A stretch of DNA of 64,000 nucleotides from an uncultured Rhodothermaceae bacterium (lineage in GTDB: Bacteria; Bacteroidota; Rhodothermia; Rhodothermales; Bin80). The stretch is taken from contig CAZCYQ010000012.1 of the NCBI GenBank assembly GCA_964503085.1, positions 2,821 to 66,820 of the forward strand. The letters run 5' to 3'. The notes under the pieces were generated by a model that ran no database searches, was not told where the DNA came from, and saw only the letters and a list, made by a program, of their open reading frames with translations. Position numbers and translations under genes: made by a program. Position 1 is the stretch's first letter. Every line of letters starts with the position of its first letter. This document shows positions 1 through 64,000 of this stretch, one piece after another.

Positions 1-658
1 GTTGCTCTTGCTGGGGATCCTGTTCCTGCTGCTCTTCCTGCTGCTCTTGTTGAGACTGTTCCTCCTGTTCCTGAGGGTTTTCCTCCTGTTCTGTCTGATT
101 CTCATCCTGTTCCTGGTCACTCTCGTTCGTCTGATCACTCTGGTCTTGCTGCTGATCCTGCTCTTCTTGCTGTTCCTGATCGTCACCTTCAGATTGCTGC
201 TGATTCTGCTGTTCCTGCAGCTGCCGGCTCACAAACTCAAAATTATACCTAGCATCCTCGTTCTCCGGGTCTGCCAACAAGGCTTCCCTATAATGCTCAA
301 GGGCCTGCTCTAGCTGCTGGTTCCTAAAGGCATTATTTCCGGCGTTGTACGCTGGGGTAGACCTGGCCTGGTCATGGGGTGCGTATGCAAGTGCTTCTGT
401 AAACGCATTCTGTGCTCCCTCAAAATCTCCGTTCTGATGCAGTGCGAGCCCCAGATTATTCTGAAGTCCGAAGTAAGTCTCGTCTACTTCCTGAGCAGAT
501 TCATAGGATGATAGGCCCTCCTGATACGCGTAAGCGGCCCCTTCGTATTGTCCCTGCTTAAGGGAATCATTACCGCTACGGCCATGCTTCTTGGCATTGC
601 CCATCGGAACTATCTGGATACTAGCCAAGAGAATACTGAACACAGCTGTTAGGGTCAT
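1..658 (-). CDS. TPR-repeat protein, BatC-like; C-terminus runs off the window; Q/E/D-rich low-complexity tail
   Basis: Absent from the ORF track because there is no stop in the window. My minus-strand translation from ATG 658-656 reads MTLTAVFSILLASIQIVPMGNAKKHGRSGNDSLKQGQYEGAAYAYQEGL..., with TPR-like spacing. It then becomes ...QEQQNQQQSEGDDQEQQEEQDQQQ... down to nt 2. It starts 5 nt after the batB stop, and its position after two VWA genes matches Bat-operon order. Confidence 0.6.
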   Translation of the reverse strand, partial: MTLTAVFSILLASIQIVPMGNAKKHGRSGNDSLKQGQYEGAAYAYQEGLSSYESAQEVDETYFGLQNNLGLALHQNGDFEGAQNAFTEALAYAPHDQARSTPAYNAGNNAFRNQQLEQALEHYREALLADPENEDARYNFEFVSRQLQEQQNQQQSEGDDQEQQEEQDQQQDQSDQTNESDQEQDENQTEQEENPQEQEEQSQQEQQEEQQEQDPQQEQ

Positions 659-662
659 TTTG

Positions 663-1703
663 TTAGTTATTTTTCCGTGAAGTAGCCCGAGGGCTTCGGC
701 GGACAGAAATCAGACCGTCTACGCAAAGTAGCAGTAGAGCAAGTGCTAAGGGCCATTGGTACTTAAGATCGTAATCTTCAAACTGTTCCTCAGCCAGTGT
801 AGCTTGATCCAACCGCTCGAGTGCAGGAATAACGCTGGAAAGTGCACTGGATGTACGGGTGATCTGAAAATAGGCTCCATCAGTGCTGAGGGTCCTAAGA
901 CTGGACTCTTCCAGCCTTGAATGTATAATTTGCCCTTCAAGGTCTCGTCTGTACCCGGTACGTTGGCCGTTTGCACCGTAAACGGGAATTGGAGCTCCCT
1001 CCACTTCGCCGACACCAGCAGCAAAAATCGTGATGCCTTCGTCGCGTGCTGCGGTTAGAATATTTTCCAGTTCTGCGACATGATTTTCACCGTCGGATAC
1101 AATCAGCAGTGCTTTCGAGCGTGTAGCCTCAGGATCAATGCTGGGTGAAGGTGCATCAAAAGCCTGGATAGCCATCCGAAGCGCCTCGCTAAAGTCTGTG
1201 CCAGGTGTGGGCAAAAGGTCAGGATTAGCAACATCCAGGAATAGTCGCACAGCACTGTAGTCGGTAGTGAGCGGACATTGGATAAATGCGTCACCTGCAA
1301 AGATCACCAGACCGACCCGATCTCCACGCAGCTCTCCCAGAAGTTTCTTGATTTCATTGCGTGCTCGTCCCAACCGGTTTGGTGCGACATCCTCCGCCAG
1401 CATAGAAGCTGATACATCCAGTGCAATCACCAGATCAATACCTTCACGCTTTACCTCACGCAGTCGAGTGCCCACTTGGGGACCGACTAGCGAAATAGCC
1501 AGCAATCCAACTGCTGCTGCGATAATTGAGGCTTTGTAGCGTCGTCGACGACCACTAACACTTTGGGAGAGTCTGTGTACAAGCGGGATGTCACCAAAGC
1601 GCACCTGCAGTGCACGCCGACGCCAGGACGCGTACAGACTGAGCGCGATAACTAGGGGGACCGCCCATAGGGTCCACAAGTATGACTCGTTAAGCCAGAC
1701 CAT
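663..1703 (-). CDS. batB: VWA-domain membrane protein BatB
   Basis: 346 aa with an N-terminal TM segment. MIDAS-type motif in IALDVSASMLAEDVAPNRL, plus LIVSDGENH. The start overlaps the batA stop by 1 nt (TAATG). Confidence 0.8.
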   Translation of the reverse strand: MVWLNESYLWTLWAVPLVIALSLYASWRRRALQVRFGDIPLVHRLSQSVSGRRRRYKASIIAAAVGLLAISLVGPQVGTRLREVKREGIDLVIALDVSASMLAEDVAPNRLGRARNEIKKLLGELRGDRVGLVIFAGDAFIQCPLTTDYSAVRLFLDVANPDLLPTPGTDFSEALRMAIQAFDAPSPSIDPEATRSKALLIVSDGENHVAELENILTAARDEGITIFAAGVGEVEGAPIPVYGANGQRTGYRRDLEGQIIHSRLEESSLRTLSTDGAYFQITRTSSALSSVIPALERLDQATLAEEQFEDYDLKYQWPLALALLLLCVDGLISVRRSPRATSRKNN

Positions 1704-2686
1704 TAGGGGAAGCGACGGAGCACGGTTGTTTTCAACAAAATCTCAATCAGGATCAGAAGTAGCCCGGGCCATAGATAACGTACGTAACGTTCCTCGTAGT
1801 CTGTATATATACGCGTTTCGATTTGGCTTTTCTCCAAGTCACTGATCTGTTCGTAAATCTCACGGAGTGCCTGCTCATCAGTAGCCCGAAAATACTGTCC
1901 TCCAGTTCCCTGTGCAATTGAACGCAGCATGTCCTCATCAATTTCCACAGGCACCATTTGACGTTGTCTTCCACCAAAAGGGCGGTCAAACACGAACGGC
2001 GCCTCTCCATGGGTGCCAACCCCGATGGCATAGACGCGTACTCCAAGGGTTGCAGCAACCTCGGAAGCGGTTACTGGATCAATCTCGCCTCGATTATTTT
2101 GTCCATCCGTAAGCAGGATGATAACTTTGCTCTCCGCAGAGGTATCCTTAAGTCTGTTGACAGCGGTAGCCAGTGCGGTACCAATTGCAGTGCCATCCTG
2201 GATGCTCCCGACTTCTACTTCCTCCAGCATACTTTGCAGGAACGCATAATCTAGCGTGAGCGGAGCCTGTGTGTACGCTTTTGCCGCGAATACGATAAGC
2301 CCAACGCGGTCGGACACCCGTCCTGCGATAAACTCAGAAGCTACTTCGCGGGCTGCCTCGAATCGGTTTGGTCGAAAATCTTCGGCTCGCATGCTTGTGG
2401 AAGTATCCAGAACCAGAACGATATCAACGCCTTCGGCGTAGCGCTCCTGTGTTACTTCGCGTACTTGCGGACGGGCAAGTGCAAGTACGCACAAGGTTAA
2501 TGCTCCCATGCGCAGTAATGACGGCAGCACGATGGCATAAACACGAGTACCACGGGGTGCATCACGTGCGGCCCGCAGATTACTGAAGGTAAGGCCTGGG
2601 ATAGCTTGCCTACGGAACCATTGCCAGAGTCCGTAGAGCGGGACTAGAATTAGCAGAAACAGCCACTGTGGCTGGGTGAATTCCAT
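1703..2686 (-). CDS. batA: VWA-domain membrane protein BatA
   Basis: 327 aa with an N-terminal TM segment. Motifs LVLDTSTSMRAEDFRPNRF (DxSxS) and ILLTDGQNN, plus a C-terminal TM segment. Confidence 0.8.
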   Translation of the reverse strand: MEFTQPQWLFLLILVPLYGLWQWFRRQAIPGLTFSNLRAARDAPRGTRVYAIVLPSLLRMGALTLCVLALARPQVREVTQERYAEGVDIVLVLDTSTSMRAEDFRPNRFEAAREVASEFIAGRVSDRVGLIVFAAKAYTQAPLTLDYAFLQSMLEEVEVGSIQDGTAIGTALATAVNRLKDTSAESKVIILLTDGQNNRGEIDPVTASEVAATLGVRVYAIGVGTHGEAPFVFDRPFGGRQRQMVPVEIDEDMLRSIAQGTGGQYFRATDEQALREIYEQISDLEKSQIETRIYTDYEERYVRYLWPGLLLILIEILLKTTVLRRFP

Positions 2687-2691
2687 GACAG

Positions 2692-3660
2692 TCAGCTAAC
2701 TTTAAAAAGATCTTCTCCGGCCGCGCGCTGGTCAAACTTGATCTCGACACGCTTGACAATCTGTATCGCTTCCGTCAACACAGATCGTCCCTCATTTACG
2801 GCAGGGGTCACATCCGCAAATTTTACCAAATCTGCAAGAGACAGGACTTGCCCGAGTTGCCCCGGAATACCAGACGGCACTTGATGCTGCACGCTTGGGT
2901 GTACTAGGGCGTGGACGAGTTCCCCGGTTGTACATTCCAGGGCTGGTATGTGCAGTCGGTCTTCAACGTATGTTCGAAGTATGTCCGATAAGTCTACGTA
3001 AAACGCTTCAACTTGTGCTCTTTCAGCGAGGGGAGCATTTTCAAGCGCACGCAGACGCTCCAGTGCCACCGTTGCAGGGTCGGGGGGCGCGTACTCTTCG
3101 GACTCACCGATATGAAGAGTCTTTGGATTTTTGCGTCGCCAGATCATGTACCAGATCAATGCGCCTGCAATCAAGGCGGCAAGCCCCAAAAGGACGAATG
3201 GCCACGGTGGACGCCCAAATCCAACCGGCGGCGCCATACCCTGGATATCCTCGGCATCCTGTGGAACTACGGACATGACAAGCAATTCCTTGGGTAGAGT
3301 CGTAGCCGTTACATCGCTATCTGGAAAGCGAATGACCAGTGGCGCCAAGCGGGCCGTGTCCAAGGCAAAGGTAGTCACCTCATACACGGCGCTATCCAAG
3401 CGTACATCGGAGTCCAATAGGCGTGTACCGGCGGATAGGAGCCTGATGGGAGTAATATCGCCAAAGGTGGAATCCATGTCTGGGAATGACGGCATCTCGT
3501 CAAACCCATGCATAGCCACAAGCGTAAGCGCAAAACGATCGCCCACATTAACGCTGTCCTCAGAAATATAGGCCTCCACACGCTGGGCCCGAAGTGTGTC
3601 AACTTCGGCAAAGAGAGTAGCTACTGCAGCAAGTGTGGCACACAAATACAATCTCCTCAT
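2692..3660 (-). CDS. Bat-operon membrane protein: BatD-like N-terminal exported domain plus a single TM and a DUF4381-like C-terminal region
   Basis: 322 aa with a signal-like N-terminus and central TM PWPFVLLGLAALIAGALIWYMIW. The C-terminal part ...ALERLRALE...FYVDLSDILRTYVEDRLHIPALECTTGEL resembles the small DUF4381 protein usually found between the DUF58 gene and batA. The start overlaps the DUF58 stop by 1 nt. Confidence 0.55.
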   Translation of the reverse strand: MRRLYLCATLAAVATLFAEVDTLRAQRVEAYISEDSVNVGDRFALTLVAMHGFDEMPSFPDMDSTFGDITPIRLLSAGTRLLDSDVRLDSAVYEVTTFALDTARLAPLVIRFPDSDVTATTLPKELLVMSVVPQDAEDIQGMAPPVGFGRPPWPFVLLGLAALIAGALIWYMIWRRKNPKTLHIGESEEYAPPDPATVALERLRALENAPLAERAQVEAFYVDLSDILRTYVEDRLHIPALECTTGELVHALVHPSVQHQVPSGIPGQLGQVLSLADLVKFADVTPAVNEGRSVLTEAIQIVKRVEIKFDQRAAGEDLFKVS

Positions 3661-4550
3661 CAGGCAATCTGCGCACGTGCACGGAAGAACTTTGCCAATG
3701 GGTCAACGAAGTCTTCGCCACATTGGATCTCGACGTGGTCGACTCGGGCACGTCGGAAAAGCACTTTAAGTTGTGTGTTTCTGTCCAAAGAAGATTGACG
3801 AAACGCTTTCCGCACTACACGACTTCCTGTATCCAGCAGTTGTGCCCGATTAGTTTCTGGATCAAACAGGGTGACCAATCCAAGGGAGGGGAGAGACTTT
3901 TCACGGGGATCTTGCAGCTGTACTGCAACGGTATCATGTCGACGAGAGACCATGCGCAATGATTTTTCAAAGCCTTCGTCCAGAAAGTCACTAACCAACA
4001 ACACGATTGATCTACGCCTGATTACGCGAAGGATATGATCCAAAGCCGACTGAATTGCCGTGCCCGCAGAGCTGGGCTCGTGCGCAAACAGGTCACGTAT
4101 CAGGCGTAATACGTGCCGTCGTCCGCTTTTTGGGGGCACAAAGAGTTCAACCTGATCAGAGAATAACAATAGGCCAACCTTATCATTGTTCTTTATGGCA
4201 CTGAACCCCAAGATTGCACAGATCTCTGCGGCGATCTCCCGTTTGAATTTGTCACGGCTGCCAAAATCACTGGAGCCAGAGATATCTACAACAAGCAACA
4301 GTGTCTGTTCTCGCTCTTCCTCAAAAATCTTGACGAAGGTATCTCCGGTGCGTGCAGTCACATTCCAGTCAATCGTTCGAATATCATCCCCAAACTGATA
4401 GGGGCGTACTTCCGAGAATTCAATGCCACGCCCCTTGAAGGCTGAGTGGTATTCTCCACCAAAAACGTTGTTAACCAAGCCTTTAGTACGAATTTCAATT
4501 CGCCGAATTTTGGCGAACAATTCTCGTGGGATCATGGGAGGCCAAAACAC
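3660..4550 (-). CDS. DUF58 domain protein (VWA-like, MoxR-system partner)
   Basis: 296 aa. Motifs FKGRGIEFSEVRPYQFGDDIRTIDWNVTAR and LLLVVDISGSSDFGS are typical of DUF58. Confidence 0.8.
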   Translation of the reverse strand: MFWPPMIPRELFAKIRRIEIRTKGLVNNVFGGEYHSAFKGRGIEFSEVRPYQFGDDIRTIDWNVTARTGDTFVKIFEEEREQTLLLVVDISGSSDFGSRDKFKREIAAEICAILGFSAIKNNDKVGLLLFSDQVELFVPPKSGRRHVLRLIRDLFAHEPSSAGTAIQSALDHILRVIRRRSIVLLVSDFLDEGFEKSLRMVSRRHDTVAVQLQDPREKSLPSLGLVTLFDPETNRAQLLDTGSRVVRKAFRQSSLDRNTQLKVLFRRARVDHVEIQCGEDFVDPLAKFFRARAQIA

Positions 4551-4686
4551 ACAGGGCGGGTAAAAACGATTTTAGAGGGAAAATGTTGAACCGGGCTGCA
4601 GGATGGTGCGCACCCCGGGAATCCTAGTGGGATCTATGACGTTCCAGCCGCTGGTATTGTCGTAACCAAAATTTGTCTACTCAGAA

Positions 4687-5274
4687 ATGAAAACACGCTT
4701 GCTCCTTTGCGTCTCGCTCTGCATGCTGGCTTTCTCAGGACCCACTGAGGATCCGTCATCTTGGTCAATTGATGCGGTACACTCCAATGTTGGGTTCAAG
4801 GTGCGTCACCTGGGGATCTCCAACGTTCGGGGTGAATTTCTTAATTATGATGCAGAAATTCTTATGGACGGTACTGATTTGAGTACCCTGACAGTCAGCG
4901 CTACGATTGAGGCAGGCAGTATCGACACCGGTAATGATCGTCGAGACGGTCACTTGCGGTCGGATGATTTTTTTGGAGCTGAGGAATTCCCGAATATAAC
5001 CTTCACCAGTACAGAAGTAACCAACATTGAGGGCAGTAACTTTCATTTAGTTGGTGATCTTACGATCAGAGATGTTACCCAGTCGGTTGCGCTGGAGAGT
5101 GAGTTTCTGGGAACGAGCAAGATGGGGGACTCTGAGCGCGCTGGGTTTGAGGCACGCACGACAATTAATCGTAAGGATTACAATCTGTCGTGGGATCAAT
5201 TGACCGAGGCCGGAGGGTTTATCGTGGGGCACAATGTGGAGATCATACTGGAACTGGAAGTCATAAAGGACTAA
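4687..5274 (+). CDS. YceI-like polyisoprenoid-binding periplasmic protein
   Basis: 195 aa with a signal peptide. Motifs [26 protein letters not shown] and [18 protein letters not shown]. Confidence 0.8.
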
Positions 5275-5285
5275 TCCGAAAATCG

Positions 5286-5969
5286 ATGCGTGTAGGCGTC
5301 ATTGTTTTTCCGGGCTCAAACTGTGACCACGACGCTTACCACGTTGCGCGGCATGTCTTTGGCCTCGAAACCAGGTTTATCTGGCATAAGGAACGGGAAT
5401 TACCGCCTGTAGACCTGGTTATTGTGCCGGGCGGTTTTTCCTATGGAGATTACTTGCGGGCTGGGGCGGTTGCCCGTTTTTCGCTGATAATGGACAGCGT
5501 CGTACGCTTTGCTGAGCGTGGTGGCCTTGTCCTGGGTATCTGCAACGGTTTTCAGGTTCTGTGTGAATGTGGACTCCTGCCCGGTGCATTGCTTCGTAAT
5601 GCATCCGTTCGATTTGCCTGCACATGGGTTCATTTGCGAATAGATAACGCAGAGGTACCCTATACACGCAATGCTGAATTGGGGCAGGTTTTACGGATTC
5701 CAATAGCTCATGGTGAAGGTAACTACTACGCGGAGGCATCCGAGTTGGTAGAGCTGGAGCGTAATGGACAGGTTGTGTTCCGATATACGTCACCGGCCGG
5801 TGAGGTCACACCGGATTCCAATCCCAATGGTTCTGCCAACAACATCGCGGGCATAGTAAACAGGAATGGAAACGTGCTCGGCATGATGCCTCACCCTGAG
5901 CGAGCTGCAGAAGACGCCCTCGGCAGTCGGGACGGTGCAGTACTTTTCCGAAGCCTGCTGCAAATCTAA
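5286..5969 (+). CDS. purQ: Phosphoribosylformylglycinamidine synthase I, glutaminase subunit
   Basis: The ORF track opens at 5190, but the conserved N-terminus [18 protein letters not shown] begins at ATG 5286. It carries the catalytic GICNGFQ and HGEGNY motifs. Confidence 0.85.
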
Positions 5970-5972
5970 TCC

Positions 5973-6578
5973 ATGGGATTGCTCGGATCAGGTTCGCCCG
6001 TGACAGTATTGCTTCTCGTTGCTATTGTTATGGTAAGCGGCTTTGCACTCTTTGCCGACCCGACGCTGATTGACCGTCTGGGATTTAGGCCTACCCGGGT
6101 GGCAAAGGAGCCATACCGCTATATCACCGGTGGTTTTGTGCATGTTTCGCTCACGCATCTGGCATTCAATGCGATCACATTGTTCTTCTTCGGGCCAGTA
6201 CTGGAGGCGCGTATGGGAAGCACGGATTATCTGATTTTGTATGTGGGAGCACTCTTGTCTGCACATGCATTGACACATTTCCAGCATCGGGGAAACAGTT
6301 CGTATAATGCGGTTGGGGCGAGTGGGGCCATAAGTGGTGTACTCTTCTGTTATGTACTGTTTGCTCCGTATGATCGGATCTATATTTTTGCAGCGTTGCC
6401 TGTCCCGGCGGTGATTTTTGCATTCCTGTTTGTAGCGGGAAGCATTTATGCGATGAAAAGCGGGAGATCATTCGGGATTGCCCACGAGGCTCACCTAGGG
6501 GGCGCAATAGGTGGGTTGCTCCTCGCAATAATATTGGAACCGGGCATACTTCCCCGTTTTTTTGACCAGCTAATTTAA
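5973..6578 (+). CDS. Rhomboid-family intramembrane serine protease
   Basis: 201 aa and polytopic. It has the GASGAISGV (GxSG) motif and a downstream HLGGAIGG motif supplying the His. Confidence 0.75.
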   Translation: MGLLGSGSPVTVLLLVAIVMVSGFALFADPTLIDRLGFRPTRVAKEPYRYITGGFVHVSLTHLAFNAITLFFFGPVLEARMGSTDYLILYVGALLSAHALTHFQHRGNSSYNAVGASGAISGVLFCYVLFAPYDRIYIFAALPVPAVIFAFLFVAGSIYAMKSGRSFGIAHEAHLGGAIGGLLLAIILEPGILPRFFDQLI

Positions 6579-6837
6579 GCCACGTATGAATGAGTTGGCG
6601 CTGGACACCTAAATAGGAATCTGCAGGGCTTGTCTAGATTACCCAGAGCTGAGCTACATGTGCTGTGAGCGCCACTGTGCAAACTTGTGCGACCATGACT
6701 AGGTATACAAGTCGCTAGGTTAAGGATCGCGGTAAGTTTCCGAAGAAGGTTGTATTTGGTTTTTGTATTGTAACGATTCCAAGGTGCGGTCGAATGTTGA
6801 ATATTGCTTATAACTCTCCTTATCGTCTATCTCGGTT

Positions 6838-7869
6838 ATGAAATCATCTGTTGCAATCGGTATTCTTGTTTTGGCGGTAGTAGGCTGCTCTTCAGCTGTT
6901 GAGGAAGAACCGTACCAGGCTTGCCATTTTGACCGCAAGGCCACCGGGCACCAGGTCATTGGCTTTTATCCTGGTTACAAGCATGATGTATTACCCATAT
7001 CCCAAATAAGGTGGGATATGCTTACGCGTGTGATCTATGCGTTTGCGATACCGAGAACTGACGGATCGCTTGATGTCGGGGATCTTTCCCGACTAGACTC
7101 ATTGGTCCAGACAGCCCACGCAAATGGAGTTGAAGTCTATGTTTCGGTAGGCGGAGGTTCAGGCTCGTCAAATTTTCCAGTTTTTGCGGTGAATGAAAGT
7201 GCTCGAGGAAGTTTTGTGCGTACCGTGAGGCAGTTCTTGGCGGAAAACTGCCTCGATGGGGTTGATATTGACTGGGAAGCATGGAATAAAGATGATGCCA
7301 ATAATCCGATAGCCTCGGAAAAGGCTGCCTTTATGTCATTGATGAAAGAGCTCCGAAGCGAGCTGGACAGCTGGGGAATATCACTTGATGTTTACCCAGG
7401 AGACTGGTACGGCAGGCATTATGATGAAGTGTATCCGCTGGTTGATTATGTGCATGTGATGGGATACGATTTTTCTGGGCCATGGTCCGCACCAGGTCCC
7501 CATTCTTCTTTTGATCAAGCCATCGGGAGGGGGGCAGATGCTTCTGCAACCGGTCTGGCCTACTGGGTCAACTACCGTCAATGGCCCTCGAACAAGATTA
7601 TCCTCGGTATGCCGTTTTATGGAAGGGATTTTGATATCAATGGAGGCACAGGTGTTGCATACCGTGACATTGTTGCGCGATATCCGAATGCTCCTAGTAC
7701 AGACCGCATCGAGAATATTTACTATAACGGTAGGCAGACTATTGCTGACAAGACGCAATACGTAGTGGAGAATGGTTTTCCTGGTGTGATGATTTGGGAA
7801 ATCGCACACGATACACGTGACCCTGTGACCAGCCTGCTGCAGGTCATCAATGATACAGTAAGCCAGTGA
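6838..7869 (+). CDS. Glycoside hydrolase family 18 (chitinase-like) lipoprotein
   Basis: 343 aa. Lipobox LAVVGCSS and the GH18 catalytic motif LDGVDIDWE. Confidence 0.8.
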   Translation: MKSSVAIGILVLAVVGCSSAVEEEPYQACHFDRKATGHQVIGFYPGYKHDVLPISQIRWDMLTRVIYAFAIPRTDGSLDVGDLSRLDSLVQTAHANGVEVYVSVGGGSGSSNFPVFAVNESARGSFVRTVRQFLAENCLDGVDIDWEAWNKDDANNPIASEKAAFMSLMKELRSELDSWGISLDVYPGDWYGRHYDEVYPLVDYVHVMGYDFSGPWSAPGPHSSFDQAIGRGADASATGLAYWVNYRQWPSNKIILGMPFYGRDFDINGGTGVAYRDIVARYPNAPSTDRIENIYYNGRQTIADKTQYVVENGFPGVMIWEIAHDTRDPVTSLLQVINDTVSQ

Positions 7870-8000
7870 TTGTCTTGCGTGCGTTAAAGCAGAGATTCGT
7901 GTAAGCTGACGACAAGAAAGTTGTGGGAATCTGGACCTAGATTTTACCTGCTGTATTCCCCCAAATTCAGATACAATCCCCTTCCAAAAACTTGAGCAAC

Positions 8001-8549
8001 ATGAGGCTGTTTGTTTCCAGACGCGAGCGCTGGCTTTGGGCTTGTGCTGTGTTGGTCGTATCAGTAGTCTACTTGACGCTTGGCGTGGTGAGGGATCTGC
8101 TTCAGCCGCTAGTAGCCAGCGGGTGGGGGCCGTGGCTGTTTCTGTCAGGCTGTTTTCTGGTTTTGGTTTTCGTACTGACGCAAGGCATGACCATTCTGCC
8201 GAGATGGCCAGAGATCGTCGCTGGAGTGGGGATCGCTGTGGTCTATGGTTTTGCACTCACGAGCATTGCAAAGCCAGAGGAACGGATGCATCTGATCATA
8301 TATGGCATCATTGCCCTGCTTATTTATGCAGCGCTACTGGAGAGATCTGCATTTGGTCGGAATATTTTCGCGAGCTCCGTAGTCGTCGTTATAGCTACGA
8401 CTATTCTCGGTTTGGTAGATGAGTGTCTCCAACTGGCGCTACCGGATCGTGTATTTGATGTACGGGATATATTCTACGACGCGCTAGCAGCTGCCATGGC
8501 AGTGATGGCCAATGCATCACTGCGTTGGGCGAGAGTACTGTTCCGGTAG
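8001..8549 (+). CDS. VanZ-like family membrane protein
   Basis: About 182 aa from ATG 8001 (the track uses an alternative start at 7992). It has four hydrophobic helices and a C-terminal DRVFDVRDIFYDALAAAMAV motif of VanZ type. Confidence 0.45.
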   Translation: MRLFVSRRERWLWACAVLVVSVVYLTLGVVRDLLQPLVASGWGPWLFLSGCFLVLVFVLTQGMTILPRWPEIVAGVGIAVVYGFALTSIAKPEERMHLIIYGIIALLIYAALLERSAFGRNIFASSVVVVIATTILGLVDECLQLALPDRVFDVRDIFYDALAAAMAVMANASLRWARVLFR

Positions 8550-8649
8550 ACTTGAAGTACTGCACTGCTTTGCCGGTGTAGGGGAGCAACCGACAGGGCT
8601 CGGTCACAACGATCCTCAACAGTGGTGTTACGACTGTGCGACCATTATC

Positions 8650-9795
8650 TCAACCAAGAGATGTTTCAAGGATGGCATATTCTTTATCCACGACCGCATT
8701 GATGGAGCTTAGCAGGTTTTTGAGAACATGATTGTTGTCGAGAACCCAACTGGTCTCGCAGCTTTGGTAGCCATAGCTCGGACCTCGTTCCATCGTCTCA
8801 AGAACCGGAATTACGTCAAGGGCACGGCCCTGATATGCCTTACGTACTCCCATGAGGGGCATACGAACATTGCTTACGCCGGCGAATTTTGTCAAAATCA
8901 GCAGCTTAGCTAAGCCGAATGGCAATAACCGACCATTCGTGAGTCGCTGAAGTGCAGGATTGATGTCGGGTAGACAAACTGTAAATCCTACCGGCTTGCT
9001 ATTAAGTTCGACAAAAAAGCAAATCCTTGGATCTACGATTGTCTTCATTGCCTTGGCTAGATGTACAAACTCGTTATCCGTGATAGGGACAAACCCCCAA
9101 TTGTCAGACCAGGCGTCATTGTATATCTCCCTTATCGTTGCCACGTCTTCGTCAAAGCGGGACATATCAAGCGTACGCAATGAGAGACCCGGATTACGCC
9201 GATGAACGATAGCAGCACCGCGTCTCATGCGGTCAATTGCAACGTGCTTGCGGTGAATGTAGTATGCCCATGTAGTCATGACGCGTACTAGTCCCCAGCG
9301 CTCCAGGTAGTCCTTGTAGTATGGAGGGTTGTAGGTCATCATGATTGCGGGCACCCGGTCGAATCCGTCAACCAGGAGGCCGGTAGGGTCATTCAAGGAT
9401 GGGTTAACCGGTCCGCGCATTGTATGCATTCCCTGCTCTCGAAGCCAGGCTGCTGCTGCATCCAGGAGTGCGGCGGCGGTTTCGAAGCTCTCTTCGGTTT
9501 CGAAGAACCCAAAAAAGCCGGCCTCATCGTCGTGAGTTTCCAGATGCATACCATTGACGATACTAGCGATTCGCCCCACGACCTTTCCGTCCGCACCGAT
9601 TGCGAGGAACAGCTGCATCCGTCCATGCTCAAAGAATGGGTTTTTGCGCGGGTTTAGGACCTCAAACTGATCCATTCGAAGCGGGGGTACCCAGAACGGG
9701 TTGCTCCGGTGCAAGTCGTACGGGAATTGAACAAAACGTCGCAGGTCCCGCCGCGATTTGACCGGGCGAACCACACTTGAGTGTGTGCCTGACAT
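8650..9795 (-). CDS. Large GNAT-like acyltransferase family protein (possible bacterial ceramide-synthase-like N-acyltransferase)
   Basis: 381 aa. N-terminus RRDLRRFVQFPYDLHRSNPFWVPPL and C-terminal GVRKAYQGRALDV (acyl-CoA binding-loop-like). It starts 5 nt downstream of the alpha-oxoamine synthase gene on the same strand. Confidence 0.4.
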   Translation of the reverse strand: MSGTHSSVVRPVKSRRDLRRFVQFPYDLHRSNPFWVPPLRMDQFEVLNPRKNPFFEHGRMQLFLAIGADGKVVGRIASIVNGMHLETHDDEAGFFGFFETEESFETAAALLDAAAAWLREQGMHTMRGPVNPSLNDPTGLLVDGFDRVPAIMMTYNPPYYKDYLERWGLVRVMTTWAYYIHRKHVAIDRMRRGAAIVHRRNPGLSLRTLDMSRFDEDVATIREIYNDAWSDNWGFVPITDNEFVHLAKAMKTIVDPRICFFVELNSKPVGFTVCLPDINPALQRLTNGRLLPFGLAKLLILTKFAGVSNVRMPLMGVRKAYQGRALDVIPVLETMERGPSYGYQSCETSWVLDNNHVLKNLLSSINAVVDKEYAILETSLG

Positions 9796-9799
9796 ACTC

Positions 9800-11059
9800 C
9801 TATACCACAGAGCTGGCCAACACTCCGTGCTTGCGGCCTACGCGACAGAATGCATCAAGGATGAAGTCCAAATCCTCATCAGTGTGCGTCGCCATATAAG
9901 ATGTACGCATGATTGTAAGGCCGCGCGGCACAGCACCGCGCCACGGTACGATTGGATTCACGAAGATACCTGCTTCCAGCAAGTCAGTCCAGAACTGGAA
10001 TGCGGACATCATCTCGTTGCCGACTACTACGGGGATGATAGGGGCTTCACTAGTCCACACATCAAAGCCAGCGTCACGGAAGCCCTCCCGCATATAGTGC
10101 GAAATCTGCCACAGCCGTTCAAGCCGCCAGGTCTCTTCCTGAAGAATTTCCAGGCACTTGAGCACGGTTGCGACAGTACTGGGTGGCATAGACGCACTGA
10201 AGATATGCGCAGGCGCCATGTGCCGGATATACTCAATTACATCAAGATCTCCGGTTGCAAACCCGCCCAGCGAGGAGAAACTCTTTGAGAATGTCCCTGT
10301 GGTCAGAGGTACTTCTTTGTTCAATCCAAAATAGGCAGCAGAGCCCCGTCCGCCCGGGCCAATCACCCCCACCGCATGGGCATCGTCCAACATCAGCGCG
10401 GCGTCAAACTCGTTTGCAAGTTTGATCAGCTCGGGTATTGGGGCAATTCGTCCACTCATGGAGAACACACCGTCGGTGACGATGAGTTTGTCAGATTCCG
10501 GCCTTTCTGCGTCGGCCTTCTCGAGAAGACGACGCAAATGTGCCATATTAAAATGCCGGTAACGCCATGTGTCGGCTGCACTCACCTGAGTGCCGGCCAC
10601 AATGCAGGCATGGTTCTCTTTGTCCGAGAATATCAGATCGTTTTTAGACGTGATTCCCTGAATCACGCCCATGTTCGTCATGTACCCCGTTGAAAACAGA
10701 ACACACGCCTCTTTTTGCATAAAGGCGGCCAGCCGAGCTTCCAGTTCGAGGTGTATATCCAGCGTACCGTTTAAAAATCGACTGCCCGTGCAACCGGTCC
10801 CATATCGGGCAATTGCATCATTGGCAGCTTCCTTAACACGTGGATCACTGGTTAACCCCAGATAATTATTTGATCCAGCCATGATGAGTTCACGGCCGTC
10901 AATGAATGCCCTCGTCCCCTCACTGCGCGAAATTGCACGGAAATAGGGATACAGATTGGCCCTTTTTGCCTCATTGATCAAGGCCCCGGGTGCCATGAAG
11001 GCCCGTGTTTTCCCAAATATAGCGGGCTCTGCTGGCAGTACTTCGTCCGGGTCAATCAT
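9800..11059 (-). CDS. PLP-dependent alpha-oxoamine synthase, serine palmitoyltransferase-like
   Basis: 419 aa. Motifs GSNNYLGL, GTGCTGSRFLNGT (SPT-like GSRxLNGT rather than the BioF or KBL signatures), DDAHAVG, and PLP-lysine context TGTFSKSFSSLGGF. Confidence 0.7.
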   Translation of the reverse strand: MIDPDEVLPAEPAIFGKTRAFMAPGALINEAKRANLYPYFRAISRSEGTRAFIDGRELIMAGSNNYLGLTSDPRVKEAANDAIARYGTGCTGSRFLNGTLDIHLELEARLAAFMQKEACVLFSTGYMTNMGVIQGITSKNDLIFSDKENHACIVAGTQVSAADTWRYRHFNMAHLRRLLEKADAERPESDKLIVTDGVFSMSGRIAPIPELIKLANEFDAALMLDDAHAVGVIGPGGRGSAAYFGLNKEVPLTTGTFSKSFSSLGGFATGDLDVIEYIRHMAPAHIFSASMPPSTVATVLKCLEILQEETWRLERLWQISHYMREGFRDAGFDVWTSEAPIIPVVVGNEMMSAFQFWTDLLEAGIFVNPIVPWRGAVPRGLTIMRTSYMATHTDEDLDFILDAFCRVGRKHGVLASSVV

Positions 11060-11135
11060 ACGGAGAGGAAATAAGGATTAGTCGAGGAATAGGTAATATA
11101 CCTCAGCATATGGCAATGGCGTCTAGATTTGAATG

Positions 11136-12248
11136 TCAAGTATCGGCTGTCTGTGATTCAGGACGAAGGTGGGGCCAGGAAGTTGCAGATAGATGCAGTT
11201 CTTCTTCAATCAGGTCAATTGCCTCACTATTGCCGCGTACGTTCCATGAACGGTTCATGTTCGCCTTGGAATCAATGTACGCATGAAATTGCGCCAGATC
11301 ATCTGCGGATATATTTCGACCAATTACGGCTTTTCCCAAGGCTTCTCGTTCGAGATAGATAGCGTTCAGTGTTTGTTCAAAGATACCACGATTAGGCACG
11401 ACCATTAGCGGCTTCCCCAGATAAAGTGATTCGCTGAGTAACGTGAATCCGGCTGTACACAATACGCCTCTGCAATCGGCTAGATCTTCCAGGAATTCTT
11501 CAACGCACGCAGGCTTAAAGGTAATGTTCGGGTAGCTGGAAGTGTACTCGGGTTTGGGGAAGTTATAAACGATGTAACGACGACCGTCCGCACGTAAATG
11601 CTCCAGGAGTGCCTTATTTCCCTCCGGCTGGTTGTAGTAGACCAGGATATGCTCTCCTTCAGTTGGTTCAATCTGGACGATTTCTGAGCGAATGATAGGA
11701 GGGACAATGGTCGTTATTTCTGGACGTTTCACTTCGGGATAGAAGAAAGACGACAACAGGAGTCTGTTGGGTGTGCGTGGTGCGACGATATTGATCACGA
11801 TACGTGCTAGGTTGGCGTGATATTTGTGTCGGGTCGGGAGTGCATAGCAGGTTTCCGTGACAATTTGTTGGTGATTGAGCGAGATTACGGGGAGATCGAG
11901 AAGATTGGCTGCTCGCCAGGAAAATGCCTCAAAATCCGTGATGACCAAATCTGCCTTCCATTCACTGATTTGATCTGCGAGTTTGCGTACAATTTGATCC
12001 AGATTTCGGATTGACGGCCAATTGGCCAAGAGAGTCGCCCGTGCCTGGATCGTATTGTTCCGCAGGACCGTTTGCAGTTGTCGCACAGGGATTACATTTT
12101 CTCCCTGGGCCTGCAAGATCTTCTGTGCTGCTCCGCCCCCGCAGAATCGCACACGATGCCCGCGTCCACGCAGCCCTTCGGCTACGGCCATGCCCCGAGA
12201 GGTATGACCACGTCCCTGTCCACTAAGTGCGTAAATAATGCGTGCCAT
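11136..12248 (-). CDS. GT-B fold glycosyltransferase (MGDG-synthase / MJ1255-like)
   Basis: 370 aa. N-terminal ALSGQGRGHTSRGMAVAEGLRGRGHRV loop and C-terminal LCTAGFTLLSESLYLGKPLMVVP. Confidence 0.65.
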   Translation of the reverse strand: MARIIYALSGQGRGHTSRGMAVAEGLRGRGHRVRFCGGGAAQKILQAQGENVIPVRQLQTVLRNNTIQARATLLANWPSIRNLDQIVRKLADQISEWKADLVITDFEAFSWRAANLLDLPVISLNHQQIVTETCYALPTRHKYHANLARIVINIVAPRTPNRLLLSSFFYPEVKRPEITTIVPPIIRSEIVQIEPTEGEHILVYYNQPEGNKALLEHLRADGRRYIVYNFPKPEYTSSYPNITFKPACVEEFLEDLADCRGVLCTAGFTLLSESLYLGKPLMVVPNRGIFEQTLNAIYLEREALGKAVIGRNISADDLAQFHAYIDSKANMNRSWNVRGNSEAIDLIEEELHLSATSWPHLRPESQTADT

Positions 12249-12266
12249 ACCACAAAATGGTCAAGA

Positions 12267-12902
12267 TTACCAGATAATTGCAAGTCCGAATTGTTCTGGC
12301 CCTCCCACTACTCGAATGGTCAGCGACTCGTCTACGTCAAACTCAGCCAAATGTGCACTTACGTATGCATCCAGGATGGTGAGTCCATACCATGCGATGG
12401 TGCCGAAGTACAACAGGTCTCTATTGCGTCGCAGGTTATCCCGGTTAGTACGGAACTGAGGTTCCAGTCTGGCGCGACGTGCTGCGATCTCTTCTGGCAT
12501 CAGGCTTGACTCGGGGTTTAGTCCTAGGTCGCGAATAAGCTTGGCATAGTCACTGGCATAGTGGGGGAATACGGGTATTCCATCCTGATTGGTGCGTGCG
12601 GTATAGAGATAGGCATGCCGGTAAAGCCGGTATCGCCTGTTAACCAAAAGGGCAGAACCGACGAGGGCGGCAATACCGACGTAAACAATGGGGACTTTAT
12701 AGTACTCGCGGTTGTACAGCTGCCCCCACCCGGGTACTATAGCACGCCGCAGGGCTACGCTTGGATTTGGATGAACCAATACTGAATCCGCCATCAGGGT
12801 ATCAGGCTGACCATGTGCAGATGATGGGATTACCAGCAGAAGGGACAGGCCGAAAAGTGTGGAGGCTTTCAGTGTGGGATGAACCATTCTACTGGGTTGC
12901 AC
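12267..12902 (-). CDS. DUF5683 domain membrane protein
   Basis: 211 aa. Motif RAIVPGWGQLYNREYYKVPIVYVGIA, located immediately after parB as in many Bacteroidota. The true start may be the Met at 12887. Confidence 0.7.
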   Translation of the reverse strand: MQPSRMVHPTLKASTLFGLSLLLVIPSSAHGQPDTLMADSVLVHPNPSVALRRAIVPGWGQLYNREYYKVPIVYVGIAALVGSALLVNRRYRLYRHAYLYTARTNQDGIPVFPHYASDYAKLIRDLGLNPESSLMPEEIAARRARLEPQFRTNRDNLRRNRDLLYFGTIAWYGLTILDAYVSAHLAEFDVDESLTIRVVGGPEQFGLAIIW

Positions 12903-13782
12903 CAGTGAGTAATTCGAGCACGCGCGAAAAATCTTCCTTCGAGTAGTAGTGGATTTCGATTTGGCCTCGATCCTTAGTCGATTCTTTTACACGCACTTTT
13001 GTCCCTAGGTATTTGCGTAGCTCGTTTTCGACATCAACTACATGAGGGTTGCGGAGGATACGTGTTGTTTTTGGTTTGCGCGTCTGGTTTTGCTGGAGCT
13101 TTACACGCCGTTCAACCTCACGTACACTGAGGTCCTGGCGCTGTATCTCCTTAAACAGTTTTTGCTGAGTTTTTTCGTTTCGAAGGGCAAGCAAAGCGCG
13201 GGCGTGGCCGGGTGTGAGGGCGTTTTCCCGAAGTCCGAGTTGGATATTAGGCGGAAGATGCAGGAGGCGCAAGAAATTTGCAATGGTTGAGCGTTGTTTG
13301 CCAACCCTGCGGGCGACATCTTCCTGTGTCAATTCATATTCGTTGATGAGTCGCTGATAGCCGAGGGCAACATCAATCGGATTGAGTTCTTCCCGTTGAA
13401 CATTTTCAACCAGAGCCATTTCGAGCATTTGCTCGCCTTTTGCTGGCCGGATGTAGGCCGGAATTTTCTCTATCCCTGCGAGTTTGGCAGCCCGCAGGCG
13501 TCGCTCGCCGCTGATAAGTTCAAATTCTTCATCTTTTATGGCACGGACGGTGATTGGCTGGATTACCCCCAGTTGCCTGATGGACTGAGCAAGCGAATCA
13601 AGTGATTCAGGTTTAAAATCGTGTCGGGGCTGGAATGGATTAGGCTTGATCGCACTCAGAGGTAATGCGAATGTGCCACTGACTAGTGTATGGGCATCCT
13701 CTTTGGACCGGAGGAGCCCTTCATGGTCAAGCAACGCACCTAATCCGCGTCCAAGCGCAGTCTTTTTTTCTGACATGTGCAC
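12889..13782 (-). CDS. parB: Chromosome partitioning protein ParB/Spo0J
   Basis: 297 aa. Motifs LGRGLGALL, NPFQPR, ISGERRLRAAKLAG and an HTH region. Confidence 0.9.
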   Translation of the reverse strand: MHMSEKKTALGRGLGALLDHEGLLRSKEDAHTLVSGTFALPLSAIKPNPFQPRHDFKPESLDSLAQSIRQLGVIQPITVRAIKDEEFELISGERRLRAAKLAGIEKIPAYIRPAKGEQMLEMALVENVQREELNPIDVALGYQRLINEYELTQEDVARRVGKQRSTIANFLRLLHLPPNIQLGLRENALTPGHARALLALRNEKTQQKLFKEIQRQDLSVREVERRVKLQQNQTRKPKTTRILRNPHVVDVENELRKYLGTKVRVKESTKDRGQIEIHYYSKEDFSRVLELLTGATQ

Positions 13783-13833
13783 GCGTGAAGAGGAATTTTT
13801 GCAACACTTCCCCGCAATGTACCATTAGCAGGA

Positions 13834-14643
13834 TCAGCTGTTCGATGTGGAAGTGAAGCGGGGAGCACCAGTGCTGGAAAAAGTGGCAAGTTGGAGGATT
13901 TCTCTGGCAAGGGCGCGATAGTTACGGGCCCCTGTACTGGTCGCATCATGCATTACAACAGGCTTCCCGAAACTGGGAGCTTCCGCGATCGTAACGTTGC
14001 GGTGTATGATGGTCCTGAATACCCGATCACCAAAGTAACGCTTCACTTCGTCGCGCACACTGCGGGAAAGCCGCAGACGTTGATCATAGAGTGTTAGGAG
14101 CACACCTGCAATTTGCAGGTCCGGATTGAGACCGTTGCGTATTATTTTGATGGTATTGAGCAGCAATCCGAGTCCTTCAAGGGCAAAGTATTCTACTTGC
14201 ACGGGAATAATAACACTGTCGGCTGCAGTGAGCGAGTTGACGGTCAGGAGCCCAAGAGAAGGCGGACAGTCAATGATCACATAGTCATATTTCTTTGTAA
14301 TCTCATTAAGTGCATGCTTCAGAAGGCGTTCACGTCTTGTCACGCTAATGAGTTCAACTTCGGCCCCTACCAGGTTAATATTGGCGGGAAGCAGGTCCAG
14401 ATTTGGCACTTCTGTACTGGTTACCACTTCATCTGGTGCTGCCGTTCCAATGATGACCTCATACACCGAAGGTCCTTTACTTTTGATATCGTGTCCAAGC
14501 CCTGAAGTGCCGTTACCCTGTGGATCCATGTCTACCAGCAGTGTCATACGCTCCTCAACAGCCAAGGAAGCTGCGAGGTTGATGGCAGTCGTAGTCTTAC
14601 CAACACCGCCCTTTTGGTTGGCAATCGCTATTATCTGACCCAT
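13834..14643 (-). CDS. parA: Chromosome partitioning ATPase ParA/Soj
   Basis: 269 aa with the deviant Walker A motif [20 protein letters not shown]. Confidence 0.9.
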
Positions 14644-14712
14644 GCCTAGAGTTCACGTATAGTTTGGGGCACACAAAGTTTATTTGTTGTGGGGGATGGG
14701 AGCAGTTGCAAA

Positions 14713-14874
14713 TCAGAACAGAGAGTAAATAAATGGTGCTAATGCTGATCCTTGAGTCAAAACGATGAGAAGGCTCAGCAGCAGGAGGAGGCCCACAATG
14801 GGCATCAGCCAATATTTCTTGCGTACCCGCAAGAACCGCATAAACTCAGCGATAATGTGAATCTTATTCTTCAT
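14713..14874 (-). CDS. DUF5989-like small membrane protein (53 aa)
   Basis: Below the ORF-track size cutoff. My translation is MKNKIHIIAEFMRFLRVRKKYWLMPIVGLLLLLSLLIVLTQGSALAPFIYSLF. The RKKxWLxPI...APFIYxLF pattern is the hallmark of this family. Confidence 0.6.
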   Translation of the reverse strand: MKNKIHIIAEFMRFLRVRKKYWLMPIVGLLLLLSLLIVLTQGSALAPFIYSLF

Positions 14875-15039
14875 ACCGAACGAGCTGATGCGTGAGCTGA
14901 TGCAGACCTCCGCGCGTTCTACGCGTTAACTGTATTAAATGTCCAAAATTATGCAGGCAGGGGCGGGACAAACAAGTACAATGTTCTTTTGTTGCTAGGC
15001 GGTGCAACACGCTTATTGCATTTGCGTACAGGCTAAAAA

Positions 15040-16296
15040 GTGTCCCGGCAATACACGGTTTACGTTTTGATTCATTTTTTCATCGAAATCTGGGAGGGAT
15101 TGAATATCGCTCTGCGTTCCCTCATCTCAAATCGTCTGCGCAGCGGGTTGACAATGCTCGGTATAATCATCGGGATTGTGACAGTGACCGCGATGTTCAC
15201 GGTCATCAGTGGCCTGGAAGGGGAGATGAATCGTTCGCTAGCCCTGCTGGGCACCAATGCAATTTATGTTGAAAAGACGGACTGGTTTATTGAAGGAGAA
15301 GAACGACGACGGCAATGGTCTCGGCCGGATCTTCGTTCCGACTTGGCAGATCATATTCGCATGCGTTCTCAGTATGCTGTTGCAGTAGCTCCACTGGTTG
15401 ATACGAGTCGACCAATTCGTTATCTCGACCGCGCCATGTACGGCGTGTACATCCAGGGATCAACCCCCGAAATAGCAAAAGTAGACAATGTAGACCTTGT
15501 GGAAGGGCGCTGGTACAATGACCTGGACAATCTGGTTGGCCGTAACGTAGTGGTGATTGGTGATGCTGTGCGTGAGTCTCTTTTTCCGAGCGAACGGGCG
15601 GTGGGAAAAACGATCCGTATAGGCGGCAAGCGATTCGAGGTGATCGGGGTTTTGGAGAAACAGGGCAAGTTTTTTGGCATGTTCTCGTTTGATGAGCAGG
15701 CACAGATTCCACTTACAACTTTTGAGCGTCATTTTGGGCGTTACAGGAGCGTAACAATCAAGGTTAATGCGGGGTCCGGGGAGGCCGTCCCCTTACTTGA
15801 AGAGGAATTGACGGGCATTGTGCGTGCTGCAAGGGGACTTGATGCATTGGAAGAGAATAATTTTGAAATCAACAAGACAGAAGCATTCCGCGAGCAATTG
15901 GCAACGATAAAGGCGGTGGTCTACGGGATTGGCATCTTCCTTACGGGGCTTGCGCTGGTAGTTGGTGGAATCGGGGTCATGAATATTATGTTCGTAACGG
16001 TGAAGGAGCGCACCAAAGAGATTGGTATTCGAAAGGCAGTGGGGGCGAGCAAACGTGCTGTGCTAGCACAGTTTCTGATTGAGGCAGTTTTGGTTTGTAT
16101 TGCTGCCGGGGCTGTCGGCGTGGTGTTATCTCTAGGGATAACGGCGATCATAAACCAAATTATACCGGCAGTTCTGGCCTCAGGTACGATTCTTTTAGCG
16201 TTCGGAATTTGTGTGCTTGTAGGTATATCCTTCGGTGTAGTACCTGCCTGGAACGCGGCTCGCCTGAATCCAATTGACGCATTACGTTACGGCTGA
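15040..16296 (+). CDS. ABC transporter permease, MacB/FtsX type
   Basis: 418 aa. N-terminus ALRSLISNRLRSGLTMLGIIIGIVTV, a periplasmic core domain, and a C-terminal FtsX domain with KEIGIRKAVGASKRAV. The exact start is uncertain. Confidence 0.8.
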   Translation: MSRQYTVYVLIHFFIEIWEGLNIALRSLISNRLRSGLTMLGIIIGIVTVTAMFTVISGLEGEMNRSLALLGTNAIYVEKTDWFIEGEERRRQWSRPDLRSDLADHIRMRSQYAVAVAPLVDTSRPIRYLDRAMYGVYIQGSTPEIAKVDNVDLVEGRWYNDLDNLVGRNVVVIGDAVRESLFPSERAVGKTIRIGGKRFEVIGVLEKQGKFFGMFSFDEQAQIPLTTFERHFGRYRSVTIKVNAGSGEAVPLLEEELTGIVRAARGLDALEENNFEINKTEAFREQLATIKAVVYGIGIFLTGLALVVGGIGVMNIMFVTVKERTKEIGIRKAVGASKRAVLAQFLIEAVLVCIAAGAVGVVLSLGITAIINQIIPAVLASGTILLAFGICVLVGISFGVVPAWNAARLNPIDALRYG

Positions 16297-16297
16297 C

Positions 16298-17521
16298 ATG
16301 TTTAACCTGGAATTTATAAGACTGGCTTGGGGAATTCTACGCAGCCATAAGCTGCGCTCTATGCTTACACTCTTGGGTATTGTAATTGGTGTATTTGCCA
16401 TCATTGTAGCTGTAACTGCGGTTCAGGTCATAGAGACCAAGGTGGTTTCCACCATTGAATCCTTTGGTGCAACCACATTCACCATTTACAAATCCGGTGG
16501 ATTTACCAGTTCCGGTTCACGGTATCGTGCACGGCCAAATATCACCTACGATGAAGTGCGCCAGTATGCGGAGCGTGCTCAGTTGCCGTCAGCGGTGAGC
16601 CCAACTTTGTATCGTGGAGATTCAAACGAAGCCCGGTACGGAGACCAGAAAACCGATCCTGTAGTCATACATTTAGGCGTTAATGAGTATTGGGTCGGTA
16701 CGAACGGATTTGATCTTGCTCGCGGACGCAATATCACTGCATTGGACGTGCAGTTGAGACGAAATGTTGTTGTCATCGGACATGAGCTTGATGATGAGCT
16801 GTTCCCAAACATTAATTCGATCGGAAAAGAAATTATCGTTGACGGTAGACGCTACCAGGTGATCGGTGTACTAGCCAGAAAAGGCGCAGTATTTGGGAAC
16901 AGCATGGATCGTCTGGCACTGGCTCCCATTACGCGTGTGATTGATAGCTATAGTGCTGCATGGCGGGATATAGAGACCAAAGTGCAGACTTCGTCAATGG
17001 AGACGATAGATGAAGCGATTGAGGAAGCCATAGGTATTTTTCGGGTAATCCGCAATGTGCAGCCCGGCGAGGAGAACAATTTTGAGGTGGAAAGTACGGA
17101 ATCCTTTGTTGGGGGGATCACCAATTTTACAGGTCAGGTCAAGGCGGGAGGAGCAGCCGTTGGTCTGATTACGCTCCTTGCTGCCGGTATAGGAGTCATG
17201 AATATCATGCTTGTATCAGTTGCTGAGCGTACTCGCGAGATTGGTGTAAGAAAGGCAGTAGGCGCGAGCCGACGGGATGTGTTGAGTCAATTCTTGTACG
17301 AGGCGATCTTTTTATGTCAAATTGGTGGTATTGTGGGTATCCTCGTTGGAGTTTTGGGTGGCAACATTCTTGGATGGGTGTTTGATGCTTCGTTCGTTTT
17401 CCCGTGGGCCTGGGCGATTGGTGCGGTAATTGGCGTCACCTTGATTGCACTGGTTTTTGGAGTGTATCCGGCTTATAAGGCGGCAGGCTTGGATCCGATT
17501 GAATCTTTAAGGCACGAGTGA
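16298..17521 (+). CDS. ABC transporter permease, MacB/FtsX type (paralogue)
   Basis: It has the same architecture as the upstream permease, with REIGVRKAVGASRRDV. ATG 16298 lies directly after the stop of the upstream permease (the track opens at 16274). Confidence 0.8.
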   Translation: MFNLEFIRLAWGILRSHKLRSMLTLLGIVIGVFAIIVAVTAVQVIETKVVSTIESFGATTFTIYKSGGFTSSGSRYRARPNITYDEVRQYAERAQLPSAVSPTLYRGDSNEARYGDQKTDPVVIHLGVNEYWVGTNGFDLARGRNITALDVQLRRNVVVIGHELDDELFPNINSIGKEIIVDGRRYQVIGVLARKGAVFGNSMDRLALAPITRVIDSYSAAWRDIETKVQTSSMETIDEAIEEAIGIFRVIRNVQPGEENNFEVESTESFVGGITNFTGQVKAGGAAVGLITLLAAGIGVMNIMLVSVAERTREIGVRKAVGASRRDVLSQFLYEAIFLCQIGGIVGILVGVLGGNILGWVFDASFVFPWAWAIGAVIGVTLIALVFGVYPAYKAAGLDPIESLRHE

Positions 17522-18216
17522 TGAGCCAGGACCTCGCCAAAAAACAGGCAGGCGAGAAGGCAGCACGATGCGTTGAGTCCGGTATGACAGTCGGCCTTGG
17601 CACAGGTTCCACTACAGCGTTTGCAATAGCGGCTCTAGGGTGCAGAGTTCGGGAAGAAGGCTTGTTGATCAGGGGAATACCAACTTCCAGTTCGGCTGAG
17701 CTTGAGGCACGAAAGCAAGGAGTACCAATCTGTACTTTCGATGATGTAGAGGGCAGACTGGATATTGCGGTTGACGGGGCCGACGAAGTCAGTCCCGTGC
17801 TTGACTTGATCAAGGGTAGGGGGGCAGCACATACACGCGAGAAGCTTGTCGCCAGTCAGGCGGACAGATTCATCGTACTGGTGGATCCTTCTAAACTGGT
17901 AAAGCAGTTGGGCACAAAGATGCCCGTGCCCATTGAGGTGATTCCCATGGCTGTGCCAGTTGTACTGCGCGCACTTCAAGTTATGGGTGCAGAGGCAGCG
18001 GTACGGCTGGGGCTTCGGAAGGACGGTCCGATAGTAACCGATCAGGGTTTTTGGGTAATTGATGCACAATTTGGTCCGATCAGTGATCCAGCCGCACTCA
18101 GCCGCACATTGCTGGAAATGCCAGGTGTGCTGGATCACGGACTGTTTGTTGGACTGGCCACCGAAGTTATTGTTGGTACTGAGACCGGTGCAGAGGTCCT
18201 GATCCGTAAACCGTGA
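17521..18216 (+). CDS. rpiA: Ribose-5-phosphate isomerase A
   Basis: Motifs GLGTGSTTAFAI, AVDGADEV and KGRGAAHTREK. The ATG overlaps the permease TGA by 1 nt. Confidence 0.9.
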   Translation: MSQDLAKKQAGEKAARCVESGMTVGLGTGSTTAFAIAALGCRVREEGLLIRGIPTSSSAELEARKQGVPICTFDDVEGRLDIAVDGADEVSPVLDLIKGRGAAHTREKLVASQADRFIVLVDPSKLVKQLGTKMPVPIEVIPMAVPVVLRALQVMGAEAAVRLGLRKDGPIVTDQGFWVIDAQFGPISDPAALSRTLLEMPGVLDHGLFVGLATEVIVGTETGAEVLIRKP

Positions 18217-18275
18217 CGGCACAGCTTCGAGGGTTGATCGCTCTCGGTCACATCAGGACAGGGCCTGACAAATGA

Positions 18276-18962
18276 TTAGGTCAGTACAAATACGAAGGTC
18301 AGAGAGGTTATTACGTTTACAGGCACACCATTTAACCGGCCTGGTGCAAAGCGTGCGAGTTGAATTGCCCGCAGTGCCTCTTCGTCGCAGCCTGCTCCGA
18401 GGCTTTGCGTTACGGTGGGGAGACGGACAGATCCATTTGTGTCAACAATGAAGGCCACGGTAACGCGTCCCTCGAGATTAGCCCGGCGCGCCCGTTCGGG
18501 ATACTGAAGTTCCTTTATCAGAGATTCCATGCTGCCGAGCAGGATAGGGACTTGATCCAGGAAGTCATATAGGTCTGGATCATTGTTCTGTCCACGGAAG
18601 GAGACAGGCATAGTCATCTCGACACTGATTGGCTGCGCTCCGACGCGACCGGGCTCAAAGCGCATGTGCTCAAGGGTTCTGACAGCTTTCTGAGTCAGAC
18701 GCTCATCTGCGTACTGCACTGCGATGGGATTCACTATCTGTCCTGTTTCGTCTACCAGGAAGGACACGAACACCTGTGTGTTATCGGCTCCGTTGTAAGC
18801 GGCGTGTTGCAAGGGGCCTGCCGAGGAGCTTATCAATGTGGGGAGATCAAAGATACCTGTATACTCAGCGTACGACGTGTCATACAGGGTGGTTTGAGAA
18901 CTTGTGCATGCGGCAGCAGTGAGGCTGATCAAAACACAGGCCAGTGCGATGGTTTTTGTCAT
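18276..18962 (-). CDS. TonB C-terminal-domain lipoprotein
   Basis: 228 aa. Lipobox LTAAACTSS and C-terminal YPERARRANLEGRVTVAFIVDTNGSV...PGRLNGVPV (TonB_C fold). Confidence 0.7.
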   Translation of the reverse strand: MTKTIALACVLISLTAAACTSSQTTLYDTSYAEYTGIFDLPTLISSSAGPLQHAAYNGADNTQVFVSFLVDETGQIVNPIAVQYADERLTQKAVRTLEHMRFEPGRVGAQPISVEMTMPVSFRGQNNDPDLYDFLDQVPILLGSMESLIKELQYPERARRANLEGRVTVAFIVDTNGSVRLPTVTQSLGAGCDEEALRAIQLARFAPGRLNGVPVNVITSLTFVFVLT

Positions 18963-19028
18963 GGTCCACTCCGTTTAGGCCCACACTCGGCGGGCAAGTT
19001 ACATGTTCAACACCATTAGCAATATTAT

Positions 19029-19056
19029 TGTAACGTTTTCGTAACATTTTTGTTAC
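19029..19056. promoter_or_regulatory. TGTAAC direct half-site plus a perfect palindrome GTAACA-TTTT-TGTTAC upstream of the TonB_C lipoprotein gene
   Basis: Read directly: TGTAAC at 19029-19034, GTAACA at 19041-19046 and TGTTAC at 19051-19056. The site lies 70-95 nt upstream of the start at 18962, in an AT-rich stretch. Confidence 0.15.
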
Positions 19057-19233
19057 ACTTTAGTAAAATAAACGAAATTGAAATAACAAATTCCAGCATT
19101 GTTTGAGATAGAGCTGGCACCGTGTCTTTGCTGCGGCTGTTCTCCCTGCTGTGTTTTCGTGTCTCATCAGCGTCTTTAAAGTTTGACTTGCTAGCCCGAA
19201 ATCGTCTCTCCTCACAGATAAATGGATGGAAGT

Positions 19234-19955
19234 TCACTTATTTGCGTGCGTACTCGGATAGCTTCTTCCGGTGAAGCTCTTAAGTGTCGCTGATGAAAAA
19301 AAGCGACGGTGGACACAAGATATGCGTGTTCCGAGCGAAGCGGAGCACTGATTCCGAGTTAAGTGGGGCACCGTACAAGCCGGTATTTTGGGGCGTTTAT
19401 GCAAATGACACGAGTAAGTCGGGGACGGATTTGTTAGAAGGGCAAGTACGCGCTCACTGACTGGATCCCGGACGATGATCGTGGTCTGGGAGATCTTCCA
19501 GTCCAAGGTGGTCATACTATCGGGTCCTTCAAGCGCATGGTGTTTGATGGCGCCGACCAGCCCCTCGGCATGGGAATTGCAAACACAAACGCGGATGTCC
19601 CATTCAGACATGCCGTTTCGGGCATCTCAAGGCAAGGAGGCTATTGTCTATTCCCCCTTCCGCTATCTCGATCAGCTGGTGACTTCCACTTGTCGCGGGC
19701 AGGCTGGGATGCGTCTCTACAACAAATGTCGGCCTCAGATGAGGGAGGCCATTAGCGCCAGTATCTTCCTCCGCCAGCAATCAAAATCAGTCGACTCTCA
19801 TCATCTGCAAAGTCCGCATCCTCCCCCGCAATCATCGTCATTTTCTGTAGCTCGCTCCAGTTTGTTGGCGTAAATGCCAGCAAGGTCTTGTCCAGGCTGG
19901 GGCCCGCCCAATCGTGCCTCATAATGGTCACGTACCCTCTGTGCAAAGCATCCAA
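19234..19955 (-). pseudogene. Possible decayed DDE transposase remnant (IS5/IS1182-like C-terminal signature)
   Basis: There are only short ORFs in mixed frames. One reads ...CNSHAEGLVGAIKHHALEG...VSERVLALLTN, which resembles the E-x3-G-x-[IL]-K tail of DDE_Tnp_1-type transposases. The evidence is weak. Confidence 0.25.
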
Positions 19956-20096
19956 CTCCGGAAAGTCAAATTTGAGTAGTCAGAGCGGGTCGGCATTCGC
20001 GTACTTACACCCGACTGAAAACTCGGTCACGCGACAAGACACGGACCTCGGTAGTTCAATGAAACTGAGGACCACCTTTTTGTAAGGTCACGCAAA

Positions 20097-20888
20097 TCAG
20101 CGCAGGTTAAATACGATCGCGACGGACATTCTCACCGGTACGGTACGCCCGCTCTGACGACCGGGAATAAATTTCGCCTCCTCCACTATCATTCTGGTAG
20201 CCTCTTCGTCGAGTCCGGCACCAGCTCCACGAAGGATCTCGGGGTCACGCGCATTGCCATTTTCGTCTACGACGAACTGCACAACAACACGGCCTTCAAC
20301 GTTGGCCTTTCGGGCGATCTCCGGGTATTTCATCTTGGTATGGAGTCCACTAACGCCACCAATCAACTCCGGCATCTGTTCAACGATCACATAATCATTC
20401 TGCTTCTCTGATGATTGTGATTGTTCGGATAGGGACTTAGACTCATCGTCCAACTTAAATTCAATCGGAATGGAGAGTTTTACTGCAACGGGTTTACCGT
20501 CTTGGCGTCCAGGAATAAATTCTGCGTGCTCAGAGATGACTCGGGTAGCCTCTTCGTCGAGTCCGGCACCAGCTCCACGAAGGACCTCGGTGTCACGAAC
20601 GTTGCCATTTTTATCTACGGTGAGCCGCACAATGACACGGCCTTCAATGTTGGCCTTTCGCGCAATCTCTGGATACTTAATCTTGGCTTGGAGGCCACTA
20701 AGGCCGCCAATTAGCTCTGGATCTTGTTCGACGATTGCATAGACCTCGGACTCGTGTTCTGAGCCTGAATTCCATATCGAAATCAGTAGAAAGAGTGAAC
20801 CAAGAAGGAGCGCAGCAATCAGGCCAATTACTGCAGAGAAGGGGCGATTGCTCGGCAGGTCGTCTTCGAAGGATTCTTGTCGTGCCAT
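20097..20888 (-). CDS. Membrane-anchored protein with two tandem TonB C-terminal domains
   Basis: 263 aa with an N-terminal TM segment. YPEIARKANIEGRVIVRLTVDKNGNV...FIPGRQDGKPVAV is followed by a second copy, YPEIARKANVEGRVVVQFVVDENGNA...FIPGRQSGRTVPV. Confidence 0.8.
   Translation of the reverse strand: MARQESFEDDLPSNRPFSAVIGLIAALLLGSLFLLISIWNSGSEHESEVYAIVEQDPELIGGLSGLQAKIKYPEIARKANIEGRVIVRLTVDKNGNVRDTEVLRGAGAGLDEEATRVISEHAEFIPGRQDGKPVAVKLSIPIEFKLDDESKSLSEQSQSSEKQNDYVIVEQMPELIGGVSGLHTKMKYPEIARKANVEGRVVVQFVVDENGNARDPEILRGAGAGLDEEATRMIVEEAKFIPGRQSGRTVPVRMSVAIVFNLR
20196..20236. repeat. 41-nt segment identical to 20544-20584 (intragenic TonB_C duplication)
   Basis: GGTAGCCTCTTCGTCGAGTCCGGCACCAGCTCCACGAAGGA was read at both positions. 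Confidence 0.85.
20544..20584. repeat. 41-nt segment identical to 20196-20236
   Basis: It has the same sequence as the partner copy. Confidence 0.85.
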
Positions 20889-21185
20889 AGTTAAAAGTCC
20901 GAATCAGTTGAATGGGGGTTAAAGCGAACACCGAAGACTGGCAACACGTGATGTTGTGTAGTGAAGAAACTGGCTCAGGAAATTCACTTTCAGTTGACGA
21001 GTGCAGCATTTTCGGCCTCCGCTAGCAACATCCAAACAATTATCGTGCCAGGAGATTTTCTACTTTGTAAAATGAGAAACTCACACTTAACTTTTTGCGC
21101 TCTCAAGACAAATCGGAGCCGAGTATCCGGTTCAGGATACTGAAGCACGTAACTGGTTCAACTTTTACGGGCGAATGCTCTACGG

Positions 21186-21610
21186 TTGGCGATTCAGGAA
21201 AGCAAGTCCCAAATCCTCAAAGCAGCCCAAGACGGCCACATGAGTTTCAAGGGATCTAATCAATCAGTGGACTAGCGTGATGCCATGTACCGTTCACGGT
21301 ACGCGTGAACAACGCCCAGGAACTCTTGATGCTGCTGGTATTCACGGTGCCTCGTGACAGTTTTTCCCGGTTGTGATTGACGCAATCATGCGTAGGCAGA
21401 TAATTGCTGTTGATTCTGGAGCAGGCTCGAATCCGTTGGTCATGCACGGTGGTCTTGGTTACTGCTTAGTCTACCCGACATTCCACGGGTTCCCACAAGT
21501 TGAGGCGCACGCGTCCCGCATCCGAAGACCGCCTTGTTGATCTCCGGCAAGAGCTATTAAGCGAACTTGGAACGAATTCCAAAGATGCGTGACACTCAAT
21601 CTCTACGTCG
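21186..21610 (-). pseudogene. IS1595-family (ISXO2-like) transposase remnant, frameshifted with the catalytic residue lost
   Basis: ORF 21256-21447 reads ...THDCVNHNREKLSRGTVNTSSIKSSWALFTRTVNGTWHHAS. This compares with the family pattern H..VNH....v.G.vHTNtIEgfWslLKR...GtYHhvS, and the expected E is K here. The next frame continues SLETHVAVLGCFEDLGLAFLNRQP, compared with khL..YL.EF.FRyN.R. An upstream frame has DVEIEC, compared with vEiDEt. Confidence 0.45.
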
Positions 21611-21624
21611 TAGGGTCGCGCAGA

Positions 21625-22290
21625 TCAACGCAACTTGAATACGATCCGGAGAGACATCCTCACTGGCACGGCACGCCCGCGCTGACGTCCGGGAATAAAT
21701 TTCGCCTCTTCCATGATGACCCTCATAGCTTCCTCGTCACATCCACCACCAATGCCACGAAGGACCGTGGGCTCACGCACATTGCCATTTTCGTCAACGA
21801 TGAACTGAACAATCACGGCACCTTCAACATTGGCCTTACGGGCGATCTCTGGATACCTCGCTTTGGACTGGAGTAAGCCAATACCCCCAATCAATTCTGG
21901 ATCTTGTTCAACAATTGTGAAAAATTCTGGTTCTTCCTCGAACTCTTCCTCTTCCGGCGGTGGTGGTGGAGGAGGCACGTTGATCGGAGCATCCAAGTCT
22001 AGTGAGGCATCAAGATCCAGGTCGTCATCATCAAGGATCTCATCGTTTGGAACCTCTACAGGCACCGGTGGGCGTGGTGGTGGAGGTGGTTTTTGGATTT
22101 GCTCTGTCTGCAGAATTTCTTCCATCTGGACGACCTCCTGCGCAACCTGCTCAATCTCCATAGCATCTCCACGTTCCAGATTTGCATTGAATGCCAAAAT
22201 CAGCAGGAGGAGTGAAGCGATCATGCCAACCTGTACAAAGAAACCATATGTCCTTTTCAGATCGGCTTTGGGGGATTTACGCAATGCCAT
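21625..22290 (-). CDS. tonB: Energy transducer TonB
   Basis: 221 aa with an N-terminal TM anchor. Pro-rich spacer KPPPPPRPPVPVEVP...PPPPPPPEEEE and C-terminal YPEIARKANVEGAVIVQFIVDENGNV...FIPGRQRGRAVPV. Confidence 0.85.
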   Translation of the reverse strand: MALRKSPKADLKRTYGFFVQVGMIASLLLLILAFNANLERGDAMEIEQVAQEVVQMEEILQTEQIQKPPPPPRPPVPVEVPNDEILDDDDLDLDASLDLDAPINVPPPPPPPEEEEFEEEPEFFTIVEQDPELIGGIGLLQSKARYPEIARKANVEGAVIVQFIVDENGNVREPTVLRGIGGGCDEEAMRVIMEEAKFIPGRQRGRAVPVRMSLRIVFKLR

Positions 22291-22381
22291 GAGTTTTTGT
22301 TTTTGGGTTACCGGATGCGGAATTTAAGACAAAAATCGAAAACATGTAACACATGATCCTCGTAAGTGAAGGCATCAGACG

Positions 22382-23992
22382 TCATAATGTTTCCCTCAGT
22401 AACGAATTCAGCGTGTTAGAGATTCCGTCAATCATATCTCCAGCAATCATCGTGCCGGGGTTGTTTTTTTCAGCATATTGATCTGCGGTCTTTCCGCCAA
22501 TATGTGTGGCACAGACTGCTGCTGTTGATGAATTGCAGCCTTGGGCAAGCAAGCCGCCGCATAAGCCGGACAATACATCTCCCGTTCCAGCTGTAGCGAG
22601 CGCAGGATTACCGCTGCTGCACACCACGGCCCGCTCCCTGCCGAGGCCGATGATGCTGGGGAATCCTTTGAGTATCAGCGTACAGTTCCAGTTTGATGCC
22701 CACTCGCGCGCCAGATGAAGTCGGTCAAGGCTGAGTTCCTTGTTTTTGGTCATACGCTTAAATTCGCCTGTGTGAGGTGTGAGGATCCAGTTTCGGGGCT
22801 CACCGTGAGTTTTTAGGAACTCAGCAGCCGTGGACAATGCATCTGCGTCCACAACAATAGGAATAGAGCATTCCTGCAGCAACGCATGAACGAACTGCTG
22901 TGTGTTGGGATTTCGGCCTAGACCAGGGCCAATAATTAATGCGTTTGCCTTAGCAAGCCATGGCCGTAGGGTAAGCATTGCGGCCTCGGTTTTAATTCCA
23001 CCGTCGGAGCATTCGCTCAAACCGATTGCCGGAATTTCGGTCATTGCCCCTGCCAGAATAGGCTGAATGCTCTGTGGCACAGCACAGGCTACATAACCTG
23101 CTCCGACGCGTGCAGCGGCGCGTGCAGACAACATAGGGGCCCCGGACAACCCCGGGGATCCACCAATCACGAGAACCATTCCGGCACTGTATTTATGTGC
23201 CTGCGGATCTCGTCTGGGAATGGCAGAGGAGATCGCCTCGTCGGTAGAAATCCAATCCACTGGGGGCACTGCATCATGGGCCAAAAATGACGGAGGAATG
23301 CCGATGTGGACAACGCTCACGTGGCCCGTGTAGGCCGGTCCCTGTCCCAAGAAAAATCCCGGCTTATGCGAATTGAATGTCACCGTTAGATCCGCACGTA
23401 CTGCTGTCCCATGCGGTAACCCCAAATCGGCATCCAGTCCCGATGGGATATCCAACGCAATCACAGGCGAATCTGTGGCATTCAGTCGCTCAACCAGTTC
23501 AGCAGCCGTGCCTTTCAGTGGGCGGTTGATCCCTATTCCGAAGAGAGCGTCAATGTATAGGTCTGCTGAGCGAGGTCCATCGTGGGTATCAGGATTAAGC
23601 TGCAGCCGGCCCGATTGATCGGTAGATTGCAACTTTTGGAGCAAAAGCAGGTGATTTATTGCCTCGGGACTGGCGGGGGGCTTCAAAGAAATGACAGATA
23701 CATGCGCTCCCCGGTTAAACAGTATGCGTGCAACAACATAACCATCTCCCCCGTTGTTGCCGCTGCCGCAGTATACAACCACCTTGCGCCCGCGCATTGG
23801 GCCGTACCTATGCTCAATGATCAACCCGGCCCCCCGTCCTGCATTTTCCATTAGTGTAAACGGGGGTATTCCAAACTCTTCAATGGTAAGATTATCAAGT
23901 ACTTTCTGTCCCTCGGCGCGCACGAGCGGAAGAAATCCTGCACGCAGCGGGTCGGCATCAAGAACAGACTTGTTATCTGGTTGCGATTTCAT
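22382..23992 (-). CDS. nnr: Bifunctional NAD(P)H-hydrate repair enzyme (epimerase plus ADP-dependent dehydratase)
   Basis: 536 aa. YjeF N-terminal domain motif CGSGNNGGDGYVVAR and C-terminal carbohydrate-kinase motif ATAGTGDVLSG. Confidence 0.85.
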   Translation of the reverse strand: MKSQPDNKSVLDADPLRAGFLPLVRAEGQKVLDNLTIEEFGIPPFTLMENAGRGAGLIIEHRYGPMRGRKVVVYCGSGNNGGDGYVVARILFNRGAHVSVISLKPPASPEAINHLLLLQKLQSTDQSGRLQLNPDTHDGPRSADLYIDALFGIGINRPLKGTAAELVERLNATDSPVIALDIPSGLDADLGLPHGTAVRADLTVTFNSHKPGFFLGQGPAYTGHVSVVHIGIPPSFLAHDAVPPVDWISTDEAISSAIPRRDPQAHKYSAGMVLVIGGSPGLSGAPMLSARAAARVGAGYVACAVPQSIQPILAGAMTEIPAIGLSECSDGGIKTEAAMLTLRPWLAKANALIIGPGLGRNPNTQQFVHALLQECSIPIVVDADALSTAAEFLKTHGEPRNWILTPHTGEFKRMTKNKELSLDRLHLAREWASNWNCTLILKGFPSIIGLGRERAVVCSSGNPALATAGTGDVLSGLCGGLLAQGCNSSTAAVCATHIGGKTADQYAEKNNPGTMIAGDMIDGISNTLNSLLRETL

Positions 23993-24001
23993 CTTTTAGA
24001 T

Positions 24002-25660
24002 CTACCGATCAGAGAATGATACAGAACTCACGGACGAAGTGCCGATACGGAGTGTATCTCCCAAAACAGTATCCCAGCGCGGGCGTATCGCGATAGGCTC
24101 TGGCATCCAGGTAATGGGTTCAGGGGGCCTGTAGGGATGGATCATGCCACCATCCCAGTGGCCATTTCGATTACGATCAATGAAAGCGCGCAATTGGTAG
24201 GTGTTTTGCGGAAGATTGCCAAACGTGAATGCGCCGGTTGAGTCTGGGTGAGTGGTCGAAATCACCAGACCATTTGAATCCGTAAGTACAACTATAATGC
24301 TGTCTCCAGATGGAGTTGCAATACCACTAAAGCTTCCGAGTGCGCGAGGTCCCAGCCGTTTGAAGTGTTGCACCCGGATACTGTCTGGATCCAGCACGGC
24401 GATGCGATAAACCTGTGTTGGGTCATCCAAAGATAGTAGGTTGTAACTCGTTCCATTGGAAGATGGGCTTTCGAAGCTTACAGGCGTTCCGGTTGAATCC
24501 TGAACAGTCACCAGACTGTCCAGAGTCGGTAGGGTAAGCGGCCGATTAAAGACTATCGTTGGTGTTTCCCAAGGTGCTAATTCATATGGATCTTCCGTAC
24601 CGGTTGGCAGAAACCGTTCGAAACGAGGTTCAATTTGCTGCATGCCCATACTCCCAGTAAAATAGATGGTCTCTACATACACAGCATTGTCGCTTGAATC
24701 CTGCACCGCAGCGTCTGGAAGAAGCGCATAGGAGCGTTCTTGGAGTACATCAGTCATCAGATAGATCACGCGCGCATTCGCTTCTCGTTGATAACTGGAA
24801 TGCACGGTAACGGGCGTGTTATCAACCGAATCTGTGATCGCCCAAGATTCGCCCGCCAGATCAGACAGAATTACATTTTCGCTAAATCGGACTTCAACCA
24901 GTCTGTTTGAAGTGGCACGAACTCGTTCTATGACGGGTCCTAGCGTGTCCACTTTTGTGTACACCCAGTCCAGATATTGTTCAATTGTATCAGGAGTGGC
25001 CCTGATCAATGGGGTTGGAGGAACGGCAAACCATTCGCCATCATCTGCACTATAGTTACGGTTGACGTCCCGTAGGCCCAAGATGAAAAAATCAGACTCA
25101 CGCACATTTCCGAGTTCAAACAGTCCTTCAGCATCAGTTTGTGTCTGGTATGCCGGTATGCCATTTACTTCCTCACCGGGGTTGAAGACAAGAATTGGTA
25201 GACCGGTGACGGGTTTGCCTTCTATGGGATCAATCACTCGGCCGTACAATCTTCCCTGATCAATCACGGGCCCGGTGGCAAATGCATAGGATAGTGGACG
25301 CGTGAGCCGAACCCCCTGCCAGTCTCTAAACTCATCGTTGAGTGTCACAACGTACGTGGTAGAGTCGCGCAGTGGTTCGGAAAATTGTATAGTTACCGAT
25401 CTTTTACGCCACCTGAAACGCAAACGGCTTTGAGGTGCTGGGGTGATAGATAATGCACGTGCAAAGGAAGCCTGATTCACATACTCTGAAAAAGTCAATT
25501 TCAGCTGGGTTGTAGGAGGCACTTCAACTGATTCGTGTGCGGGTTCTGCAGATACGAGTTGAGGTGGAGTCTCATCGCGCGGTCCCCCTGTCGGAGGACG
25601 AGGATCTGCGCAACCGCAGACCAGAATCAGTCCTAGCAGTACGATACTACGGGTCAACAC
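24002..25660 (-). CDS. Ig-like (SbsA/Big_5-type) domain lipoprotein
   Basis: 552 aa. Lipobox LILVCGCAD, followed by DETPPQLVSAEPAHESVEVP, typical of SbsA_Ig N-terminal domains. The protein is beta-rich throughout. Confidence 0.6.
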   Translation of the reverse strand: MLTRSIVLLGLILVCGCADPRPPTGGPRDETPPQLVSAEPAHESVEVPPTTQLKLTFSEYVNQASFARALSITPAPQSRLRFRWRKRSVTIQFSEPLRDSTTYVVTLNDEFRDWQGVRLTRPLSYAFATGPVIDQGRLYGRVIDPIEGKPVTGLPILVFNPGEEVNGIPAYQTQTDAEGLFELGNVRESDFFILGLRDVNRNYSADDGEWFAVPPTPLIRATPDTIEQYLDWVYTKVDTLGPVIERVRATSNRLVEVRFSENVILSDLAGESWAITDSVDNTPVTVHSSYQREANARVIYLMTDVLQERSYALLPDAAVQDSSDNAVYVETIYFTGSMGMQQIEPRFERFLPTGTEDPYELAPWETPTIVFNRPLTLPTLDSLVTVQDSTGTPVSFESPSSNGTSYNLLSLDDPTQVYRIAVLDPDSIRVQHFKRLGPRALGSFSGIATPSGDSIIVVLTDSNGLVISTTHPDSTGAFTFGNLPQNTYQLRAFIDRNRNGHWDGGMIHPYRPPEPITWMPEPIAIRPRWDTVLGDTLRIGTSSVSSVSFSDR

Positions 25661-26252
25661 GGTTGCTTCTCAGATTGAAAAACAGAAATGCGGCCAAGCC
25701 TGTCGCAGCGGCCAATATGACAGGTTCCAGATAGCGGCGAATCCAGTTATTCGGGGGGAGTTCTGCTTGAGTTTCCGGGTGGGCAGGCGACTCAAGCTGA
25801 TCGACGATGTTCCTTGGAATCCTGTCCGAGAAGACTCGTTGGCAGGAGTCATGTACAAGGAACTCTCCGTCCTTTCCCAAGAATGAGTAACGAAGATCCA
25901 GTTCTGCCGAACGGGAAAGCATTTTGCGGCCTGCATGCGTGTAGGTTATGGTGGCTCTGGATATTTCCCAAGAGAGTGAATAGTAAGGCTTTGATGTTCG
26001 GAGAGAGTCGGTGGAATAGAGCTCAATACCCTGTTGCTGCCAATGTTGAATCAGTGCACTCGTCAAGTAGGGGAGGGTTGGGGGGGGAACTAAGGTCAGG
26101 GAGTCTGCCGCATGGGGGACATCTCCCAAACAGTCAAGGCCCAGATTCTCGAATACCTGCGCGTTTGTAGTCAACTCCTGTGCGGATGACACAAGTACAG
26201 GAAACAAGCTCCAGCAGCCAGCAACCAGCAACCCGGCGATATTTCTCATCAA
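25647..26252 (-). CDS. Hypothetical exported protein with a C-terminal TM anchor
   Basis: 201 aa with a signal peptide and C-terminal helix EPVILAAATGLAAFLFFNL. I recognise no motif. Confidence 0.45.
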   Translation of the reverse strand: MMRNIAGLLVAGCWSLFPVLVSSAQELTTNAQVFENLGLDCLGDVPHAADSLTLVPPPTLPYLTSALIQHWQQQGIELYSTDSLRTSKPYYSLSWEISRATITYTHAGRKMLSRSAELDLRYSFLGKDGEFLVHDSCQRVFSDRIPRNIVDQLESPAHPETQAELPPNNWIRRYLEPVILAAATGLAAFLFFNLRSNRVDP

Positions 26253-26747
26253 TCAATGTTTACGCAATTCAGAAACTAAATGTCGGGCCTCGGGGAGTAT
26301 TAATTTTTCCATTGCCAACGTAACGGCTTTTGGAGAGCCTGGAAGGGAAAAAATGATTAAACCGCCGTATATCCCGGCAATCGCTCGGGAGAGCATGGCC
26401 CTACTGCCGACCTGTTCCCAGGAAAGCAGGCGGAAAAGTTCGCCGAAGCCCGGCAATGTTCTGTCCAGCAGTGCACTTACCGCTTCATAAGTTTGATCTC
26501 TGCGACTTATGCCCGTTCCACCGCTTAGGCATAACACATCTGCTGACCCGGATTGTGCACGAATGACCTCCTTTATTATAATCGGTTCATCCGGTACGAT
26601 TGATTGTGAGGTAATCTCGTGGCCATTGTCTGCGATCAGGTTTGCCATATGGAGGCCACTTACGTCTGTAGCTTTCGTTCGTGTGTCGCTGACTGTAATC
26701 AGTGCGAACCGCAATATGGCCGGTGCATTGGATTCGTGACAACTCAT
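26253..26747 (-). CDS. moaB: Molybdenum cofactor biosynthesis protein B (MoaB/MogA family)
   Basis: 164 aa. Motifs ITVSDTR, LCLSGGTGISRRDQTYEAV and LPGSPKA. Confidence 0.8.
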   Translation of the reverse strand: MSCHESNAPAILRFALITVSDTRTKATDVSGLHMANLIADNGHEITSQSIVPDEPIIIKEVIRAQSGSADVLCLSGGTGISRRDQTYEAVSALLDRTLPGFGELFRLLSWEQVGSRAMLSRAIAGIYGGLIIFSLPGSPKAVTLAMEKLILPEARHLVSELRKH

Positions 26748-26986
26748 TGGTCCACAGTAGTATGTTCACCGAACCATCTCGGGGGGTCGTACCCGTGTTT
26801 TGCCCACGGATTGCATCGCATTAGGCGCCAGATACCCAATACTACCCCTTTAAGTATTCCATACCGGTTAATGGCCTGAAGGGCATAGTTTGAGCATGAA
26901 GGCGTGTAGCGGCATGCATTGGGCAGATGCGGAGCGATCATCAACTGGTAAGCCCGTATCGGCAAGATGAATAACTTTCGCAGCAT
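26744..26986 (-). CDS. yidD: Membrane protein insertion efficiency factor YidD
   Basis: 80 aa. Motif IRAYQLMIAPHLPNACRYTPSCSNYALQAINRYG...RCNPW. Confidence 0.9.
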   Translation of the reverse strand: MLRKLFILPIRAYQLMIAPHLPNACRYTPSCSNYALQAINRYGILKGVVLGIWRLMRCNPWAKHGYDPPRWFGEHTTVDQ

Positions 26987-27056
26987 GTACTGGTATTAAT
27001 AGTGATGTAAGGACTGCCAATCCTACATCTCTTTTACATAAAGGTCCCCACAGACA

Positions 27057-27413
27057 ATGAAGATCCAAAAAAAAGACAAACTTTTAACCGCAAAGATGGC
27101 CGATGCGGTATTTGCCAAAGATGGTCTAATACCAGCCGTTGTTCAGGATGTAAGCACACATGAGGTGCTGATGGTTGCTTATATGAATCGGGCCACATTG
27201 GCGCAAACGATCGAAACGGGTACGATGACGTATTGGAGTCGATCACGGGAGTGTGTCTGGGTCAAAGGACAAACAAGCGGTCACTTCCAAAGAGTAAGAT
27301 CCGTAAGATTAGATTGCGATGGAGACGCGCTGCTGTTTGAAGTGGAGCAGGAAGGTAGTGGGGCATGTCACACTGGGGCTAGAACATGTTTTTACCGGAA
27401 ACTGGAAGGATGA
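27057..27413 (+). CDS. hisI: Phosphoribosyl-AMP cyclohydrolase (monofunctional HisI)
   Basis: 118 aa. Motifs [28 protein letters not shown] and [22 protein letters not shown]. Confidence 0.85.
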
Positions 27414-27589
27414 AGCGCATCAATTGATGGGTACCCCTGGAGGAGTATATCAGTGACAGTACCGGATGTCGGCATTTTGCATGATTTACTTTGCGTCTAC
27501 AGTGCATGGTGGTTTGGTTATTCACGTTACGTTACGACAGGTGAATTTTTGATATTATTTTCCACCGTCTTCCCAGCAGGATTCGGCCG

Positions 27590-28336
27590 ATGAGTCTGTG
27601 GCGGAATATCATTCTTGTTCTACCCGTGGCTATGATATTTGGCTGTATGGCGGCCGATCAGACGCTTGAACCTGACTGGATAGTTGATCAGGCGGACGTG
27701 TTGGAGACAGAAGCGGAGTATGCACTGATGGATATGCTTTCGGGTTTTTACGACAGCACATCGGTTGCACTCGTGGGAGTAACCGTGGAATCCCTGCAGC
27801 AGCAGTCCATAGAGGCGTACACGGAGGCATTATATACCTCATGGGAACTGGGTGCACCAGAAACCAATAATGGCATTATGGTTCTCCTTGCACCGATGGA
27901 GCGATTAGTTCATATTACGGTAGGTAACGGTGTAGCATGGGAGCTGCCCGCCCAGGTACTGGATTCGATCAAAGTAGAGATGGCGAAATTTTTTGGTGAG
28001 GGAGAGTATCAAGAGGGACTTGAGTCGGGATTCAGGTCACTAATGACTCGAGCTGGTGCGCTGACCTGGAGTGTTGACTATACGAGCATTTCCGATGTGC
28101 AGGCAGATTCATCGCGCAGTGTGGGGCGTATCCTGATGACGGACTGTGTCATTACGGGTTTTGAAGAGGACCTGGTGGTGGCCATGGACGACGAAGGCAA
28201 TGAAATTCGATTAATGGTGTCCATGGATGTTCCGATGCTGTCCGTGGAAGATGTAATAGGTATTAGTGGTCGTATTACGCGGACCGCGCCGCTGTACGCA
28301 CAAGTATTGAATCTGAGTATAGATTTCCCCTTTTGA
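27590..28336 (+). CDS. TPM-domain (YgcG-like) exported protein with an extra C-terminal domain
   Basis: 248 aa. Lipoprotein-like N-terminus MIFGCMA, and DQADVLETEAEYALMDML...NNGIMVLLAPMERLVHITVGNG, typical of the TPM phosphatase fold. Confidence 0.6.
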   Translation: MSLWRNIILVLPVAMIFGCMAADQTLEPDWIVDQADVLETEAEYALMDMLSGFYDSTSVALVGVTVESLQQQSIEAYTEALYTSWELGAPETNNGIMVLLAPMERLVHITVGNGVAWELPAQVLDSIKVEMAKFFGEGEYQEGLESGFRSLMTRAGALTWSVDYTSISDVQADSSRSVGRILMTDCVITGFEEDLVVAMDDEGNEIRLMVSMDVPMLSVEDVIGISGRITRTAPLYAQVLNLSIDFPF

Positions 28337-28550
28337 AAACTCGAGACGCGAGACAGGAGAAATACAGCGGTTCAATTGAAGTCCGTGTGGATTGATTTCT
28401 TAGGTTTACCGGATATGAGCATAGATGGATGGAGTTGTTAGCATAAAAGGAATATGAAATGTGCAAGTTTTTCACTATATTCTGACCTTATGCACGCGGA
28501 CTGTGCAGCAGTCTCCGCAATTAACCGTAAACCACAAGCACAACTTAAAA

Positions 28551-28778
28551 ATGGCAACAACAGAACAGCGCTTTCAATCTCTCTTGGAGCAGCACCTTGG
28601 TATAAGTGACCCAGATGCAATAAACTCCAGTGCCGCGGATCTCGGGATTAACTCAGTAGATGCCGTGTCCTTCCTGAAGGAAGTTTGTAAGGAGTTTAAT
28701 GTTAACATCTCGCCCGACGATGCTGTAAAACTTGGGAGCATGCGGGCGGTTGTCAGCCATATTGAAGCAGCTGGATAG
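28551..28778 (+). CDS. Stand-alone acyl/peptidyl carrier protein
   Basis: 75 aa from ATG 28551 (the track opens at 28461). It has a four-helix-type sequence with attachment motif DLGINSVDAVSF; Ser35 is at nt 28653-28655. Confidence 0.7.
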   Translation: MATTEQRFQSLLEQHLGISDPDAINSSAADLGINSVDAVSFLKEVCKEFNVNISPDDAVKLGSMRAVVSHIEAAG

Positions 28779-28994
28779 CCCCGGTTGGTGAGTAGGTCTT
28801 ATTGTCGTGGGTTTCTCTTTGGTGATCCTCCAAAGGGCCGAGGGGGTCCATTATTGCTTGGCTACTGTCAGGGATGTCAGGTTGCCCTATTGGGGTGTCT
28901 GGTAAGGCCGTGTGCTGTTCGTATGGTGTACGAAGAGCCGGGGAGGTGCGCATGAGGTACCGCTCATTGGATTCCTGAATCACTTTATCGAAGA

Positions 28995-29933
28995 ATGATG
29001 AAGCCATTACAGGAACAAATGGCGGTTGAGGGCAGAAATTGGGTCGTACCTAGCCCGGAGTCTGCCCATGAGGTACCCATGCATGACGGTTCCTCAGTCG
29101 TTATTCGCCGTCATGGGAATCCAGAAGGTCCGCGCCTTGTTTTAAGTCATGGGAACGGTTTCGCGGTAGATCTCTACTATCCTTTTTGGTCGCTTTTTCT
29201 TGAGGACTTTGATGTTATAGTATATGATCTCAGGAATCACGGCTGGAACCCTGTTGGGGATGTGAAAAACCACAATCTTCCGACGTTTGCACAGGATCTT
29301 GAGATTATTCTTGATGCAGTTGACCGGCATTATGGCAGCAAACCAAGAATAGGGATTTACCACTCTTTGACGGCTCTTGTAGCTGTACAACCTCATATCA
29401 GACCGAATCTGTTTTCAGGTCTAGTTTTGTTTGATCCGCCCATTTGCAAGGGGGGTAGGGGTTATGCCGAATTTGAGGCCGCGGCAAGCCGTAATGCCGA
29501 GTTGACTAGGCTGCGCGCCAATAAGTTTGCAACCAAGGAGCATCTTGCAGAGATTATCCCCTATCTGCCGAGTTTTCAGTTGGTTGTTCCAGGGGTTTTT
29601 GAGCTCTTGGCAGAAACTACATTACGCGAATCCGCAGATCACGAGGGATATGAACTGTGCTGTCCGCCCGAGTATGAGGCGCGGATACTGGAATTCGCGG
29701 GGAGCTTTGCAGTTCTTGCAGACTTCGATCACATTCGGTGCCCAGTGAAGGTCCTCGGAGCTGACCCCACGTTACCGTACTCCTATTTACCAACGTTTGA
29801 TCTAAGCTATATTGTAAAGTTGGACTACGATTTCTTACCTGAATCAACACATCTTCTCCAGCTCGAAAAGCCTGGCCAATGTGCTCAAGTCGTGGTTGAC
29901 TATCTCAGGAAGCACAACCTCATGAAGCCTTGA
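28995..29933 (+). CDS. Alpha/beta-fold hydrolase (candidate thioesterase or acyltransferase of the PKS locus)
   Basis: 312 aa. Oxyanion-type LVLSHGNGF and nucleophile-elbow-like GIYHSLTAL. A late His lies in PESTHLLQLEKP. Confidence 0.65.
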   Translation: MMKPLQEQMAVEGRNWVVPSPESAHEVPMHDGSSVVIRRHGNPEGPRLVLSHGNGFAVDLYYPFWSLFLEDFDVIVYDLRNHGWNPVGDVKNHNLPTFAQDLEIILDAVDRHYGSKPRIGIYHSLTALVAVQPHIRPNLFSGLVLFDPPICKGGRGYAEFEAAASRNAELTRLRANKFATKEHLAEIIPYLPSFQLVVPGVFELLAETTLRESADHEGYELCCPPEYEARILEFAGSFAVLADFDHIRCPVKVLGADPTLPYSYLPTFDLSYIVKLDYDFLPESTHLLQLEKPGQCAQVVVDYLRKHNLMKP

Positions 29934-30678
29934 TTGAATTGGAATAGGCTCATTTATTCGTGCGTCACCTGCAAAACAGGGCTGGCATAATTTCCATGGC
30001 AGTGCTACTGCAGGCGGTCTAAATGATAACGATCTCCTGCGCCAGTTGAATTGAAGAATATTCGTGAATTTGAGTGCAGTATGGTCTCTTACATGCTTGA
30101 TTTATCCAGTGTCTTTCCGGCAAAGATCTGCCACATCAGGATTTGTGGACTATTGCTAAATGGAGATGAACATTCTTTCTTCCGATTCAATCCAGAATGT
30201 ATGATGTTGGAACAGGTATAGGGGCGGAGCAATGCGGTTGAATTGACTTCTTGCGAATAGCTCGGAGGTACCATTGCTGAGTTCCGCTTTGTAGCCGTTG
30301 TCAAGGTGTGAAAGAGGAATGTCTGGTGGCAGAAGGGGATTTTATTCTACGGCTACTTGACATTCCCAGGAGCTCCGCATCGACACCAATTTCTTCTCGA
30401 AGTATCTACCCATGCCGACCATACATTCATGTAACTCATCCAGGATCGGGCAGTTGTACGAGGCAAGAAGCGAATTGGAGATCTGACCAAATGAGTCTTA
30501 TTGCGGTTGTTGCGTTATCTTACAGTCTCGGTACAACGTCAGTAGCGCCTTGATATGGATAGAATGACTATTCATGTGAAAGCAACTCCCTCGGCTACTG
30601 TGCAGCAGATGTATTTGGTCGTTGAGCAGACTGATTGGTATGATAATCAGAGTTAGTTAACTGAATTTCTAGATCAAG

Positions 30679-33600
30679 ATGAATCAGGATAAAACTCCCC
30701 TCGCGATTGTAGGGATGGCATGCAAGTTTCCAGGTGCCGCAAGTATCCAGGAATTTTGGCATTTTCTCGTTTCCGGCCGGAATTCTGTGATGGAAGTCCC
30801 AGTGGGAGCGGGTAATAGGCGAGTTGACGTTATGTTTGCAGACATTCCAAACTTGCCCGATGCATGCCACTTTTGCTCATATCTCGATGATATTGAGCAG
30901 TTTGATCCGCAATTCTTTCGAATTTCACCCGTTGAGGCTAACTGGCTAGATCCACAGCAGCGGATGATGCTGGAAACCAGTTGGCGGGCCCTTGAGGATG
31001 CAGGAATAGATCCACTTGGTCTGAAAGGTAGCCTCACAGGGGTATATACCGGGATCAGTAATTATGAGTACAGGATGCGGATTGTGGAGTCCAATCATAA
31101 GCCTGCGGATGCGGCTTCCAGTCTCTACGCGATGTCTGGAACCAGCATGAGCGGTCCAAATGGGCGCGTATCTTTCTTTCTGGGTCTTCGTGGGCCGTCA
31201 AAAGCGATAGATGCTGCATGTGCTTCGTCTCTGGTTGCAGTGAACGACGCGGTATCTGATCTACAGCGGGGTAAGATAGATATGGCCATTGTCGGTGGAG
31301 TGCAGAATATTTTGAGTGGTCATGTGTTTAAGATTCGTGCAGATGCGGGAATACTAGCCCCGGACGGACAATGCAAAGTGTTTGATGCATCGGCGAATGG
31401 TTATGTACGGGGCGAGGGATGCGGGGTTGTTGTATTGAAGCGTCTGCACGAAGCCGAGGCGGACGGCGATAAGGTCTGGGCAGTGATTAGGGGTTCGGCG
31501 GTAAATCATGGAGGGGACAGTGTGGGCATGACGGTTCCGCACACACCTGCTTTGGAGCAGGTAATGGGTCAGGCACTCATGGATGCGGGAGTCACTGCAG
31601 CCGAAGTGGATTATGTGGAAGCACACGGCACGGGGACATCAGTAGGCGATCCCATTGAGCTCGAAGCAATGTCAGCTGTATATGGTCAGGGACGAGAGTC
31701 GGATCGACCGCTGCTTGTGGGATCAGTGAAGACCAATATTGGTCATCTTGAATCCGCAGCCGGGATCGCTGGCTTGATCAAAGCTGTGCTTGTTCTACAG
31801 CGTGGGGTCATTCCAAAACACCTACATTTTCATAACCCCACGCCGGCTGTGGACTGGGATAAGATGCACTTGCGTGTAACTTCGGAGATGATGGATCTTC
31901 CGGCGTCCAATGGGAGACCACGTCTTGCGGGCATCAACTCTTTTGGAATATCTGGCACCAATTCCCACATTATTTTGGAGGAGTATCTTGCTAAAAATGG
32001 AACGTCAAATGAGCAGAATCGGGTAATATATTTGCCTCAAACCGCGTCAGCGTCAGGGGAGCTTGAATCCCCATTGTCCAATGGAGAGGTTACCCCGCAG
32101 CGTCAAACACGGCTCCTTCCCTTATCTGGTAAATCACCGGCCGCATTGCAGTCAATCGCTGAGAATTATGTGCTGTGGCTGAATGAGCGCGGGAAAGAAG
32201 TTACACTGAATGGTTCCGCAGCAGCACCATTATTTGCAGACATGGCGTGGACGGCAGCGGTGGGGCGAAGTCATTTTGAACATCGCTCCGGCATAGTTTT
32301 TCACGATGAGGCATCACTCAGACAGAAACTCGCGGCTCTATCTGTTTCGGCTGACAACATCCATTCTCAATCCGCAACCACAATAGCGTTCGCCTATACC
32401 GGACAGGGAAGCCAGTGGACCGGTATGGGGCGTGCGATCTATGAATGTGAACCGGTTGCACGGGCGGTGTTTGATCGATGCGAAGCGATATTCAAGGCCG
32501 AGCGAAAGGTCTCACTTTTGGACGCGATTTTTGGACATACCGATTGTGATTTAAGCAATACCGCATGGGAACAACCGGCTCTTTACGCATTGGAGTGTGC
32601 ACTCACCGCCCTCTGGGCAAGTATAGGAATTCAGCCCTCTGTGGTGATTGGACATAGTGTTGGGGAGTTGGCGGCTGCACAGGCGGCGGGGGTATTCAGC
32701 TTGGAAGACGGGATGCGGTTTGCAATTACACGAGGTGCTCTGTTTGCAGAAACAGACCCTGGTGCAATGGCTGCAGTTTTTACTTCCCCCGCGCAGGTAG
32801 CCTCCGCGGTTGAGGAGATAAACGCATCAACACCGGGTATTGGATTGAGCGTTTCGGCGAATAACGGTACGCACCAAGTTGTTAGTGGCCCGATCCCCCA
32901 GATCCAGTCGATCATCGAACGTTTTGAATCCGAGGGTACCCGAGTCAAACGACTGAATACGTCCAAGGCGTTTCACAGTGCATTGATGGAGCCGGTATTA
33001 GATACTTTGGAAGCGTCTCTGAGCGAGATTGCGATCCAGGCTCCTTCGCTGAAAGTAGTAAGTAATTTAACAGGGGAAGTAGTGGGGTCCAGTCAGACAC
33101 TTGATGGTGCTTATTGGCGACGGCACGCCCGTCAAGCAGTTGCGTTTGCATCTGGTGTTCAAACAATTTCTGAGCTTGGAGTTGATCTGATAATTGAAAT
33201 TGGTCCGCGTCCGATACTGACCAATATGGTGGCGCTGGCTTGGCCGGAGTCTGAGAGACCGCCATCCATCATTTCAAGTCTCCAGGTGCCCTCCGGTGAT
33301 ATACCGGAGAATGCGGCGAAGAGCGATTTTGAACAGGCTGTTGCTCAGGCGTACCAAGCGGGACTGACCATTGAATTTGAAGGACTCTTTACGGGCGAGG
33401 ATCGGCGGCGCATTCAGTTGCCGGGCTATCCGTTCCTGCGTGATCACTACTGGATCAGAGAGTCAAAGAGGCGCGGCTTCAGTGCAGGCGATCATCCCCT
33501 ATTGGGTTCGCGGCGTGATTTTGCTAGTGGTGAAGTGGCGTACGAAACGGAGGTCTTTCGGTCAAGTCCGAATTGGCTGCAAGATCATCAGGTGTTTGGC

Positions 33601-36600
33601 CGGGTCATTGCCCCCGGCGCACTGTATGGTGCCATGGCAGCCTCGGCATGTCTCACTGAGGGAAGTGGATTGGTGATCGTGGATGACATGCAGTTGCACA
33701 ACGCACTAGTGTTTCCAGAGCAAAAACCCAGTGATAGTGAGGACGATAATGGGCGGGAAGTGCAGATTCTTGTTGCCCCTGCAGAGGCCGAAAGGCCCCA
33801 GCGCATTCAGATATTCAGCCGGGGAGAGGGAGAGGATTGGGTAATGCACGTTGAGGGCAATTTGTCTTCTGATACCGCGATGCCGGAAGAAAGTGGTCAG
33901 GTTAACCTGGAAGACCTGAAGGCCGGGATGTCTACCGGAAGCGCTTCATCTTATTACCAGGCTAGAGCCGACACAGGAATTGATCTGAGATCCTCCTTCC
34001 GCACACTCAAGAGATTTTGGTATAAACCGGGAGAAGCAGTAGGGGAAGTGTCCTTCCCTGATACAATTGAAAGTAATGAATTGGATATTCACCCCCTGAT
34101 TCTGGATGGGTGTTTCCAGGTTGTAGCTGCCGCACGTAACCCGGGCGGAGTTGAAGGAGAGACGACGTATCTACCATTTGGCTGGGATCGCCTCTGGTTA
34201 TCAGGACGACTACCGGACAGTGTGGTTTGTCATGTCAGAATGAATGAAGTCCCTAAGGGGGCAAAAGAAAAATCAGGTGCCACCGCGGAGATAATGAGCG
34301 CCGAACTGCGCATCTATGACACGAGTGGTACTCTGATCGGTGGCTTAAGCGGGTATATTGTGAAGCGTGCGACCCGGGGAGCGTTGCTTTCTGCCGTCGA
34401 AGATATTGATGATCTTCTGTACGAAATCCTCTGGCGTGAAAGTCCTTTAGTCCCGGCACTATTGCCTGCGGATTTTCTTCCATCCCCGGGAACGGTTGCG
34501 GCAAATTCTGGGCTTCTGTCGGCGTATTTAAGCGAAGAAGGAGTTCAACCCGAAGAGAGGAATGCTCTTCTGGATGATCTGGAGCGGTGGTCTCGCTCGC
34601 GTGCGCTTGCAACCTTGGAGGAACTGGGATGGAAGCGTAAGCAAGGGGACATTATAGAATCGGAGGTTCTGCGGAAACGCTTGGGTGTCATTTCGGATCA
34701 CGAGCGCGTCTTTCGTCGAATGCTTGAGATGCTGGCCAAGTCTGGGATCCTGGAAGAGAAAGATGGCTCTTTCTTAGTCAGAAATGCATCTGGAGATGCA
34801 TTGCCCGATGAAATGCCGGCAGATCTGGAAGCGTTTGCCGATGGGATGGCTGAGCGGTTTCCTCATGGCACAACTGAGGTCGGGCTTTTTCGGCGTTGTG
34901 GAACAGCTTTGGGCGAAGTGCTTCGTGCTCAGAAGGATCCACTGACACTGCTTTTCAGTAGCGGAGATCCGACTCCGGGAGATCTGTACCTCAAAGCGCC
35001 AGTGGCTCGAGCGGCAAACCGTATTCTGAAGGAAACGGTAGCTGCGCTTGTAAGCGAATTACCCGCCGAGCGCCACCTTAGGATTATTGAGGTTGGTGCG
35101 GGCACAGGCTCTGCCACCGCCGCGATCCTTCCCGAACTCCCGGAGGGGCGGTTTGATTATATGTATACCGATATTTCGGCGGGCTTCTTTTCGGAGGCGG
35201 AGGCACGATTTGGGGGTAAACCTATGGAATACCGCCCGCTGAATATCGAGAATGATCCTGTAGGGCAGGGCTTTGAGATGCACAGCTATGATTTGCTGAT
35301 TGCCTCCAACGTGCTGCATGCCACACGATATCTTCATGAGACGCTTGAGTACTGTCGGGATCTTCTCGCACCATCTGGTCAATTGGTAGCGCTTGAGAAC
35401 CTGAGTGGGCAGGGCTGGATGGATCTGACGTTCGGGCAACTGGACGGCTGGTGGCGATTTGCCGATGACTACCGTCCACACCATGCTTTGGCCAATCCGG
35501 CAGTATGGCGGCGTGCACTCAGCGACGCAGGTTTTGGTGAAGTGGAGATTCTGGGGATTGAGGAAACTGATTCAACCAGAAGACACGACAAGGGGGTGAT
35601 CGTAGCTCAAGGTCCCACCGAAATACAGGAACGTACCGGGGTTTGGGCACTGGTAGCCGATCACAATGGGACCGCCCAAGGTCTTGCAGAAGACTTGGTC
35701 TGCAACAACCAGGCAGTCGTACTCGTGGATGCTGGTATAGCAGACTCCAAGAATCCCGCCCTTGAATTAGAGGAACCTGGAAAGACCCAGGTCACCATCG
35801 ACATTAATTGCCGGGAGTCGTGGGAAGAGTTGCTGCGAAGCATTTCCAAAGATTTGCCGCTGAAGGGAGTTGTGCATCTTGGTGCACTTGATGGCGCAGG
35901 TCCAAATGCTTCAACGTATGAGATGGCACAGGATACCAGGCGAATCGTGGAGAGTGCGCTGGTACTGGTACAGGCAGTAATAGACACCAATGTCATACCG
36001 GACAAAGGCATCTGGTTTATTACACAGGGCGCCCAAGTGCTGGAAAGGGAGTTCACAGGCCAGCTAGCTGGTGCGGCATTATGGGGATTCGGTAAAGGTG
36101 TATCCCGGGAATTGACGCATCTGCAGACAAGAATGATTGACCTGGATCCAGCCGAAACTGCCGGAAAACCCGATCTGGTGACGGAGCTGCTCAGTCCTGA
36201 CCATGAAAATCATGTTGCCTATCGTAATGGACGACGAAACGTAGCACGTCTGGCCAGAGAGAATGTTGGCTTGGAGCGTCTCAGTTTTCCAGATGACGCT
36301 CCTTGGGTGCTTGCCCCAGACCCAGACGGCGTAATTGAAAACATCCACGTCAAGACGCTGTCTCATCGGGGATTGGAACCGAAGGAAGTTCGCGTCGCAG
36401 TCAAGGCCGCTGGTCTTAATTTTTGGGATGTATTTCGTTCTCTCGCATTCATTCATGAGGGAAATCTAGGCAGGGAGGTATGTGGAGATGTACTTGAGGT
36501 AGGCTCGGAGGTGACAACTGTTTCGGTTGGTGATCATGTAGTCGGGTTGGGGTTCGGTGCATTCGCAGCGGAAATGGTGACACATGGAGACCTTGTCGCG

Positions 36601-39600
36601 CTCGCGCCAGAGGGGTTCTCTGTATCGGAACTGGCTACGGTGCCGAGTGCTTTCGTTTCAGCTGCGCTGTCCTACGAGTTCTCGGGTTTGGAGGCTGGTG
36701 ATCGGGTGCTGATTCATGCCGGAGCGGGCGGTGTGGGTTTGGCTGCCATTCAGTTGGCTCAGGTCGTAGGGGCCGAAGTTTTTGCAACGGCGAGTGCTCC
36801 AAAACAGGAATATCTACGTTCGCTGGGGGTGGAGCATGTGTTCAATAGCCGCGATACACTTTTCGGAGCAGAAATTCTTGAGGCTACAAATGGTGAGGGA
36901 GTTGACGTAGTACTGAATAGTCTTACGAGCGAGGGTTTCATTGATGCGAGTCTGTCATGCCTTGTTCAGGGAGGCCGATTTGTAGAATTAGCGAGACGGG
37001 ATATTCTGAGTGAAGAAGAAATGGCTGTCGTTCGCCCAGATGTGAAGTACGCCATTCTTGAACTAGATGTACTCAAAAAAACGGACCCCGAGTGGGTTGG
37101 CCGGGTTCTCAGGAGCCTACTGAAACAATTTAGCGAGAGAAGTCTAACGCCCATTCGTCATAGCAGATGGCCGTTGGCAGAAGCAAGTGCGGCTCTGCAA
37201 TTTATGCGGTCCGCCCGCCATCTTGGCAAAATTGTAGTCACGACATCAGCCCTGGTAAGGGGGCAGTTAAGAGGGGATCGAACGTATTTGGTTACTGGCG
37301 GTCTGGGAGGAATCGGGCTTGCTGTCGCAAACTGGTTGGCGGATCATGGAGCAGGCGCCATCGTGCTGAACGGTCGGCGCCCACCGGAAGGGGAGGCACA
37401 GGAGGTCATTGATGCCTTGCAGGCGCGTGGCATTACCGTGCGAGTGGCTCTTGCAGATGTGACGGATCTAGCCGCAGTGGACACAATGCTTGCGGATATA
37501 CGCCGGGAATTGCCGCCCCTTGCCGGGGTAATCCATAGTGTAGGCGTATTATCAGACGGTGCTTTAGGGAACCAGACTTGGGATAGGTTTGAGCAAGTAT
37601 TGTGGCCCAAAGTAGTAGGTGCATGGCATTTGCATCGTGCTACTGCAGATTGTGATCTGGATTTGTTTGTTCTTTTTTCTAGTCGCGTAGGGGTCATGGG
37701 GAATCCGGGACAGGCGAATCACGCGACTGCGAATGCATTCTTAGATCAGCTTGCTGCGCACCGTCGTGCCATTGGACTTCCAGGTCAGGCGATTGCCTGG
37801 GGGGCCTGGTCGGAAATTGGCGAAGCTGCAGAACGAAGGGAGAGTATTGAGGAACGGAGGGCTGCACTTGGTGGCCGCTGGTTCACACCACAGCAGGGTA
37901 TCAAGGCGCTTGATAAACTGGTGCGTGCAGATGTAACGCATTCTGTTGTCATGGCGATGGACTGGCAAGTATTTCAAAAAGCTAGTGAGGATCGGCCGGC
38001 TTTACTAGGTGATTTACTTCATGACGCTTCCGAGGAAGAAGCCGATACGACAGTCGTTCTTGAAGATCCCATATCCCAGTTGCGCAGAATGCCAGCGGCA
38101 GAACACAAGGGTCTGCTCATATCCTTCCTCCAGCAAGAGTTACAAGCAGTATTGCGCTTGCCGAGTGCTCCCTCGTCAACTGTGGGATTTTTCGACCTAG
38201 GGATGGATTCATTGATGGCCGTTGAGCTACGGAATCGGTTAAATCGCGCATTTGCAGACGAGTATGTGGCATCAAATACAGTGGTATTTGACTACCCAGA
38301 CATCAATATGCTGGCGGAGCACTTGGCAGATGAATTAGGATCACTCGGTCCTGCTCCTGCCCCGCTACAGCTTGTTACGCAACAGCAGCCAGTAGTCCGG
38401 AATGAGGAGGACGGCATTGCAGTGATTGGAATGGCGTGTCGCTTTCCTGGCGCGCCGGACATTGAGGCATTTTGGGAATTACTTGAATCCGGCGGCAATA
38501 CCGTTTCGGATGGACGCAGTGATTCTGGTCCGTGGGAGGGGGTAGTGGGGGATCCTGCTGCTGAGGATCCTATCCTGAGATGGGGATCATTTCTGGACGG
38601 GTTGGATCAGTTTGATGCAGGTTTCTTCAATATCCGTCCGATCGAGGCCCACGGCATGGATCCGAGGCAACGTATGCTCTTGGAGACCAGTTGGCAGGCC
38701 CTTGAAGATGCTGCAATGGACCCCGATTCCCTCAGGCACAGCCGAACGGGAACGTACATTGGTTTGGCAGCCAGTGAATACCGTGATTTAATTTCGGGAA
38801 GCAATCAGGAGTACAATTATCTTGGCACTGCAGGAAGTGTCGCTATCGGACGTGTAGCTTTTCTGTTGGGGCTGATGGGACCAGCTGTGGCGGTGGACAT
38901 GACCTGTGCATCTTCTTTGGCTGCAATTCATCAGGCAGCTTCTGATCTCAAGTCTGGAGATGTAGATCTTGCTCTGACGGGAGGTGTCCATGTTGTTCTT
39001 TCTCCTGCGATCACAAGGTTTATGGCGGAATACGGCATGCTATCGTCAAGCGGAAATTGCCGGACATTCGATGCAAGTGCGGATGGTTTCGTTCGGGGAG
39101 AGGGCTGTGGCGTTGTAGTACTTAAGCGGCTAAGTGAAGCCGTATCCGATGGGGATCGAATATGGGGTGTCATTCGCGGTTCTGCATTGAATCAAAATGG
39201 TCCGAGTGCTTCGCTTACTGTACCGAGCGGTCAAGCACAGAAGCAGGTGCTTGAAGATGCGCTTGGTCGAGCTGGAATTCCGCCTTCGGAGGTTGACTTT
39301 CTGGAAGTACATGGGACCGGTTCCCAATTGGGAGATCCGATTGAAGTGAACTCAGTTGCTTCCGTATATGGTAGGGATCGTGAATCAGATCGCCCACTTT
39401 TACTTGGAACGGCAAAGACCAATATTGGGCATCTTGAGTCTGCGGCAGGAGTTGCGGGCCTCATTAAAGTGTTATTGGCTATGGAGCGGAGAGTGATCCC
39501 GAAGCATTTGCATTTTGAGGAACCGAATCCGCATGTGGAGTGGGGTCAGTTGCCGGTTCAAGTCACATCGGAGAAAATAGAATGGCCAAGGCGAGCTGAC

Positions 39601-40929
39601 CGGCCACCGCGGGCGGGAGTTAGCGCTTTTGCAATCTCAGGGGCGAACGCCCACGTAGTGGTTGAGGGTTACAATGTACCGGGCGATACGGGACTTAGTG
39701 TTCCTATAGGTTCGCCAGAATATATTGCTGTTCCCAATCTGAAGATGGGAGTGAACCTACCAGATCCTGTAGACGAGGATCAGCGGCGTTTGAGGCTACT
39801 GCCCCTATCCGCGAAATCAAACGAGGCACTACAGGCATTGGCGGGAGGGTACCTTTCCTGGCTGGATGAGCATGTCAAAGAGCCGTCCGAGCAGGACTCG
39901 AACGGGTTACTGTCAGACATGGCCTGGACGGCAGCAGTGGGAAGGAGTCACTTATCCCATCGTGCCGGTATTGTATACGAAGATGAACGGTCGCTACGAA
40001 ATGGACTGATGAGCGTCGCCGGCACGAATGGAAGATTACCTGTTCCTGCAATAGCTCCAAAGGTAGCATTCGTCTTCAATGCAGAGGAGACTCTAGGACT
40101 TGAAATGGGAGAAGAATTGTATCGTAGCGAGCCAGTGGTGCGTGCAGTCCTGGATCGTTGTGATGAGCTACTTCAAGGAGAACTCGGAGGCTCCCTACTG
40201 GATGTGATGTTTGGGCGTTCAAGTAATCTTTCCGACTCGGAGGTATGGCGGTCCCCAGCCGTTTTTGCCCTCCAATGCGCCCAGGTTGCGCTATGGGAGA
40301 GTGTCGGGGTTTCTCCAGATGTGGTCTTCGGGATCAATACGGGGGAACTAGCGGCTGCGTATGCGGCCGGCGTTTTGAAGCTTGAGGATGGATTGGTCCT
40401 TGCGGCGCGGTGCACTGAACTGATGAATGGAAATCTCGAAAGCGGGAACGCCCAAGCTATCCCGGCGGAGGTAACCTTCGCACCACCATCCACCCACATG
40501 GTGAGTAGTGTGACAGGCCTGCAGGTAAGCCCCGAGATATCTATGGACGCAGCGTATTGGACCCGACGGGCGCGTTCACCCGTGGCATTTGGCAAATGTG
40601 TTGCAACCATTGCGAAAATGGGGGTGACTGCCGTAGTGGAAGTTGGTCCTGACATGCTCTTGAAGTCAAAAATTCTTTCAGACTGGCCAAAGGCCGCACA
40701 GCAGACTACGAATGGTGTACAGGTGCCGATTGTATTGGCAAGCTTCAAGAGACCGCGAAACGGTTCAACCGACGAATCTATGGGGAGTAGTTTTTCCCAG
40801 TCCGTTGCAAGGTTGTATGAGGCAGGTCTCAATCTGAATTATTCAGGACTGTTTGCCGGAGAAAAGAGGAGTCGAATCTCACTGCCTAGTTATCCTTTCC
40901 AACGTGATCACTATTGGTTCAAGACTTGA
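30679..40929 (+). CDS. Type I polyketide synthase, 3416 aa: KS-AT-DH-cMT-ER-KR-ACP-KS-AT(degenerate)
   Basis: KS1 has Cys181 in DAACASS (nt 31219-31221), His316 and His356. AT1 has GHSVG Ser660 (nt 32656-32658) and KAFHS His766. DH has H970 in HQVFGRVIAP and HPLILDGCFQ. The cMT motif I is IIEVGAGTG (aa 1469-1477). ER has HAGAGGVG (aa 2013-2020). KR has TGGLGGIG (aa 2206-2213). The ACP has GMDSL Ser2511. KS2 has Cys2743 in DMTCASS, plus EVHGTGS and NIGHLES. AT2 lacks its catalytic motifs. Confidence 0.95.
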   Translation: MNQDKTPLAIVGMACKFPGAASIQEFWHFLVSGRNSVMEVPVGAGNRRVDVMFADIPNLPDACHFCSYLDDIEQFDPQFFRISPVEANWLDPQQRMMLETSWRALEDAGIDPLGLKGSLTGVYTGISNYEYRMRIVESNHKPADAASSLYAMSGTSMSGPNGRVSFFLGLRGPSKAIDAACASSLVAVNDAVSDLQRGKIDMAIVGGVQNILSGHVFKIRADAGILAPDGQCKVFDASANGYVRGEGCGVVVLKRLHEAEADGDKVWAVIRGSAVNHGGDSVGMTVPHTPALEQVMGQALMDAGVTAAEVDYVEAHGTGTSVGDPIELEAMSAVYGQGRESDRPLLVGSVKTNIGHLESAAGIAGLIKAVLVLQRGVIPKHLHFHNPTPAVDWDKMHLRVTSEMMDLPASNGRPRLAGINSFGISGTNSHIILEEYLAKNGTSNEQNRVIYLPQTASASGELESPLSNGEVTPQRQTRLLPLSGKSPAALQSIAENYVLWLNERGKEVTLNGSAAAPLFADMAWTAAVGRSHFEHRSGIVFHDEASLRQKLAALSVSADNIHSQSATTIAFAYTGQGSQWTGMGRAIYECEPVARAVFDRCEAIFKAERKVSLLDAIFGHTDCDLSNTAWEQPALYALECALTALWASIGIQPSVVIGHSVGELAAAQAAGVFSLEDGMRFAITRGALFAETDPGAMAAVFTSPAQVASAVEEINASTPGIGLSVSANNGTHQVVSGPIPQIQSIIERFESEGTRVKRLNTSKAFHSALMEPVLDTLEASLSEIAIQAPSLKVVSNLTGEVVGSSQTLDGAYWRRHARQAVAFASGVQTISELGVDLIIEIGPRPILTNMVALAWPESERPPSIISSLQVPSGDIPENAAKSDFEQAVAQAYQAGLTIEFEGLFTGEDRRRIQLPGYPFLRDHYWIRESKRRGFSAGDHPLLGSRRDFASGEVAYETEVFRSSPNWLQDHQVFGRVIAPGALYGAMAASACLTEGSGLVIVDDMQLHNALVFPEQKPSDSEDDNGREVQILVAPAEAERPQRIQIFSRGEGEDWVMHVEGNLSSDTAMPEESGQVNLEDLKAGMSTGSASSYYQARADTGIDLRSSFRTLKRFWYKPGEAVGEVSFPDTIESNELDIHPLILDGCFQVVAAARNPGGVEGETTYLPFGWDRLWLSGRLPDSVVCHVRMNEVPKGAKEKSGATAEIMSAELRIYDTSGTLIGGLSGYIVKRATRGALLSAVEDIDDLLYEILWRESPLVPALLPADFLPSPGTVAANSGLLSAYLSEEGVQPEERNALLDDLERWSRSRALATLEELGWKRKQGDIIESEVLRKRLGVISDHERVFRRMLEMLAKSGILEEKDGSFLVRNASGDALPDEMPADLEAFADGMAERFPHGTTEVGLFRRCGTALGEVLRAQKDPLTLLFSSGDPTPGDLYLKAPVARAANRILKETVAALVSELPAERHLRIIEVGAGTGSATAAILPELPEGRFDYMYTDISAGFFSEAEARFGGKPMEYRPLNIENDPVGQGFEMHSYDLLIASNVLHATRYLHETLEYCRDLLAPSGQLVALENLSGQGWMDLTFGQLDGWWRFADDYRPHHALANPAVWRRALSDAGFGEVEILGIEETDSTRRHDKGVIVAQGPTEIQERTGVWALVADHNGTAQGLAEDLVCNNQAVVLVDAGIADSKNPALELEEPGKTQVTIDINCRESWEELLRSISKDLPLKGVVHLGALDGAGPNASTYEMAQDTRRIVESALVLVQAVIDTNVIPDKGIWFITQGAQVLEREFTGQLAGAALWGFGKGVSRELTHLQTRMIDLDPAETAGKPDLVTELLSPDHENHVAYRNGRRNVARLARENVGLERLSFPDDAPWVLAPDPDGVIENIHVKTLSHRGLEPKEVRVAVKAAGLNFWDVFRSLAFIHEGNLGREVCGDVLEVGSEVTTVSVGDHVVGLGFGAFAAEMVTHGDLVALAPEGFSVSELATVPSAFVSAALSYEFSGLEAGDRVLIHAGAGGVGLAAIQLAQVVGAEVFATASAPKQEYLRSLGVEHVFNSRDTLFGAEILEATNGEGVDVVLNSLTSEGFIDASLSCLVQGGRFVELARRDILSEEEMAVVRPDVKYAILELDVLKKTDPEWVGRVLRSLLKQFSERSLTPIRHSRWPLAEASAALQFMRSARHLGKIVVTTSALVRGQLRGDRTYLVTGGLGGIGLAVANWLADHGAGAIVLNGRRPPEGEAQEVIDALQARGITVRVALADVTDLAAVDTMLADIRRELPPLAGVIHSVGVLSDGALGNQTWDRFEQVLWPKVVGAWHLHRATADCDLDLFVLFSSRVGVMGNPGQANHATANAFLDQLAAHRRAIGLPGQAIAWGAWSEIGEAAERRESIEERRAALGGRWFTPQQGIKALDKLVRADVTHSVVMAMDWQVFQKASEDRPALLGDLLHDASEEEADTTVVLEDPISQLRRMPAAEHKGLLISFLQQELQAVLRLPSAPSSTVGFFDLGMDSLMAVELRNRLNRAFADEYVASNTVVFDYPDINMLAEHLADELGSLGPAPAPLQLVTQQQPVVRNEEDGIAVIGMACRFPGAPDIEAFWELLESGGNTVSDGRSDSGPWEGVVGDPAAEDPILRWGSFLDGLDQFDAGFFNIRPIEAHGMDPRQRMLLETSWQALEDAAMDPDSLRHSRTGTYIGLAASEYRDLISGSNQEYNYLGTAGSVAIGRVAFLLGLMGPAVAVDMTCASSLAAIHQAASDLKSGDVDLALTGGVHVVLSPAITRFMAEYGMLSSSGNCRTFDASADGFVRGEGCGVVVLKRLSEAVSDGDRIWGVIRGSALNQNGPSASLTVPSGQAQKQVLEDALGRAGIPPSEVDFLEVHGTGSQLGDPIEVNSVASVYGRDRESDRPLLLGTAKTNIGHLESAAGVAGLIKVLLAMERRVIPKHLHFEEPNPHVEWGQLPVQVTSEKIEWPRRADRPPRAGVSAFAISGANAHVVVEGYNVPGDTGLSVPIGSPEYIAVPNLKMGVNLPDPVDEDQRRLRLLPLSAKSNEALQALAGGYLSWLDEHVKEPSEQDSNGLLSDMAWTAAVGRSHLSHRAGIVYEDERSLRNGLMSVAGTNGRLPVPAIAPKVAFVFNAEETLGLEMGEELYRSEPVVRAVLDRCDELLQGELGGSLLDVMFGRSSNLSDSEVWRSPAVFALQCAQVALWESVGVSPDVVFGINTGELAAAYAAGVLKLEDGLVLAARCTELMNGNLESGNAQAIPAEVTFAPPSTHMVSSVTGLQVSPEISMDAAYWTRRARSPVAFGKCVATIAKMGVTAVVEVGPDMLLKSKILSDWPKAAQQTTNGVQVPIVLASFKRPRNGSTDESMGSSFSQSVARLYEAGLNLNYSGLFAGEKRSRISLPSYPFQRDHYWFKT
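30697..31983 (+). other. PKS domain KS1 (ketosynthase, catalytic triad intact)
   Basis: From IVGMACKFPG to GTNSHIILEEY. The C-H-H residues are present. Confidence 0.85.
32371..33273 (+). other. PKS domain AT1 (acyltransferase, malonyl-type xAFH motif)
   Basis: Motifs FAYTGQGSQWTGMG, GHSVGE and KAFHS. The post-AT linker YPFLRDHYW lies at about 33427-33453. Confidence 0.8.
33490..34383 (+). other. PKS domain DH (dehydratase)
   Basis: Motifs HPLLG, HQVFGRVIAPG and LILDGCFQ. Confidence 0.75.
34876..35598 (+). other. PKS domain cMT (SAM-dependent C-methyltransferase)
   Basis: Motifs IIEVGAGTGSATAAIL, YDLLIASNVLHAT and APSGQLVALE. The boundaries are approximate. Confidence 0.7.
36361..37263 (+). 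other. PKS domain ER (enoylreductase, MDR family)
   Basis: Motifs VRVAVKAAGLNFWDV, LIHAGAGGVGLAAIQLA and GKIVVT. Confidence 0.8.
37276..37833 (+). other. PKS domain KR (ketoreductase catalytic subdomain; expected catalytic Tyr is His2348)
   Basis: YLVTGGLGGIGLA is present. FSSRVGVMGNPGQANHATANAFLD occurs where the canonical motif is GQxNYAAAN. Confidence 0.75.
38086..38313 (+). other. PKS domain ACP
   Basis: FFDLGMDSLMAVELRNRL, with Ser2511 at nt 38209-38211. Confidence 0.85.
38410..39678 (+). other. PKS domain KS2 (catalytic triad intact)
   Basis: Motifs IAVIGMACRFPGAPD, DMTCASS, EVHGTGSQLGDP and NIGHLESAAG. Confidence 0.85.
40051..40929 (+). other. Degenerate AT-like domain plus post-AT linker, ending the protein
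   Basis: FVFNAEETLGLEMG replaces GQGxQWxGMG. GINTG (aa 3218-3222) replaces GHSxG. The small subdomain carrying xAFH appears to be deleted. The protein ends YPFQRDHYWFKT*. Confidence 0.75.
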
Positions 40930-41019
40930 GCTTCTCCGGCGTCTCAGTAGCTCGTTGATGAGGTACCCATTTCGGGATCTTGTCTCCAATAATACTCATG
41001 TCCGCGTAGGTTCTCTTTT

Positions 41020-42190
41020 TGGGCCTTCAACTATTTTAGCGAAGCGGTTCTTTTTTGAACCCCTTCGGGATAGAGGTCTAGTCCTCCGAGATAGAAGCAA
41101 TCGCATTGGCGAACCGTTCCTTATTTCGAAAGCCGCGGCTACGGATTTTGACGGTTTTGATTCGACTGTTGATGCTTTCAGCGGGGCCGTTACTGGCTTT
41201 TAGGACGATCGCACTGATGATTCCCCAGAGGTGTGCTTTGATGGTTTGGGGGCTTTTTTCATGGGTTTCAGTCGGCAGCGCATCGCTCAGGACAGCCATT
41301 TTTCCCAGCCCTTGCGGGCCCAGGTACGACTGACATAATGCCACAGCTTCTGGGAGGTTTCCTTGATCGCCCAGGCCCTGGCAGTTTTCAGCGAACTGTT
41401 CTTCAACGACTGAAACCGCTTCTTTTGCTTTTCGGACATATTCTGCATATTGGTCAGGCAATCACACTTGGCGCCGTTAAGATCGTCCACACCCGCTTTC
41501 GCCAATTCCTTGTTCTCCTGTCGACGAACCTTGTCCACTCGCTCCGAGATACGCTTCGCGACACGAAAACGGTCAAAGGCAATCTTCTGGTCTGCCCCTG
41601 AGACACATTCCCGCGTTGCACCGATGTATGCGGGCCGCATATCCATGCTCACACTCTCAATCTTAGCCAATTGGACTGGACTACATTGATCGTACCAATG
41701 CTTCAGCGTCTGCTTTGTACGAGCTTCCCCCACATATACCACCGTACCTGTGGCAGAATCCGACACGATCATGACGTAATTCTGCCCTTTTCAAGCGGAG
41801 GTCTCGTCCACGCCAATCTGAGTCGGCGATGGTTCCGATCTTCATGAAGCCCCCGTTTGACCGCGCGATTCATAATTCTGTCAATAACCGGGCGAGTCAC
41901 CCCCAACAAACGGGCAATCGTTGAGATGCTCGTCTCTTGCAACCAGTCAATTACCAAACGCTCAAACTCAAAGGTTACCCGAGCACACGGAGCGGCCCAG
42001 GGAACCCTGGTCGTCCGTACACCATGTTCTGGACTTTTCGCACGATGGAGGTCCGTGACGATCTGCGTTAAATCCTCGCCATATTTGTTGAAGCCCCCTC
42101 TTTTTAGGCACCTGTAAGCTTAAATCACATTTCGCACAAATACCTCCCGCAAGCACACAAACCTCCAACCTCACAACTTTAATCATACGA
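41020..42190 (-). pseudogene. ISL3-family transposase, broken by frameshifts and a probable internal deletion (IS ends not resolved)
   Basis: The pieces lie in three frames. These are VPWAAPCARVTFEFERLVIDWLQETSISTIARLLGV (N-terminal/HTH), SVSMDMRPAYIGATRE...AFDRFRVAK (DDE core), and NGPAESINSRIKTVKIRSRGFRNKERFANAI. A further shift gives YLGGLDLYPEG, the typical ISL3 C-terminus. Confidence 0.75.
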
Positions 42191-42265
42191 TTCCAGTTAT
42201 ATATAATGTCATGTACTCATTCCTATCCGCAGCTTGCCTTAGTGTGTCATAAATCAGAGATTCCT

Positions 42266-42781
42266 ATGGAACCGAACAACAACACCCCGAAAGACCAAGA
42301 AATCTTGTGGGCCAAAAACGCACAGATATTCTTAGACCTGTGCAAGGATCAACACCACGTTTTTGACGAGCATGACAGCAAGTTTACTGTCAGGGCGATG
42401 GGAATTGCCACATTTAGCGTGGCGTTGTTCGGTGCAGGTGCATCATGGATAGACCCACAAAAAGTTGGAATGTTGGAATGGGGTTTTCTTACGGCAATTG
42501 CTGCAATTGTTCTCACAGTGATCTCTATTGCGATGGCCTCAATTGTAAAGCCCCACCTTTGGAGTCAACCGGGTGATCTTTCCGAATTCAACAAGATTGT
42601 TTACAGTAGCTCCCATGCGGACTTTCTGGCCAGCGTTGCTGCTGCGTACATGAAATCAGTGTCCGAAAACACTCCTAGCCTAGATTCACGGGGTAATAAA
42701 CTACAAATAATCGCTAAGTTGATCCTTGCGGAAGTAGTGTTGTTCGTCGTATTTAGGGTTTGTCTTTTGTTCCCCGGCTAG
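42266..42781 (+). CDS. Hypothetical 3-TM membrane protein (171 aa)
   Basis: Starts at ATG 42266 (MEPNNNTPKDQ). Hydrophobic helices are MGIATFSVALFGAGASWI, WGFLTAIAAIVLTVISIAMASIV and a C-terminal IIAKLILAEVVLFVVFRVCLLF. I recognise no catalytic motif. The gene is AT-richer than its neighbours by eye. Confidence 0.55.
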   Translation: MEPNNNTPKDQEILWAKNAQIFLDLCKDQHHVFDEHDSKFTVRAMGIATFSVALFGAGASWIDPQKVGMLEWGFLTAIAAIVLTVISIAMASIVKPHLWSQPGDLSEFNKIVYSSSHADFLASVAAAYMKSVSENTPSLDSRGNKLQIIAKLILAEVVLFVVFRVCLLFPG

Positions 42782-43064
42782 TATTCCTACCATCCTTGAG
42801 ATGCCGCACCGTTGGTATATGGGTTATATTAGGCCTATTGACAGGCGTTGGTGACTTTGGGGTTTGCGTGTCTGGCCGTGGAGATTCAGACGGTGTGTTA
42901 TTTTCCTGCTGTTTGCTCATGGCTTACCATACTTTGGTATATGGCTGGACGCGGTGAACCGAATATAAGGATCATTGCATACTGTGTCAACCCTTCTCGC
43001 CTTCCTTACTAAGTAAGAGAAACATCTCTAAGTATTGAAGCACCATGGATACAATTCACCGACA

Positions 43065-43724
43065 TCATACAACTTGGAATAACCTTTTAGCCATTTCCAT
43101 TTTTTCATATAGAGCTTTTGAAGTTTGTGCTATAGAGAGGCCAGGTAACGGTTCTCCAGTTGCACGATTAGGAAAATAAGCCGATATTAGGCCTGCAACA
43201 TATATCTTGTTTTCTTCGTTCCTGAAGATAACGGGTCCCCCGCTAACGCCATTTATCGCTACACCATCTATCAGATACACCTCGTCATGAATCCCAAAAG
43301 CACCAGCCCCTCTACTTATCTTGCCGGAGAAGAAGCACAACTCAAGTCCAGCAGGGAAACCCAGCCAGCCTACCTCCTCCCCAACATTGAGAGAGATGTC
43401 AAATGGGAGAAGTTCTACAGGGCTGCGAAGAAGTTGAAGGCTACTCTTCCTAACCAAGAGGACAGCGTGATCTTGTTTCCGTGGGTTAAATAGAATGGTT
43501 CTATCTTTTTCTCTATATAAATACGGCTTTTCCTCCTGACTAAAGTGAATTACTATAGACTCGTCCCATTTAGCTGCGTGTTCAATTACATGACGTGCTG
43601 TAACAATGGCATGAAATTCAAAGTCTTCGGGAAGAGAGAGAAGGAATCCCGTTCCCTGACCAGAGCGAGTCTCAATCTTTACCACAGCAGGGGAAATTTT
43701 TTCTACTACGGTTGCCCAATTCAT
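43065..43724 (-). CDS. Trypsin-like (S1/Trypsin_2) serine protease without a signal peptide
   Basis: 219 aa. The triad contexts are VTARHVIEH (His), KQDHAVLLV (Asp) and INGVSGGPV (Ser). The N-terminus SPAVVKIETRSGQGTGFLL is typical of DegP-like protease cores, but there is no PDZ domain. Confidence 0.75.
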   Translation of the reverse strand: MNWATVVEKISPAVVKIETRSGQGTGFLLSLPEDFEFHAIVTARHVIEHAAKWDESIVIHFSQEEKPYLYREKDRTILFNPRKQDHAVLLVRKSSLQLLRSPVELLPFDISLNVGEEVGWLGFPAGLELCFFSGKISRGAGAFGIHDEVYLIDGVAINGVSGGPVIFRNEENKIYVAGLISAYFPNRATGEPLPGLSIAQTSKALYEKMEMAKRLFQVV

Positions 43725-44331
43725 TTATGATCAAGGTATTTTTTCTTTGGTCGTGGTTCAACGAATCGAATATAACTAAAACTCCATTCCCGTCCATAAC
43801 CTGTGTGCTCCGGTTGAACTGGCCCACCATTCCAAGTGGAGTGGGCCACCTTACAAATCAGTGTTCCGGAGCTAATGTTTAGGGATTCTGGCTGGGATTG
43901 TTATTTTAGCAGATAAGTGCCCTTTCGAATCAGTTTGGGGATCAAGCACGCCCCATGAGGCGCCAAACCACTGAAAAAGCACGATATCGGCTATATTTTG
44001 CAAGAGGCTCCTTGGCTGGTAATTCAGGCTAGTCTTGGAATTCAAGAATTCTGATGGGAAATTCAGTAATATTATTCCACCTGCCAGTGATAGAGCAGGT
44101 CGCTGTGAGGCAAAGGGGAAATCTTATCATTCAAAATGTCCTACGCAACCGGTTACACGTGCGTTTTACTTGTGTGTTTATAGGACTTTCTCCAAAAGAG
44201 GAAATGCCTTGTAGGCTCAGTTAATGTAAATTGCGAGTGTGAGGGACAAGTAAGACTTTAGCCATTATGCTCCACTGCGGTCAGCTTGCGAATGATCTGT
44301 GATTAATCTTAGAGGGACACAACAATTCATT

Positions 44332-45384
44332 ATGAATCGACGCGAATTTACACAACTTACCGCTCAGGCCGCTGGCGTGGGGCTGTTTTCAACAAACATC
44401 CTTATCAAACAGACTGAACCCGACGAGATCATTGGTCACGGTGACTTCCGTTACCGTGTACATAGGAGTTGGGGACAGCAGGATCCAAGCCTCGTGCCCG
44501 TTAATAACTGCCACGAAATGGTTCAGGACAGCGCAGGACGCCTAATCATGATTGGCGATGAAACGCGCAATAATGTATTGATATACGACAAGTCGGGCAA
44601 TATACTTGATACTTGGGGCAGTGAGTATCCTTATGGGCACGGCCTGACACTATTGAATGCTGGTGGAGAGGAATTCCTGTTCATTTGTGATAATGGTTTT
44701 GATGGAAACCCGCAAGTTGTCAAGACCACACTGGACGGACGCGTAGTTCTTAGTTTGCCCCATCCACATGAAGTCGGAGCTTACGCAGAGTCTGATGCCT
44801 ATCATCCAACGGAAACCGCTATTGGACCGAATGGGGACATTTACGTAGCCGATGGCTATGGTTCGCAATGGGTTCTCCAGTTTAGTGCCGCGGGCGAGTA
44901 CATTCGAAAATTTGGAGGAAGGGGGGATGAGGATCATCAGTTCCAAACAGTACACGGTGTGTGCGTAGATCTGCGTGATCCAGGTGCACCATCTCTGATA
45001 TGCACGAGTCGGGCGCACAACGCCTTTAAGCGGTTTTCTCTCAATGGAGATTATCTCTCAACGATCTTTCTGCCTGGTGCGTATGTGTGCCGCGCGGTGA
45101 TTCAGGGAGAGATGTTGTATTCAGGTGTGTGCTGGTCAAGGCTCCGTTATCTGAATCAGACGCCAGATTCCGGATTCGTAACGATTCTGGACAAGAACGA
45201 TCGCGTGGTTTCGAATCCTGGAGGAACCCCACCCGTCTACGAAAATGGGGTTCTCCAGCTCATGTTACAGGACGAGCCCATTTTCAATCACTGCCACGAT
45301 GTTTGCGTGGACACAGACGAAAACCTGTATGTTTGTCAGTGGAACGCAGGCAAGACTTATCCGATCAAGCTGGAGCGGATTTAG
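44332..45384 (+). CDS. Tat-signal six-bladed beta-propeller (NHL-repeat / amidating-lyase-like) protein
   Basis: Starts at MNRREFTQLTAQAAGVGLF (twin-arginine motif). It has repeated G..YVADGYGS and H.VCVD propeller-like motifs. Confidence 0.55.
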   Translation: MNRREFTQLTAQAAGVGLFSTNILIKQTEPDEIIGHGDFRYRVHRSWGQQDPSLVPVNNCHEMVQDSAGRLIMIGDETRNNVLIYDKSGNILDTWGSEYPYGHGLTLLNAGGEEFLFICDNGFDGNPQVVKTTLDGRVVLSLPHPHEVGAYAESDAYHPTETAIGPNGDIYVADGYGSQWVLQFSAAGEYIRKFGGRGDEDHQFQTVHGVCVDLRDPGAPSLICTSRAHNAFKRFSLNGDYLSTIFLPGAYVCRAVIQGEMLYSGVCWSRLRYLNQTPDSGFVTILDKNDRVVSNPGGTPPVYENGVLQLMLQDEPIFNHCHDVCVDTDENLYVCQWNAGKTYPIKLERI

Positions 45385-46985
45385 CAGCCTTTAACGAATC
45401 GTACGTGCAGACTGCGTGCGTTGTTGGCTTCAAAATGTGTCACCGTCCCTGTGGTCTTATCCGTCCCCATACGGATGACGGGCGCGAACCAGGTGTTACC
45501 CACAAAGACATGGTCAGCCGTCTTTGTTAATGTGATCTTTTTGCCACGGGGGTCACTTGCAACCAGTACAGTATCCCGCGCATTCACTGAGTAGGATATG
45601 CCAAGCTCTTCGCTTGTGTAGCATCCTTCATACATAGACAGCGTCGTGTCCTCTGATGGTGACAGGCGTGCGGCATTTAATCCCCGTGTGGACGCATTTA
45701 CGACTGAACCCGAAGAATCGCGCGTGAATGAGATAGTCAGATTGAGTGCTGGAACGCGGAGGGAGTCTACACCAATTGGTTGAACAGGTACTGGTCCGGC
45801 AGGTGGCCAGTAAGCTGAAAGTAATTCCCCTTTGAGAATTAACTGCAGAACGGATGCTTTTCCGAAGTCATAAACCCCCGTGTAGTCGCTTAATGGAGGC
45901 ACATCGTCCGCAGTGACAGGAGGTGGGACTGGTAGGGACATGAATGCATCCAGGTAGTGCTCTGTGACACGCTGTGCCATGGTGGAAGCGTTCATAATGG
46001 CCGAATTGCTAAGCACAATGGCGGTGAACTCATGGTCGGGTATTCGCAGGATTACCGTCCGAAAACCGGCCCATCCGCCCGTATGCGAGATTGTATTCAA
46101 CCCCCTGTAAGTCCCTCTGACAAGCCCGAAGCCATACGGAATTTCAGACCCATCGCCTAACTGTCCCTGCGAATTCATCATGGCATGTACCGCGGGGGAT
46201 CCTATTCTCTGATCTTCAAAGTTTTGCACCCATTTCAGAAGGTCCTCGGTCGTCGTGTGCAAAGAACTTGATCCGAGGGCCATGAGGCCGTTACCAATTC
46301 GCTGAATTTCACCGAATTGCGAGGAGTAGCTGACTACGCGCCCGGGTACGATTTCTTCGTGATCGTCCTGAAAATGCGTCTGTGTCATATCAAGCGGTGC
46401 AAATATCCTTTCCTCCGTGAATGTTCGGAAGGATTGCCCGCTCAAACGCTCGATCAGCAATGCCAGGATAGTGTAGCCTGTATTGGAGTAACTATACTGA
46501 GTTCCAGGGACAAAATTCAACGTGCGCTGGTGCTTGATAAAAGTGGTGATTTCTTCCATGGAGATCACATCCTCCATGTTACGTCCTGCCATTGCAAGCA
46601 TTCCTGGCCAATCTCGAAGCCCGCTGGTATGATGAAGGAGATGCCGAATGGTGATTGTATGTCCAAAATCCGGCAACTCTGGCATATGCGTTCGGATATC
46701 GTCGTCAAGTGCAATCCTCCCTTCATCAACGAGAAGGGCAATAGCAAATGCACAGAATTGCTTTGAAACCGAAGCAACATCGAAAACGCTGGTTGACGTG
46801 ATAGGTATGCCGTGCTCTAGGTTCGCCATGCCATATCCCTCGTGATGCAGGACGGCCCCACGGTAGAGTACGGCTACTGCGGCCCCCGGACTTTCATTTG
46901 TATCCCAAGCCCGGAAAACCTTATCTACTTGGGCGTAGGCTGGTGTCTGTACAATGAGGAAAAGACAGAATAGTACACGAATCAT
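45381..46985 (-). CDS. Serine hydrolase, beta-lactamase (class C / PBP4*-like) family
   Basis: 534 aa with a signal peptide. Motifs SVSKQF (SxxK), YSNTGY (YxN) and HTGG. Confidence 0.8.
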   Translation of the reverse strand: MIRVLFCLFLIVQTPAYAQVDKVFRAWDTNESPGAAVAVLYRGAVLHHEGYGMANLEHGIPITSTSVFDVASVSKQFCAFAIALLVDEGRIALDDDIRTHMPELPDFGHTITIRHLLHHTSGLRDWPGMLAMAGRNMEDVISMEEITTFIKHQRTLNFVPGTQYSYSNTGYTILALLIERLSGQSFRTFTEERIFAPLDMTQTHFQDDHEEIVPGRVVSYSSQFGEIQRIGNGLMALGSSSLHTTTEDLLKWVQNFEDQRIGSPAVHAMMNSQGQLGDGSEIPYGFGLVRGTYRGLNTISHTGGWAGFRTVILRIPDHEFTAIVLSNSAIMNASTMAQRVTEHYLDAFMSLPVPPPVTADDVPPLSDYTGVYDFGKASVLQLILKGELLSAYWPPAGPVPVQPIGVDSLRVPALNLTISFTRDSSGSVVNASTRGLNAARLSPSEDTTLSMYEGCYTSEELGISYSVNARDTVLVASDPRGKKITLTKTADHVFVGNTWFAPVIRMGTDKTTGTVTHFEANNARSLHVRFVKGC

Positions 46986-48304
46986 TGATTCATTTTTTTA
47001 AACCAAACCTCTTGAGTGCGCCCAGAGGATGCGCTAAAACCGGCCAAGCTGTCCCCCTCCTGTTTGAATTCAAGCGCACTCAGGTACCATGCGTTGCTGT
47101 AAAAAGAGTTCAATCCAGTTCTTGACAGTGTTGCCAATCTGCCTCGGCGAGAGTGCAATCGCAACGTATCAGCTTCCATTGTGATGTATAGTGTACTGCC
47201 AAGTTCCTCGCTGTAGTAAGTGCCCTCGTACGCATTCAGGTGTTCATCGTCAATAAATAAAGCGGCAATATTCATTGCCATATCAGAGGGATTGAATTCT
47301 TCCAGATTACCAAGAACTACAATACCCAGATCGTATTCAGGGAAGCGACCGGCCCAGGCACGAAATCCGCGATGCGAGCCACTGTGCCCTATGGATCGTG
47401 TGCCTCTGAATTGTCCGTGGGTGAGGCCAAAGGCGTATGTTAGAGTGTCACCGTTTGTGAGTACGCCACGGGTGTGTGCCAAGTCACGTGTTTTCTCTCC
47501 ACCAATTGTGCCGTGCTGCAGCGCAGTCAGCCATTTCCCGAGGTCCAGTGCGGTTGTATACAACCCGCTTGCACCGACGCTGGAGTAATTTACCCGCTGT
47601 GCCTTATAGCCATTAGGTGCAGTGATATACCCGGATGCAACATCGGGGATCACTTTCCCATGCTCTGATCTGAAGTGGGATTTGGTCATCCCCAAGGGCA
47701 GGAACAAGCTGTCGCGTGTCCAATCACTGAATGACTGTCCACTCACACGTTCAATGATTTCCGCCATCAGCGTATAACCGGAATTGCTGTACAGATACTC
47801 TGTTCCTGGATCAAAATTGAGCGCACGTTGACGATAGATCAGCCGCAGGATATCGTCCTTCGTAATTACATCATCCATACGGTAACCGGCTAATGAGAGC
47901 AACCCAAATTCGTCACGCAGTCCACTCGTGTGGTGCACCAGGTGCTGTATAGTAATGGGGGGTGTGAATGCGTGTAGCTCGGGGGTGTAGTCTGTCACGG
48001 GGGCATTAAGCGAGATTTCGCCATGTGTTGCAAGAAGTGCAATACCATACGCTGTAAACTGTTTGGATACACTCGCCACCAGGAACACCGTTTCGGGGGT
48101 GATGGGGATATTATACTCGAGGTTGGCCATACCGTAGCCTTTCGCAAAGTGCACACTGTCTCCGCGCATGATCACGACAGCTGCACCGGGGACATCGGGT
48201 TTATCCATGGACGAGAACAGTGAGTCTACCTGGGTCTCCAGTGACTGACCGAGGGCAAGATGGCCGGAGGTCAGGAAGCATAGAATCAAAATCTTACGTA
48301 ACAT
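46982..48304 (-). CDS. Serine hydrolase, beta-lactamase family (tandem paralogue)
   Basis: 440 aa with a signal peptide. Motifs SVSKQF, YSNSGY and HSGS. Its stop overlaps the downstream paralogue's start. Confidence 0.8.
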   Translation of the reverse strand: MLRKILILCFLTSGHLALGQSLETQVDSLFSSMDKPDVPGAAVVIMRGDSVHFAKGYGMANLEYNIPITPETVFLVASVSKQFTAYGIALLATHGEISLNAPVTDYTPELHAFTPPITIQHLVHHTSGLRDEFGLLSLAGYRMDDVITKDDILRLIYRQRALNFDPGTEYLYSNSGYTLMAEIIERVSGQSFSDWTRDSLFLPLGMTKSHFRSEHGKVIPDVASGYITAPNGYKAQRVNYSSVGASGLYTTALDLGKWLTALQHGTIGGEKTRDLAHTRGVLTNGDTLTYAFGLTHGQFRGTRSIGHSGSHRGFRAWAGRFPEYDLGIVVLGNLEEFNPSDMAMNIAALFIDDEHLNAYEGTYYSEELGSTLYITMEADTLRLHSRRGRLATLSRTGLNSFYSNAWYLSALEFKQEGDSLAGFSASSGRTQEVWFKKMNQ

Positions 48305-48336
48305 TAGGGTTGCGTGGTAAAACTAAAATTTAACTC

Positions 48337-49254
48337 ATGTCGATGAAGTCTCAATACTCAGCTCAGCGGACGCGTAACCTTCTTAGTCTGTTTCTGGGCA
48401 CGATAATTTTTGCAGGTTCAGTTGCAGCACAGGATCCGCTTAGAATAATTGCCTTTGGTGGGCACCCAGATGATTGTGAGGTGCGTGCCGCCGGAGTTGC
48501 TGCTATGTGGGCCGCAATGGGGCATAAGGTAAAGTTTGTCTCGGTTACGAATGGTGATATCGGTCATTATGCTATGGCGGGAGGTCCACTAGCGCTTACC
48601 CGTAAGGCCGAGATTGAAGACTGTGGCAAGATACTGGGAATTGAGGAATCGATCATGCTTGACAATCATGATGGTGAGCTCATGCCCACATTGGAAAATC
48701 GCAAAACGATTGCGAGATTGATACGCGAATGGCAGGCCGATATTGTATTGGGGCCGCGTTCAAACGACTACCATCCAGACCACCGGTACACGGCAATACT
48801 TGTTCAGGATGCTGCTTTCATGGTTACGGTGCCATATTTCACGCCTACCGTTCCTCGCGTAGAAAAGAATCCTGTATTCCTGTATTACCATGATCGCTTC
48901 CAGCGGCCTTATCCATTTACTCCAGATATCGTTGTAGATATTGGTCCAGTAGGGGATCAGAAGTATGCTTGTATGGCGGCACTCAGGAGTCAGTTTTCTG
49001 ACTGGAATGCGTGGCTTGCCGGCTACCACGACGAAGTGCCTGAGGAAGAAGAAGCACGGAAAGCTTGGATACGTGAGCGCTTTGAGGCTAGAGATGCGAG
49101 CGTAGCCAACAACTACCGAGACCTGCTGATAGAGTATTACGGGACTGAACGCGGGAATGCTGTGGAGTTCGCTGAAGCATTTGAAGTTTCCGAGTACGGA
49201 AGTCAGCCAACTCGAGAACAACTAAAGGCGTTGTTTCCCTTTTTTGACGAATAG
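48337..49254 (+). CDS. PIG-L (LmbE-like) family deacetylase
   Basis: 305 aa with a signal peptide. Motifs FGGHPDDCE and DYHPDHR (metal ligands). Confidence 0.75.
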   Translation: MSMKSQYSAQRTRNLLSLFLGTIIFAGSVAAQDPLRIIAFGGHPDDCEVRAAGVAAMWAAMGHKVKFVSVTNGDIGHYAMAGGPLALTRKAEIEDCGKILGIEESIMLDNHDGELMPTLENRKTIARLIREWQADIVLGPRSNDYHPDHRYTAILVQDAAFMVTVPYFTPTVPRVEKNPVFLYYHDRFQRPYPFTPDIVVDIGPVGDQKYACMAALRSQFSDWNAWLAGYHDEVPEEEEARKAWIRERFEARDASVANNYRDLLIEYYGTERGNAVEFAEAFEVSEYGSQPTREQLKALFPFFDE

Positions 49255-49637
49255 CTGCTGATGGATGCGGTCTGCACTGTGCGTGTCGATGGACAAAGCA
49301 CAAGTTCCTCTGTATCGCAAATGAGGGTTGACTAAAGACTTCCGTCAGTGCGGTCGATGAAATTAGGGGGAATTAGCGTGATAGGTACATCAATCCTGTG
49401 CAGAAGGAGACCCGCTATTTACCCGTTTTTTCTGAACTCAGTTTTGACGGAAGCCATCGGGATGAGGGTTATCCCGCTGGTTGATTTCCATGTAATCCAC
49501 TCATTAGGATAAGTAACGGGTGCTTTGTTCCGTTGTATTTAGGGGATGGCAATGGTGGAGGTACTGGCTGAACAAATATGAGTTGTCGAACAGTATCGGG
49601 CTCATCACGGGGGATGATTGCTCGAGAATTCCGAGTG

Positions 49638-51089
49638 CTAACGAGACGTGAACAACCGCTCCGACCTTATCGGGAGTGGCAGGGTATCGTCAATCCGGCT
49701 AAGGGGGGCGCCCTCCCATTCCAGTTTGACGTCACTCATCATTTCCCGCATACCTGGTTTTCCTTGAGCTTTCAGGAATGCATCAAGCAGCGCGGGCCCA
49801 TCGGACTTTAGCAGGATCATTGCACCGTTCTGGCGCAGATACAAATCTGGGGTCACATTCCCATCACGGTCCATGGCGCCAAAGTATCCGAGTGGACCTG
49901 TAGCCTCGGCAACGGTCGCAAATAATCCAATCCACCCGCGAACAGTTTTCCGCTCGTCCGAATCTTCATCAAACAGTTTGAGGGCAATGGCGAGTGCATC
50001 AACGTTCACAACAGTTTCCTGAGTACTTTGCAAGCGCTGGCGGGCTGAGAGACGGGCCAGTCCGTTGTCTCGCAGGAATCCCCCCTTATAGGGTCCCGCT
50101 GAATAGATTCCTGGTACTCGATCAAACACAGCAGCGTCCAGATAGGAGTACAGTGCATTATACAGGCCATTGTACAGTGATGGTGGAATGGCTTCACGCT
50201 CAAGCGTTAGCAGTGCATGAAAAAATTGAAAAGCACTGCCATTCTTGGCAAGAGGAGTCTGAATAGTATGTACGCCCGTAGTTGAAGCTTGGTGCTGGCC
50301 CATGTATTTTTGTTGTTCCGCGATCATACTGTGCCAAGAGGTTCGCCCAGCGTTGGCGTCTGGTACCTGAGATGTACCACCGATGATGTAGGACAATACG
50401 AAGGCTACACTTGCGTAATAGCCGCCAAAAAGCAGGTCCATGTATGTGGGGCTGAGACCAAAGACAGTTGCGTCTGCATCAAACGGAAGGAACCCCTGCC
50501 CTTGTGCGAGAGCTTGATTGTAGCCGGTTTTTTGTTTCTCCAGGAAAGTCAGAGCCTTATCCGCGGTGGATGTTCCATTGAATCGCTGTGCAGCCATGGC
50601 CACACGTGCAGCCAAGACAGCATTTTCCACAATCGAATACCGGGTTGTGGCCGGTGTGGCCATACCGTCTGCGATTTTAAGGCGCGGGATCATGTTGCGG
50701 TAATTCCTCGGCGGCCGATCGGATATCTGTGCCGCGAGTATCTGTGTAAGGAGGGCATCCACTTCATCCACCCGCAGCGGCTCGTCCACCAGGTGCTGAA
50801 GGCGATAAGCTATTGCAAGGGGATCGGTTTCGGCGGAGGGTGAGCCATTTTTGATTGCCCTGATGGGCAGCTTGGTTGTAGGGTCAATGCCTTGGTTGTA
50901 GTAGCGCCTATTGAACGAGATGAATTCATCCTCGTTGATTTCCGGGCCGTCGAAAAGCGGTGCGGGTTCGTCTAATCCCAAATCTGTACAGCCAGCCGCA
51001 AGGACGCTCCCACAGACTGAGAGTTTCAGGAAATCACGTCTTGAAAAATGGCTTTTTGGTTGCATTGGCCGTACGAAGCCCCAGAGCAA
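49638..51089 (-). CDS. Hypothetical Tat/lipoprotein-signal protein
   Basis: 483 aa. The N-terminus is SRRDFLKLSVCGSVLAAGC. The protein is helix-rich and could be an alpha/alpha-barrel glycoside-hydrolase-like fold, but I cannot support a family call. The start may be the Met at 51065. Confidence 0.45.
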   Translation of the reverse strand: MLWGFVRPMQPKSHFSRRDFLKLSVCGSVLAAGCTDLGLDEPAPLFDGPEINEDEFISFNRRYYNQGIDPTTKLPIRAIKNGSPSAETDPLAIAYRLQHLVDEPLRVDEVDALLTQILAAQISDRPPRNYRNMIPRLKIADGMATPATTRYSIVENAVLAARVAMAAQRFNGTSTADKALTFLEKQKTGYNQALAQGQGFLPFDADATVFGLSPTYMDLLFGGYYASVAFVLSYIIGGTSQVPDANAGRTSWHSMIAEQQKYMGQHQASTTGVHTIQTPLAKNGSAFQFFHALLTLEREAIPPSLYNGLYNALYSYLDAAVFDRVPGIYSAGPYKGGFLRDNGLARLSARQRLQSTQETVVNVDALAIALKLFDEDSDERKTVRGWIGLFATVAEATGPLGYFGAMDRDGNVTPDLYLRQNGAMILLKSDGPALLDAFLKAQGKPGMREMMSDVKLEWEGAPLSRIDDTLPLPIRSERLFTSR

Positions 51090-51442
51090 AAAGATCAGTC
51101 AACGAAACTTGCGATAAGCAACTCAATGACCTCTAGTTGGCTGCTGTATCTCGAATGACTAAGGTACATGCAGTCGGGATTATAGAAGTGACAGGTGCAA
51201 TGTTCATGTCCGGCGTTAAAGAGGCAATTGTCACCCATCCGAACCACTGGAAGCATCACAGGATCAAAGATAAGAGGTACGTTACTCGAGAATATCCTCA
51301 TTGCCTGTGGTCTTTGTTGGACAGGCGCGTACAATAATGATCGCAGTGAGGCCTATATTGGGCCGCAGGGGTAGTTCCGATGAATATCACAGTCGGTGCG
51401 AGCCTCAGACCGTTAAAGTTCGGACAATCAAACTAAGAGAAC

Positions 51443-52222
51443 GTGCAGTTAAAAAATAAGGCGATAATTATCACGGGCTCAGCAGGTGGTATAGGTCGAG
51501 CCATCGCGCTTGCTTGCGTCCGGGAGGGTGCACGGGTGCTATTGGTGGATCGTAATGAGGAGGGCTTGCGTGAGACGAACGAGATAGTGGGGCAGCACAG
51601 CAGTGTGCATGTTGATGATCTTTTAGATACCGCATCTGCGCCCCGAATTGTTAAAGCGGCTGTGGATCGTTTCGGCGTGCTTCACGGGATAGTGAACAAT
51701 GCAGCGCTTTTAACAAGATCCAACATCGAAACCACCACTCCGGAGCTTCTTGCAAGGGTGTTTAATGTGAATGCCAGGGCTCCGATGCTACTGATCCAGG
51801 CAGGACTTAAGTACCTGACTGAAAATAAGGGGAGCGTCCTCAATATCGGGTCAGTCAATGCATACTGTGGAGAACTACCGCTGTTGGCTTATAGTATGTC
51901 CAAGGGTGCTTTGATGACTATGACGCGGAATTTGGGCGACAGCCTGCACGCGGAATACGGGATACGAGTGAATCAGATCAATCCCGGTTGGGTTCTGACC
52001 GACCACGAATTCGAGATAAAGGTGGCTGACGGGTTGCCGGAAGACTGGCCGAGTCGGATAGCGCGCAATATAGCTCCCTCAGGAGGATTGATTCCCCCTG
52101 AAACCATCGCTGCAGCTGCGGTTTACTGGCTGAGTGATCATTCCTGTCCGATAAGTGGCACAGTTATGGATTTAGAGCAATATCCTGTTATCGGGCGGAA
52201 TCCTGTCAAGGAGGTAGTGTGA
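51443..52222 (+). CDS. SDR-family oxidoreductase
   Basis: 259 aa with a GTG start. Motifs ITGSAGGIGRAIA, NNAA and YSMSKGA (YxxxK). Confidence 0.85.
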   Translation: MQLKNKAIIITGSAGGIGRAIALACVREGARVLLVDRNEEGLRETNEIVGQHSSVHVDDLLDTASAPRIVKAAVDRFGVLHGIVNNAALLTRSNIETTTPELLARVFNVNARAPMLLIQAGLKYLTENKGSVLNIGSVNAYCGELPLLAYSMSKGALMTMTRNLGDSLHAEYGIRVNQINPGWVLTDHEFEIKVADGLPEDWPSRIARNIAPSGGLIPPETIAAAAVYWLSDHSCPISGTVMDLEQYPVIGRNPVKEVV

Positions 52223-52688
52223 TTCACTATTGGTTCCCAGGACGGCCAGGGGGCGCATCCAAGTGCAGCCAAAGTGGACTTGATTGCCGTAGTGAGGATA
52301 TCCTGCTAGCCCCTTCATAGCCAAGAAGGTGTGTGATTATATTGAGTCGTAGACAGGAAAAATCTCAAGTGTCGTTAGTAAGACGAACAAGTCTCCCATA
52401 ATGGCATGGTAGCCACAAATACATGCATCGAAAAATCAGACAAGACTCAGGCGTGTTGATCCTCCGGTAATGTGCGGGAAAAGCAACTGTCTGGTGGGGA
52501 TTTGCAATGACCTAGCCGTTAGATTCCGTTTATCTGAGGCTGATCGATCTGAATTCAATTAGTACCTCCGGATCTCGTGGCAGGCATACGTCTAGAAGCA
52601 CATTTCCCGTCTTGTCCCTAAAATTCAGCTAAAGAAAGGAATGGCTCTTTTCATAAAGCGTTATGTATATTTAGACTAAATCTAAATA

Positions 52689-54857
52689 ATGATGCAATCT
52701 CAACACGATCGCCCCGCACTGGGACAAGTCTGGTTGGCATGCACGGCCTTGCTCTTGTACACAATGACGGCGACTGCACAGCATGCCCCGCCCGATTCCA
52801 GTCGTGTAGATTCGATCCGTACAATCCGGATGGATCCCTTGGTTGTGACAGCTACCCGATCCGAGAAAGTTCTCGAAGACGTAGCTGTACCCACGAGTGT
52901 AATTATGGCAGAGGTTATGGAGCGTGAAGGTGCTTCACGCCTAGGTGATGTATTGGCCTATCAGATGGGAATGGCCTTGTTTGATGATCACGGCACTGGG
53001 CTGCAGGTACAGGGATTCGCATCGGATTATACCCTCATTTTACTTAACGGGGAGCCGGTGATTGGCCGTACTGCCGGCACACTTGACGTAGATCGAATTA
53101 CTGTGAAAGGCCTGAGTCATCTGGAAATCGTGCGTGGTCCATCCTCGTCGCTCTACGGGAGTGAAGCCCTGGCTGGGGTTGTCAATTTGATTACTGCACC
53201 GCCTGCGGAAGGCATGGAAGGGGCCGCGAGCTTTCGTATTGGCTCCCACTCCACCTCGGACATGGCATTTCAAATAGAAGGTGGACGTGAGCACGCGGGA
53301 GTGCGACTAGTTATCAACCGGTACGCCTCGGATGGTTATGACTTAACCCCGGAAACCTATGGTCCGACGACTCCCTCCTTTGCCGATTGGACGGGGGATT
53401 TAAGGGGGCGCATGATCTTATCTGATCGTGTCCAGGTCAGACTGGGTGCTCGTGGGACCATCCAAAACCAGGAGAGTGCATTTGCCTCGCAGAATAGTGA
53501 ATTGATTACGAATCGCTATAACGATGAGGGTAGAAGATTTGAGTGGAGTCTCCATCCAGAAGTTGAAGTTCAGCTTAATGATAAAATCCGACTCAACACG
53601 ACGCTATACGGTACTAGCTACCAGACCGAGACCAATCATCGACGCCAAATAGACGGGTTTGTCAATTATGAAGACAAATTCGATCAGATGTACTCCAAAG
53701 CGGAGCTGCAGTTGGATATGCTTTGGGACACAAGGCATCTAACCAATCTGGGAGGTGGAGTGATTGGTGAACGGATTGGCGGAACCAGGTACGGGTCAAC
53801 CGGAACTGATCCAAGCCCGGAATCAACACAGGCCTATCTTTTCGCTCAGCATGAATGGCTGGCTTCTGGTAAGCTTCATTTCAATACAAGCCTTCGTTTC
53901 GATAATCATTCCGATTATGTCGCCAGGTTTACCCCAAAATTTGCTGTATTGGTTCGCCCGTCAAGTGGAGTACGCTTGCGCGCAAGTGTTGGCAGTGGTT
54001 TCAAGGCTCCGGCCTTTCGCCAACTTTATCTAGCTTTCACAAACCCGGCGGGGGGATATTCTGTCTTTGGCTCCTTGCCAATGAACGAAGGAATTACACG
54101 GCTGGAAGCCGAAGGGCAGATTGAACAAAGATTGTTTGATCTATCTCGGTTGGATCCCCTGAAGGCGGAAAGCTCTGTTGCATTCAATCTGGGTGGGTCC
54201 GTAGATCTATTTCCGTGGCTCACGGTTTAGGTCAACGTATTTCATAACAACGTTCGAGATCTCATTGAAACGCAGCCTGTTGCCCAGAAAACGAACGGAT
54301 CATTCGTATACGGAAATTTCAATCTAGCTCAGATCTACACTCGGGGAGTTGAATTTGAAGCGAGGGTCAATCCACAGTTGGAATGGCGAAGCTCAGTAGA
54401 TATCATTTTGGGGTATCAATTTCTTCAGGCCCGGGATCGCGAGGTTGTCACGGCGCTTAAAGAAGGCTCGGTATTCGGGCGTCTTCCAAATGGGCGAGAT
54501 TATCGGTTGGGTCTTGGTGATTACACGGGAATGTTCGGGCGTTCACCGCATTCAGCCTCGGTCCGTGCTGCCTATATCAACCTGGCCATTGGCCTGACAG
54601 CGAGTATTCAGGGGCGCTGGCGCAGCCGCTATGGATATCGGGATCTTGATGGCAATAACCTAGCCAATCGATCAGACGAATTTGTCCCAGCTTATGCCGT
54701 ATTTGGTGCGGCAGTAACCAAAACGGTTTCAGTTGTTCGGGCTTTTGAAGCAATTGTGCAGTTAGGCCTGGACAATGCTTTAGATCACACATATCCCACT
54801 TTGGTGCCCTCGCTTTCAGGGCGCCAAGGCTATGTATCACTCCAATTTAATTTCTAG
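52689..54857 (+). pseudogene. TonB-dependent receptor interrupted by a single in-frame TAG (54228-54230)
   Basis: ORFs 52689-54230 and 54378-54857 are in the same frame. The stretch between them reads through as VNVFHNNVRDLIETQPVAQK...TRGVEFEA, which are typical barrel strands. The plug motifs are DPLVVTATR and GSEALAGVVNLIT. The C-terminus is ...LQFNF. Confidence 0.8.
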
Positions 54858-54861
54858 ACTA

Positions 54862-55608
54862 ATGAATCGAATTTTACCCATGAAAGGGACTTCGGCCATT
54901 GTCCGGTACACCGGGCTAATTATGGTAGCGTTTTTGGTAGTCATCGGGGCATGCGATAGTAGCGAACCAGATATTGTACCGCTTGAGGTGCTTATAGCTG
55001 AGGATATTCCTGCTGACCCTGCCTCAGGCAGAGATTCGACAACAGGGCAGGCGATCTCAAACAACCTTTTTACCCTGTACGATCTTGATGAAAATCAGAT
55101 CGTGTTGTCCTCATCGGTAATTGATGCTGCGCAACGCCGTGCGGACTCCACCAGTACGGTTTGGGATATCGGCTTCAGGGGGACAACAATCATTTTTAAT
55201 GGAGGTGATAGCGGGCCTGGTCAGGCGCGAGCACAAATACTTGTACAGCTATTTGATGAAGTTGTGGAAGCTCCGGTCGATGGATATATCGCTGATGGTG
55301 AAAATTCTACATGTCCACAAATCCAGACACCGGCAGGGCCAGTGCCTGGGAGCACGCTGGCAATTTGTGCTGGTTCCGACAATGGATGGTATAATTACAA
55401 CTCGGAGGCAGGTCTCATCAGCCCAATTCCGGGGCGCACCATCGTGCTGAAAACTGCGACGGGCAACTATGCTGCTCTCCGAATTCTGAGTTATTACCTG
55501 GGGAGTCCCAATCCCCCAGATGCGGATGCACCATCACGCTATTACACATTTGAGTTCGTTCTGCAGACTGACGGTTCGCCCGACCTTCGAACTACGACCG
55601 GCAGTTAA
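54862..55608 (+). CDS. HmuY-like lipoprotein (receptor-associated, possible haem or ligand capture)
   Basis: Starts at MNRILPMKG, with lipobox VIGACDS. Motifs WDIGFRGTTIIFNGG and WYNYN...GRTIVLKTATGNYAALRILSYY are HmuY-type. It lies directly downstream of the TonB-dependent receptor. Confidence 0.55.
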   Translation: MNRILPMKGTSAIVRYTGLIMVAFLVVIGACDSSEPDIVPLEVLIAEDIPADPASGRDSTTGQAISNNLFTLYDLDENQIVLSSSVIDAAQRRADSTSTVWDIGFRGTTIIFNGGDSGPGQARAQILVQLFDEVVEAPVDGYIADGENSTCPQIQTPAGPVPGSTLAICAGSDNGWYNYNSEAGLISPIPGRTIVLKTATGNYAALRILSYYLGSPNPPDADAPSRYYTFEFVLQTDGSPDLRTTTGS

Positions 55609-56264
55609 TGAGCAGGATCTGTCCAGATGTGTATTGGAGAAGAACGGAGGTGTTAAGACGGTTTGAGGTGCTCTGTCAAGGCTGGCTGATCGTAGAAATG
55701 GTGAAGAAGTTCCTGTAAGACGGTAGACGGAGCCATCAAGGCAGACGCATCGGTGCAGGTCACAGCGGATGTACATTTCTGGGAGAAGGTTCGTCCGATG
55801 ATCTATGTGGAGGTGTACTTATACCACCTGCACCGGCTGCGTTGCCGAAACGGCTGAGCAAGTTTGCCTTCTGGTGCGCCGAGGAAGCGCAATCAGATGT
55901 AGCGGAGCCTCTGTACAATAAGCATCTGTTCGTGGTTTACAGCATTTACGGGGCGAAGAAGAACTCTGAACGTTCGCGCCGGGGGGGGTATTGGTTGCAA
56001 TGAATCTTACCACCGACGGTCCATCTCATTATGTGCAGTGCAAAGGCATCCAAACGGAGGTGGCGCAGCTACTGTATATAGGGTGGGCTCGTTGATGCAT
56101 TCTATGATGCTCATATGATTCTATGTAATGAGGACAGTCCATTCAACTCTGATCCGGGTAAACTCTGCTTCCAGGTGCAGTAGTCTAATAGACGGACTGG
56201 ATAAAGTACAGGGCACCTTAGTTGAATCTGAAAAATGACTGTACAGTTACATCCAGCGCCCAGA

Positions 56265-58100
56265 TTATGTACGGAGTGAAGCTTCTTCCTTAGAGGGCGT
56301 GAAGTAGCTCCAGAAATCTCCTGTCAATTGCCTGTCTATTGCAGGTAGATCCCGTTCTAGGCGAGTCCAGAAATTTTCCTTCTTTGCCCACTCTGACGGG
56401 TTTTGAACCGGCCTGGCATCAAGGTACAGGATATTTCTGGCAAATTTCGCGATCAAGGCCAGCTGACTTACAAATGAATCGTTGACAATTTGCTCTTTCC
56501 AGATTTTTCGGTAACTCAGGATCATATCTCTATTATTGCCAAGCGCATTGGCTGCCGAGAGTGTATAGGCAACGATATTGGCCCGGTAGCCACCCCGATT
56601 ACGGTACCAATCCTGACGCGAAACCATGCGTTCGGTAGCTTTGAAAACTATGCCGCGGGCAATAATTCGTTGATAATAGTCTTCATTGAACTGTTCAGGT
56701 GATTGCTTCCATGCCTCTTCTATTCGCTGCATATATTGTATGAAATTCTTCTGCGCCCCTAGATTTACCCAGTGTGGAGCGTCATCCCATACATTTTCGA
56801 ATTTGGCGAGGTCGGTTTTTGTGAATTTCTTTGGGTACTTAGCCTTGAAGCGCTTCTTTTCTGCATATGATAGCATGGATTGCTTGTCTGCATACTGCCC
56901 CCTAGAGCGTTCATAAAACCACTTGGTTTGATTTAGCTCACCTTCAACAGCGGGTGTCCATATGCGACGGGAGAAGTTTTCTATTTTGATGTGGAATGGA
57001 TGGTTTGACCGGAGATCCGGGATACTTACCTTGTTCTGTGTATTCGCGTATTTTGCGATTTTCTGGATTATTTCTGGGCCAAGGTTATCACTAATCTCAG
57101 AAATCTTCATCTGGACAAAAACCTTTGACAGGTCTGGAGCATTTTTTAATTGAGATGCATGATAAAGTGAAACCATAGTTTGCCCTCCATTCACAATCTG
57201 GAGATCACGAATCCGGATAATCCGACTCTTGTCTTCGTTGAGCCGTATATCCTGTGCGGTGGCGGTTATGCCGTTGTTGTAGGCGAAAAATCTGTGAGGT
57301 TCAATCAGAATCGTGTTACGGATTCCTTTGTTCACATTTCCGCGTGCCTGCAGGAAGCAACGCACATTCTGCTCCAAAAGGCGGGCTCCATATTCCTCAT
57401 ACAGATCAGCCAGGGTTTCCCCCGAGATAACGGCCAGATATGATTTAAAAGCGTTGAGGCCTACATGTGCTCTGAGACAGGGTAGCCCACGTTGAAACAT
57501 GTCAATCAGATTTACATCCAGTGGCACTCGCCCGCTTCGTGAGCTGTGCTGGCGATGCAGGCGTGAAATATCCCAGATGGAATAAACCGCTGTAACACCA
57601 CTCAAATCCTGATTGTCGATTGACTTACTGCGAGTACTGAGATATCGCTCGGAAGACAAAATGAAGTTGACGCGCCGAATTTGGTCCTTTTGATCATAGA
57701 TTCTGCGGGACAATTGATACTCAGGTGATGTCTCATCAAAATCCAGGTAGAGTGGATCTTGTCTCGACTTAGACTTAATGAAAAAACTACGAGCTTGCTT
57801 GAACTCGCTTTCATAGTCCCTCTTATTGAGTGGCTCAAGGGTTTGCCTGTTCTCAAAATCTGCAAGATGTAAATCCAAAGTAGTTTCACCTTGATGAAAA
57901 AAATATCCGTCAATTTTCATCCCGCCTCTACCGCTCCGACGGTAGTGGCAATGTTCAAATCCATGAAAGTCACCAGCTTCAATCAACTGTTCCGAGATTA
58001 TGTCAAGAAAGGTATTGCGCTGAAACGTGCCATGAGTTCTTGCATCAATCTGCAATTGCTGGCGGAATTCCTCGAAATACTCGTCAAGCTTCATTTGCAT
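56265..58100 (-). CDS. AIPR (abortive-infection phage-resistance) family protein
   Basis: 611 aa. The N-terminus is EYFEEFRQQLQIDARTHGTFQRNTFLD...IDGYFF. The core is FFAYNNGITATA...LQIVNGGQT, which is AIPR-typical. An alternative ATG at 58094 gives a 4-nt ATGA overlap with the upstream stop. Confidence 0.8.
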   Translation of the reverse strand: MQMKLDEYFEEFRQQLQIDARTHGTFQRNTFLDIISEQLIEAGDFHGFEHCHYRRSGRGGMKIDGYFFHQGETTLDLHLADFENRQTLEPLNKRDYESEFKQARSFFIKSKSRQDPLYLDFDETSPEYQLSRRIYDQKDQIRRVNFILSSERYLSTRSKSIDNQDLSGVTAVYSIWDISRLHRQHSSRSGRVPLDVNLIDMFQRGLPCLRAHVGLNAFKSYLAVISGETLADLYEEYGARLLEQNVRCFLQARGNVNKGIRNTILIEPHRFFAYNNGITATAQDIRLNEDKSRIIRIRDLQIVNGGQTMVSLYHASQLKNAPDLSKVFVQMKISEISDNLGPEIIQKIAKYANTQNKVSIPDLRSNHPFHIKIENFSRRIWTPAVEGELNQTKWFYERSRGQYADKQSMLSYAEKKRFKAKYPKKFTKTDLAKFENVWDDAPHWVNLGAQKNFIQYMQRIEEAWKQSPEQFNEDYYQRIIARGIVFKATERMVSRQDWYRNRGGYRANIVAYTLSAANALGNNRDMILSYRKIWKEQIVNDSFVSQLALIAKFARNILYLDARPVQNPSEWAKKENFWTRLERDLPAIDRQLTGDFWSYFTPSKEEASLRT

Positions 58101-59158
58101 TCGTTCGCGCTCCAGATAGTTTCAAGTGGACAAACAAAGGGTTCTGCGGCATCAATCTGCAGTTTATATCTCACGTTCTGAAGGCCTCCAGGAAGTTCGG
58201 ACCGGACAATTCGGGGGAACTTACCAGTAACGCGATAGACACATGTTTCGGCGACTTGAAATGAGGGGCTGTCGTATTGCTGGAGTTCGGCATATCCTGC
58301 GGTAGCCAGTTTAATCTGGTACTCTTCGAGTGCAGGACTCTCTATCAAATCGCTTTCAATTCTCTGTGCCATTTCATTGAGAGACAAGGCCGCGGGTAGC
58401 TCAGTGCTTTCAATAATGCGTTCAACCGTCAAAAAGAGGTGCTCGGCTGGACTCTCTAACTGGTCTTCGGAGGAGATATGGACAAGGTTTGGGCCCTTGT
58501 TCGAGATGGTCTTTATCTCTACTGCTGTATTATCGAATACAAAGTCCTGATTTCCCCCCTTCGGTCCTATCCATGCATCTAGTGCGTCACTTTGGCTGAG
58601 CTTATTGGTATAGAGGGACCGAAGAAAGTACAGTTCCGCAAAAAGGCCTCTCACTTCCGCAGGTGACAAAAGTTGAGGTCTTTCCCCAGCAAGAAATCGT
58701 TGCCAGCGCTTCAATTGATTCAATGTAATCGTCAGAGCCGTCCTAGAATCAGATGTATTGCTGAGACTCCGTATCAGCGTATTGCACAGAGCATGGAACA
58801 GGTCAAGATTGATATTGCTGACCAGTGTTATGACCAAGATTTGTGTAAGGGTTCCAGGGCGCTGTCGAAGGTCAATATCAATGCCCTGAACGTTCATATT
58901 TGCTTTGAGGAATGCCTCTTGATGGTCTCCGTCAAGTTCTGCAACCAGGAGGCAATGTCCGTGCACGTCTTTGCCCCAATAGACTGGAATCAGTCCATCA
59001 GTATTGATTATTCGAACATTGTAGTCTGTGTTAGGCTGCTGGATGTCGTCCCAGGGCGTGGAATAGATCATAGCTTTGGTATAGAAATAGCTTTGTTCAT
59101 GCTCAGGTTTAATCGTCTCCGGCATCGAAATCATCATCGAGCATGCCATGGGTGGCAA
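58091..59158 (-). CDS. PD-(D/E)XK motif nuclease-like protein
   Basis: 355 aa. The putative nuclease core is QDFVFDNTAVEIKT (D...E-x-K). It is sandwiched between and overlaps the Z1 and AIPR genes. In-frame Met codons lie at 59158, 59149, 59137, 59134 and 59125. Confidence 0.65.
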   Translation of the reverse strand: MPPMACSMMISMPETIKPEHEQSYFYTKAMIYSTPWDDIQQPNTDYNVRIINTDGLIPVYWGKDVHGHCLLVAELDGDHQEAFLKANMNVQGIDIDLRQRPGTLTQILVITLVSNINLDLFHALCNTLIRSLSNTSDSRTALTITLNQLKRWQRFLAGERPQLLSPAEVRGLFAELYFLRSLYTNKLSQSDALDAWIGPKGGNQDFVFDNTAVEIKTISNKGPNLVHISSEDQLESPAEHLFLTVERIIESTELPAALSLNEMAQRIESDLIESPALEEYQIKLATAGYAELQQYDSPSFQVAETCVYRVTGKFPRIVRSELPGGLQNVRYKLQIDAAEPFVCPLETIWSANECK

Positions 59159-59408
59159 ATAATTCTGGTTGTATGTAAACCGGATTTGCTACGACTTCCA
59201 CCTCAGTGATATAATCATCTGGTGGAAAACCCATACTAATCGTTGGAAGACGGACATTTTTCTGCGACGAACCTGTTTTTCCAGTCAAGACATGTATCAT
59301 GAGGAGTGGACATTGTCGCACTGCACGATAGTCTGCGTCAATAAGGTTTCCCTCGCGTTTGTTGTTTTTTGCTCGCTCACGAGCTTCATTTACCTGTTCC
59401 TCTGAAAG
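59109..59408 (-). pseudogene. Displaced C-terminal fragment of the Z1-domain gene (cut off by the IS21 insertion)
   Basis: After deleting 59409-62070, the minus-strand frame reads ...RGDEGLGLS|EEQVNEARERAKNNKREGNLIDADYRAV...DDDFDAGDD* without a frame change. Confidence 0.8.
59404..59408. repeat. Target-site duplication GAAAG (left copy)
   Basis: It lies immediately outside the IS end that begins TGCATATTCC at 59409 and is identical to 62066-62070. Confidence 0.8.
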
Positions 59409-59499
59409 TGCATATTCCGACGATGTGGGGCACTGATTCCGACGATGTGGGGCACCAATCCGAGCGAAGCGGGGCACCATTCCGATTGATGCGGGGCAC
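59409..59499. repeat. IS21 left-end array: four 22-bp-spaced repeats ending ...GGGGCAC
   Basis: The GGGGCAC units end at 59433, 59455, 59477 and 59499. Confidence 0.85.
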
Positions 59500-59521
59500 T
59501 TGTGTGGTGTTAGACTGTCTT

Positions 59522-60283
59522 TCATGATGTTGTGGATTTGATCGTCAATTCTTGTTCACCCTGGATCTTTCGCATGGAGTCTCCGGTCAACTGAATTTTG
59601 TGGGCATTGTTGACCAGTCGGTCCAGGATTGCGTCGGCTAATGTAGGATCTTCCATGGTCTGATGCCATTTGTCCAGGGGGTACTGACTGGTGACAATGG
59701 TAGATCGGAGGGTATAGCGGTCATCCACGAGTTCCATCAGATCACGCTGTTGTGCGCGACGAATGCCATGCAGGCCCCAATCATCGAGGAGGAGTACATC
59801 AGTGCGGGCCAGCTGTTTCAACGTACGAAGGTAGGTGCGGTCTTCGCGCGCGAGCTGGAGCGTTTCCAACAGGCGATGCAGGCGGTAATAGCGGGTTCGG
59901 AAGTTTTCCAGGCAGGCCTTGTGGGCCAGCGCACAGGCGACATAGCTTTTACCGACGCCGGTGGGTCCGGTAATCAGGATATTCTGACGCCTTCGGATCC
60001 ATTGGCAACCGGCCAGGTGAAGCATCAGGCGCTTGTCCAGTCCGCGAGAGGGACGGTAGTCCAGATTGGCCATGCAGGCCTGAAGGCGTAGCTTGGCCAT
60101 CTTCAATCGCCGGGCCAGTCGCCGATCTTCGCGTACAGCTTCCTCATGGTCGACCATGAGGCCAAGACGATCCATGAACGACATCGCCTCTATCTCTGGC
60201 GTCTCCAATTGATTGCGCAGTGCGGTGGCCATACCGCCGAGCCGCATCTGCTCAAGTTTTGAGAGGGTTGGGTGTATAAGCAT
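59522..60283 (-). CDS. istB: IS21-family helper ATPase IstB
   Basis: 253 aa. Walker A motif ITGPTGVGKSYVACALA and Walker B motif LLLDDWG. Confidence 0.9.
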   Translation of the reverse strand: MLIHPTLSKLEQMRLGGMATALRNQLETPEIEAMSFMDRLGLMVDHEEAVREDRRLARRLKMAKLRLQACMANLDYRPSRGLDKRLMLHLAGCQWIRRRQNILITGPTGVGKSYVACALAHKACLENFRTRYYRLHRLLETLQLAREDRTYLRTLKQLARTDVLLLDDWGLHGIRRAQQRDLMELVDDRYTLRSTIVTSQYPLDKWHQTMEDPTLADAILDRLVNNAHKIQLTGDSMRKIQGEQELTIKSTTS

Positions 60284-61833
60284 TAAGGGGTTCCGTTTGA
60301 GGTGTAATAGTTGGCTCCACGAATATTTTCGTGTTCAATAGGGGGCTCCTGATGCAGCTCGGTCGTCATGCGTTTGACGATCTTTTTCACCGCAGGTGAA
60401 CTCAGGGTTTGTTGCTCCAATGCGATCGCGCAGGCCTTTTCCAATACGTCATGCCCAAACTCACTCCCCAGTCTGAGAATGGCCAGACAGCGCCGATAGG
60501 CCTGCTCCGGGATCAGAAAGCGTGCAAAGTTCGCTTCAATCAAGGCGGTGGTCTGCGGACCGATGGTTTGTGCCCAGCGAATGAATCGCTTGGGAGACCA
60601 CTTCGCATACTCCCGGTGGTGAACCGGCATATGGATCACGTTGGTCGTGTATTGACCGCTGGCGAGACTGCGTATATGCGACGCAATCCGCTCCTCTCCA
60701 AGGTAAATCTCTACGGTACATGAACGAATCAATCCGCGCACAGACTTCCCAACGTAGGTATGCGGCACGCTGTAGAAGTGCTTGTCAATCTGTACATGGT
60801 AATCTGGCCCCACTTTCCGTTTGCCGGTCCAGACACCATACACATACGGATTCGCCGGTAGTGGACGCAGCGCCGGCCGATCCACGTCCTCAAACCTGCT
60901 TCGTCGGGTGCCCGGCATCTTCTGGAATGGCGTCAAATTCAATACCTTGACCTCCTCTAATATGGCGGCATTGAGCTCCTGAAGGCTGAAAAACGTCACG
61001 TTGCGTAAGACCGCCAGAATATTGCGCTGGGCATGCAATACCCCCGATTCCACTTTTCCCTTATCCCGAGGCTTCCGAGGACGGGCTGGAAGCACCCCGA
61101 CTTGGTAATGCTCCGTCAAATCCCGGAAGGATTCATTCAGAACCGGGACATCGTCCTTCTTGAATTGAATCACGGCGGACTTCAGATTGTCCGGTACAAT
61201 CGCGCGGGGAACACCACCCAAAAACTCCAACGTCCGGCGAACAGACCCGCAGAAATCGCGCGCCTTTTGCGTCTCGGTGGCCTCTGCATACAGATAGTTG
61301 GAAGCCCCCAGTACCGCGACAAACAATTCTACGGTTCGTACGTCACCGGTATCCAGATCAACCACGCAGGGCTTCTTTCCTGAATAATCCACGAATAACC
61401 GGTCTCCGGCCTTATGGTTATGACGCATCACTGGATCCACATTGGCGCAGCGCCAACTACGGTACAGATCACAAAAACGACTGTATTGGTACCCCTCTGG
61501 ATGCGCCGCGATATATTCTTTCCAAAGCTGCGCCAGGGTCAGCGTACGGTGTTTGGTGAGTTCCAGCTGGACCTCAGCCCAGTTCGGCACCGGCCGCTGT
61601 CCCGATGCAGATCGGGCCGTGGAGGGATAAAGGATCGCCTCCAACTCAGCATCCGTCATCCTGTCGGGTAACGGCCAAGTCAGATTCGCCACCGTGGCGC
61701 GCTCAAGAATCCGGGATACCGATCCGCGGCCCATTCCCACCTCGCAGCCAATCGCGCGATGGGACAACTTGAACGCAAATCGCAGTTCCAGAATACGCTT
61801 GATCTTCTTCATCGATACACGCTGTGCAGGCAT
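60283..61833 (-). CDS. istA: IS21-family transposase IstA
   Basis: 516 aa. The N-terminal HTH is MKKIKRILELRFAFKLSHRAIG (the likely true start is the Met at 61812). The DDE core contains LFVDYSGKK and VPDNLKSAV. Confidence 0.9.
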   Translation of the reverse strand: MPAQRVSMKKIKRILELRFAFKLSHRAIGCEVGMGRGSVSRILERATVANLTWPLPDRMTDAELEAILYPSTARSASGQRPVPNWAEVQLELTKHRTLTLAQLWKEYIAAHPEGYQYSRFCDLYRSWRCANVDPVMRHNHKAGDRLFVDYSGKKPCVVDLDTGDVRTVELFVAVLGASNYLYAEATETQKARDFCGSVRRTLEFLGGVPRAIVPDNLKSAVIQFKKDDVPVLNESFRDLTEHYQVGVLPARPRKPRDKGKVESGVLHAQRNILAVLRNVTFFSLQELNAAILEEVKVLNLTPFQKMPGTRRSRFEDVDRPALRPLPANPYVYGVWTGKRKVGPDYHVQIDKHFYSVPHTYVGKSVRGLIRSCTVEIYLGEERIASHIRSLASGQYTTNVIHMPVHHREYAKWSPKRFIRWAQTIGPQTTALIEANFARFLIPEQAYRRCLAILRLGSEFGHDVLEKACAIALEQQTLSSPAVKKIVKRMTTELHQEPPIEHENIRGANYYTSNGTP

Positions 61834-61951
61834 AGGTCATAGGTTTTGGTGAAACCAAAAACTATGCAGAACCCGACCTGGATTAGATGAGAAACAAACC
61901 GCCTTCGATTTGATGAACGCGCATCAACGCCGCAGAATACCGGCTTGTAAA

Positions 61952-62065
61952 GTGCCCCACTTCGCTCGGAATGGTGCCCCGCTTCGCTCGGATTGATGCC
62001 CCGCTTCGCTCGGATTAGTGCCCCACTTCGCTCGGATTGGTGCCCCAGTTCGCTCGGAATACGCA
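61952..62065. repeat. IS21 right-end array: five 22-bp tandem repeats GTGCCCC(A/G)(C/G)TTCGCTCGGA...
   Basis: The units start at 61952, 61974, 61996 (ATGCCCC variant), 62018 and 62040. Confidence 0.85.
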
Positions 62066-62070
62066 GAAAG
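62066..62070. repeat. Target-site duplication GAAAG (right copy)
   Basis: It lies immediately outside the IS end ...GGAATACGCA at 62065. Confidence 0.8.
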
Positions 62071-64000
62071 CCCCAGTCCTTCGTCTCCACGGCTTGCGAC
62101 TCGATGTTTATTTACAATCCATGTTCCGTTTTTTTCCGCAAACTTTCTCTCCTGGGCTCCCAGGTGTAGTGATTTGGATGGATCCTCTCTATGTTCAATC
62201 GAAACTACGACTACATCACATGTGTGGTATTTATCGGATGTTTTCCGCAAATAGTTGATAACACCGGCCTTTCTATGTTCAATTGATTTATCAATGTTGA
62301 ATTGGGTCAGGAAGCGCTCAACCTTCTCCGTAGGAACATTGCGCACGATCCATCCCTTAGTACTTTCACTGCCTGGTCTCTTTGCACGCTCTAGGTTCTC
62401 ATTTGCCCATGTATCTGATATGAGCTTTTCATTTCTGGAATTCAGACTAGGATCCTTGGAGAGAATTACAAATTCCTGATATCGTCCACCATAATTGTAG
62501 CGAAGAGTTAGCCTCTTCCCGCTTCGCATTTTTCCTGGTGAAGTGATCAGAAGCCGATCCGGATGCGTTTCTACGTACAGTCCAAAATCTTTGGGGGTCT
62601 TGCCCATTTGACGCATAGTTCGAACTTGGTCAATCAGTTCCTGGGTAGCCTCGGCAACATGCGAATACCATGAAATTGCATCTCCAGAGAGATGGACGCG
62701 GCAAAGGTCTTCATACCCAATTCGATACCCGAACCATCGTCCCATCTGCATCAGCGTATCGTACATCCTGGTGTTGCGATAGACATAGCTCACGCACAAT
62801 CCTTCAATAGTGAGCCCACGTGAAAGACTCAATCCTCCGACTGCGACGGCCGTAAGCCCACTTCCACTCGCCTCATGTTTTTTATAGTCCAGTCTGTCGT
62901 CAGACTGTCCATTAATCAAAAACAGACGAATACTAGTAGCTGCTTCTTGGAGCTCAGCCTTAATATCTACCCAGGTGTGACCACAATTCGGGAATGCCCG
63001 GTCGAAAGCGGTTTTCAGCTTTTGCATGCTTACATTACGGGAGGAGATTGACTCCGGCATCGCGTAATTCGCCTGCACGGCGTCTTTAACTTCTCTCAGA
63101 TAAATGCTCACTAGGTCACGGATTTGCTTTTGAATGTTGACAAATCGGGACACATTAATCATCATGGAACAGTGGTGTGCCTGATAGCCTCGCAGGTTTC
63201 GAATAGCTCTTGCAAGGATGAATTCATTCAAAGCTGTGTACAGACTGGCTGGGAGCGCAGAAATTTTACGATCTTTCTTGTGACTCAAAGGCAAAACATC
63301 ATCACAATCCGTAATCGGAATGGTCACCGGATTTTGAACATTTTCGTCTAAAAACACCTTTTCCGGTCCAAAGTAACTGGTAGGCGGATCTAGGAAGTAG
63401 ATGAAATCTCGTGGGAACAGATCTTTGTGCACCTCCTCATCATTGGCCTTAGGGTTAATGAAGATGTTTGCAAATGGCGTAGCAGTATATCCTACGAAGC
63501 CGGACTTTGCAAACAGTCGCAGGATCTTTCGGATTAACCGATTGGTTCGGGTAGGATCATGCTCATCTTTATTCGTATTGATTGAAGCATGATCCGCTTC
63601 GTCATCAATTAGAAGCATCGGAACTGTTTCGATTTGGTCGGCCCCTTGGGCGTTCATGTCCTTTAGCCAGTGGTAGAGGGAGGTCAGCACACTCACGTTT
63701 TTTTTGACGACCAGAATTATCGGTCTGCTAAAGTCATTCAATCTCCACCCGCTTTGTCTAGCTACTTGTTTATTAAAGTCGTGACTGACATTCGTAAGCG
63801 TTACTGGGTGATCGAATTGAGAGGTGTGCCCCGGGTCCCTTTTTCCGACGCCAATTATATGTTTATGTGATTCTGAATCTCGCCCCACAAATCCCTCGTC
63901 AATGCGTTGCTGAGTCTGGCTTCGGAGTACATTATGGATTCCGGCAATCACGATAATGAACTTGTATCCTGCGTCTGCCGCCCGGGTAATCAATGCAAGA
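62066..64000 (-). pseudogene. Z1-domain protein, main body; 5' end off the window, 3' end disrupted by IS21
   Basis: The frame is open to the window edge (...LALITRAADAGYKFIIVIAGIHNVL). It contains LLIDDEADHASINT (DEAD-like) and FVGYTATPFANIF. The last ~47 aa of track ORF 61924-63993 (AYSERTGAPIRAKWGTNPSEAGHQSERSGAPFRAKWGTLQAGILRR) are a translation of the IS21 end, mostly its 22-bp repeats. Confidence 0.8.

Follow-up and report, generated by a model that had tools for sequence, protein, structure and literature searches.

A Probable Sup-Type Polyketide Synthase Cluster in a Sponge-Associated Rhodothermales Bacterium

To which enzyme family does a type I polyketide synthase (PKS) belong that carries the domain set of a fatty acid synthase (FAS) and an in-line C-methyltransferase (cMT), and what might it make in a member of the Rhodothermales? 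This question is raised by a three-gene locus (28551–40929) on the forward strand of a 64,000-nucleotide stretch of DNA, referred to here as the window, from an uncultured Rhodothermaceae bacterium. ORF calls resolve the locus into a 75-aa carrier protein, a 312-aa alpha/beta hydrolase, and a 3416-aa PKS (table 1). The original prediction, which was made from the sequence alone, had read the PKS as KS-AT-DH-cMT-ER-KR-ACP followed by a second KS-AT.

A Three-Gene Locus with a Complete Polyketide Synthase

Pfam HMM annotation matches every detail of the domain order that had been read from the letters, and the motifs quoted with it, GHSVG and KAFHS in AT1 and GINTG in AT2, were all found. Chance is not an issue given that Pfam E-values on the PKS are as low as 1e-149. 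The two ketosynthase models, PF00109 and PF02801, each match two stretches of the protein, the best PF02801 stretch being residues 268–385, and Pfam identified neither a loading module nor a thioesterase (TE) domain in the PKS. Among the NCBIfam models, the sole label above its cut-off for this protein is the generic "type I polyketide synthase."

Table 1. Features of the locus and of its 3' flank, with positions counted from the first nucleotide of the window
Feature	Position	Strand	Remarks
Discrete acyl carrier protein (SupB-like)	28551..28778	+	75 aa; Ser35 in GINSVD is the phosphopantetheine site; PF00550 E=1e-8
Alpha/beta hydrolase	28995..29933	+	312 aa; Abhydrolase_6 E=4e-14
Intergenic spacer, hydrolase to PKS	29934..30678		745 bp
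Type I PKS (SupA-like)	30679..40929	+	3416 aa; KS1-AT1-DH-cMT-ER-KR-ACP-KS2-AT2(dead)
KS1	30691..31974	+	residues ~5-432; PF00109 E=8e-149, PF02801 E=2e-82; Cys181, His316, His356; DPQQR, HGTGT
AT1	32389..33240	+	residues 571-854; active Ser660 in GHSVG; KAFHS
DH	33493..34386	+	residues 939-1236; His970 in HxxxGxxxxP
In-line C-methyltransferase	34579..35613	+	PF08242; Pfam residues 1449-1619; SAM motif EVGAGTGSAT
ER	36379..37239	+	residues 1901-2187; NADPH motif HAGAGGVGLAA
KR	37282..37815	+	residues 2202-2379; NADPH motif TGGLGGIG; Lys2311, Ser2335, Asn2352 kept; His2348 replaces Tyr
Integrated ACP	38128..38325	+	residues 2484-2549; Ser2511 in LGMDSL
KS2	38413..39693	+	from residue 2579; Cys2743, His2878, His2918 all present in the window
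AT2, acyltransferase-like, no catalytic Ser (GINTG)	40069..40878	+	second Acyl_transf_1 stretch and KS-AT linker, from ~3040
ISL3-family IS remnant	41021..42097	-	DDE_Tnp_ISL3 fragments in different frames, 41078-41957 (-)

The surroundings of the locus were annotated in the same way. The window had been predicted to contain no phosphopantetheinyl transferase (PPTase), TE domain, or tailoring genes, and Pfam analysis of the 38 other large ORFs gave none of these; they are housekeeping genes, namely a BatA-type operon, ParAB, LolCE-like genes, RpiA, and TonB paralogues, and a defence island is also present among them. A tblastn analysis of the 64-kb window using the PPTases and permeases of the family described below as queries, which would also have covered a decayed copy in the spacer, gave nothing above noise. 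The stretch of about 750 bp of noncoding DNA that had been placed on the 5' side of the locus has the expected size but lies inside the locus, between the hydrolase and the PKS genes. This spacer contains no family-matching ORF and no surplus of promoter or terminator motifs in a motif scan, and Rfam models gave no match in the whole 64-kb window including the spacer. The GC content of the PKS gene is 0.53, slightly above that of the flanks (0.49–0.50). For the discrete ACP, an alternative GTG start is possible upstream, at 28461.

The PKS ORF comprises 3416 intact codons without interruption and ends directly past the post-AT linker, reading YPFQRDHYWFKT before the stop codon. Downstream of it lies a dead insertion sequence (IS), as had been claimed: in addition to ISL3 transposase fragments, we found 22-nt inverted repeats at 41021–41042 and 42076–42097 that are flanked by an 8-bp target duplication (CTCTTTTT, 41013–41020 and 42098–42105). 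An ORF that ends immediately after the linker motif YPFQRDHYW with an IS remnant just downstream, and an AT2 that lacks its serine, could be taken to mean that the ISL3 insertion cut a longer modular assembly line and left the PKS as a nonfunctional remnant. We give this account next to no credence, because it is refuted by the site of the target duplication, by IS-free relatives, and by the family-wide position of the end. First, the insertion occurred past the PKS stop codon, from which the target duplication is separated by 84 bp and the element by 92 bp. Second, the closest relatives that have the PKS (L081–L083, ~92% nucleotide identity) are colinear with the window to 41015 and resume at 44001. 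The segment missing from them comprises the IS together with ORFs for a 191-aa membrane protein and a trypsin-like peptidase, and the end of their PKS is identical. Third, in an alignment of 56 family sequences all members that cover the C terminus (40-odd) stop a few residues past YPFQRxxxW, and the serine-less AT2 is shared across nearly all of them as well. The PKS is complete as it stands, with a natural end that was not made by the IS, and the ISL3 remnant is not part of the biosynthetic system.

Related Loci and Probable Membership in the Sup Family

The original prediction had proposed a search for the same three-gene synteny in related genomes. We scanned one genome per species and identified 80 loci using the hydrolase as a query and 78 more using the AT2 region, resulting in a total set of 158 related loci, all of which are from metagenome-assembled genomes (MAGs). 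The hydrolase, the small ACP, and the nine-domain PKS are found together in well over 100 MAGs from ~13 phyla, and the association of the three genes is thus conserved across phyla. The lineages include Bacteroidota (Rhodothermales), Chloroflexota, Acidobacteriota, Gemmatimonadota (Palauibacter, Longimicrobiales), and Alpha-, Gamma-, and Deltaproteobacteria as well as Actinomycetota, Dadabacteria, Binatia, Thermodesulfobacteriota, Nitrospinota, Latescibacterota, Spirochaetota, and Verrucomicrobiota. We traced the source of a subset of the MAGs, and every series traced leads to marine sponges: the jk18x bins were recovered from Caribbean Ircinia (PMC9531527), and the bin prefixes RHO, COS, IRC, and APA, if read as abbreviations, match Rhopaloeides, Coscinoderma, Ircinia, and Aplysina, species of which were sampled in PMC8163846. 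The bacterium from which the window comes is a sponge symbiont belonging to the Rhodothermales that has the PKS cluster in its chromosome.

Using each domain of the window PKS as a tblastn query, we found all nine domains in the same order and beside the hydrolase in ~55–60 of the first 80 loci; a PKS of the same type adjoins the hydrolase in ~60 of the 80. Clustering of the ORFs, for which the window was added to the 80 loci, found the hydrolase in all 81 sources, the small ACP in 62 of them, and the PKS in 55, and additionally revealed an Sfp-type PPTase (PF01648) in 31 loci and a ~580-aa permease of the Xan_ur family in 25 loci. The commonest gene order is PKS, ACP, and PPTase followed by the hydrolase and the permease; in L007, for example, the PPTase gene is flanked by those for the ACP and the hydrolase. 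Tailoring genes did not emerge from the ORF clustering of these loci as a conserved part of the neighbourhood.

This gene set fits that attributed to the Sup (sponge symbiont ubiquitous) PKS clusters. Fieseler et al. reportedly described in 2007 FAS-like ORFs with an architecture suggesting methyl-branched fatty acids, and supA to supE are said to encode a PKS, an ACP, a PPTase, a hydrolase, and a permease, with a second KS-AT in SupA. According to the literature available to us, sup genes encode unusually small, mono-modular type I PKSs that are dominant in KS surveys of high-microbial-abundance sponges (PMC4245539, PMC3908369), to which they have been reported to be exclusive; one study of sponge microbiomes assigned >99% of its KS amplicons to them (PMC4245539). 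The SupE protein encoded by clone pAPKS18 is a permease (PMC3908369), SUP clusters have been found in MAGs of several phyla independently of taxonomy (PMC9426513), and mid-chain methyl-branched fatty acids have been proposed as the product (PMC4245539, PMC3908369).

The locus in the window and its relatives show several of these traits. Based on Pfam domains and motifs, the PKS is a small type I enzyme with one complete FAS-like reducing module plus a methyltransferase (MT); the DPQQR and HGTGT motifs of KS1 agree with the primer motifs used for Sup KSs (DPQQ/HGTGT); and the family has a wide cross-phylum occurrence in sponge bacteria, as seen in the 158 loci and in the MAG series traced. Among the partners reported for Sup, the window has an ACP and a hydrolase, as well as a second KS-AT in the PKS, but no PPTase or permease; related loci have all five genes. 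On the grounds of architecture, partners and synteny, and distribution, rather than of a comparison with the SupA sequence, we conclude that this is very probably a Sup-type cluster, the Rhodothermales copy and a new member of a known family with a rearranged and pared-down gene set. None of the source names among the protein-database matches includes "Sup." The original prediction had been made conditional on close homologues not being part of a well-characterised pathway with a known product; the family has indeed been known since 2007, but its product is hypothetical in the literature searched, in which no experimental product of any Sup PKS is described. Its role in symbiosis is likewise hypothetical there. 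Conceptually the copy in the window, a compact variant of three genes from a Bacteroidota host, adds little that is new.

Across the family, KS1 and KS2 have a mean identity of 56%, compared with 64–66% within each type, and they form separate, nearly clean paralogous clades in the family KS tree. This separation indicates that the two-KS architecture is older than the spread of the family across phyla.

The order ACP-hydrolase-PKS is common to the window and to three related loci (L003–L005), and the ACP gene directly follows the PKS gene in more distant Rhodothermales (L085–L088). Two relatives with ~91–93% nucleotide identity (L001 and L002) are colinear with the window on both sides and are without positions 30028–44253, a segment that consists of the PKS and a 3-kb insertion; colinearity breaks in the spacer, at 30028, and the ACP and hydrolase genes are intact. 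The AT2-region scan gave no close match in these two genomes, and the ~300 bp that replace the PKS in L001 match nothing, so that either a deletion or an insertion may account for the difference. That ACP and hydrolase are kept without the PKS in these relatives was counted against the explanation that we prefer below, as was the lack of PPTase and permease in the window. The presence/absence polymorphism of the PKS among close relatives is in line with the earlier view of the locus as accessory, which is also supported by the gene order, the GC content, and the fact that no PPTase or permease is linked. The PPTase that activates both carriers must lie elsewhere in the genome of this bacterium. 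Symbiont MAGs that are near-identical but either have the PKS (OZ244794.1, VXLY01, and JAPPGC01) or lack it (CBDHCQ01 and JAJEDR01) represent a natural contrast for comparisons of lipids or transcripts.

Catalytic Residues and a Proposed Product

Taking these observations together, we regard it as probable that the Sup-type cluster directs the synthesis of a mid-chain methyl-branched fatty acid or lipid. Because the PKS has no loading module, KS1 would take a fatty-acyl thioester from primary metabolism as its primer. AT1 would load malonyl on the integrated ACP and probably also on the discrete ACP; after condensation the cMT would methylate the alpha-carbon with SAM, and KR, DH, and ER would reduce the unit to a 2-methyl-branched saturated acyl-ACP. 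KS2 would then take over the 2-methyl chain and condense it with malonyl on the discrete ACP, by which the branch would come to lie inside the chain, and either the hydrolase would release the product from the discrete ACP or the type II FAS of the cell would extend it. The sequence is compatible with a single as well as with an iterative use of module 1. A malonyl extender, a SAM-derived methyl branch, a reduced, lipid-like chain, and a hand-off involving KS2 and the ACP in trans had all been proposed in the original prediction, which in this respect is essentially the published Sup hypothesis (PMC4245539, PMC3908369).

The residues expected for the first part of this scheme are largely conserved. 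AT1 has GHSxG across the family together with xAFHS or xAYHS. AT motifs of the HAFH type are associated with malonyl and those of the YASH type with methylmalonyl units, and by these established rules the KAFHS motif in the window indicates malonyl specificity. The His of the catalytic motif of the DH is kept in 48 of 48 aligned sequences, and the Ser of the integrated ACP in 55 of 55 family members. In the cMT, the SAM motif ExGxGxG is conserved family-wide, and NVLHAT and the downstream Glu are kept as in CurJ.

The KR is the best-conserved domain of the PKS, with 62–80% identity in the family, and shows the LxD signature of the B-type as expected upstream of a DH. In an alignment to AmphB KR2, His2348 of the window (37720–37722) occupies the position of the catalytic Tyr of short-chain dehydrogenases/reductases (SDRs), AmphB KR2 reading GQPGYAAANAYLDALA at this site and the window KR GQANHATANAFLDQLA. 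The Tyr is replaced by His in all 54 aligned family members and in 126 of the 134 KR cores over all loci; the remaining eight KRs, which have the Tyr, are found in related multi-module PKSs or in PKSs without cMT or ER. Because His is present at the Tyr site family-wide, full saturation of the chain is not secure. The strong conservation of the domain argues for a KR that functions with His, and if this residue is catalytically competent, PKS enzymology would be extended in a small but real way.

The same substitution might alter or abolish reduction, and it is one of several points that would fit an iterative use of module 1 as in mycocerosic acid synthase (MAS) or fungal highly reducing (HR) PKSs. 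Such a synthase would give a polyketide with several methyl branches or with incomplete reduction, perhaps in the form of a beta-keto acid or a methyl ketone after release and decarboxylation; it would count as a specialised metabolite rather than a membrane fatty acid. The single-module domain order is identical to that of iterative systems, the solved relatives include MAS and LovB, and no reductive domains follow KS2, so that the last unit would stay a beta-keto unit unless FAS II acts on it. A purely iterative synthase, however, needs no dedicated second KS and carrier, the strong conservation extends to ER and DH as well as to the KR, and the ORFs conserved with the cluster include no tailoring genes; we therefore consider this version very unlikely.

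The second part of the preferred scheme, in which KS2 adds one more unit, depends on module 2. AT2 is the least conserved domain of the PKS (31–51% identity), and only 2 of 44 aligned members retain a Ser at its active site; the others have Gly, Asp, Asn, or a different residue there, with site variants such as GHDLG, GHGVG, and GWDFG. The role of AT2 is probably structural. All 62 discrete ACPs of the family keep the Ser, within the motif G(V/I)(S/N)S(V/L)D, and the protein in the window, which scores 32 bits with the housekeeping AcpP model and thus below the cut-off of 70, is the presumed carrier of module 2. The Cys of KS2 is likewise invariant (54/54). With AT2 dead and with the KS2 Cys and the Ser of the free ACP retained, module 2 would consist of KS2, a structural AT remnant, and a free ACP.

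KS2 may not condense in every member of the family. Its first catalytic His, which serves in decarboxylation, is Asn or Ser in 7 of the 54 sequences, and because of these sequences the predicted single further condensation is not secure; in those members at least, KS2 may act in chain transfer alone. Extended to the whole family, this would make KS2 a transfer (nonelongating) KS, and the hydrolase would release or transfer a 2-methyl-branched acid with no further condensation. The HGTGT motif, which is far more variable in KS2 than in KS1, would fit such a role, as would the loss of AT2 activity, which leaves the discrete ACP with no dedicated loader. On the other hand, the full Cys-His-His set is present in the window and in 47 of the 54 members, malonyl loading in trans by AT1 or FabD is conceivable, and a 2-methyl acid leaves unexplained the mid-chain branching of the lipid class to which the family has been linked (PMC4245539). 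A family-wide transfer role is in our view quite unlikely.

The hydrolase is the sole candidate in the cluster for product release and is likely to act as a thioesterase or in acyl release. Although the absence of a TE domain had been predicted correctly, the likely release enzyme was thereby overlooked: His123, Ser124, Asp257, and His286 are invariant in 40 homologues, from which Ser124-Asp257-His286 emerges as a putative catalytic triad. There are 2911 homologues with E<=1e-10. An AF2 model of the hydrolase (pLDDT 73) gave matches to the generic alpha/beta hydrolase fold with TM scores of 0.5–0.6, including the CurM TE, and sequence and fold searches for a specific function yielded generic alpha/beta hydrolases alone, with NCBIfam matches that were all below threshold.

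Three of the deviations described above, the His of the KR (126/134), the dead AT2, and the loss of the KS2 His (~13%), can also be combined into one reading, in which noncanonical reduction, or none, would be followed by a hand-off through KS2 and the discrete ACP to the hydrolase, which would transfer the chain to an acceptor or release a beta-keto acid or methyl ketone. We consider this unlikely; if true, the Sup product would differ from the mid-chain-branched fatty acids that have been assumed since 2007. The family offers clear mutational targets in KR His2348, KS2 Cys2743, ACP Ser35, and hydrolase Ser124.

Comparison with Known Systems

The original prediction had described the PKS as similar to animal FAS and fungal HR-PKSs. 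This holds for the domain order but not for the sequence, in which the KSs and the cMT are closest to parts of cyanobacterial cis-AT PKSs; "FAS-like" is thus a statement on domain order and not on ancestry. The best solved matches to KS1 and KS2 are the CurL KS-AT (406 and 436 bits, respectively), followed by DEBS and Pik, compared with ~270 bits for LovB (277 for KS1) and ~250 bits for animal FAS. A match to PDB 7zma that appeared striking (E=1e-171, 1e-187) was set aside, as its score merely adds up two KS matches of ordinary strength, the PDB chain being a bimodule. Fungal HR-PKSs such as LovB (7cpx) and animal FAS share the linear order KS-AT-DH-(c)MT-ER-KR-ACP with the window PKS; they differ in being eukaryotic, in having no second KS-AT, in the methyltransferase of FAS being a pseudo-domain, and in a similarity to KS1 that is much lower than that of CurL.

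Among the curacin cis-AT modules (CurL KS-AT 4mz0, CurJ C-MT 5thy, and CurM TE 3qit), CurL and CurJ are the closest solved structures for KS1, KS2, and the cMT, the latter matching CurJ with 225 bits over 345 residues. They have the in-line cMT between the DH and the reducing domains, and a CurL-like KS-AT linker was detected in the window PKS. Unlike the window PKS, which is one module and a KS-AT(dead) stub on its own, they belong to an extended assembly line that begins with a loading module and ends in a TE. We rejected a multimodular cis-AT assembly line for the window given one full module plus KS-AT(dead), a natural stop that is family-wide, and no loading module or TE. A trans-AT PKS was rejected on the basis of AT1, which is integrated and intact, a working AT being missing from module 2 alone. 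PUFA synthases (Pfa), which have tandem ACPs, a KS-CLF, FabA-type DHs, and a separate ER, were rejected because the window PKS has a single ACP, a PS-DH, and an integrated ER of the MDR type; the PfaA model scores 588 bits against a cut-off of 1010.

MAS and MAS-like PKSs (PDB 5bp1, 5bp4, and 9d2y) are single-module, fully reducing bacterial enzymes that convert a fatty-acyl primer to a methyl-branched lipid, and the KS and KR of the window find some of their best solved matches among them. In contrast to the window PKS, they take their methyl groups from methylmalonyl-CoA, have no cMT and no second KS-AT or discrete ACP, and keep the Tyr of the KR. The malonyl-type KAFHS motif of AT1 (not YASH), the presence of the cMT, and the second KS-AT after the ACP led us to reject the identity of the window PKS as a MAS-like iterative PKS.

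Among the systems of sponge symbionts, the Swf (sponge symbiont widespread FAS) cluster of SwfA, SwfB, and SwfC (PMC3908369) is restricted to such symbionts and has a mono-modular reducing type I PKS/FAS that also starts with a KS. SwfA, which has the order KS-AT-DH-ER-KR-ACP, lacks an MT and a second KS-AT, and its KS has DPQ(I/V)R and HATGT; downstream of it, swfB encodes a reductase-sulfotransferase (R+ST) and swfC a radical SAM protein (PMC3908369). The window PKS has an MT together with DPQQR and HGTGT, and Pfam found no gene for a reductase-sulfotransferase or a radical SAM protein in the window, which excludes the identity of the locus as Swf.

The remaining comparison is with Sup (supA–E; Fieseler et al. 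2007 and Hochmuth et al. 2010, cited in PMC3908369, PMC4245539, and PMC9426513). The locus differs from Sup in its Rhodothermales (Bacteroidota) host, which is not named in the Sup literature searched, in its order of ACP-hydrolase-PKS as opposed to PKS-ACP-...-hydrolase, and in having no PPTase or permease within 64 kb. It resembles Sup in the small PKS with one FAS-like reducing module and an MT, in its occurrence in sponge bacteria, in the discrete ACP, Sfp-type PPTase, hydrolase, and permease that most related loci add after the PKS, and in the predicted methyl-branched fatty acyl product.

Presence and absence of the PKS in close relatives

Two close relatives, the Rhodothermales MAGs L001 and L002, share colinearity with the window on either side of 30028-44253 and lack both the PKS and the 3-kb insertion that follows it, and the missing segment is replaced by approximately 300 bp of unrelated sequence (11033-11340 in L001 and 1734-2041 in L002). 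The ACP and hydrolase genes are still intact in these PKS-less genomes. The insertion (41016-44000), in which GC content falls to 0.45, is also missing from the closest PKS-bearing relatives (L081-L083).

Elsewhere in the window, a tandem pair of beta-lactamase-family (PF00144) genes adjoined by an NHL-repeat protein lies just downstream of the PKS locus, three TonB_C-domain paralogues are consecutive in a region that contains DNA repeats with 73-80% identity, and a defence-like island is encoded at 56265-63993 (minus strand), where an IS21 element separates the proteins.

Features of the window
Feature	Position	Strand	Remark
TonB_C-domain paralogues	18276-22290	-	repeats at about 20083-20387, 20503-20741, 21610-21912
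KR His	37720-37722	+	PKS residue His2348
ISL3 remnant	41021-42097		3-kb insertion; target duplication CTCTTTTT
Membrane ORF	42206-42781		3-kb insertion; 191 aa, no family match
Trypsin-like peptidase	43065-43724	-	3-kb insertion
NHL-repeat protein	44299-45384
PF00144 pair	45381-48304	-
AIPR abortive-infection protein	56265-58100	-	defence-like island
DUF4420 PD-(D/E)XK protein	58091-59158	-	defence-like island
IstB (IS21)	59522-60283	-
IstA (IS21)	60283-61833	-
Z1-domain protein	61924-63993	-	defence-like island

Catalytic residues of KR and KS2

The KR is the most conserved domain of the Sup-type PKS family, and 126 of the 134 KR cores from the window and the related loci L001-L158 have His at the position of the catalytic Tyr. 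The Lys, Ser, and Asn residues and the NADPH motif are retained. Tyr is kept in eight KRs (from loci L038, L108, L143-L145, L147, and L152), which are parts either of related PKSs with several modules or of PKSs without cMT or ER.

Multi-module relatives, in which KS-AT-DH-cMT-(ER)-KR-ACP units are repeated, were identified in some Acidobacteriota and Gemmatimonadota genomes (L108, L146, L147, and L152). Some genomes from these two groups carry two separate loci for Sup-type PKSs on one chromosome (pairs L074/L090, L041/L108, and L144/L146).

Among 54 family members, the KS2 Cys is invariant, including in the seven (L041, L051, L052, L054, L057, L059, and L064) in which the first catalytic His, responsible for decarboxylation, is replaced by Asn or Ser. 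This residue pattern suggests that KS2 is transfer-only in these seven genomes.

Follow-up and report, generated by a model that had tools for sequence, protein, structure and literature searches.

The Z1, DUF4420 and AIPR genes at the end of the window (the whole stretch of DNA analysed, 64,000 nucleotides) are the tail of a six-gene, methyltransferase-linked relative of the Mza system that lacks MzaA. With a probability of roughly 75%, this relative acts in ATP-dependent, restriction-like direct defence and the present copy has most likely been inactivated by an insertion sequence (IS). The architecture (Iyer et al. 2008; Miller et al. 2022) as well as the Mza system itself are already known; what is new is only that the methylase gene may contain an on/off switch.

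Architecture and identity of the operon

The distal half of the operon lies on the minus strand of the window and comprises, together with the IS, the following features:

56265–58100, minus strand: mzaE-like gene (AIPR family), intact; 611 aa, or 609 aa if translation starts at the second ATG (58094)
58091–59158, minus strand: mzaD-like gene (DUF4420, predicted PD-(D/E)XK nuclease), intact; start somewhere in 59101–59158
59109–59403, minus strand: 3' fragment of the mzaC-like gene; codons 797–893 of the reconstructed protein plus stop, no start codon of its own
59404–59408: target-site duplication copy, CTTTC in minus-strand reading
59409–62065, minus strand: IS21-family insertion sequence, 2,657 bp, splitting the Z1 gene at codon 796/893
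59522–60283, minus strand: istB, 253 aa (NCBIfam IS21_help_AAA, 5e-76)
60283–61833, minus strand: istA, 516 aa (NCBIfam transpos_IS21, 1e-76)
61924–62065, minus strand: continuation of the interrupted Z1 frame inside the IS end, adding 46 foreign residues before a stop
62066–62070: second target-site duplication copy, CTTTC in minus-strand reading, the identical 5-mer at the other IS border
62066–64000, minus strand: 5' part of the mzaC-like gene (Z1 / SF2 helicase-like), covering residues 152–796, first 151 codons past the window end

The operon runs past position 64000, as the sequence-only reading had claimed, and same-strain contigs encode there the partners which that reading had named as candidates: a C5 cytosine methyltransferase (Dcm), Vsr and a GHKL/HATPase_c_3 ATPase. 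This upstream half was read from contig L005, which overlaps the window with 0 mismatches in 4525 positions. The gene order is dcm – vsr – MORC-type GHKL ATPase (MzaB-like) – Z1/SF2 ATPase (MzaC-like) – PD-(D/E)XK nuclease (MzaD-like) – AIPR (MzaE-like).

The last four genes match MzaB, MzaC, MzaD and MzaE consecutively and in the same order (PADLOC and NCBIfam profiles), and all motifs and family assignments that had been proposed for the three minus-strand genes were recovered. The Z1 5' fragment is recognised by the Pfam Z1 (1.6e-73), PADLOC MzaC (1e-111) and NCBIfam MzaC profiles (3e-135; 452 bits versus a cutoff of 1500) and keeps 247 of 249 invariant columns. It displays the motifs MLLIDDEADH (DDEADH) and GYTATPFANIF (TATP) and the Z1 signature DTLMQMGRWFG (DThhQXuRhFG as defined in PMC2292703), with the Walker A motif GNVQSGKT situated just beyond the window. 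The DUF4420 protein is matched by Pfam DUF4420 (3e-62), PADLOC MzaD (2e-19) and NCBIfam MzaD (3e-34); its frame contains DFVFDNTAVEIKT, and it retains the motif E175-D205-E214-K216, whose E-D-ExK columns are at least 90% conserved among 69 homologues. For the AIPR protein, which carries IVNGGQT, the corresponding matches are Pfam AIPR (3e-92) and AIPR_N (5e-36), PADLOC MzaE (3e-73) and NCBIfam MzaE (1.5e-95; 321 bits versus a cutoff of 1050). In the GHKL protein the MORC motif GhXhhpXXRhl (PMC2292703) is seen as GIYVYRNCRLV. The genes are tightly coupled, again in agreement with the sequence-only reading: the DUF4420 TGA (58091–58093) overlaps the second AIPR ATG (58092–58094) as ATGA, a database gene call (P0121, 609 aa) begins at this ATG, and the Z1 stop codon (59109–59111) falls among the candidate DUF4420 starts.

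Identity to a RefSeq-labelled Mza example amounts to 39% for MzaB, 39% for MzaC, 27% for MzaD and 32% for MzaE (of Thalassospira) over nearly the full length. Since the MzaB–E scores lie far below the NCBIfam equivalog cutoffs and MzaA is missing, with Dcm and Vsr in its place at the operon head, the operon is a relative of Mza and not an equivalog. The trio had been proposed as an under-characterised module, but the module is not without a name, given the four Mza matches and a Dcm-linked layout already described in PMC2292703 and PMC9523054.

In a survey of 80 genomes from many phyla, the genes are syntenic and the four-gene core is nearly invariant. The GHKL gene adjoins upstream in 74 of 76 loci, AIPR lies downstream in 74 of 74 and DUF4420 in 68 of 74. 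Of 51 loci, 48 encode Dcm and 41 encode Vsr at a distance of up to 10 kb, the position and orientation of both genes varying around the fixed core. L010, L011 and L094 each carry a complete orthologous operon of six genes at the same locus. Past purifying selection is indicated by dN/dS values of 0.13–0.23 for five of the six operon genes (0.13 for the mzaD-like gene, and 0.17 for the mzaE-like gene versus its L010 orthologue), while vsr reaches 0.56.

The block had also been read as AT-rich and as consistent with horizontal acquisition. A GC content of 45.8–46.2% for mzaC/D/E, compared with 50.8 ± 1.6% in 3-kb windows of the remaining sequence, agrees with the first point, but the shift is modest: a second stretch of the window also drops to 45.8%, and the upstream genes are not AT-rich (dcm 52%, vsr 53%, MORC 49%). 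Little speaks for a recent horizontal acquisition, because related genomes carry the same operon at the same chromosomal site with 84–90% amino-acid identity and neither a tRNA gene nor an integrase was found near the operon.

The insertion sequence and the state of this copy

The IS noted earlier within the block is indeed present, but it splits the Z1 gene, so that the block consists of two intact genes and two fragments. The element, a single copy within the 64-kb window, has the ends TGCGTATTCCGA.../...TCGGAATATGCA; 22-bp repeats form arrays just inside each end, and its istB shares only about 65% nucleotide identity with known istB genes. Deleting the IS in silico along with one copy of the duplication joins the Z1 fragments in frame. 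The 3' fragment aligns to residues 795–884 of an intact orthologue (tblastn) and holds 15 columns that are invariant among homologues and lie past the junction. The truncated product comprises 842 aa (ORF 61924–63993) and is 100% identical to a database protein of the same length (P0003).

Due to the loss of 97 conserved C-terminal Z1 residues and the 2.66 kb that now separate mzaD/E from the 5' end of the operon, the copy is probably dead, with an inactive nuclease half. As all other reading frames are clean, inactivation most likely occurred recently. In this genome's own assembly dcm is also out of frame, at the poly-C tract discussed below. It is conceivable that a shortened Z1 protein is made and that mzaD/E are transcribed from the IS.

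A poly-C tract in dcm

Just outside the window, dcm contains a poly-C tract which represents a candidate phase-variation switch. Among otherwise identical contigs it reads C8, C9 or C10, and in related lineages it ranges from C5 to C13, both in and out of frame. These differences could instead be sequencing or assembly noise, with dcm simply intact or simply a pseudogene. Homopolymers of 8–13 C are prone to error, the contigs are automated short-read assemblies, and in one lineage (84% identity) dcm is out of frame in all of at least 12 contigs. Against noise, lineages at 59–94% identity share the codon position of the tract, which shows eight lengths (5, 6, 8, 9, 10, 11, 12 and 13), in and out of frame. 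All seven C/G runs of at least 9 in 135 kb of clade sequence are the dcm tract, compared with a background of 5 runs in 1.54 Mb. Moreover, the part of dcm 3' of the tract shows purifying selection, with a dN/dS of 0.16 even between two out-of-frame alleles, and in a cluster at 94% identity or more the calls, which come from different archives, are in frame three times and out of frame three times. Noise appears a possible but unlikely explanation.

Proposed mode of action and relation to known systems

In the most likely reading, the operon would provide ATP-dependent, restriction-like direct defence. Dcm would place 5-methylcytosine on host DNA, presumably for self-protection, and Vsr would repair the T:G mismatches arising from its deamination. 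The MORC-type ATPase, a putative DNA clamp, and the Z1 motor could load on or track along DNA, the MzaD-like nuclease would cut it, and the AIPR protein may serve as sensor or adaptor.

A strict need for methylation is questionable. Canonical MzaABCDE carries a sigma-70-like MzaA and no methyltransferase of its own, three of the 51 loci are devoid of Dcm within 10 kb, and Dcm and Vsr are variably placed and oriented beside the four fixed genes. Furthermore, downstream genes are intact in six lineages with a broken dcm: in five, dcm is out of frame (C10/C11) next to an intact vsr-mzaBCDE, and in L013 an ISL3 element splits dcm ahead of five intact genes. The nuclease core might thus be independent of methylation and sense another cue, Dcm and Vsr being accessory or epigenetic and not a self-mark; this is possible, yet we consider it unlikely. 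The presence of Dcm at 48 of 51 loci across phyla argues for a strong functional link, and in Listeria strains whose mza encodes a methyltransferase the motif GCAGC is modified throughout the genome (PMC10687267). In addition, all dcm lesions map to the 5' end of the operon, where polarity could silence the nuclease genes, which would make such lesions equally tolerable under restriction-modification logic.

Abortive infection, in which AIPR would be the toxin that kills infected cells or stops their growth while the remaining proteins act as sensors, is improbable despite the naming of AIPR as an abortive-infection protein family and a second PADLOC match of the AIPR protein to AbiU (6e-27). 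MzaABCDE of E. coli protects from T4 without arresting growth, whatever the multiplicity of infection (bioRxiv 10.1101/2022.06.16.496414), and its nuclease mutants are unprotected; a PD-(D/E)XK nuclease together with two ATPases and a methyltransferase likewise points to DNA targeting. Still more remote is a repair or recombination module that extends very-short-patch repair for Dcm by a MutL-like ATPase, helicase, nuclease and Vsr. The best solved relatives of the GHKL protein are MutL and MORC2, and MutL cooperates with Vsr in E. coli (PMC2292703), but the system is sporadic across phyla, also occurs on plasmids, has relatives with validated anti-phage activity and is repeatedly inactivated by ISs and frameshifts, as is typical of costly accessory genes.

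Restriction-like direct defence also agrees with what is known of Mza. A passage of PMC9523054, citing Gao 2020, describes mzaABCDE as a validated anti-phage system, and purified MzaD cuts phage DNA in vitro (bioRxiv 10.1101/2022.06.16.496414). The view that the trio has no biochemically defined mechanism accordingly needs revision, although no solved structure was found for Z1, DUF4420 or AIPR proteins and no fold could be assigned to AIPR or Z1.

Compared with MzaABCDE (Gao et al. 2020, Science; PADLOC 'mza'; NCBIfam NF041932–NF041935), the operon shares the order and domains of GHKL, Z1, DUF4420 and AIPR. It differs by Dcm and Vsr in place of the sigma-70-like MzaA, by scores below the equivalog cutoffs and by the IS-broken copy. 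Type I/III ATP-dependent restriction-modification systems resemble it in working only (methyltransferase, ATP-driven motor, nuclease); their Hsd and Mod/Res proteins are unrelated to those found here, which include two different ATPases and AIPR. With phasevarions it has in common that a simple-sequence repeat, in the early part of the methylase gene, could switch expression; the methylase here is of the Dcm-type C5 kind and is accompanied by its own Vsr, and phase variation is deduced from assemblies only. The putative 'Type II' system of Miller et al. 2022 (PMC9523054) has the same gene set (Z1, PD-(D/E)XK and cytosine methyltransferase, plus AIPR and MORC) and is likewise said to resemble mzaBCDE, at about 20% identity to Mza versus 27–39% to one Mza example for the present locus, where its associated transcriptional regulator was not seen. 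The same architecture is found in the Type-3 MORC / SFII-helicase / RE-fold operons predicted as restriction-modification systems by Iyer, Abhiman and Aravind in 2008 (PMC2292703), a purely computational account that gives no mechanism. MORC GHKL, SFII helicase with C-terminal Z1 domain, E-D-ExK RE-fold protein, cytosine methylase, Vsr and AIPR are all shared, and there is no substantive difference between those operons and the one described here.

Cassette genes and the IS21-family element

The minus-strand cassette comprises a Z1, a DUF4420 (PD-(D/E)XK) and an AIPR gene, which correspond to mzaC, mzaD and mzaE. The open reading frames of this region are listed below.

Cassette reading frames inside the window
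56265-58100, minus strand: AIPR ORF of 611 aa, mzaE-like (ORF list and profile matches)
58091-59158, minus strand: DUF4420 ORF of 355 aa, mzaD-like (ORF list and profile matches)
59109-59525, minus strand: ORF of 138 aa (ORF list)
from 61924 past the window end, minus strand: 5' piece of the Z1 gene, ORF of more than 689 aa (ORF list)

The motif strings by which the sequence-only reading had recognized these proteins (LLIDDEADH, GYTATPFANIF, DFVFDNTAVEIKT and IVNGGQT) are all found in the ORFs. Likewise, the claimed gene overlaps are confirmed, with an ATGA shared by DUF4420 and AIPR (58091-58094) and a Z1 stop codon (59109-59111) inside the DUF4420 start region; start and stop codons of the co-directional B-C-D-E genes overlap or abut in the window as well as in L005, a contig of the same strain, and L010, a contig of a related lineage. 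An exact sequence look-up of the 355-aa DUF4420 ORF gave no database record, because gene callers pick a later start. The three family assignments hold in Pfam searches: the Z1 protein matches Z1 (1.6e-73), the DUF4420 protein DUF4420 (3e-62) and the AIPR protein AIPR (3e-92) together with AIPR_N (5e-36). The best PADLOC/NCBIfam matches of the three are MzaC (PADLOC 1e-111; NCBIfam 3e-135, 452 bits against a cutoff of 1500), MzaD (PADLOC 2e-19) and MzaE (PADLOC 3e-73; NCBIfam 1.5e-95, 321 bits, under the 1050-bit cutoff), and that of the ATPase encoded upstream is MzaB, with all NCBIfam MzaB-E scores lying far under the equivalog cutoffs. In the MzaD-like protein the catalytic motif is kept (E175, D205, E214, K216).

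PDB sequence and profile searches for the Z1, DUF4420 and AIPR proteins returned nothing or noise, and neither a solved structure nor a defined mechanism was found; the earlier remark that the trio lacks a defined mechanism holds in substance. The AlphaFold2 model of the AIPR protein (32-sequence alignment; mean pLDDT 74.6, pTM 0.48) has a confident N-terminal domain and a poor central AIPR domain. A Foldseek search of this model against the PDB gave nothing at E <= 0.001, the top match being McrC (6ut7_G, E 0.058, TM 0.13-0.18), from which AIPR_N might be RE-like, as a weak lead. The Z1 model (18 sequences; pLDDT 58.5, pTM 0.34) was unusable. The AIPR string IVNGGQT may bear a likeness to the 'DGQQR' motif of ParB/DUF262, as a tentative idea.

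Between the two Z1 pieces lies an IS21-family element with istA (60283-61833) and istB (59522-60283). On the minus strand it extends from TGCGTATTCCGA... to ...TCGGAATATGCA (window 62065 down to 59409, 2,657 bp) and has on either side a perfect direct repeat of 5 bp, CTTTC (62070-62066 and 59408-59404). Both ends contain arrays of a 22-bp repeat (59414-59501 and 61951-62058), with five copies at the end near istA and about four at the opposite one. The element is present as a single copy within the window and, with a nucleotide identity of at most about 65% to known istB genes or IS21 members, appears to be an undescribed member of the family.

When the IS and one repeat copy are deleted in silico, the Z1 pieces join into a single open frame of 893 codons including the off-window start, 742 of which lie inside the window. 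Of the 249 columns that do not vary among 18 homologues, the reconstructed protein retains 247 and differs in the other two by conservative substitutions; 15 of the invariant columns fall beyond the junction at residue 796. As found, the gene encodes an 842-aa product composed of 796 native and 46 IS-encoded residues, which is on record as a truncated Z1 protein (P0003). The IS thereby cuts off 97 conserved C-terminal residues and puts 2.66 kb between the mzaD/E set and the remainder of the operon. The insertion looks recent, as the two repeat copies match perfectly and every other frame is clean. An IS-free reconstruction of the operon could be synthesised and tested.

Upstream half of the operon and related loci

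P0003 was found on six short-read contigs (run series SRR8304769-86). Contig L005, which agrees with window positions 64000-59476 at all 4,525 overlapping bases, therefore represents the same strain, and it reaches 3,993 bases further. This extension encodes a C5 cytosine methyltransferase (Dcm; TIGR00675, 6e-38) and Vsr (TIGR00632, 1e-44), both over cutoff, and a 477-aa HATPase_c_3 (GHKL) protein (PADLOC MzaB 1e-79; NCBIfam MzaB 5e-91, 305 bits against an equivalog cutoff of 850), the closest solved relatives of which are MORC2 and MutL. Thus, the cytosine methyltransferase, vsr and GHKL/HATPase genes that the sequence-only reading had anticipated beyond the window end are all there. In Dcm, MTase motifs IV, VI, VIII and X were found, with motif I upstream of a poly-C tract. 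A sigma-70-like MzaA was found neither upstream of the GHKL gene, where dcm and vsr are located instead, nor upstream in L010. There is no convincing regulator ORF upstream of dcm, and promoter and terminator scans gave counts not over shuffled expectation.

Contigs L010 and L011 of related lineages carry the six-gene operon intact, with a Z1 protein 90% identical to that of the window's strain, and their operons adjoin the same HmuY and TonB-receptor genes as are found downstream of AIPR in the window. In L094 and L095 (84% identity) the six-gene operon, again intact, has beside it the adh_short, PIG-L and beta-lactamase genes that also lie downstream in the window, while HmuY and the receptor are missing; the genes upstream of dcm are common to L010 and L094. 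A conservation scan with the Z1 protein alignment as query, taking one genome per species, yielded 80 loci spread over many phyla; identities range from 37 to 65%, and Rhodothermales MAGs come nearest. Gene neighbours were counted by tblastn with the six L010 proteins. The gene order expected to recur in other genomes is indeed kept: the GHKL gene lies directly upstream of Z1 in 74/76 loci and AIPR downstream in 74/74, with DUF4420 in 68/74 under a strict distance rule. Dcm occurs within 10 kb in 48/51 loci and Vsr in 41/51. The pair is placed either downstream on the opposite strand or upstream, in the latter case co-directional or with vsr divergent. Because place and orientation of Dcm/Vsr vary, the system can be described as a fixed four-gene core with a movable modification module. 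Comparison of the window's strain with L010 gives a dN/dS of 0.56 for vsr, which is short, and of 0.13-0.23 for the remaining five genes, so that the operon genes have been under purifying selection. In the metagenomic contig L097, the stretch directly upstream of the poly-C-bearing dcm (1-2872) encodes a further HATPase_c_3 protein of 683 aa and a further DNA methylase of 434 aa, and two GHKL/methylase modules may be stacked there.

The neighbourhood of the operon is decaying as well. A SWIM zinc-finger gene is reduced to its final 65 codons (55776-55966, plus strand). In L010, L011 and L013, the last likewise from a related lineage, AIPR and HmuY are separated by a complete SNF2-helicase and SWIM gene pair, which means that about 3.8 kb have been deleted in the window. 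The TonB-dependent receptor gene (Plug and beta-barrel; 52689-54857, plus strand) downstream of HmuY contains an in-frame TAG at 54228-54230, which divides it into ORFs of 513 and 159 aa. The L010/L011 orthologue is uninterrupted (about 721 aa), and the window's receptor gene is probably a pseudogene. As to island boundary markers, no tRNA gene and no integrase were found among the flanking genes. Two further features of the window were recorded, namely a G8 run at 55981, adjoining the SWIM remnant, and, unrelated to the operon, a 3,416-aa multimodular type I polyketide synthase (30679-40929, plus strand; KS, AT, DH, methyltransferase, ER, KR, ACP, second KS).

The poly-C tract in dcm and the proposed self-protection

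In L005 ten consecutive C (174-183, some 3.8 kb past the end of the window) stand between motif I and motif II of dcm, and the frame that encodes MTase motif I (DLFAGPGGLGEGF) is not the one that encodes the remainder of dcm on the other side. L005, L006 and L007, all from the window's strain but from different runs, show no difference over 8.5 kb except in this tract.

Length of the poly-C tract and reading frame of dcm
L005 (window's strain, three samples): C10, out of frame
L006 (window's strain): C9, in frame, 520-aa Dcm
L007 (window's strain): C8, out of frame
Related lineages, in frame: C5 (L012), C6 (L013), C12 (L099), C13 (L097)
Related lineages, out of frame: C10 (L010, L014, L094, L098), C11 (L095)

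C/G runs of 9 or more number seven in 135 kb of clade sequence, all of them the dcm tract, and only five across the 80 loci (1.54 Mb); the window's longest C/G run is not over 8. In dcm of other phyla the ORF is continuous and has no poly-C tract. Among Dcm proteins clustered at >=94% identity, three calls are full-length and three truncated, one of the latter deriving from a 70,841-bp NCBI contig which is apparently the window's own genome. In the 84%-identity lineage no contig on record has dcm in frame. Downstream of the tract, dN/dS is 0.16 between two out-of-frame alleles.

The length variation, as read from assemblies, is the signature of a contingency locus and makes the tract a candidate phase-variation switch. 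Homopolymer error in the recorded tract lengths is a live alternative. Programmed +1 ribosomal frameshifting was considered because C10 is the commonest state, and was rejected as primary reading: in-frame C9, C12 and C13 alleles exist, and the 0-frame stop lies eight codons downstream, not at the slip site. That a true contingency locus toggles dcm, and by polarity perhaps the entire dcm-vsr-mzaBCDE operon, and so provides free-living Rhodothermales with a phase-variable Mza-type defence, is a tentative reading, to which we give a probability of about 0.3. If it is true, an out-of-frame dcm beside intact nuclease genes would mean either that the nuclease is co-silenced or that unmethylated self DNA is tolerated, Dcm then not being the self-mark.

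Experimental data exist for related systems. In PMC9523054, which cites Gao 2020, mzaABCDE is regarded as experimentally validated. Phage protection has been reported for the Salmonella and E. coli Mza and for a Serratia mza subtype, where it is at least 1000-fold. E. coli MzaABCDE protects 10^3- to 10^4-fold against T4 with C or hmC, less against glucosylated T4, and does not cause growth arrest; purified MzaD cuts phage DNA, and the D187A and P297A mutants are weakened (bioRxiv 10.1101/2022.06.16.496414). In Listeria with a methyltransferase-encoding mza, GCAGC is modified (PMC10687267). Together with the domain content, this literature suggests that the operon is probably a direct, nuclease-based, ATP-dependent, restriction-like defence. 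Dcm would mark self DNA and Vsr limit the mutational cost of 5mC, a MORC-type dimer could serve as DNA clamp, the Z1 protein as motor and the MzaD-like protein as nuclease.

The weakest step of this proposed mechanism is self-marking by methylation. Classical R-M logic is favoured by the Dcm linkage (48/51 loci within 10 kb), but in six lineages dcm is out of frame or IS-disrupted beside intact nuclease genes. In L013, a Rhodothermales MAG chromosome, an ISL3-family transposase gene (5368-6764; 428 aa, DDE_Tnp_ISL3 5e-74) splits dcm, and vsr and the four mza-like genes downstream are intact; this is a second, independent IS insertion in the operon. Dcm-off alleles, out of frame or IS-split, next to an intact set of nuclease genes are therefore frequent in this clade. 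One possibility is that lesions at the 5' end silence the entire operon by polarity, which could reconcile the Dcm linkage with the Dcm-off alleles. The other is that the core, like canonical Mza, would need no Dcm for self-tolerance. Within one clade a natural series is available, comprising the intact operon, dcm out of frame, dcm::ISL3 and mzaC::IS21, which bears on whether the nuclease half requires the methylase for self-tolerance. Both this series of inactivated alleles and the candidate phase-variable dcm are of modest interest and lend themselves to direct tests.

Comparison with known systems

Mza-type systems, which combine a MORC-like ATPase, a Z1 motor, a PD-(D/E)XK nuclease and AIPR, are widespread, with at least 8,000 scored relatives per protein query. 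The counterparts of MzaB, MzaC, MzaD and MzaE are all present here and in the same order. MzaA, the sigma-70-like protein at the head of the Mza operon, is missing, and dcm and vsr are found in its place. The same difference separates the operon from Mza on the Thalassospira RefSeq plasmid pCSC3H3, where the AIPR gene is labelled mzaE and a sigma-70-like MzaA stands at the position of dcm and vsr; identity over nearly the full length is 39% for MzaB, 39% for MzaC, 27% for MzaD and 32% for MzaE. Miller et al. 2022 found MzaA in only a few of their related systems and described an equal gene set, which they liken to mzaABCDE, as a putative 'type II' system (PMC9523054).

The architecture is also that of the 'type 3' MORC operon of Iyer, Abhiman and Aravind 2008 (PMC2292703), down to the motifs. 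Their MORC S5-domain motif GhXhhpXXRhl reads GIYVYRNCRLV in the GHKL protein of L005, the SFII-helicase C-terminal motif DThhQXuRhFG reads DTLMQMGRWFG at residue 565 of the reconstructed Z1 protein, and the E-D-ExK motif of the RE fold corresponds to the E175, D205, E214 and K216 of the MzaD-like protein. The neighbouring cytosine methylase and Vsr of that operon are both present. Interest also attaches to the bacterial MORC partner because eukaryotic MORC chromatin ATPases have been proposed to descend from it. The locus adds no new kind of system: the cassette is a broken copy of a named kind, the Mza type, and its Dcm-linked layout was already described in 2008.
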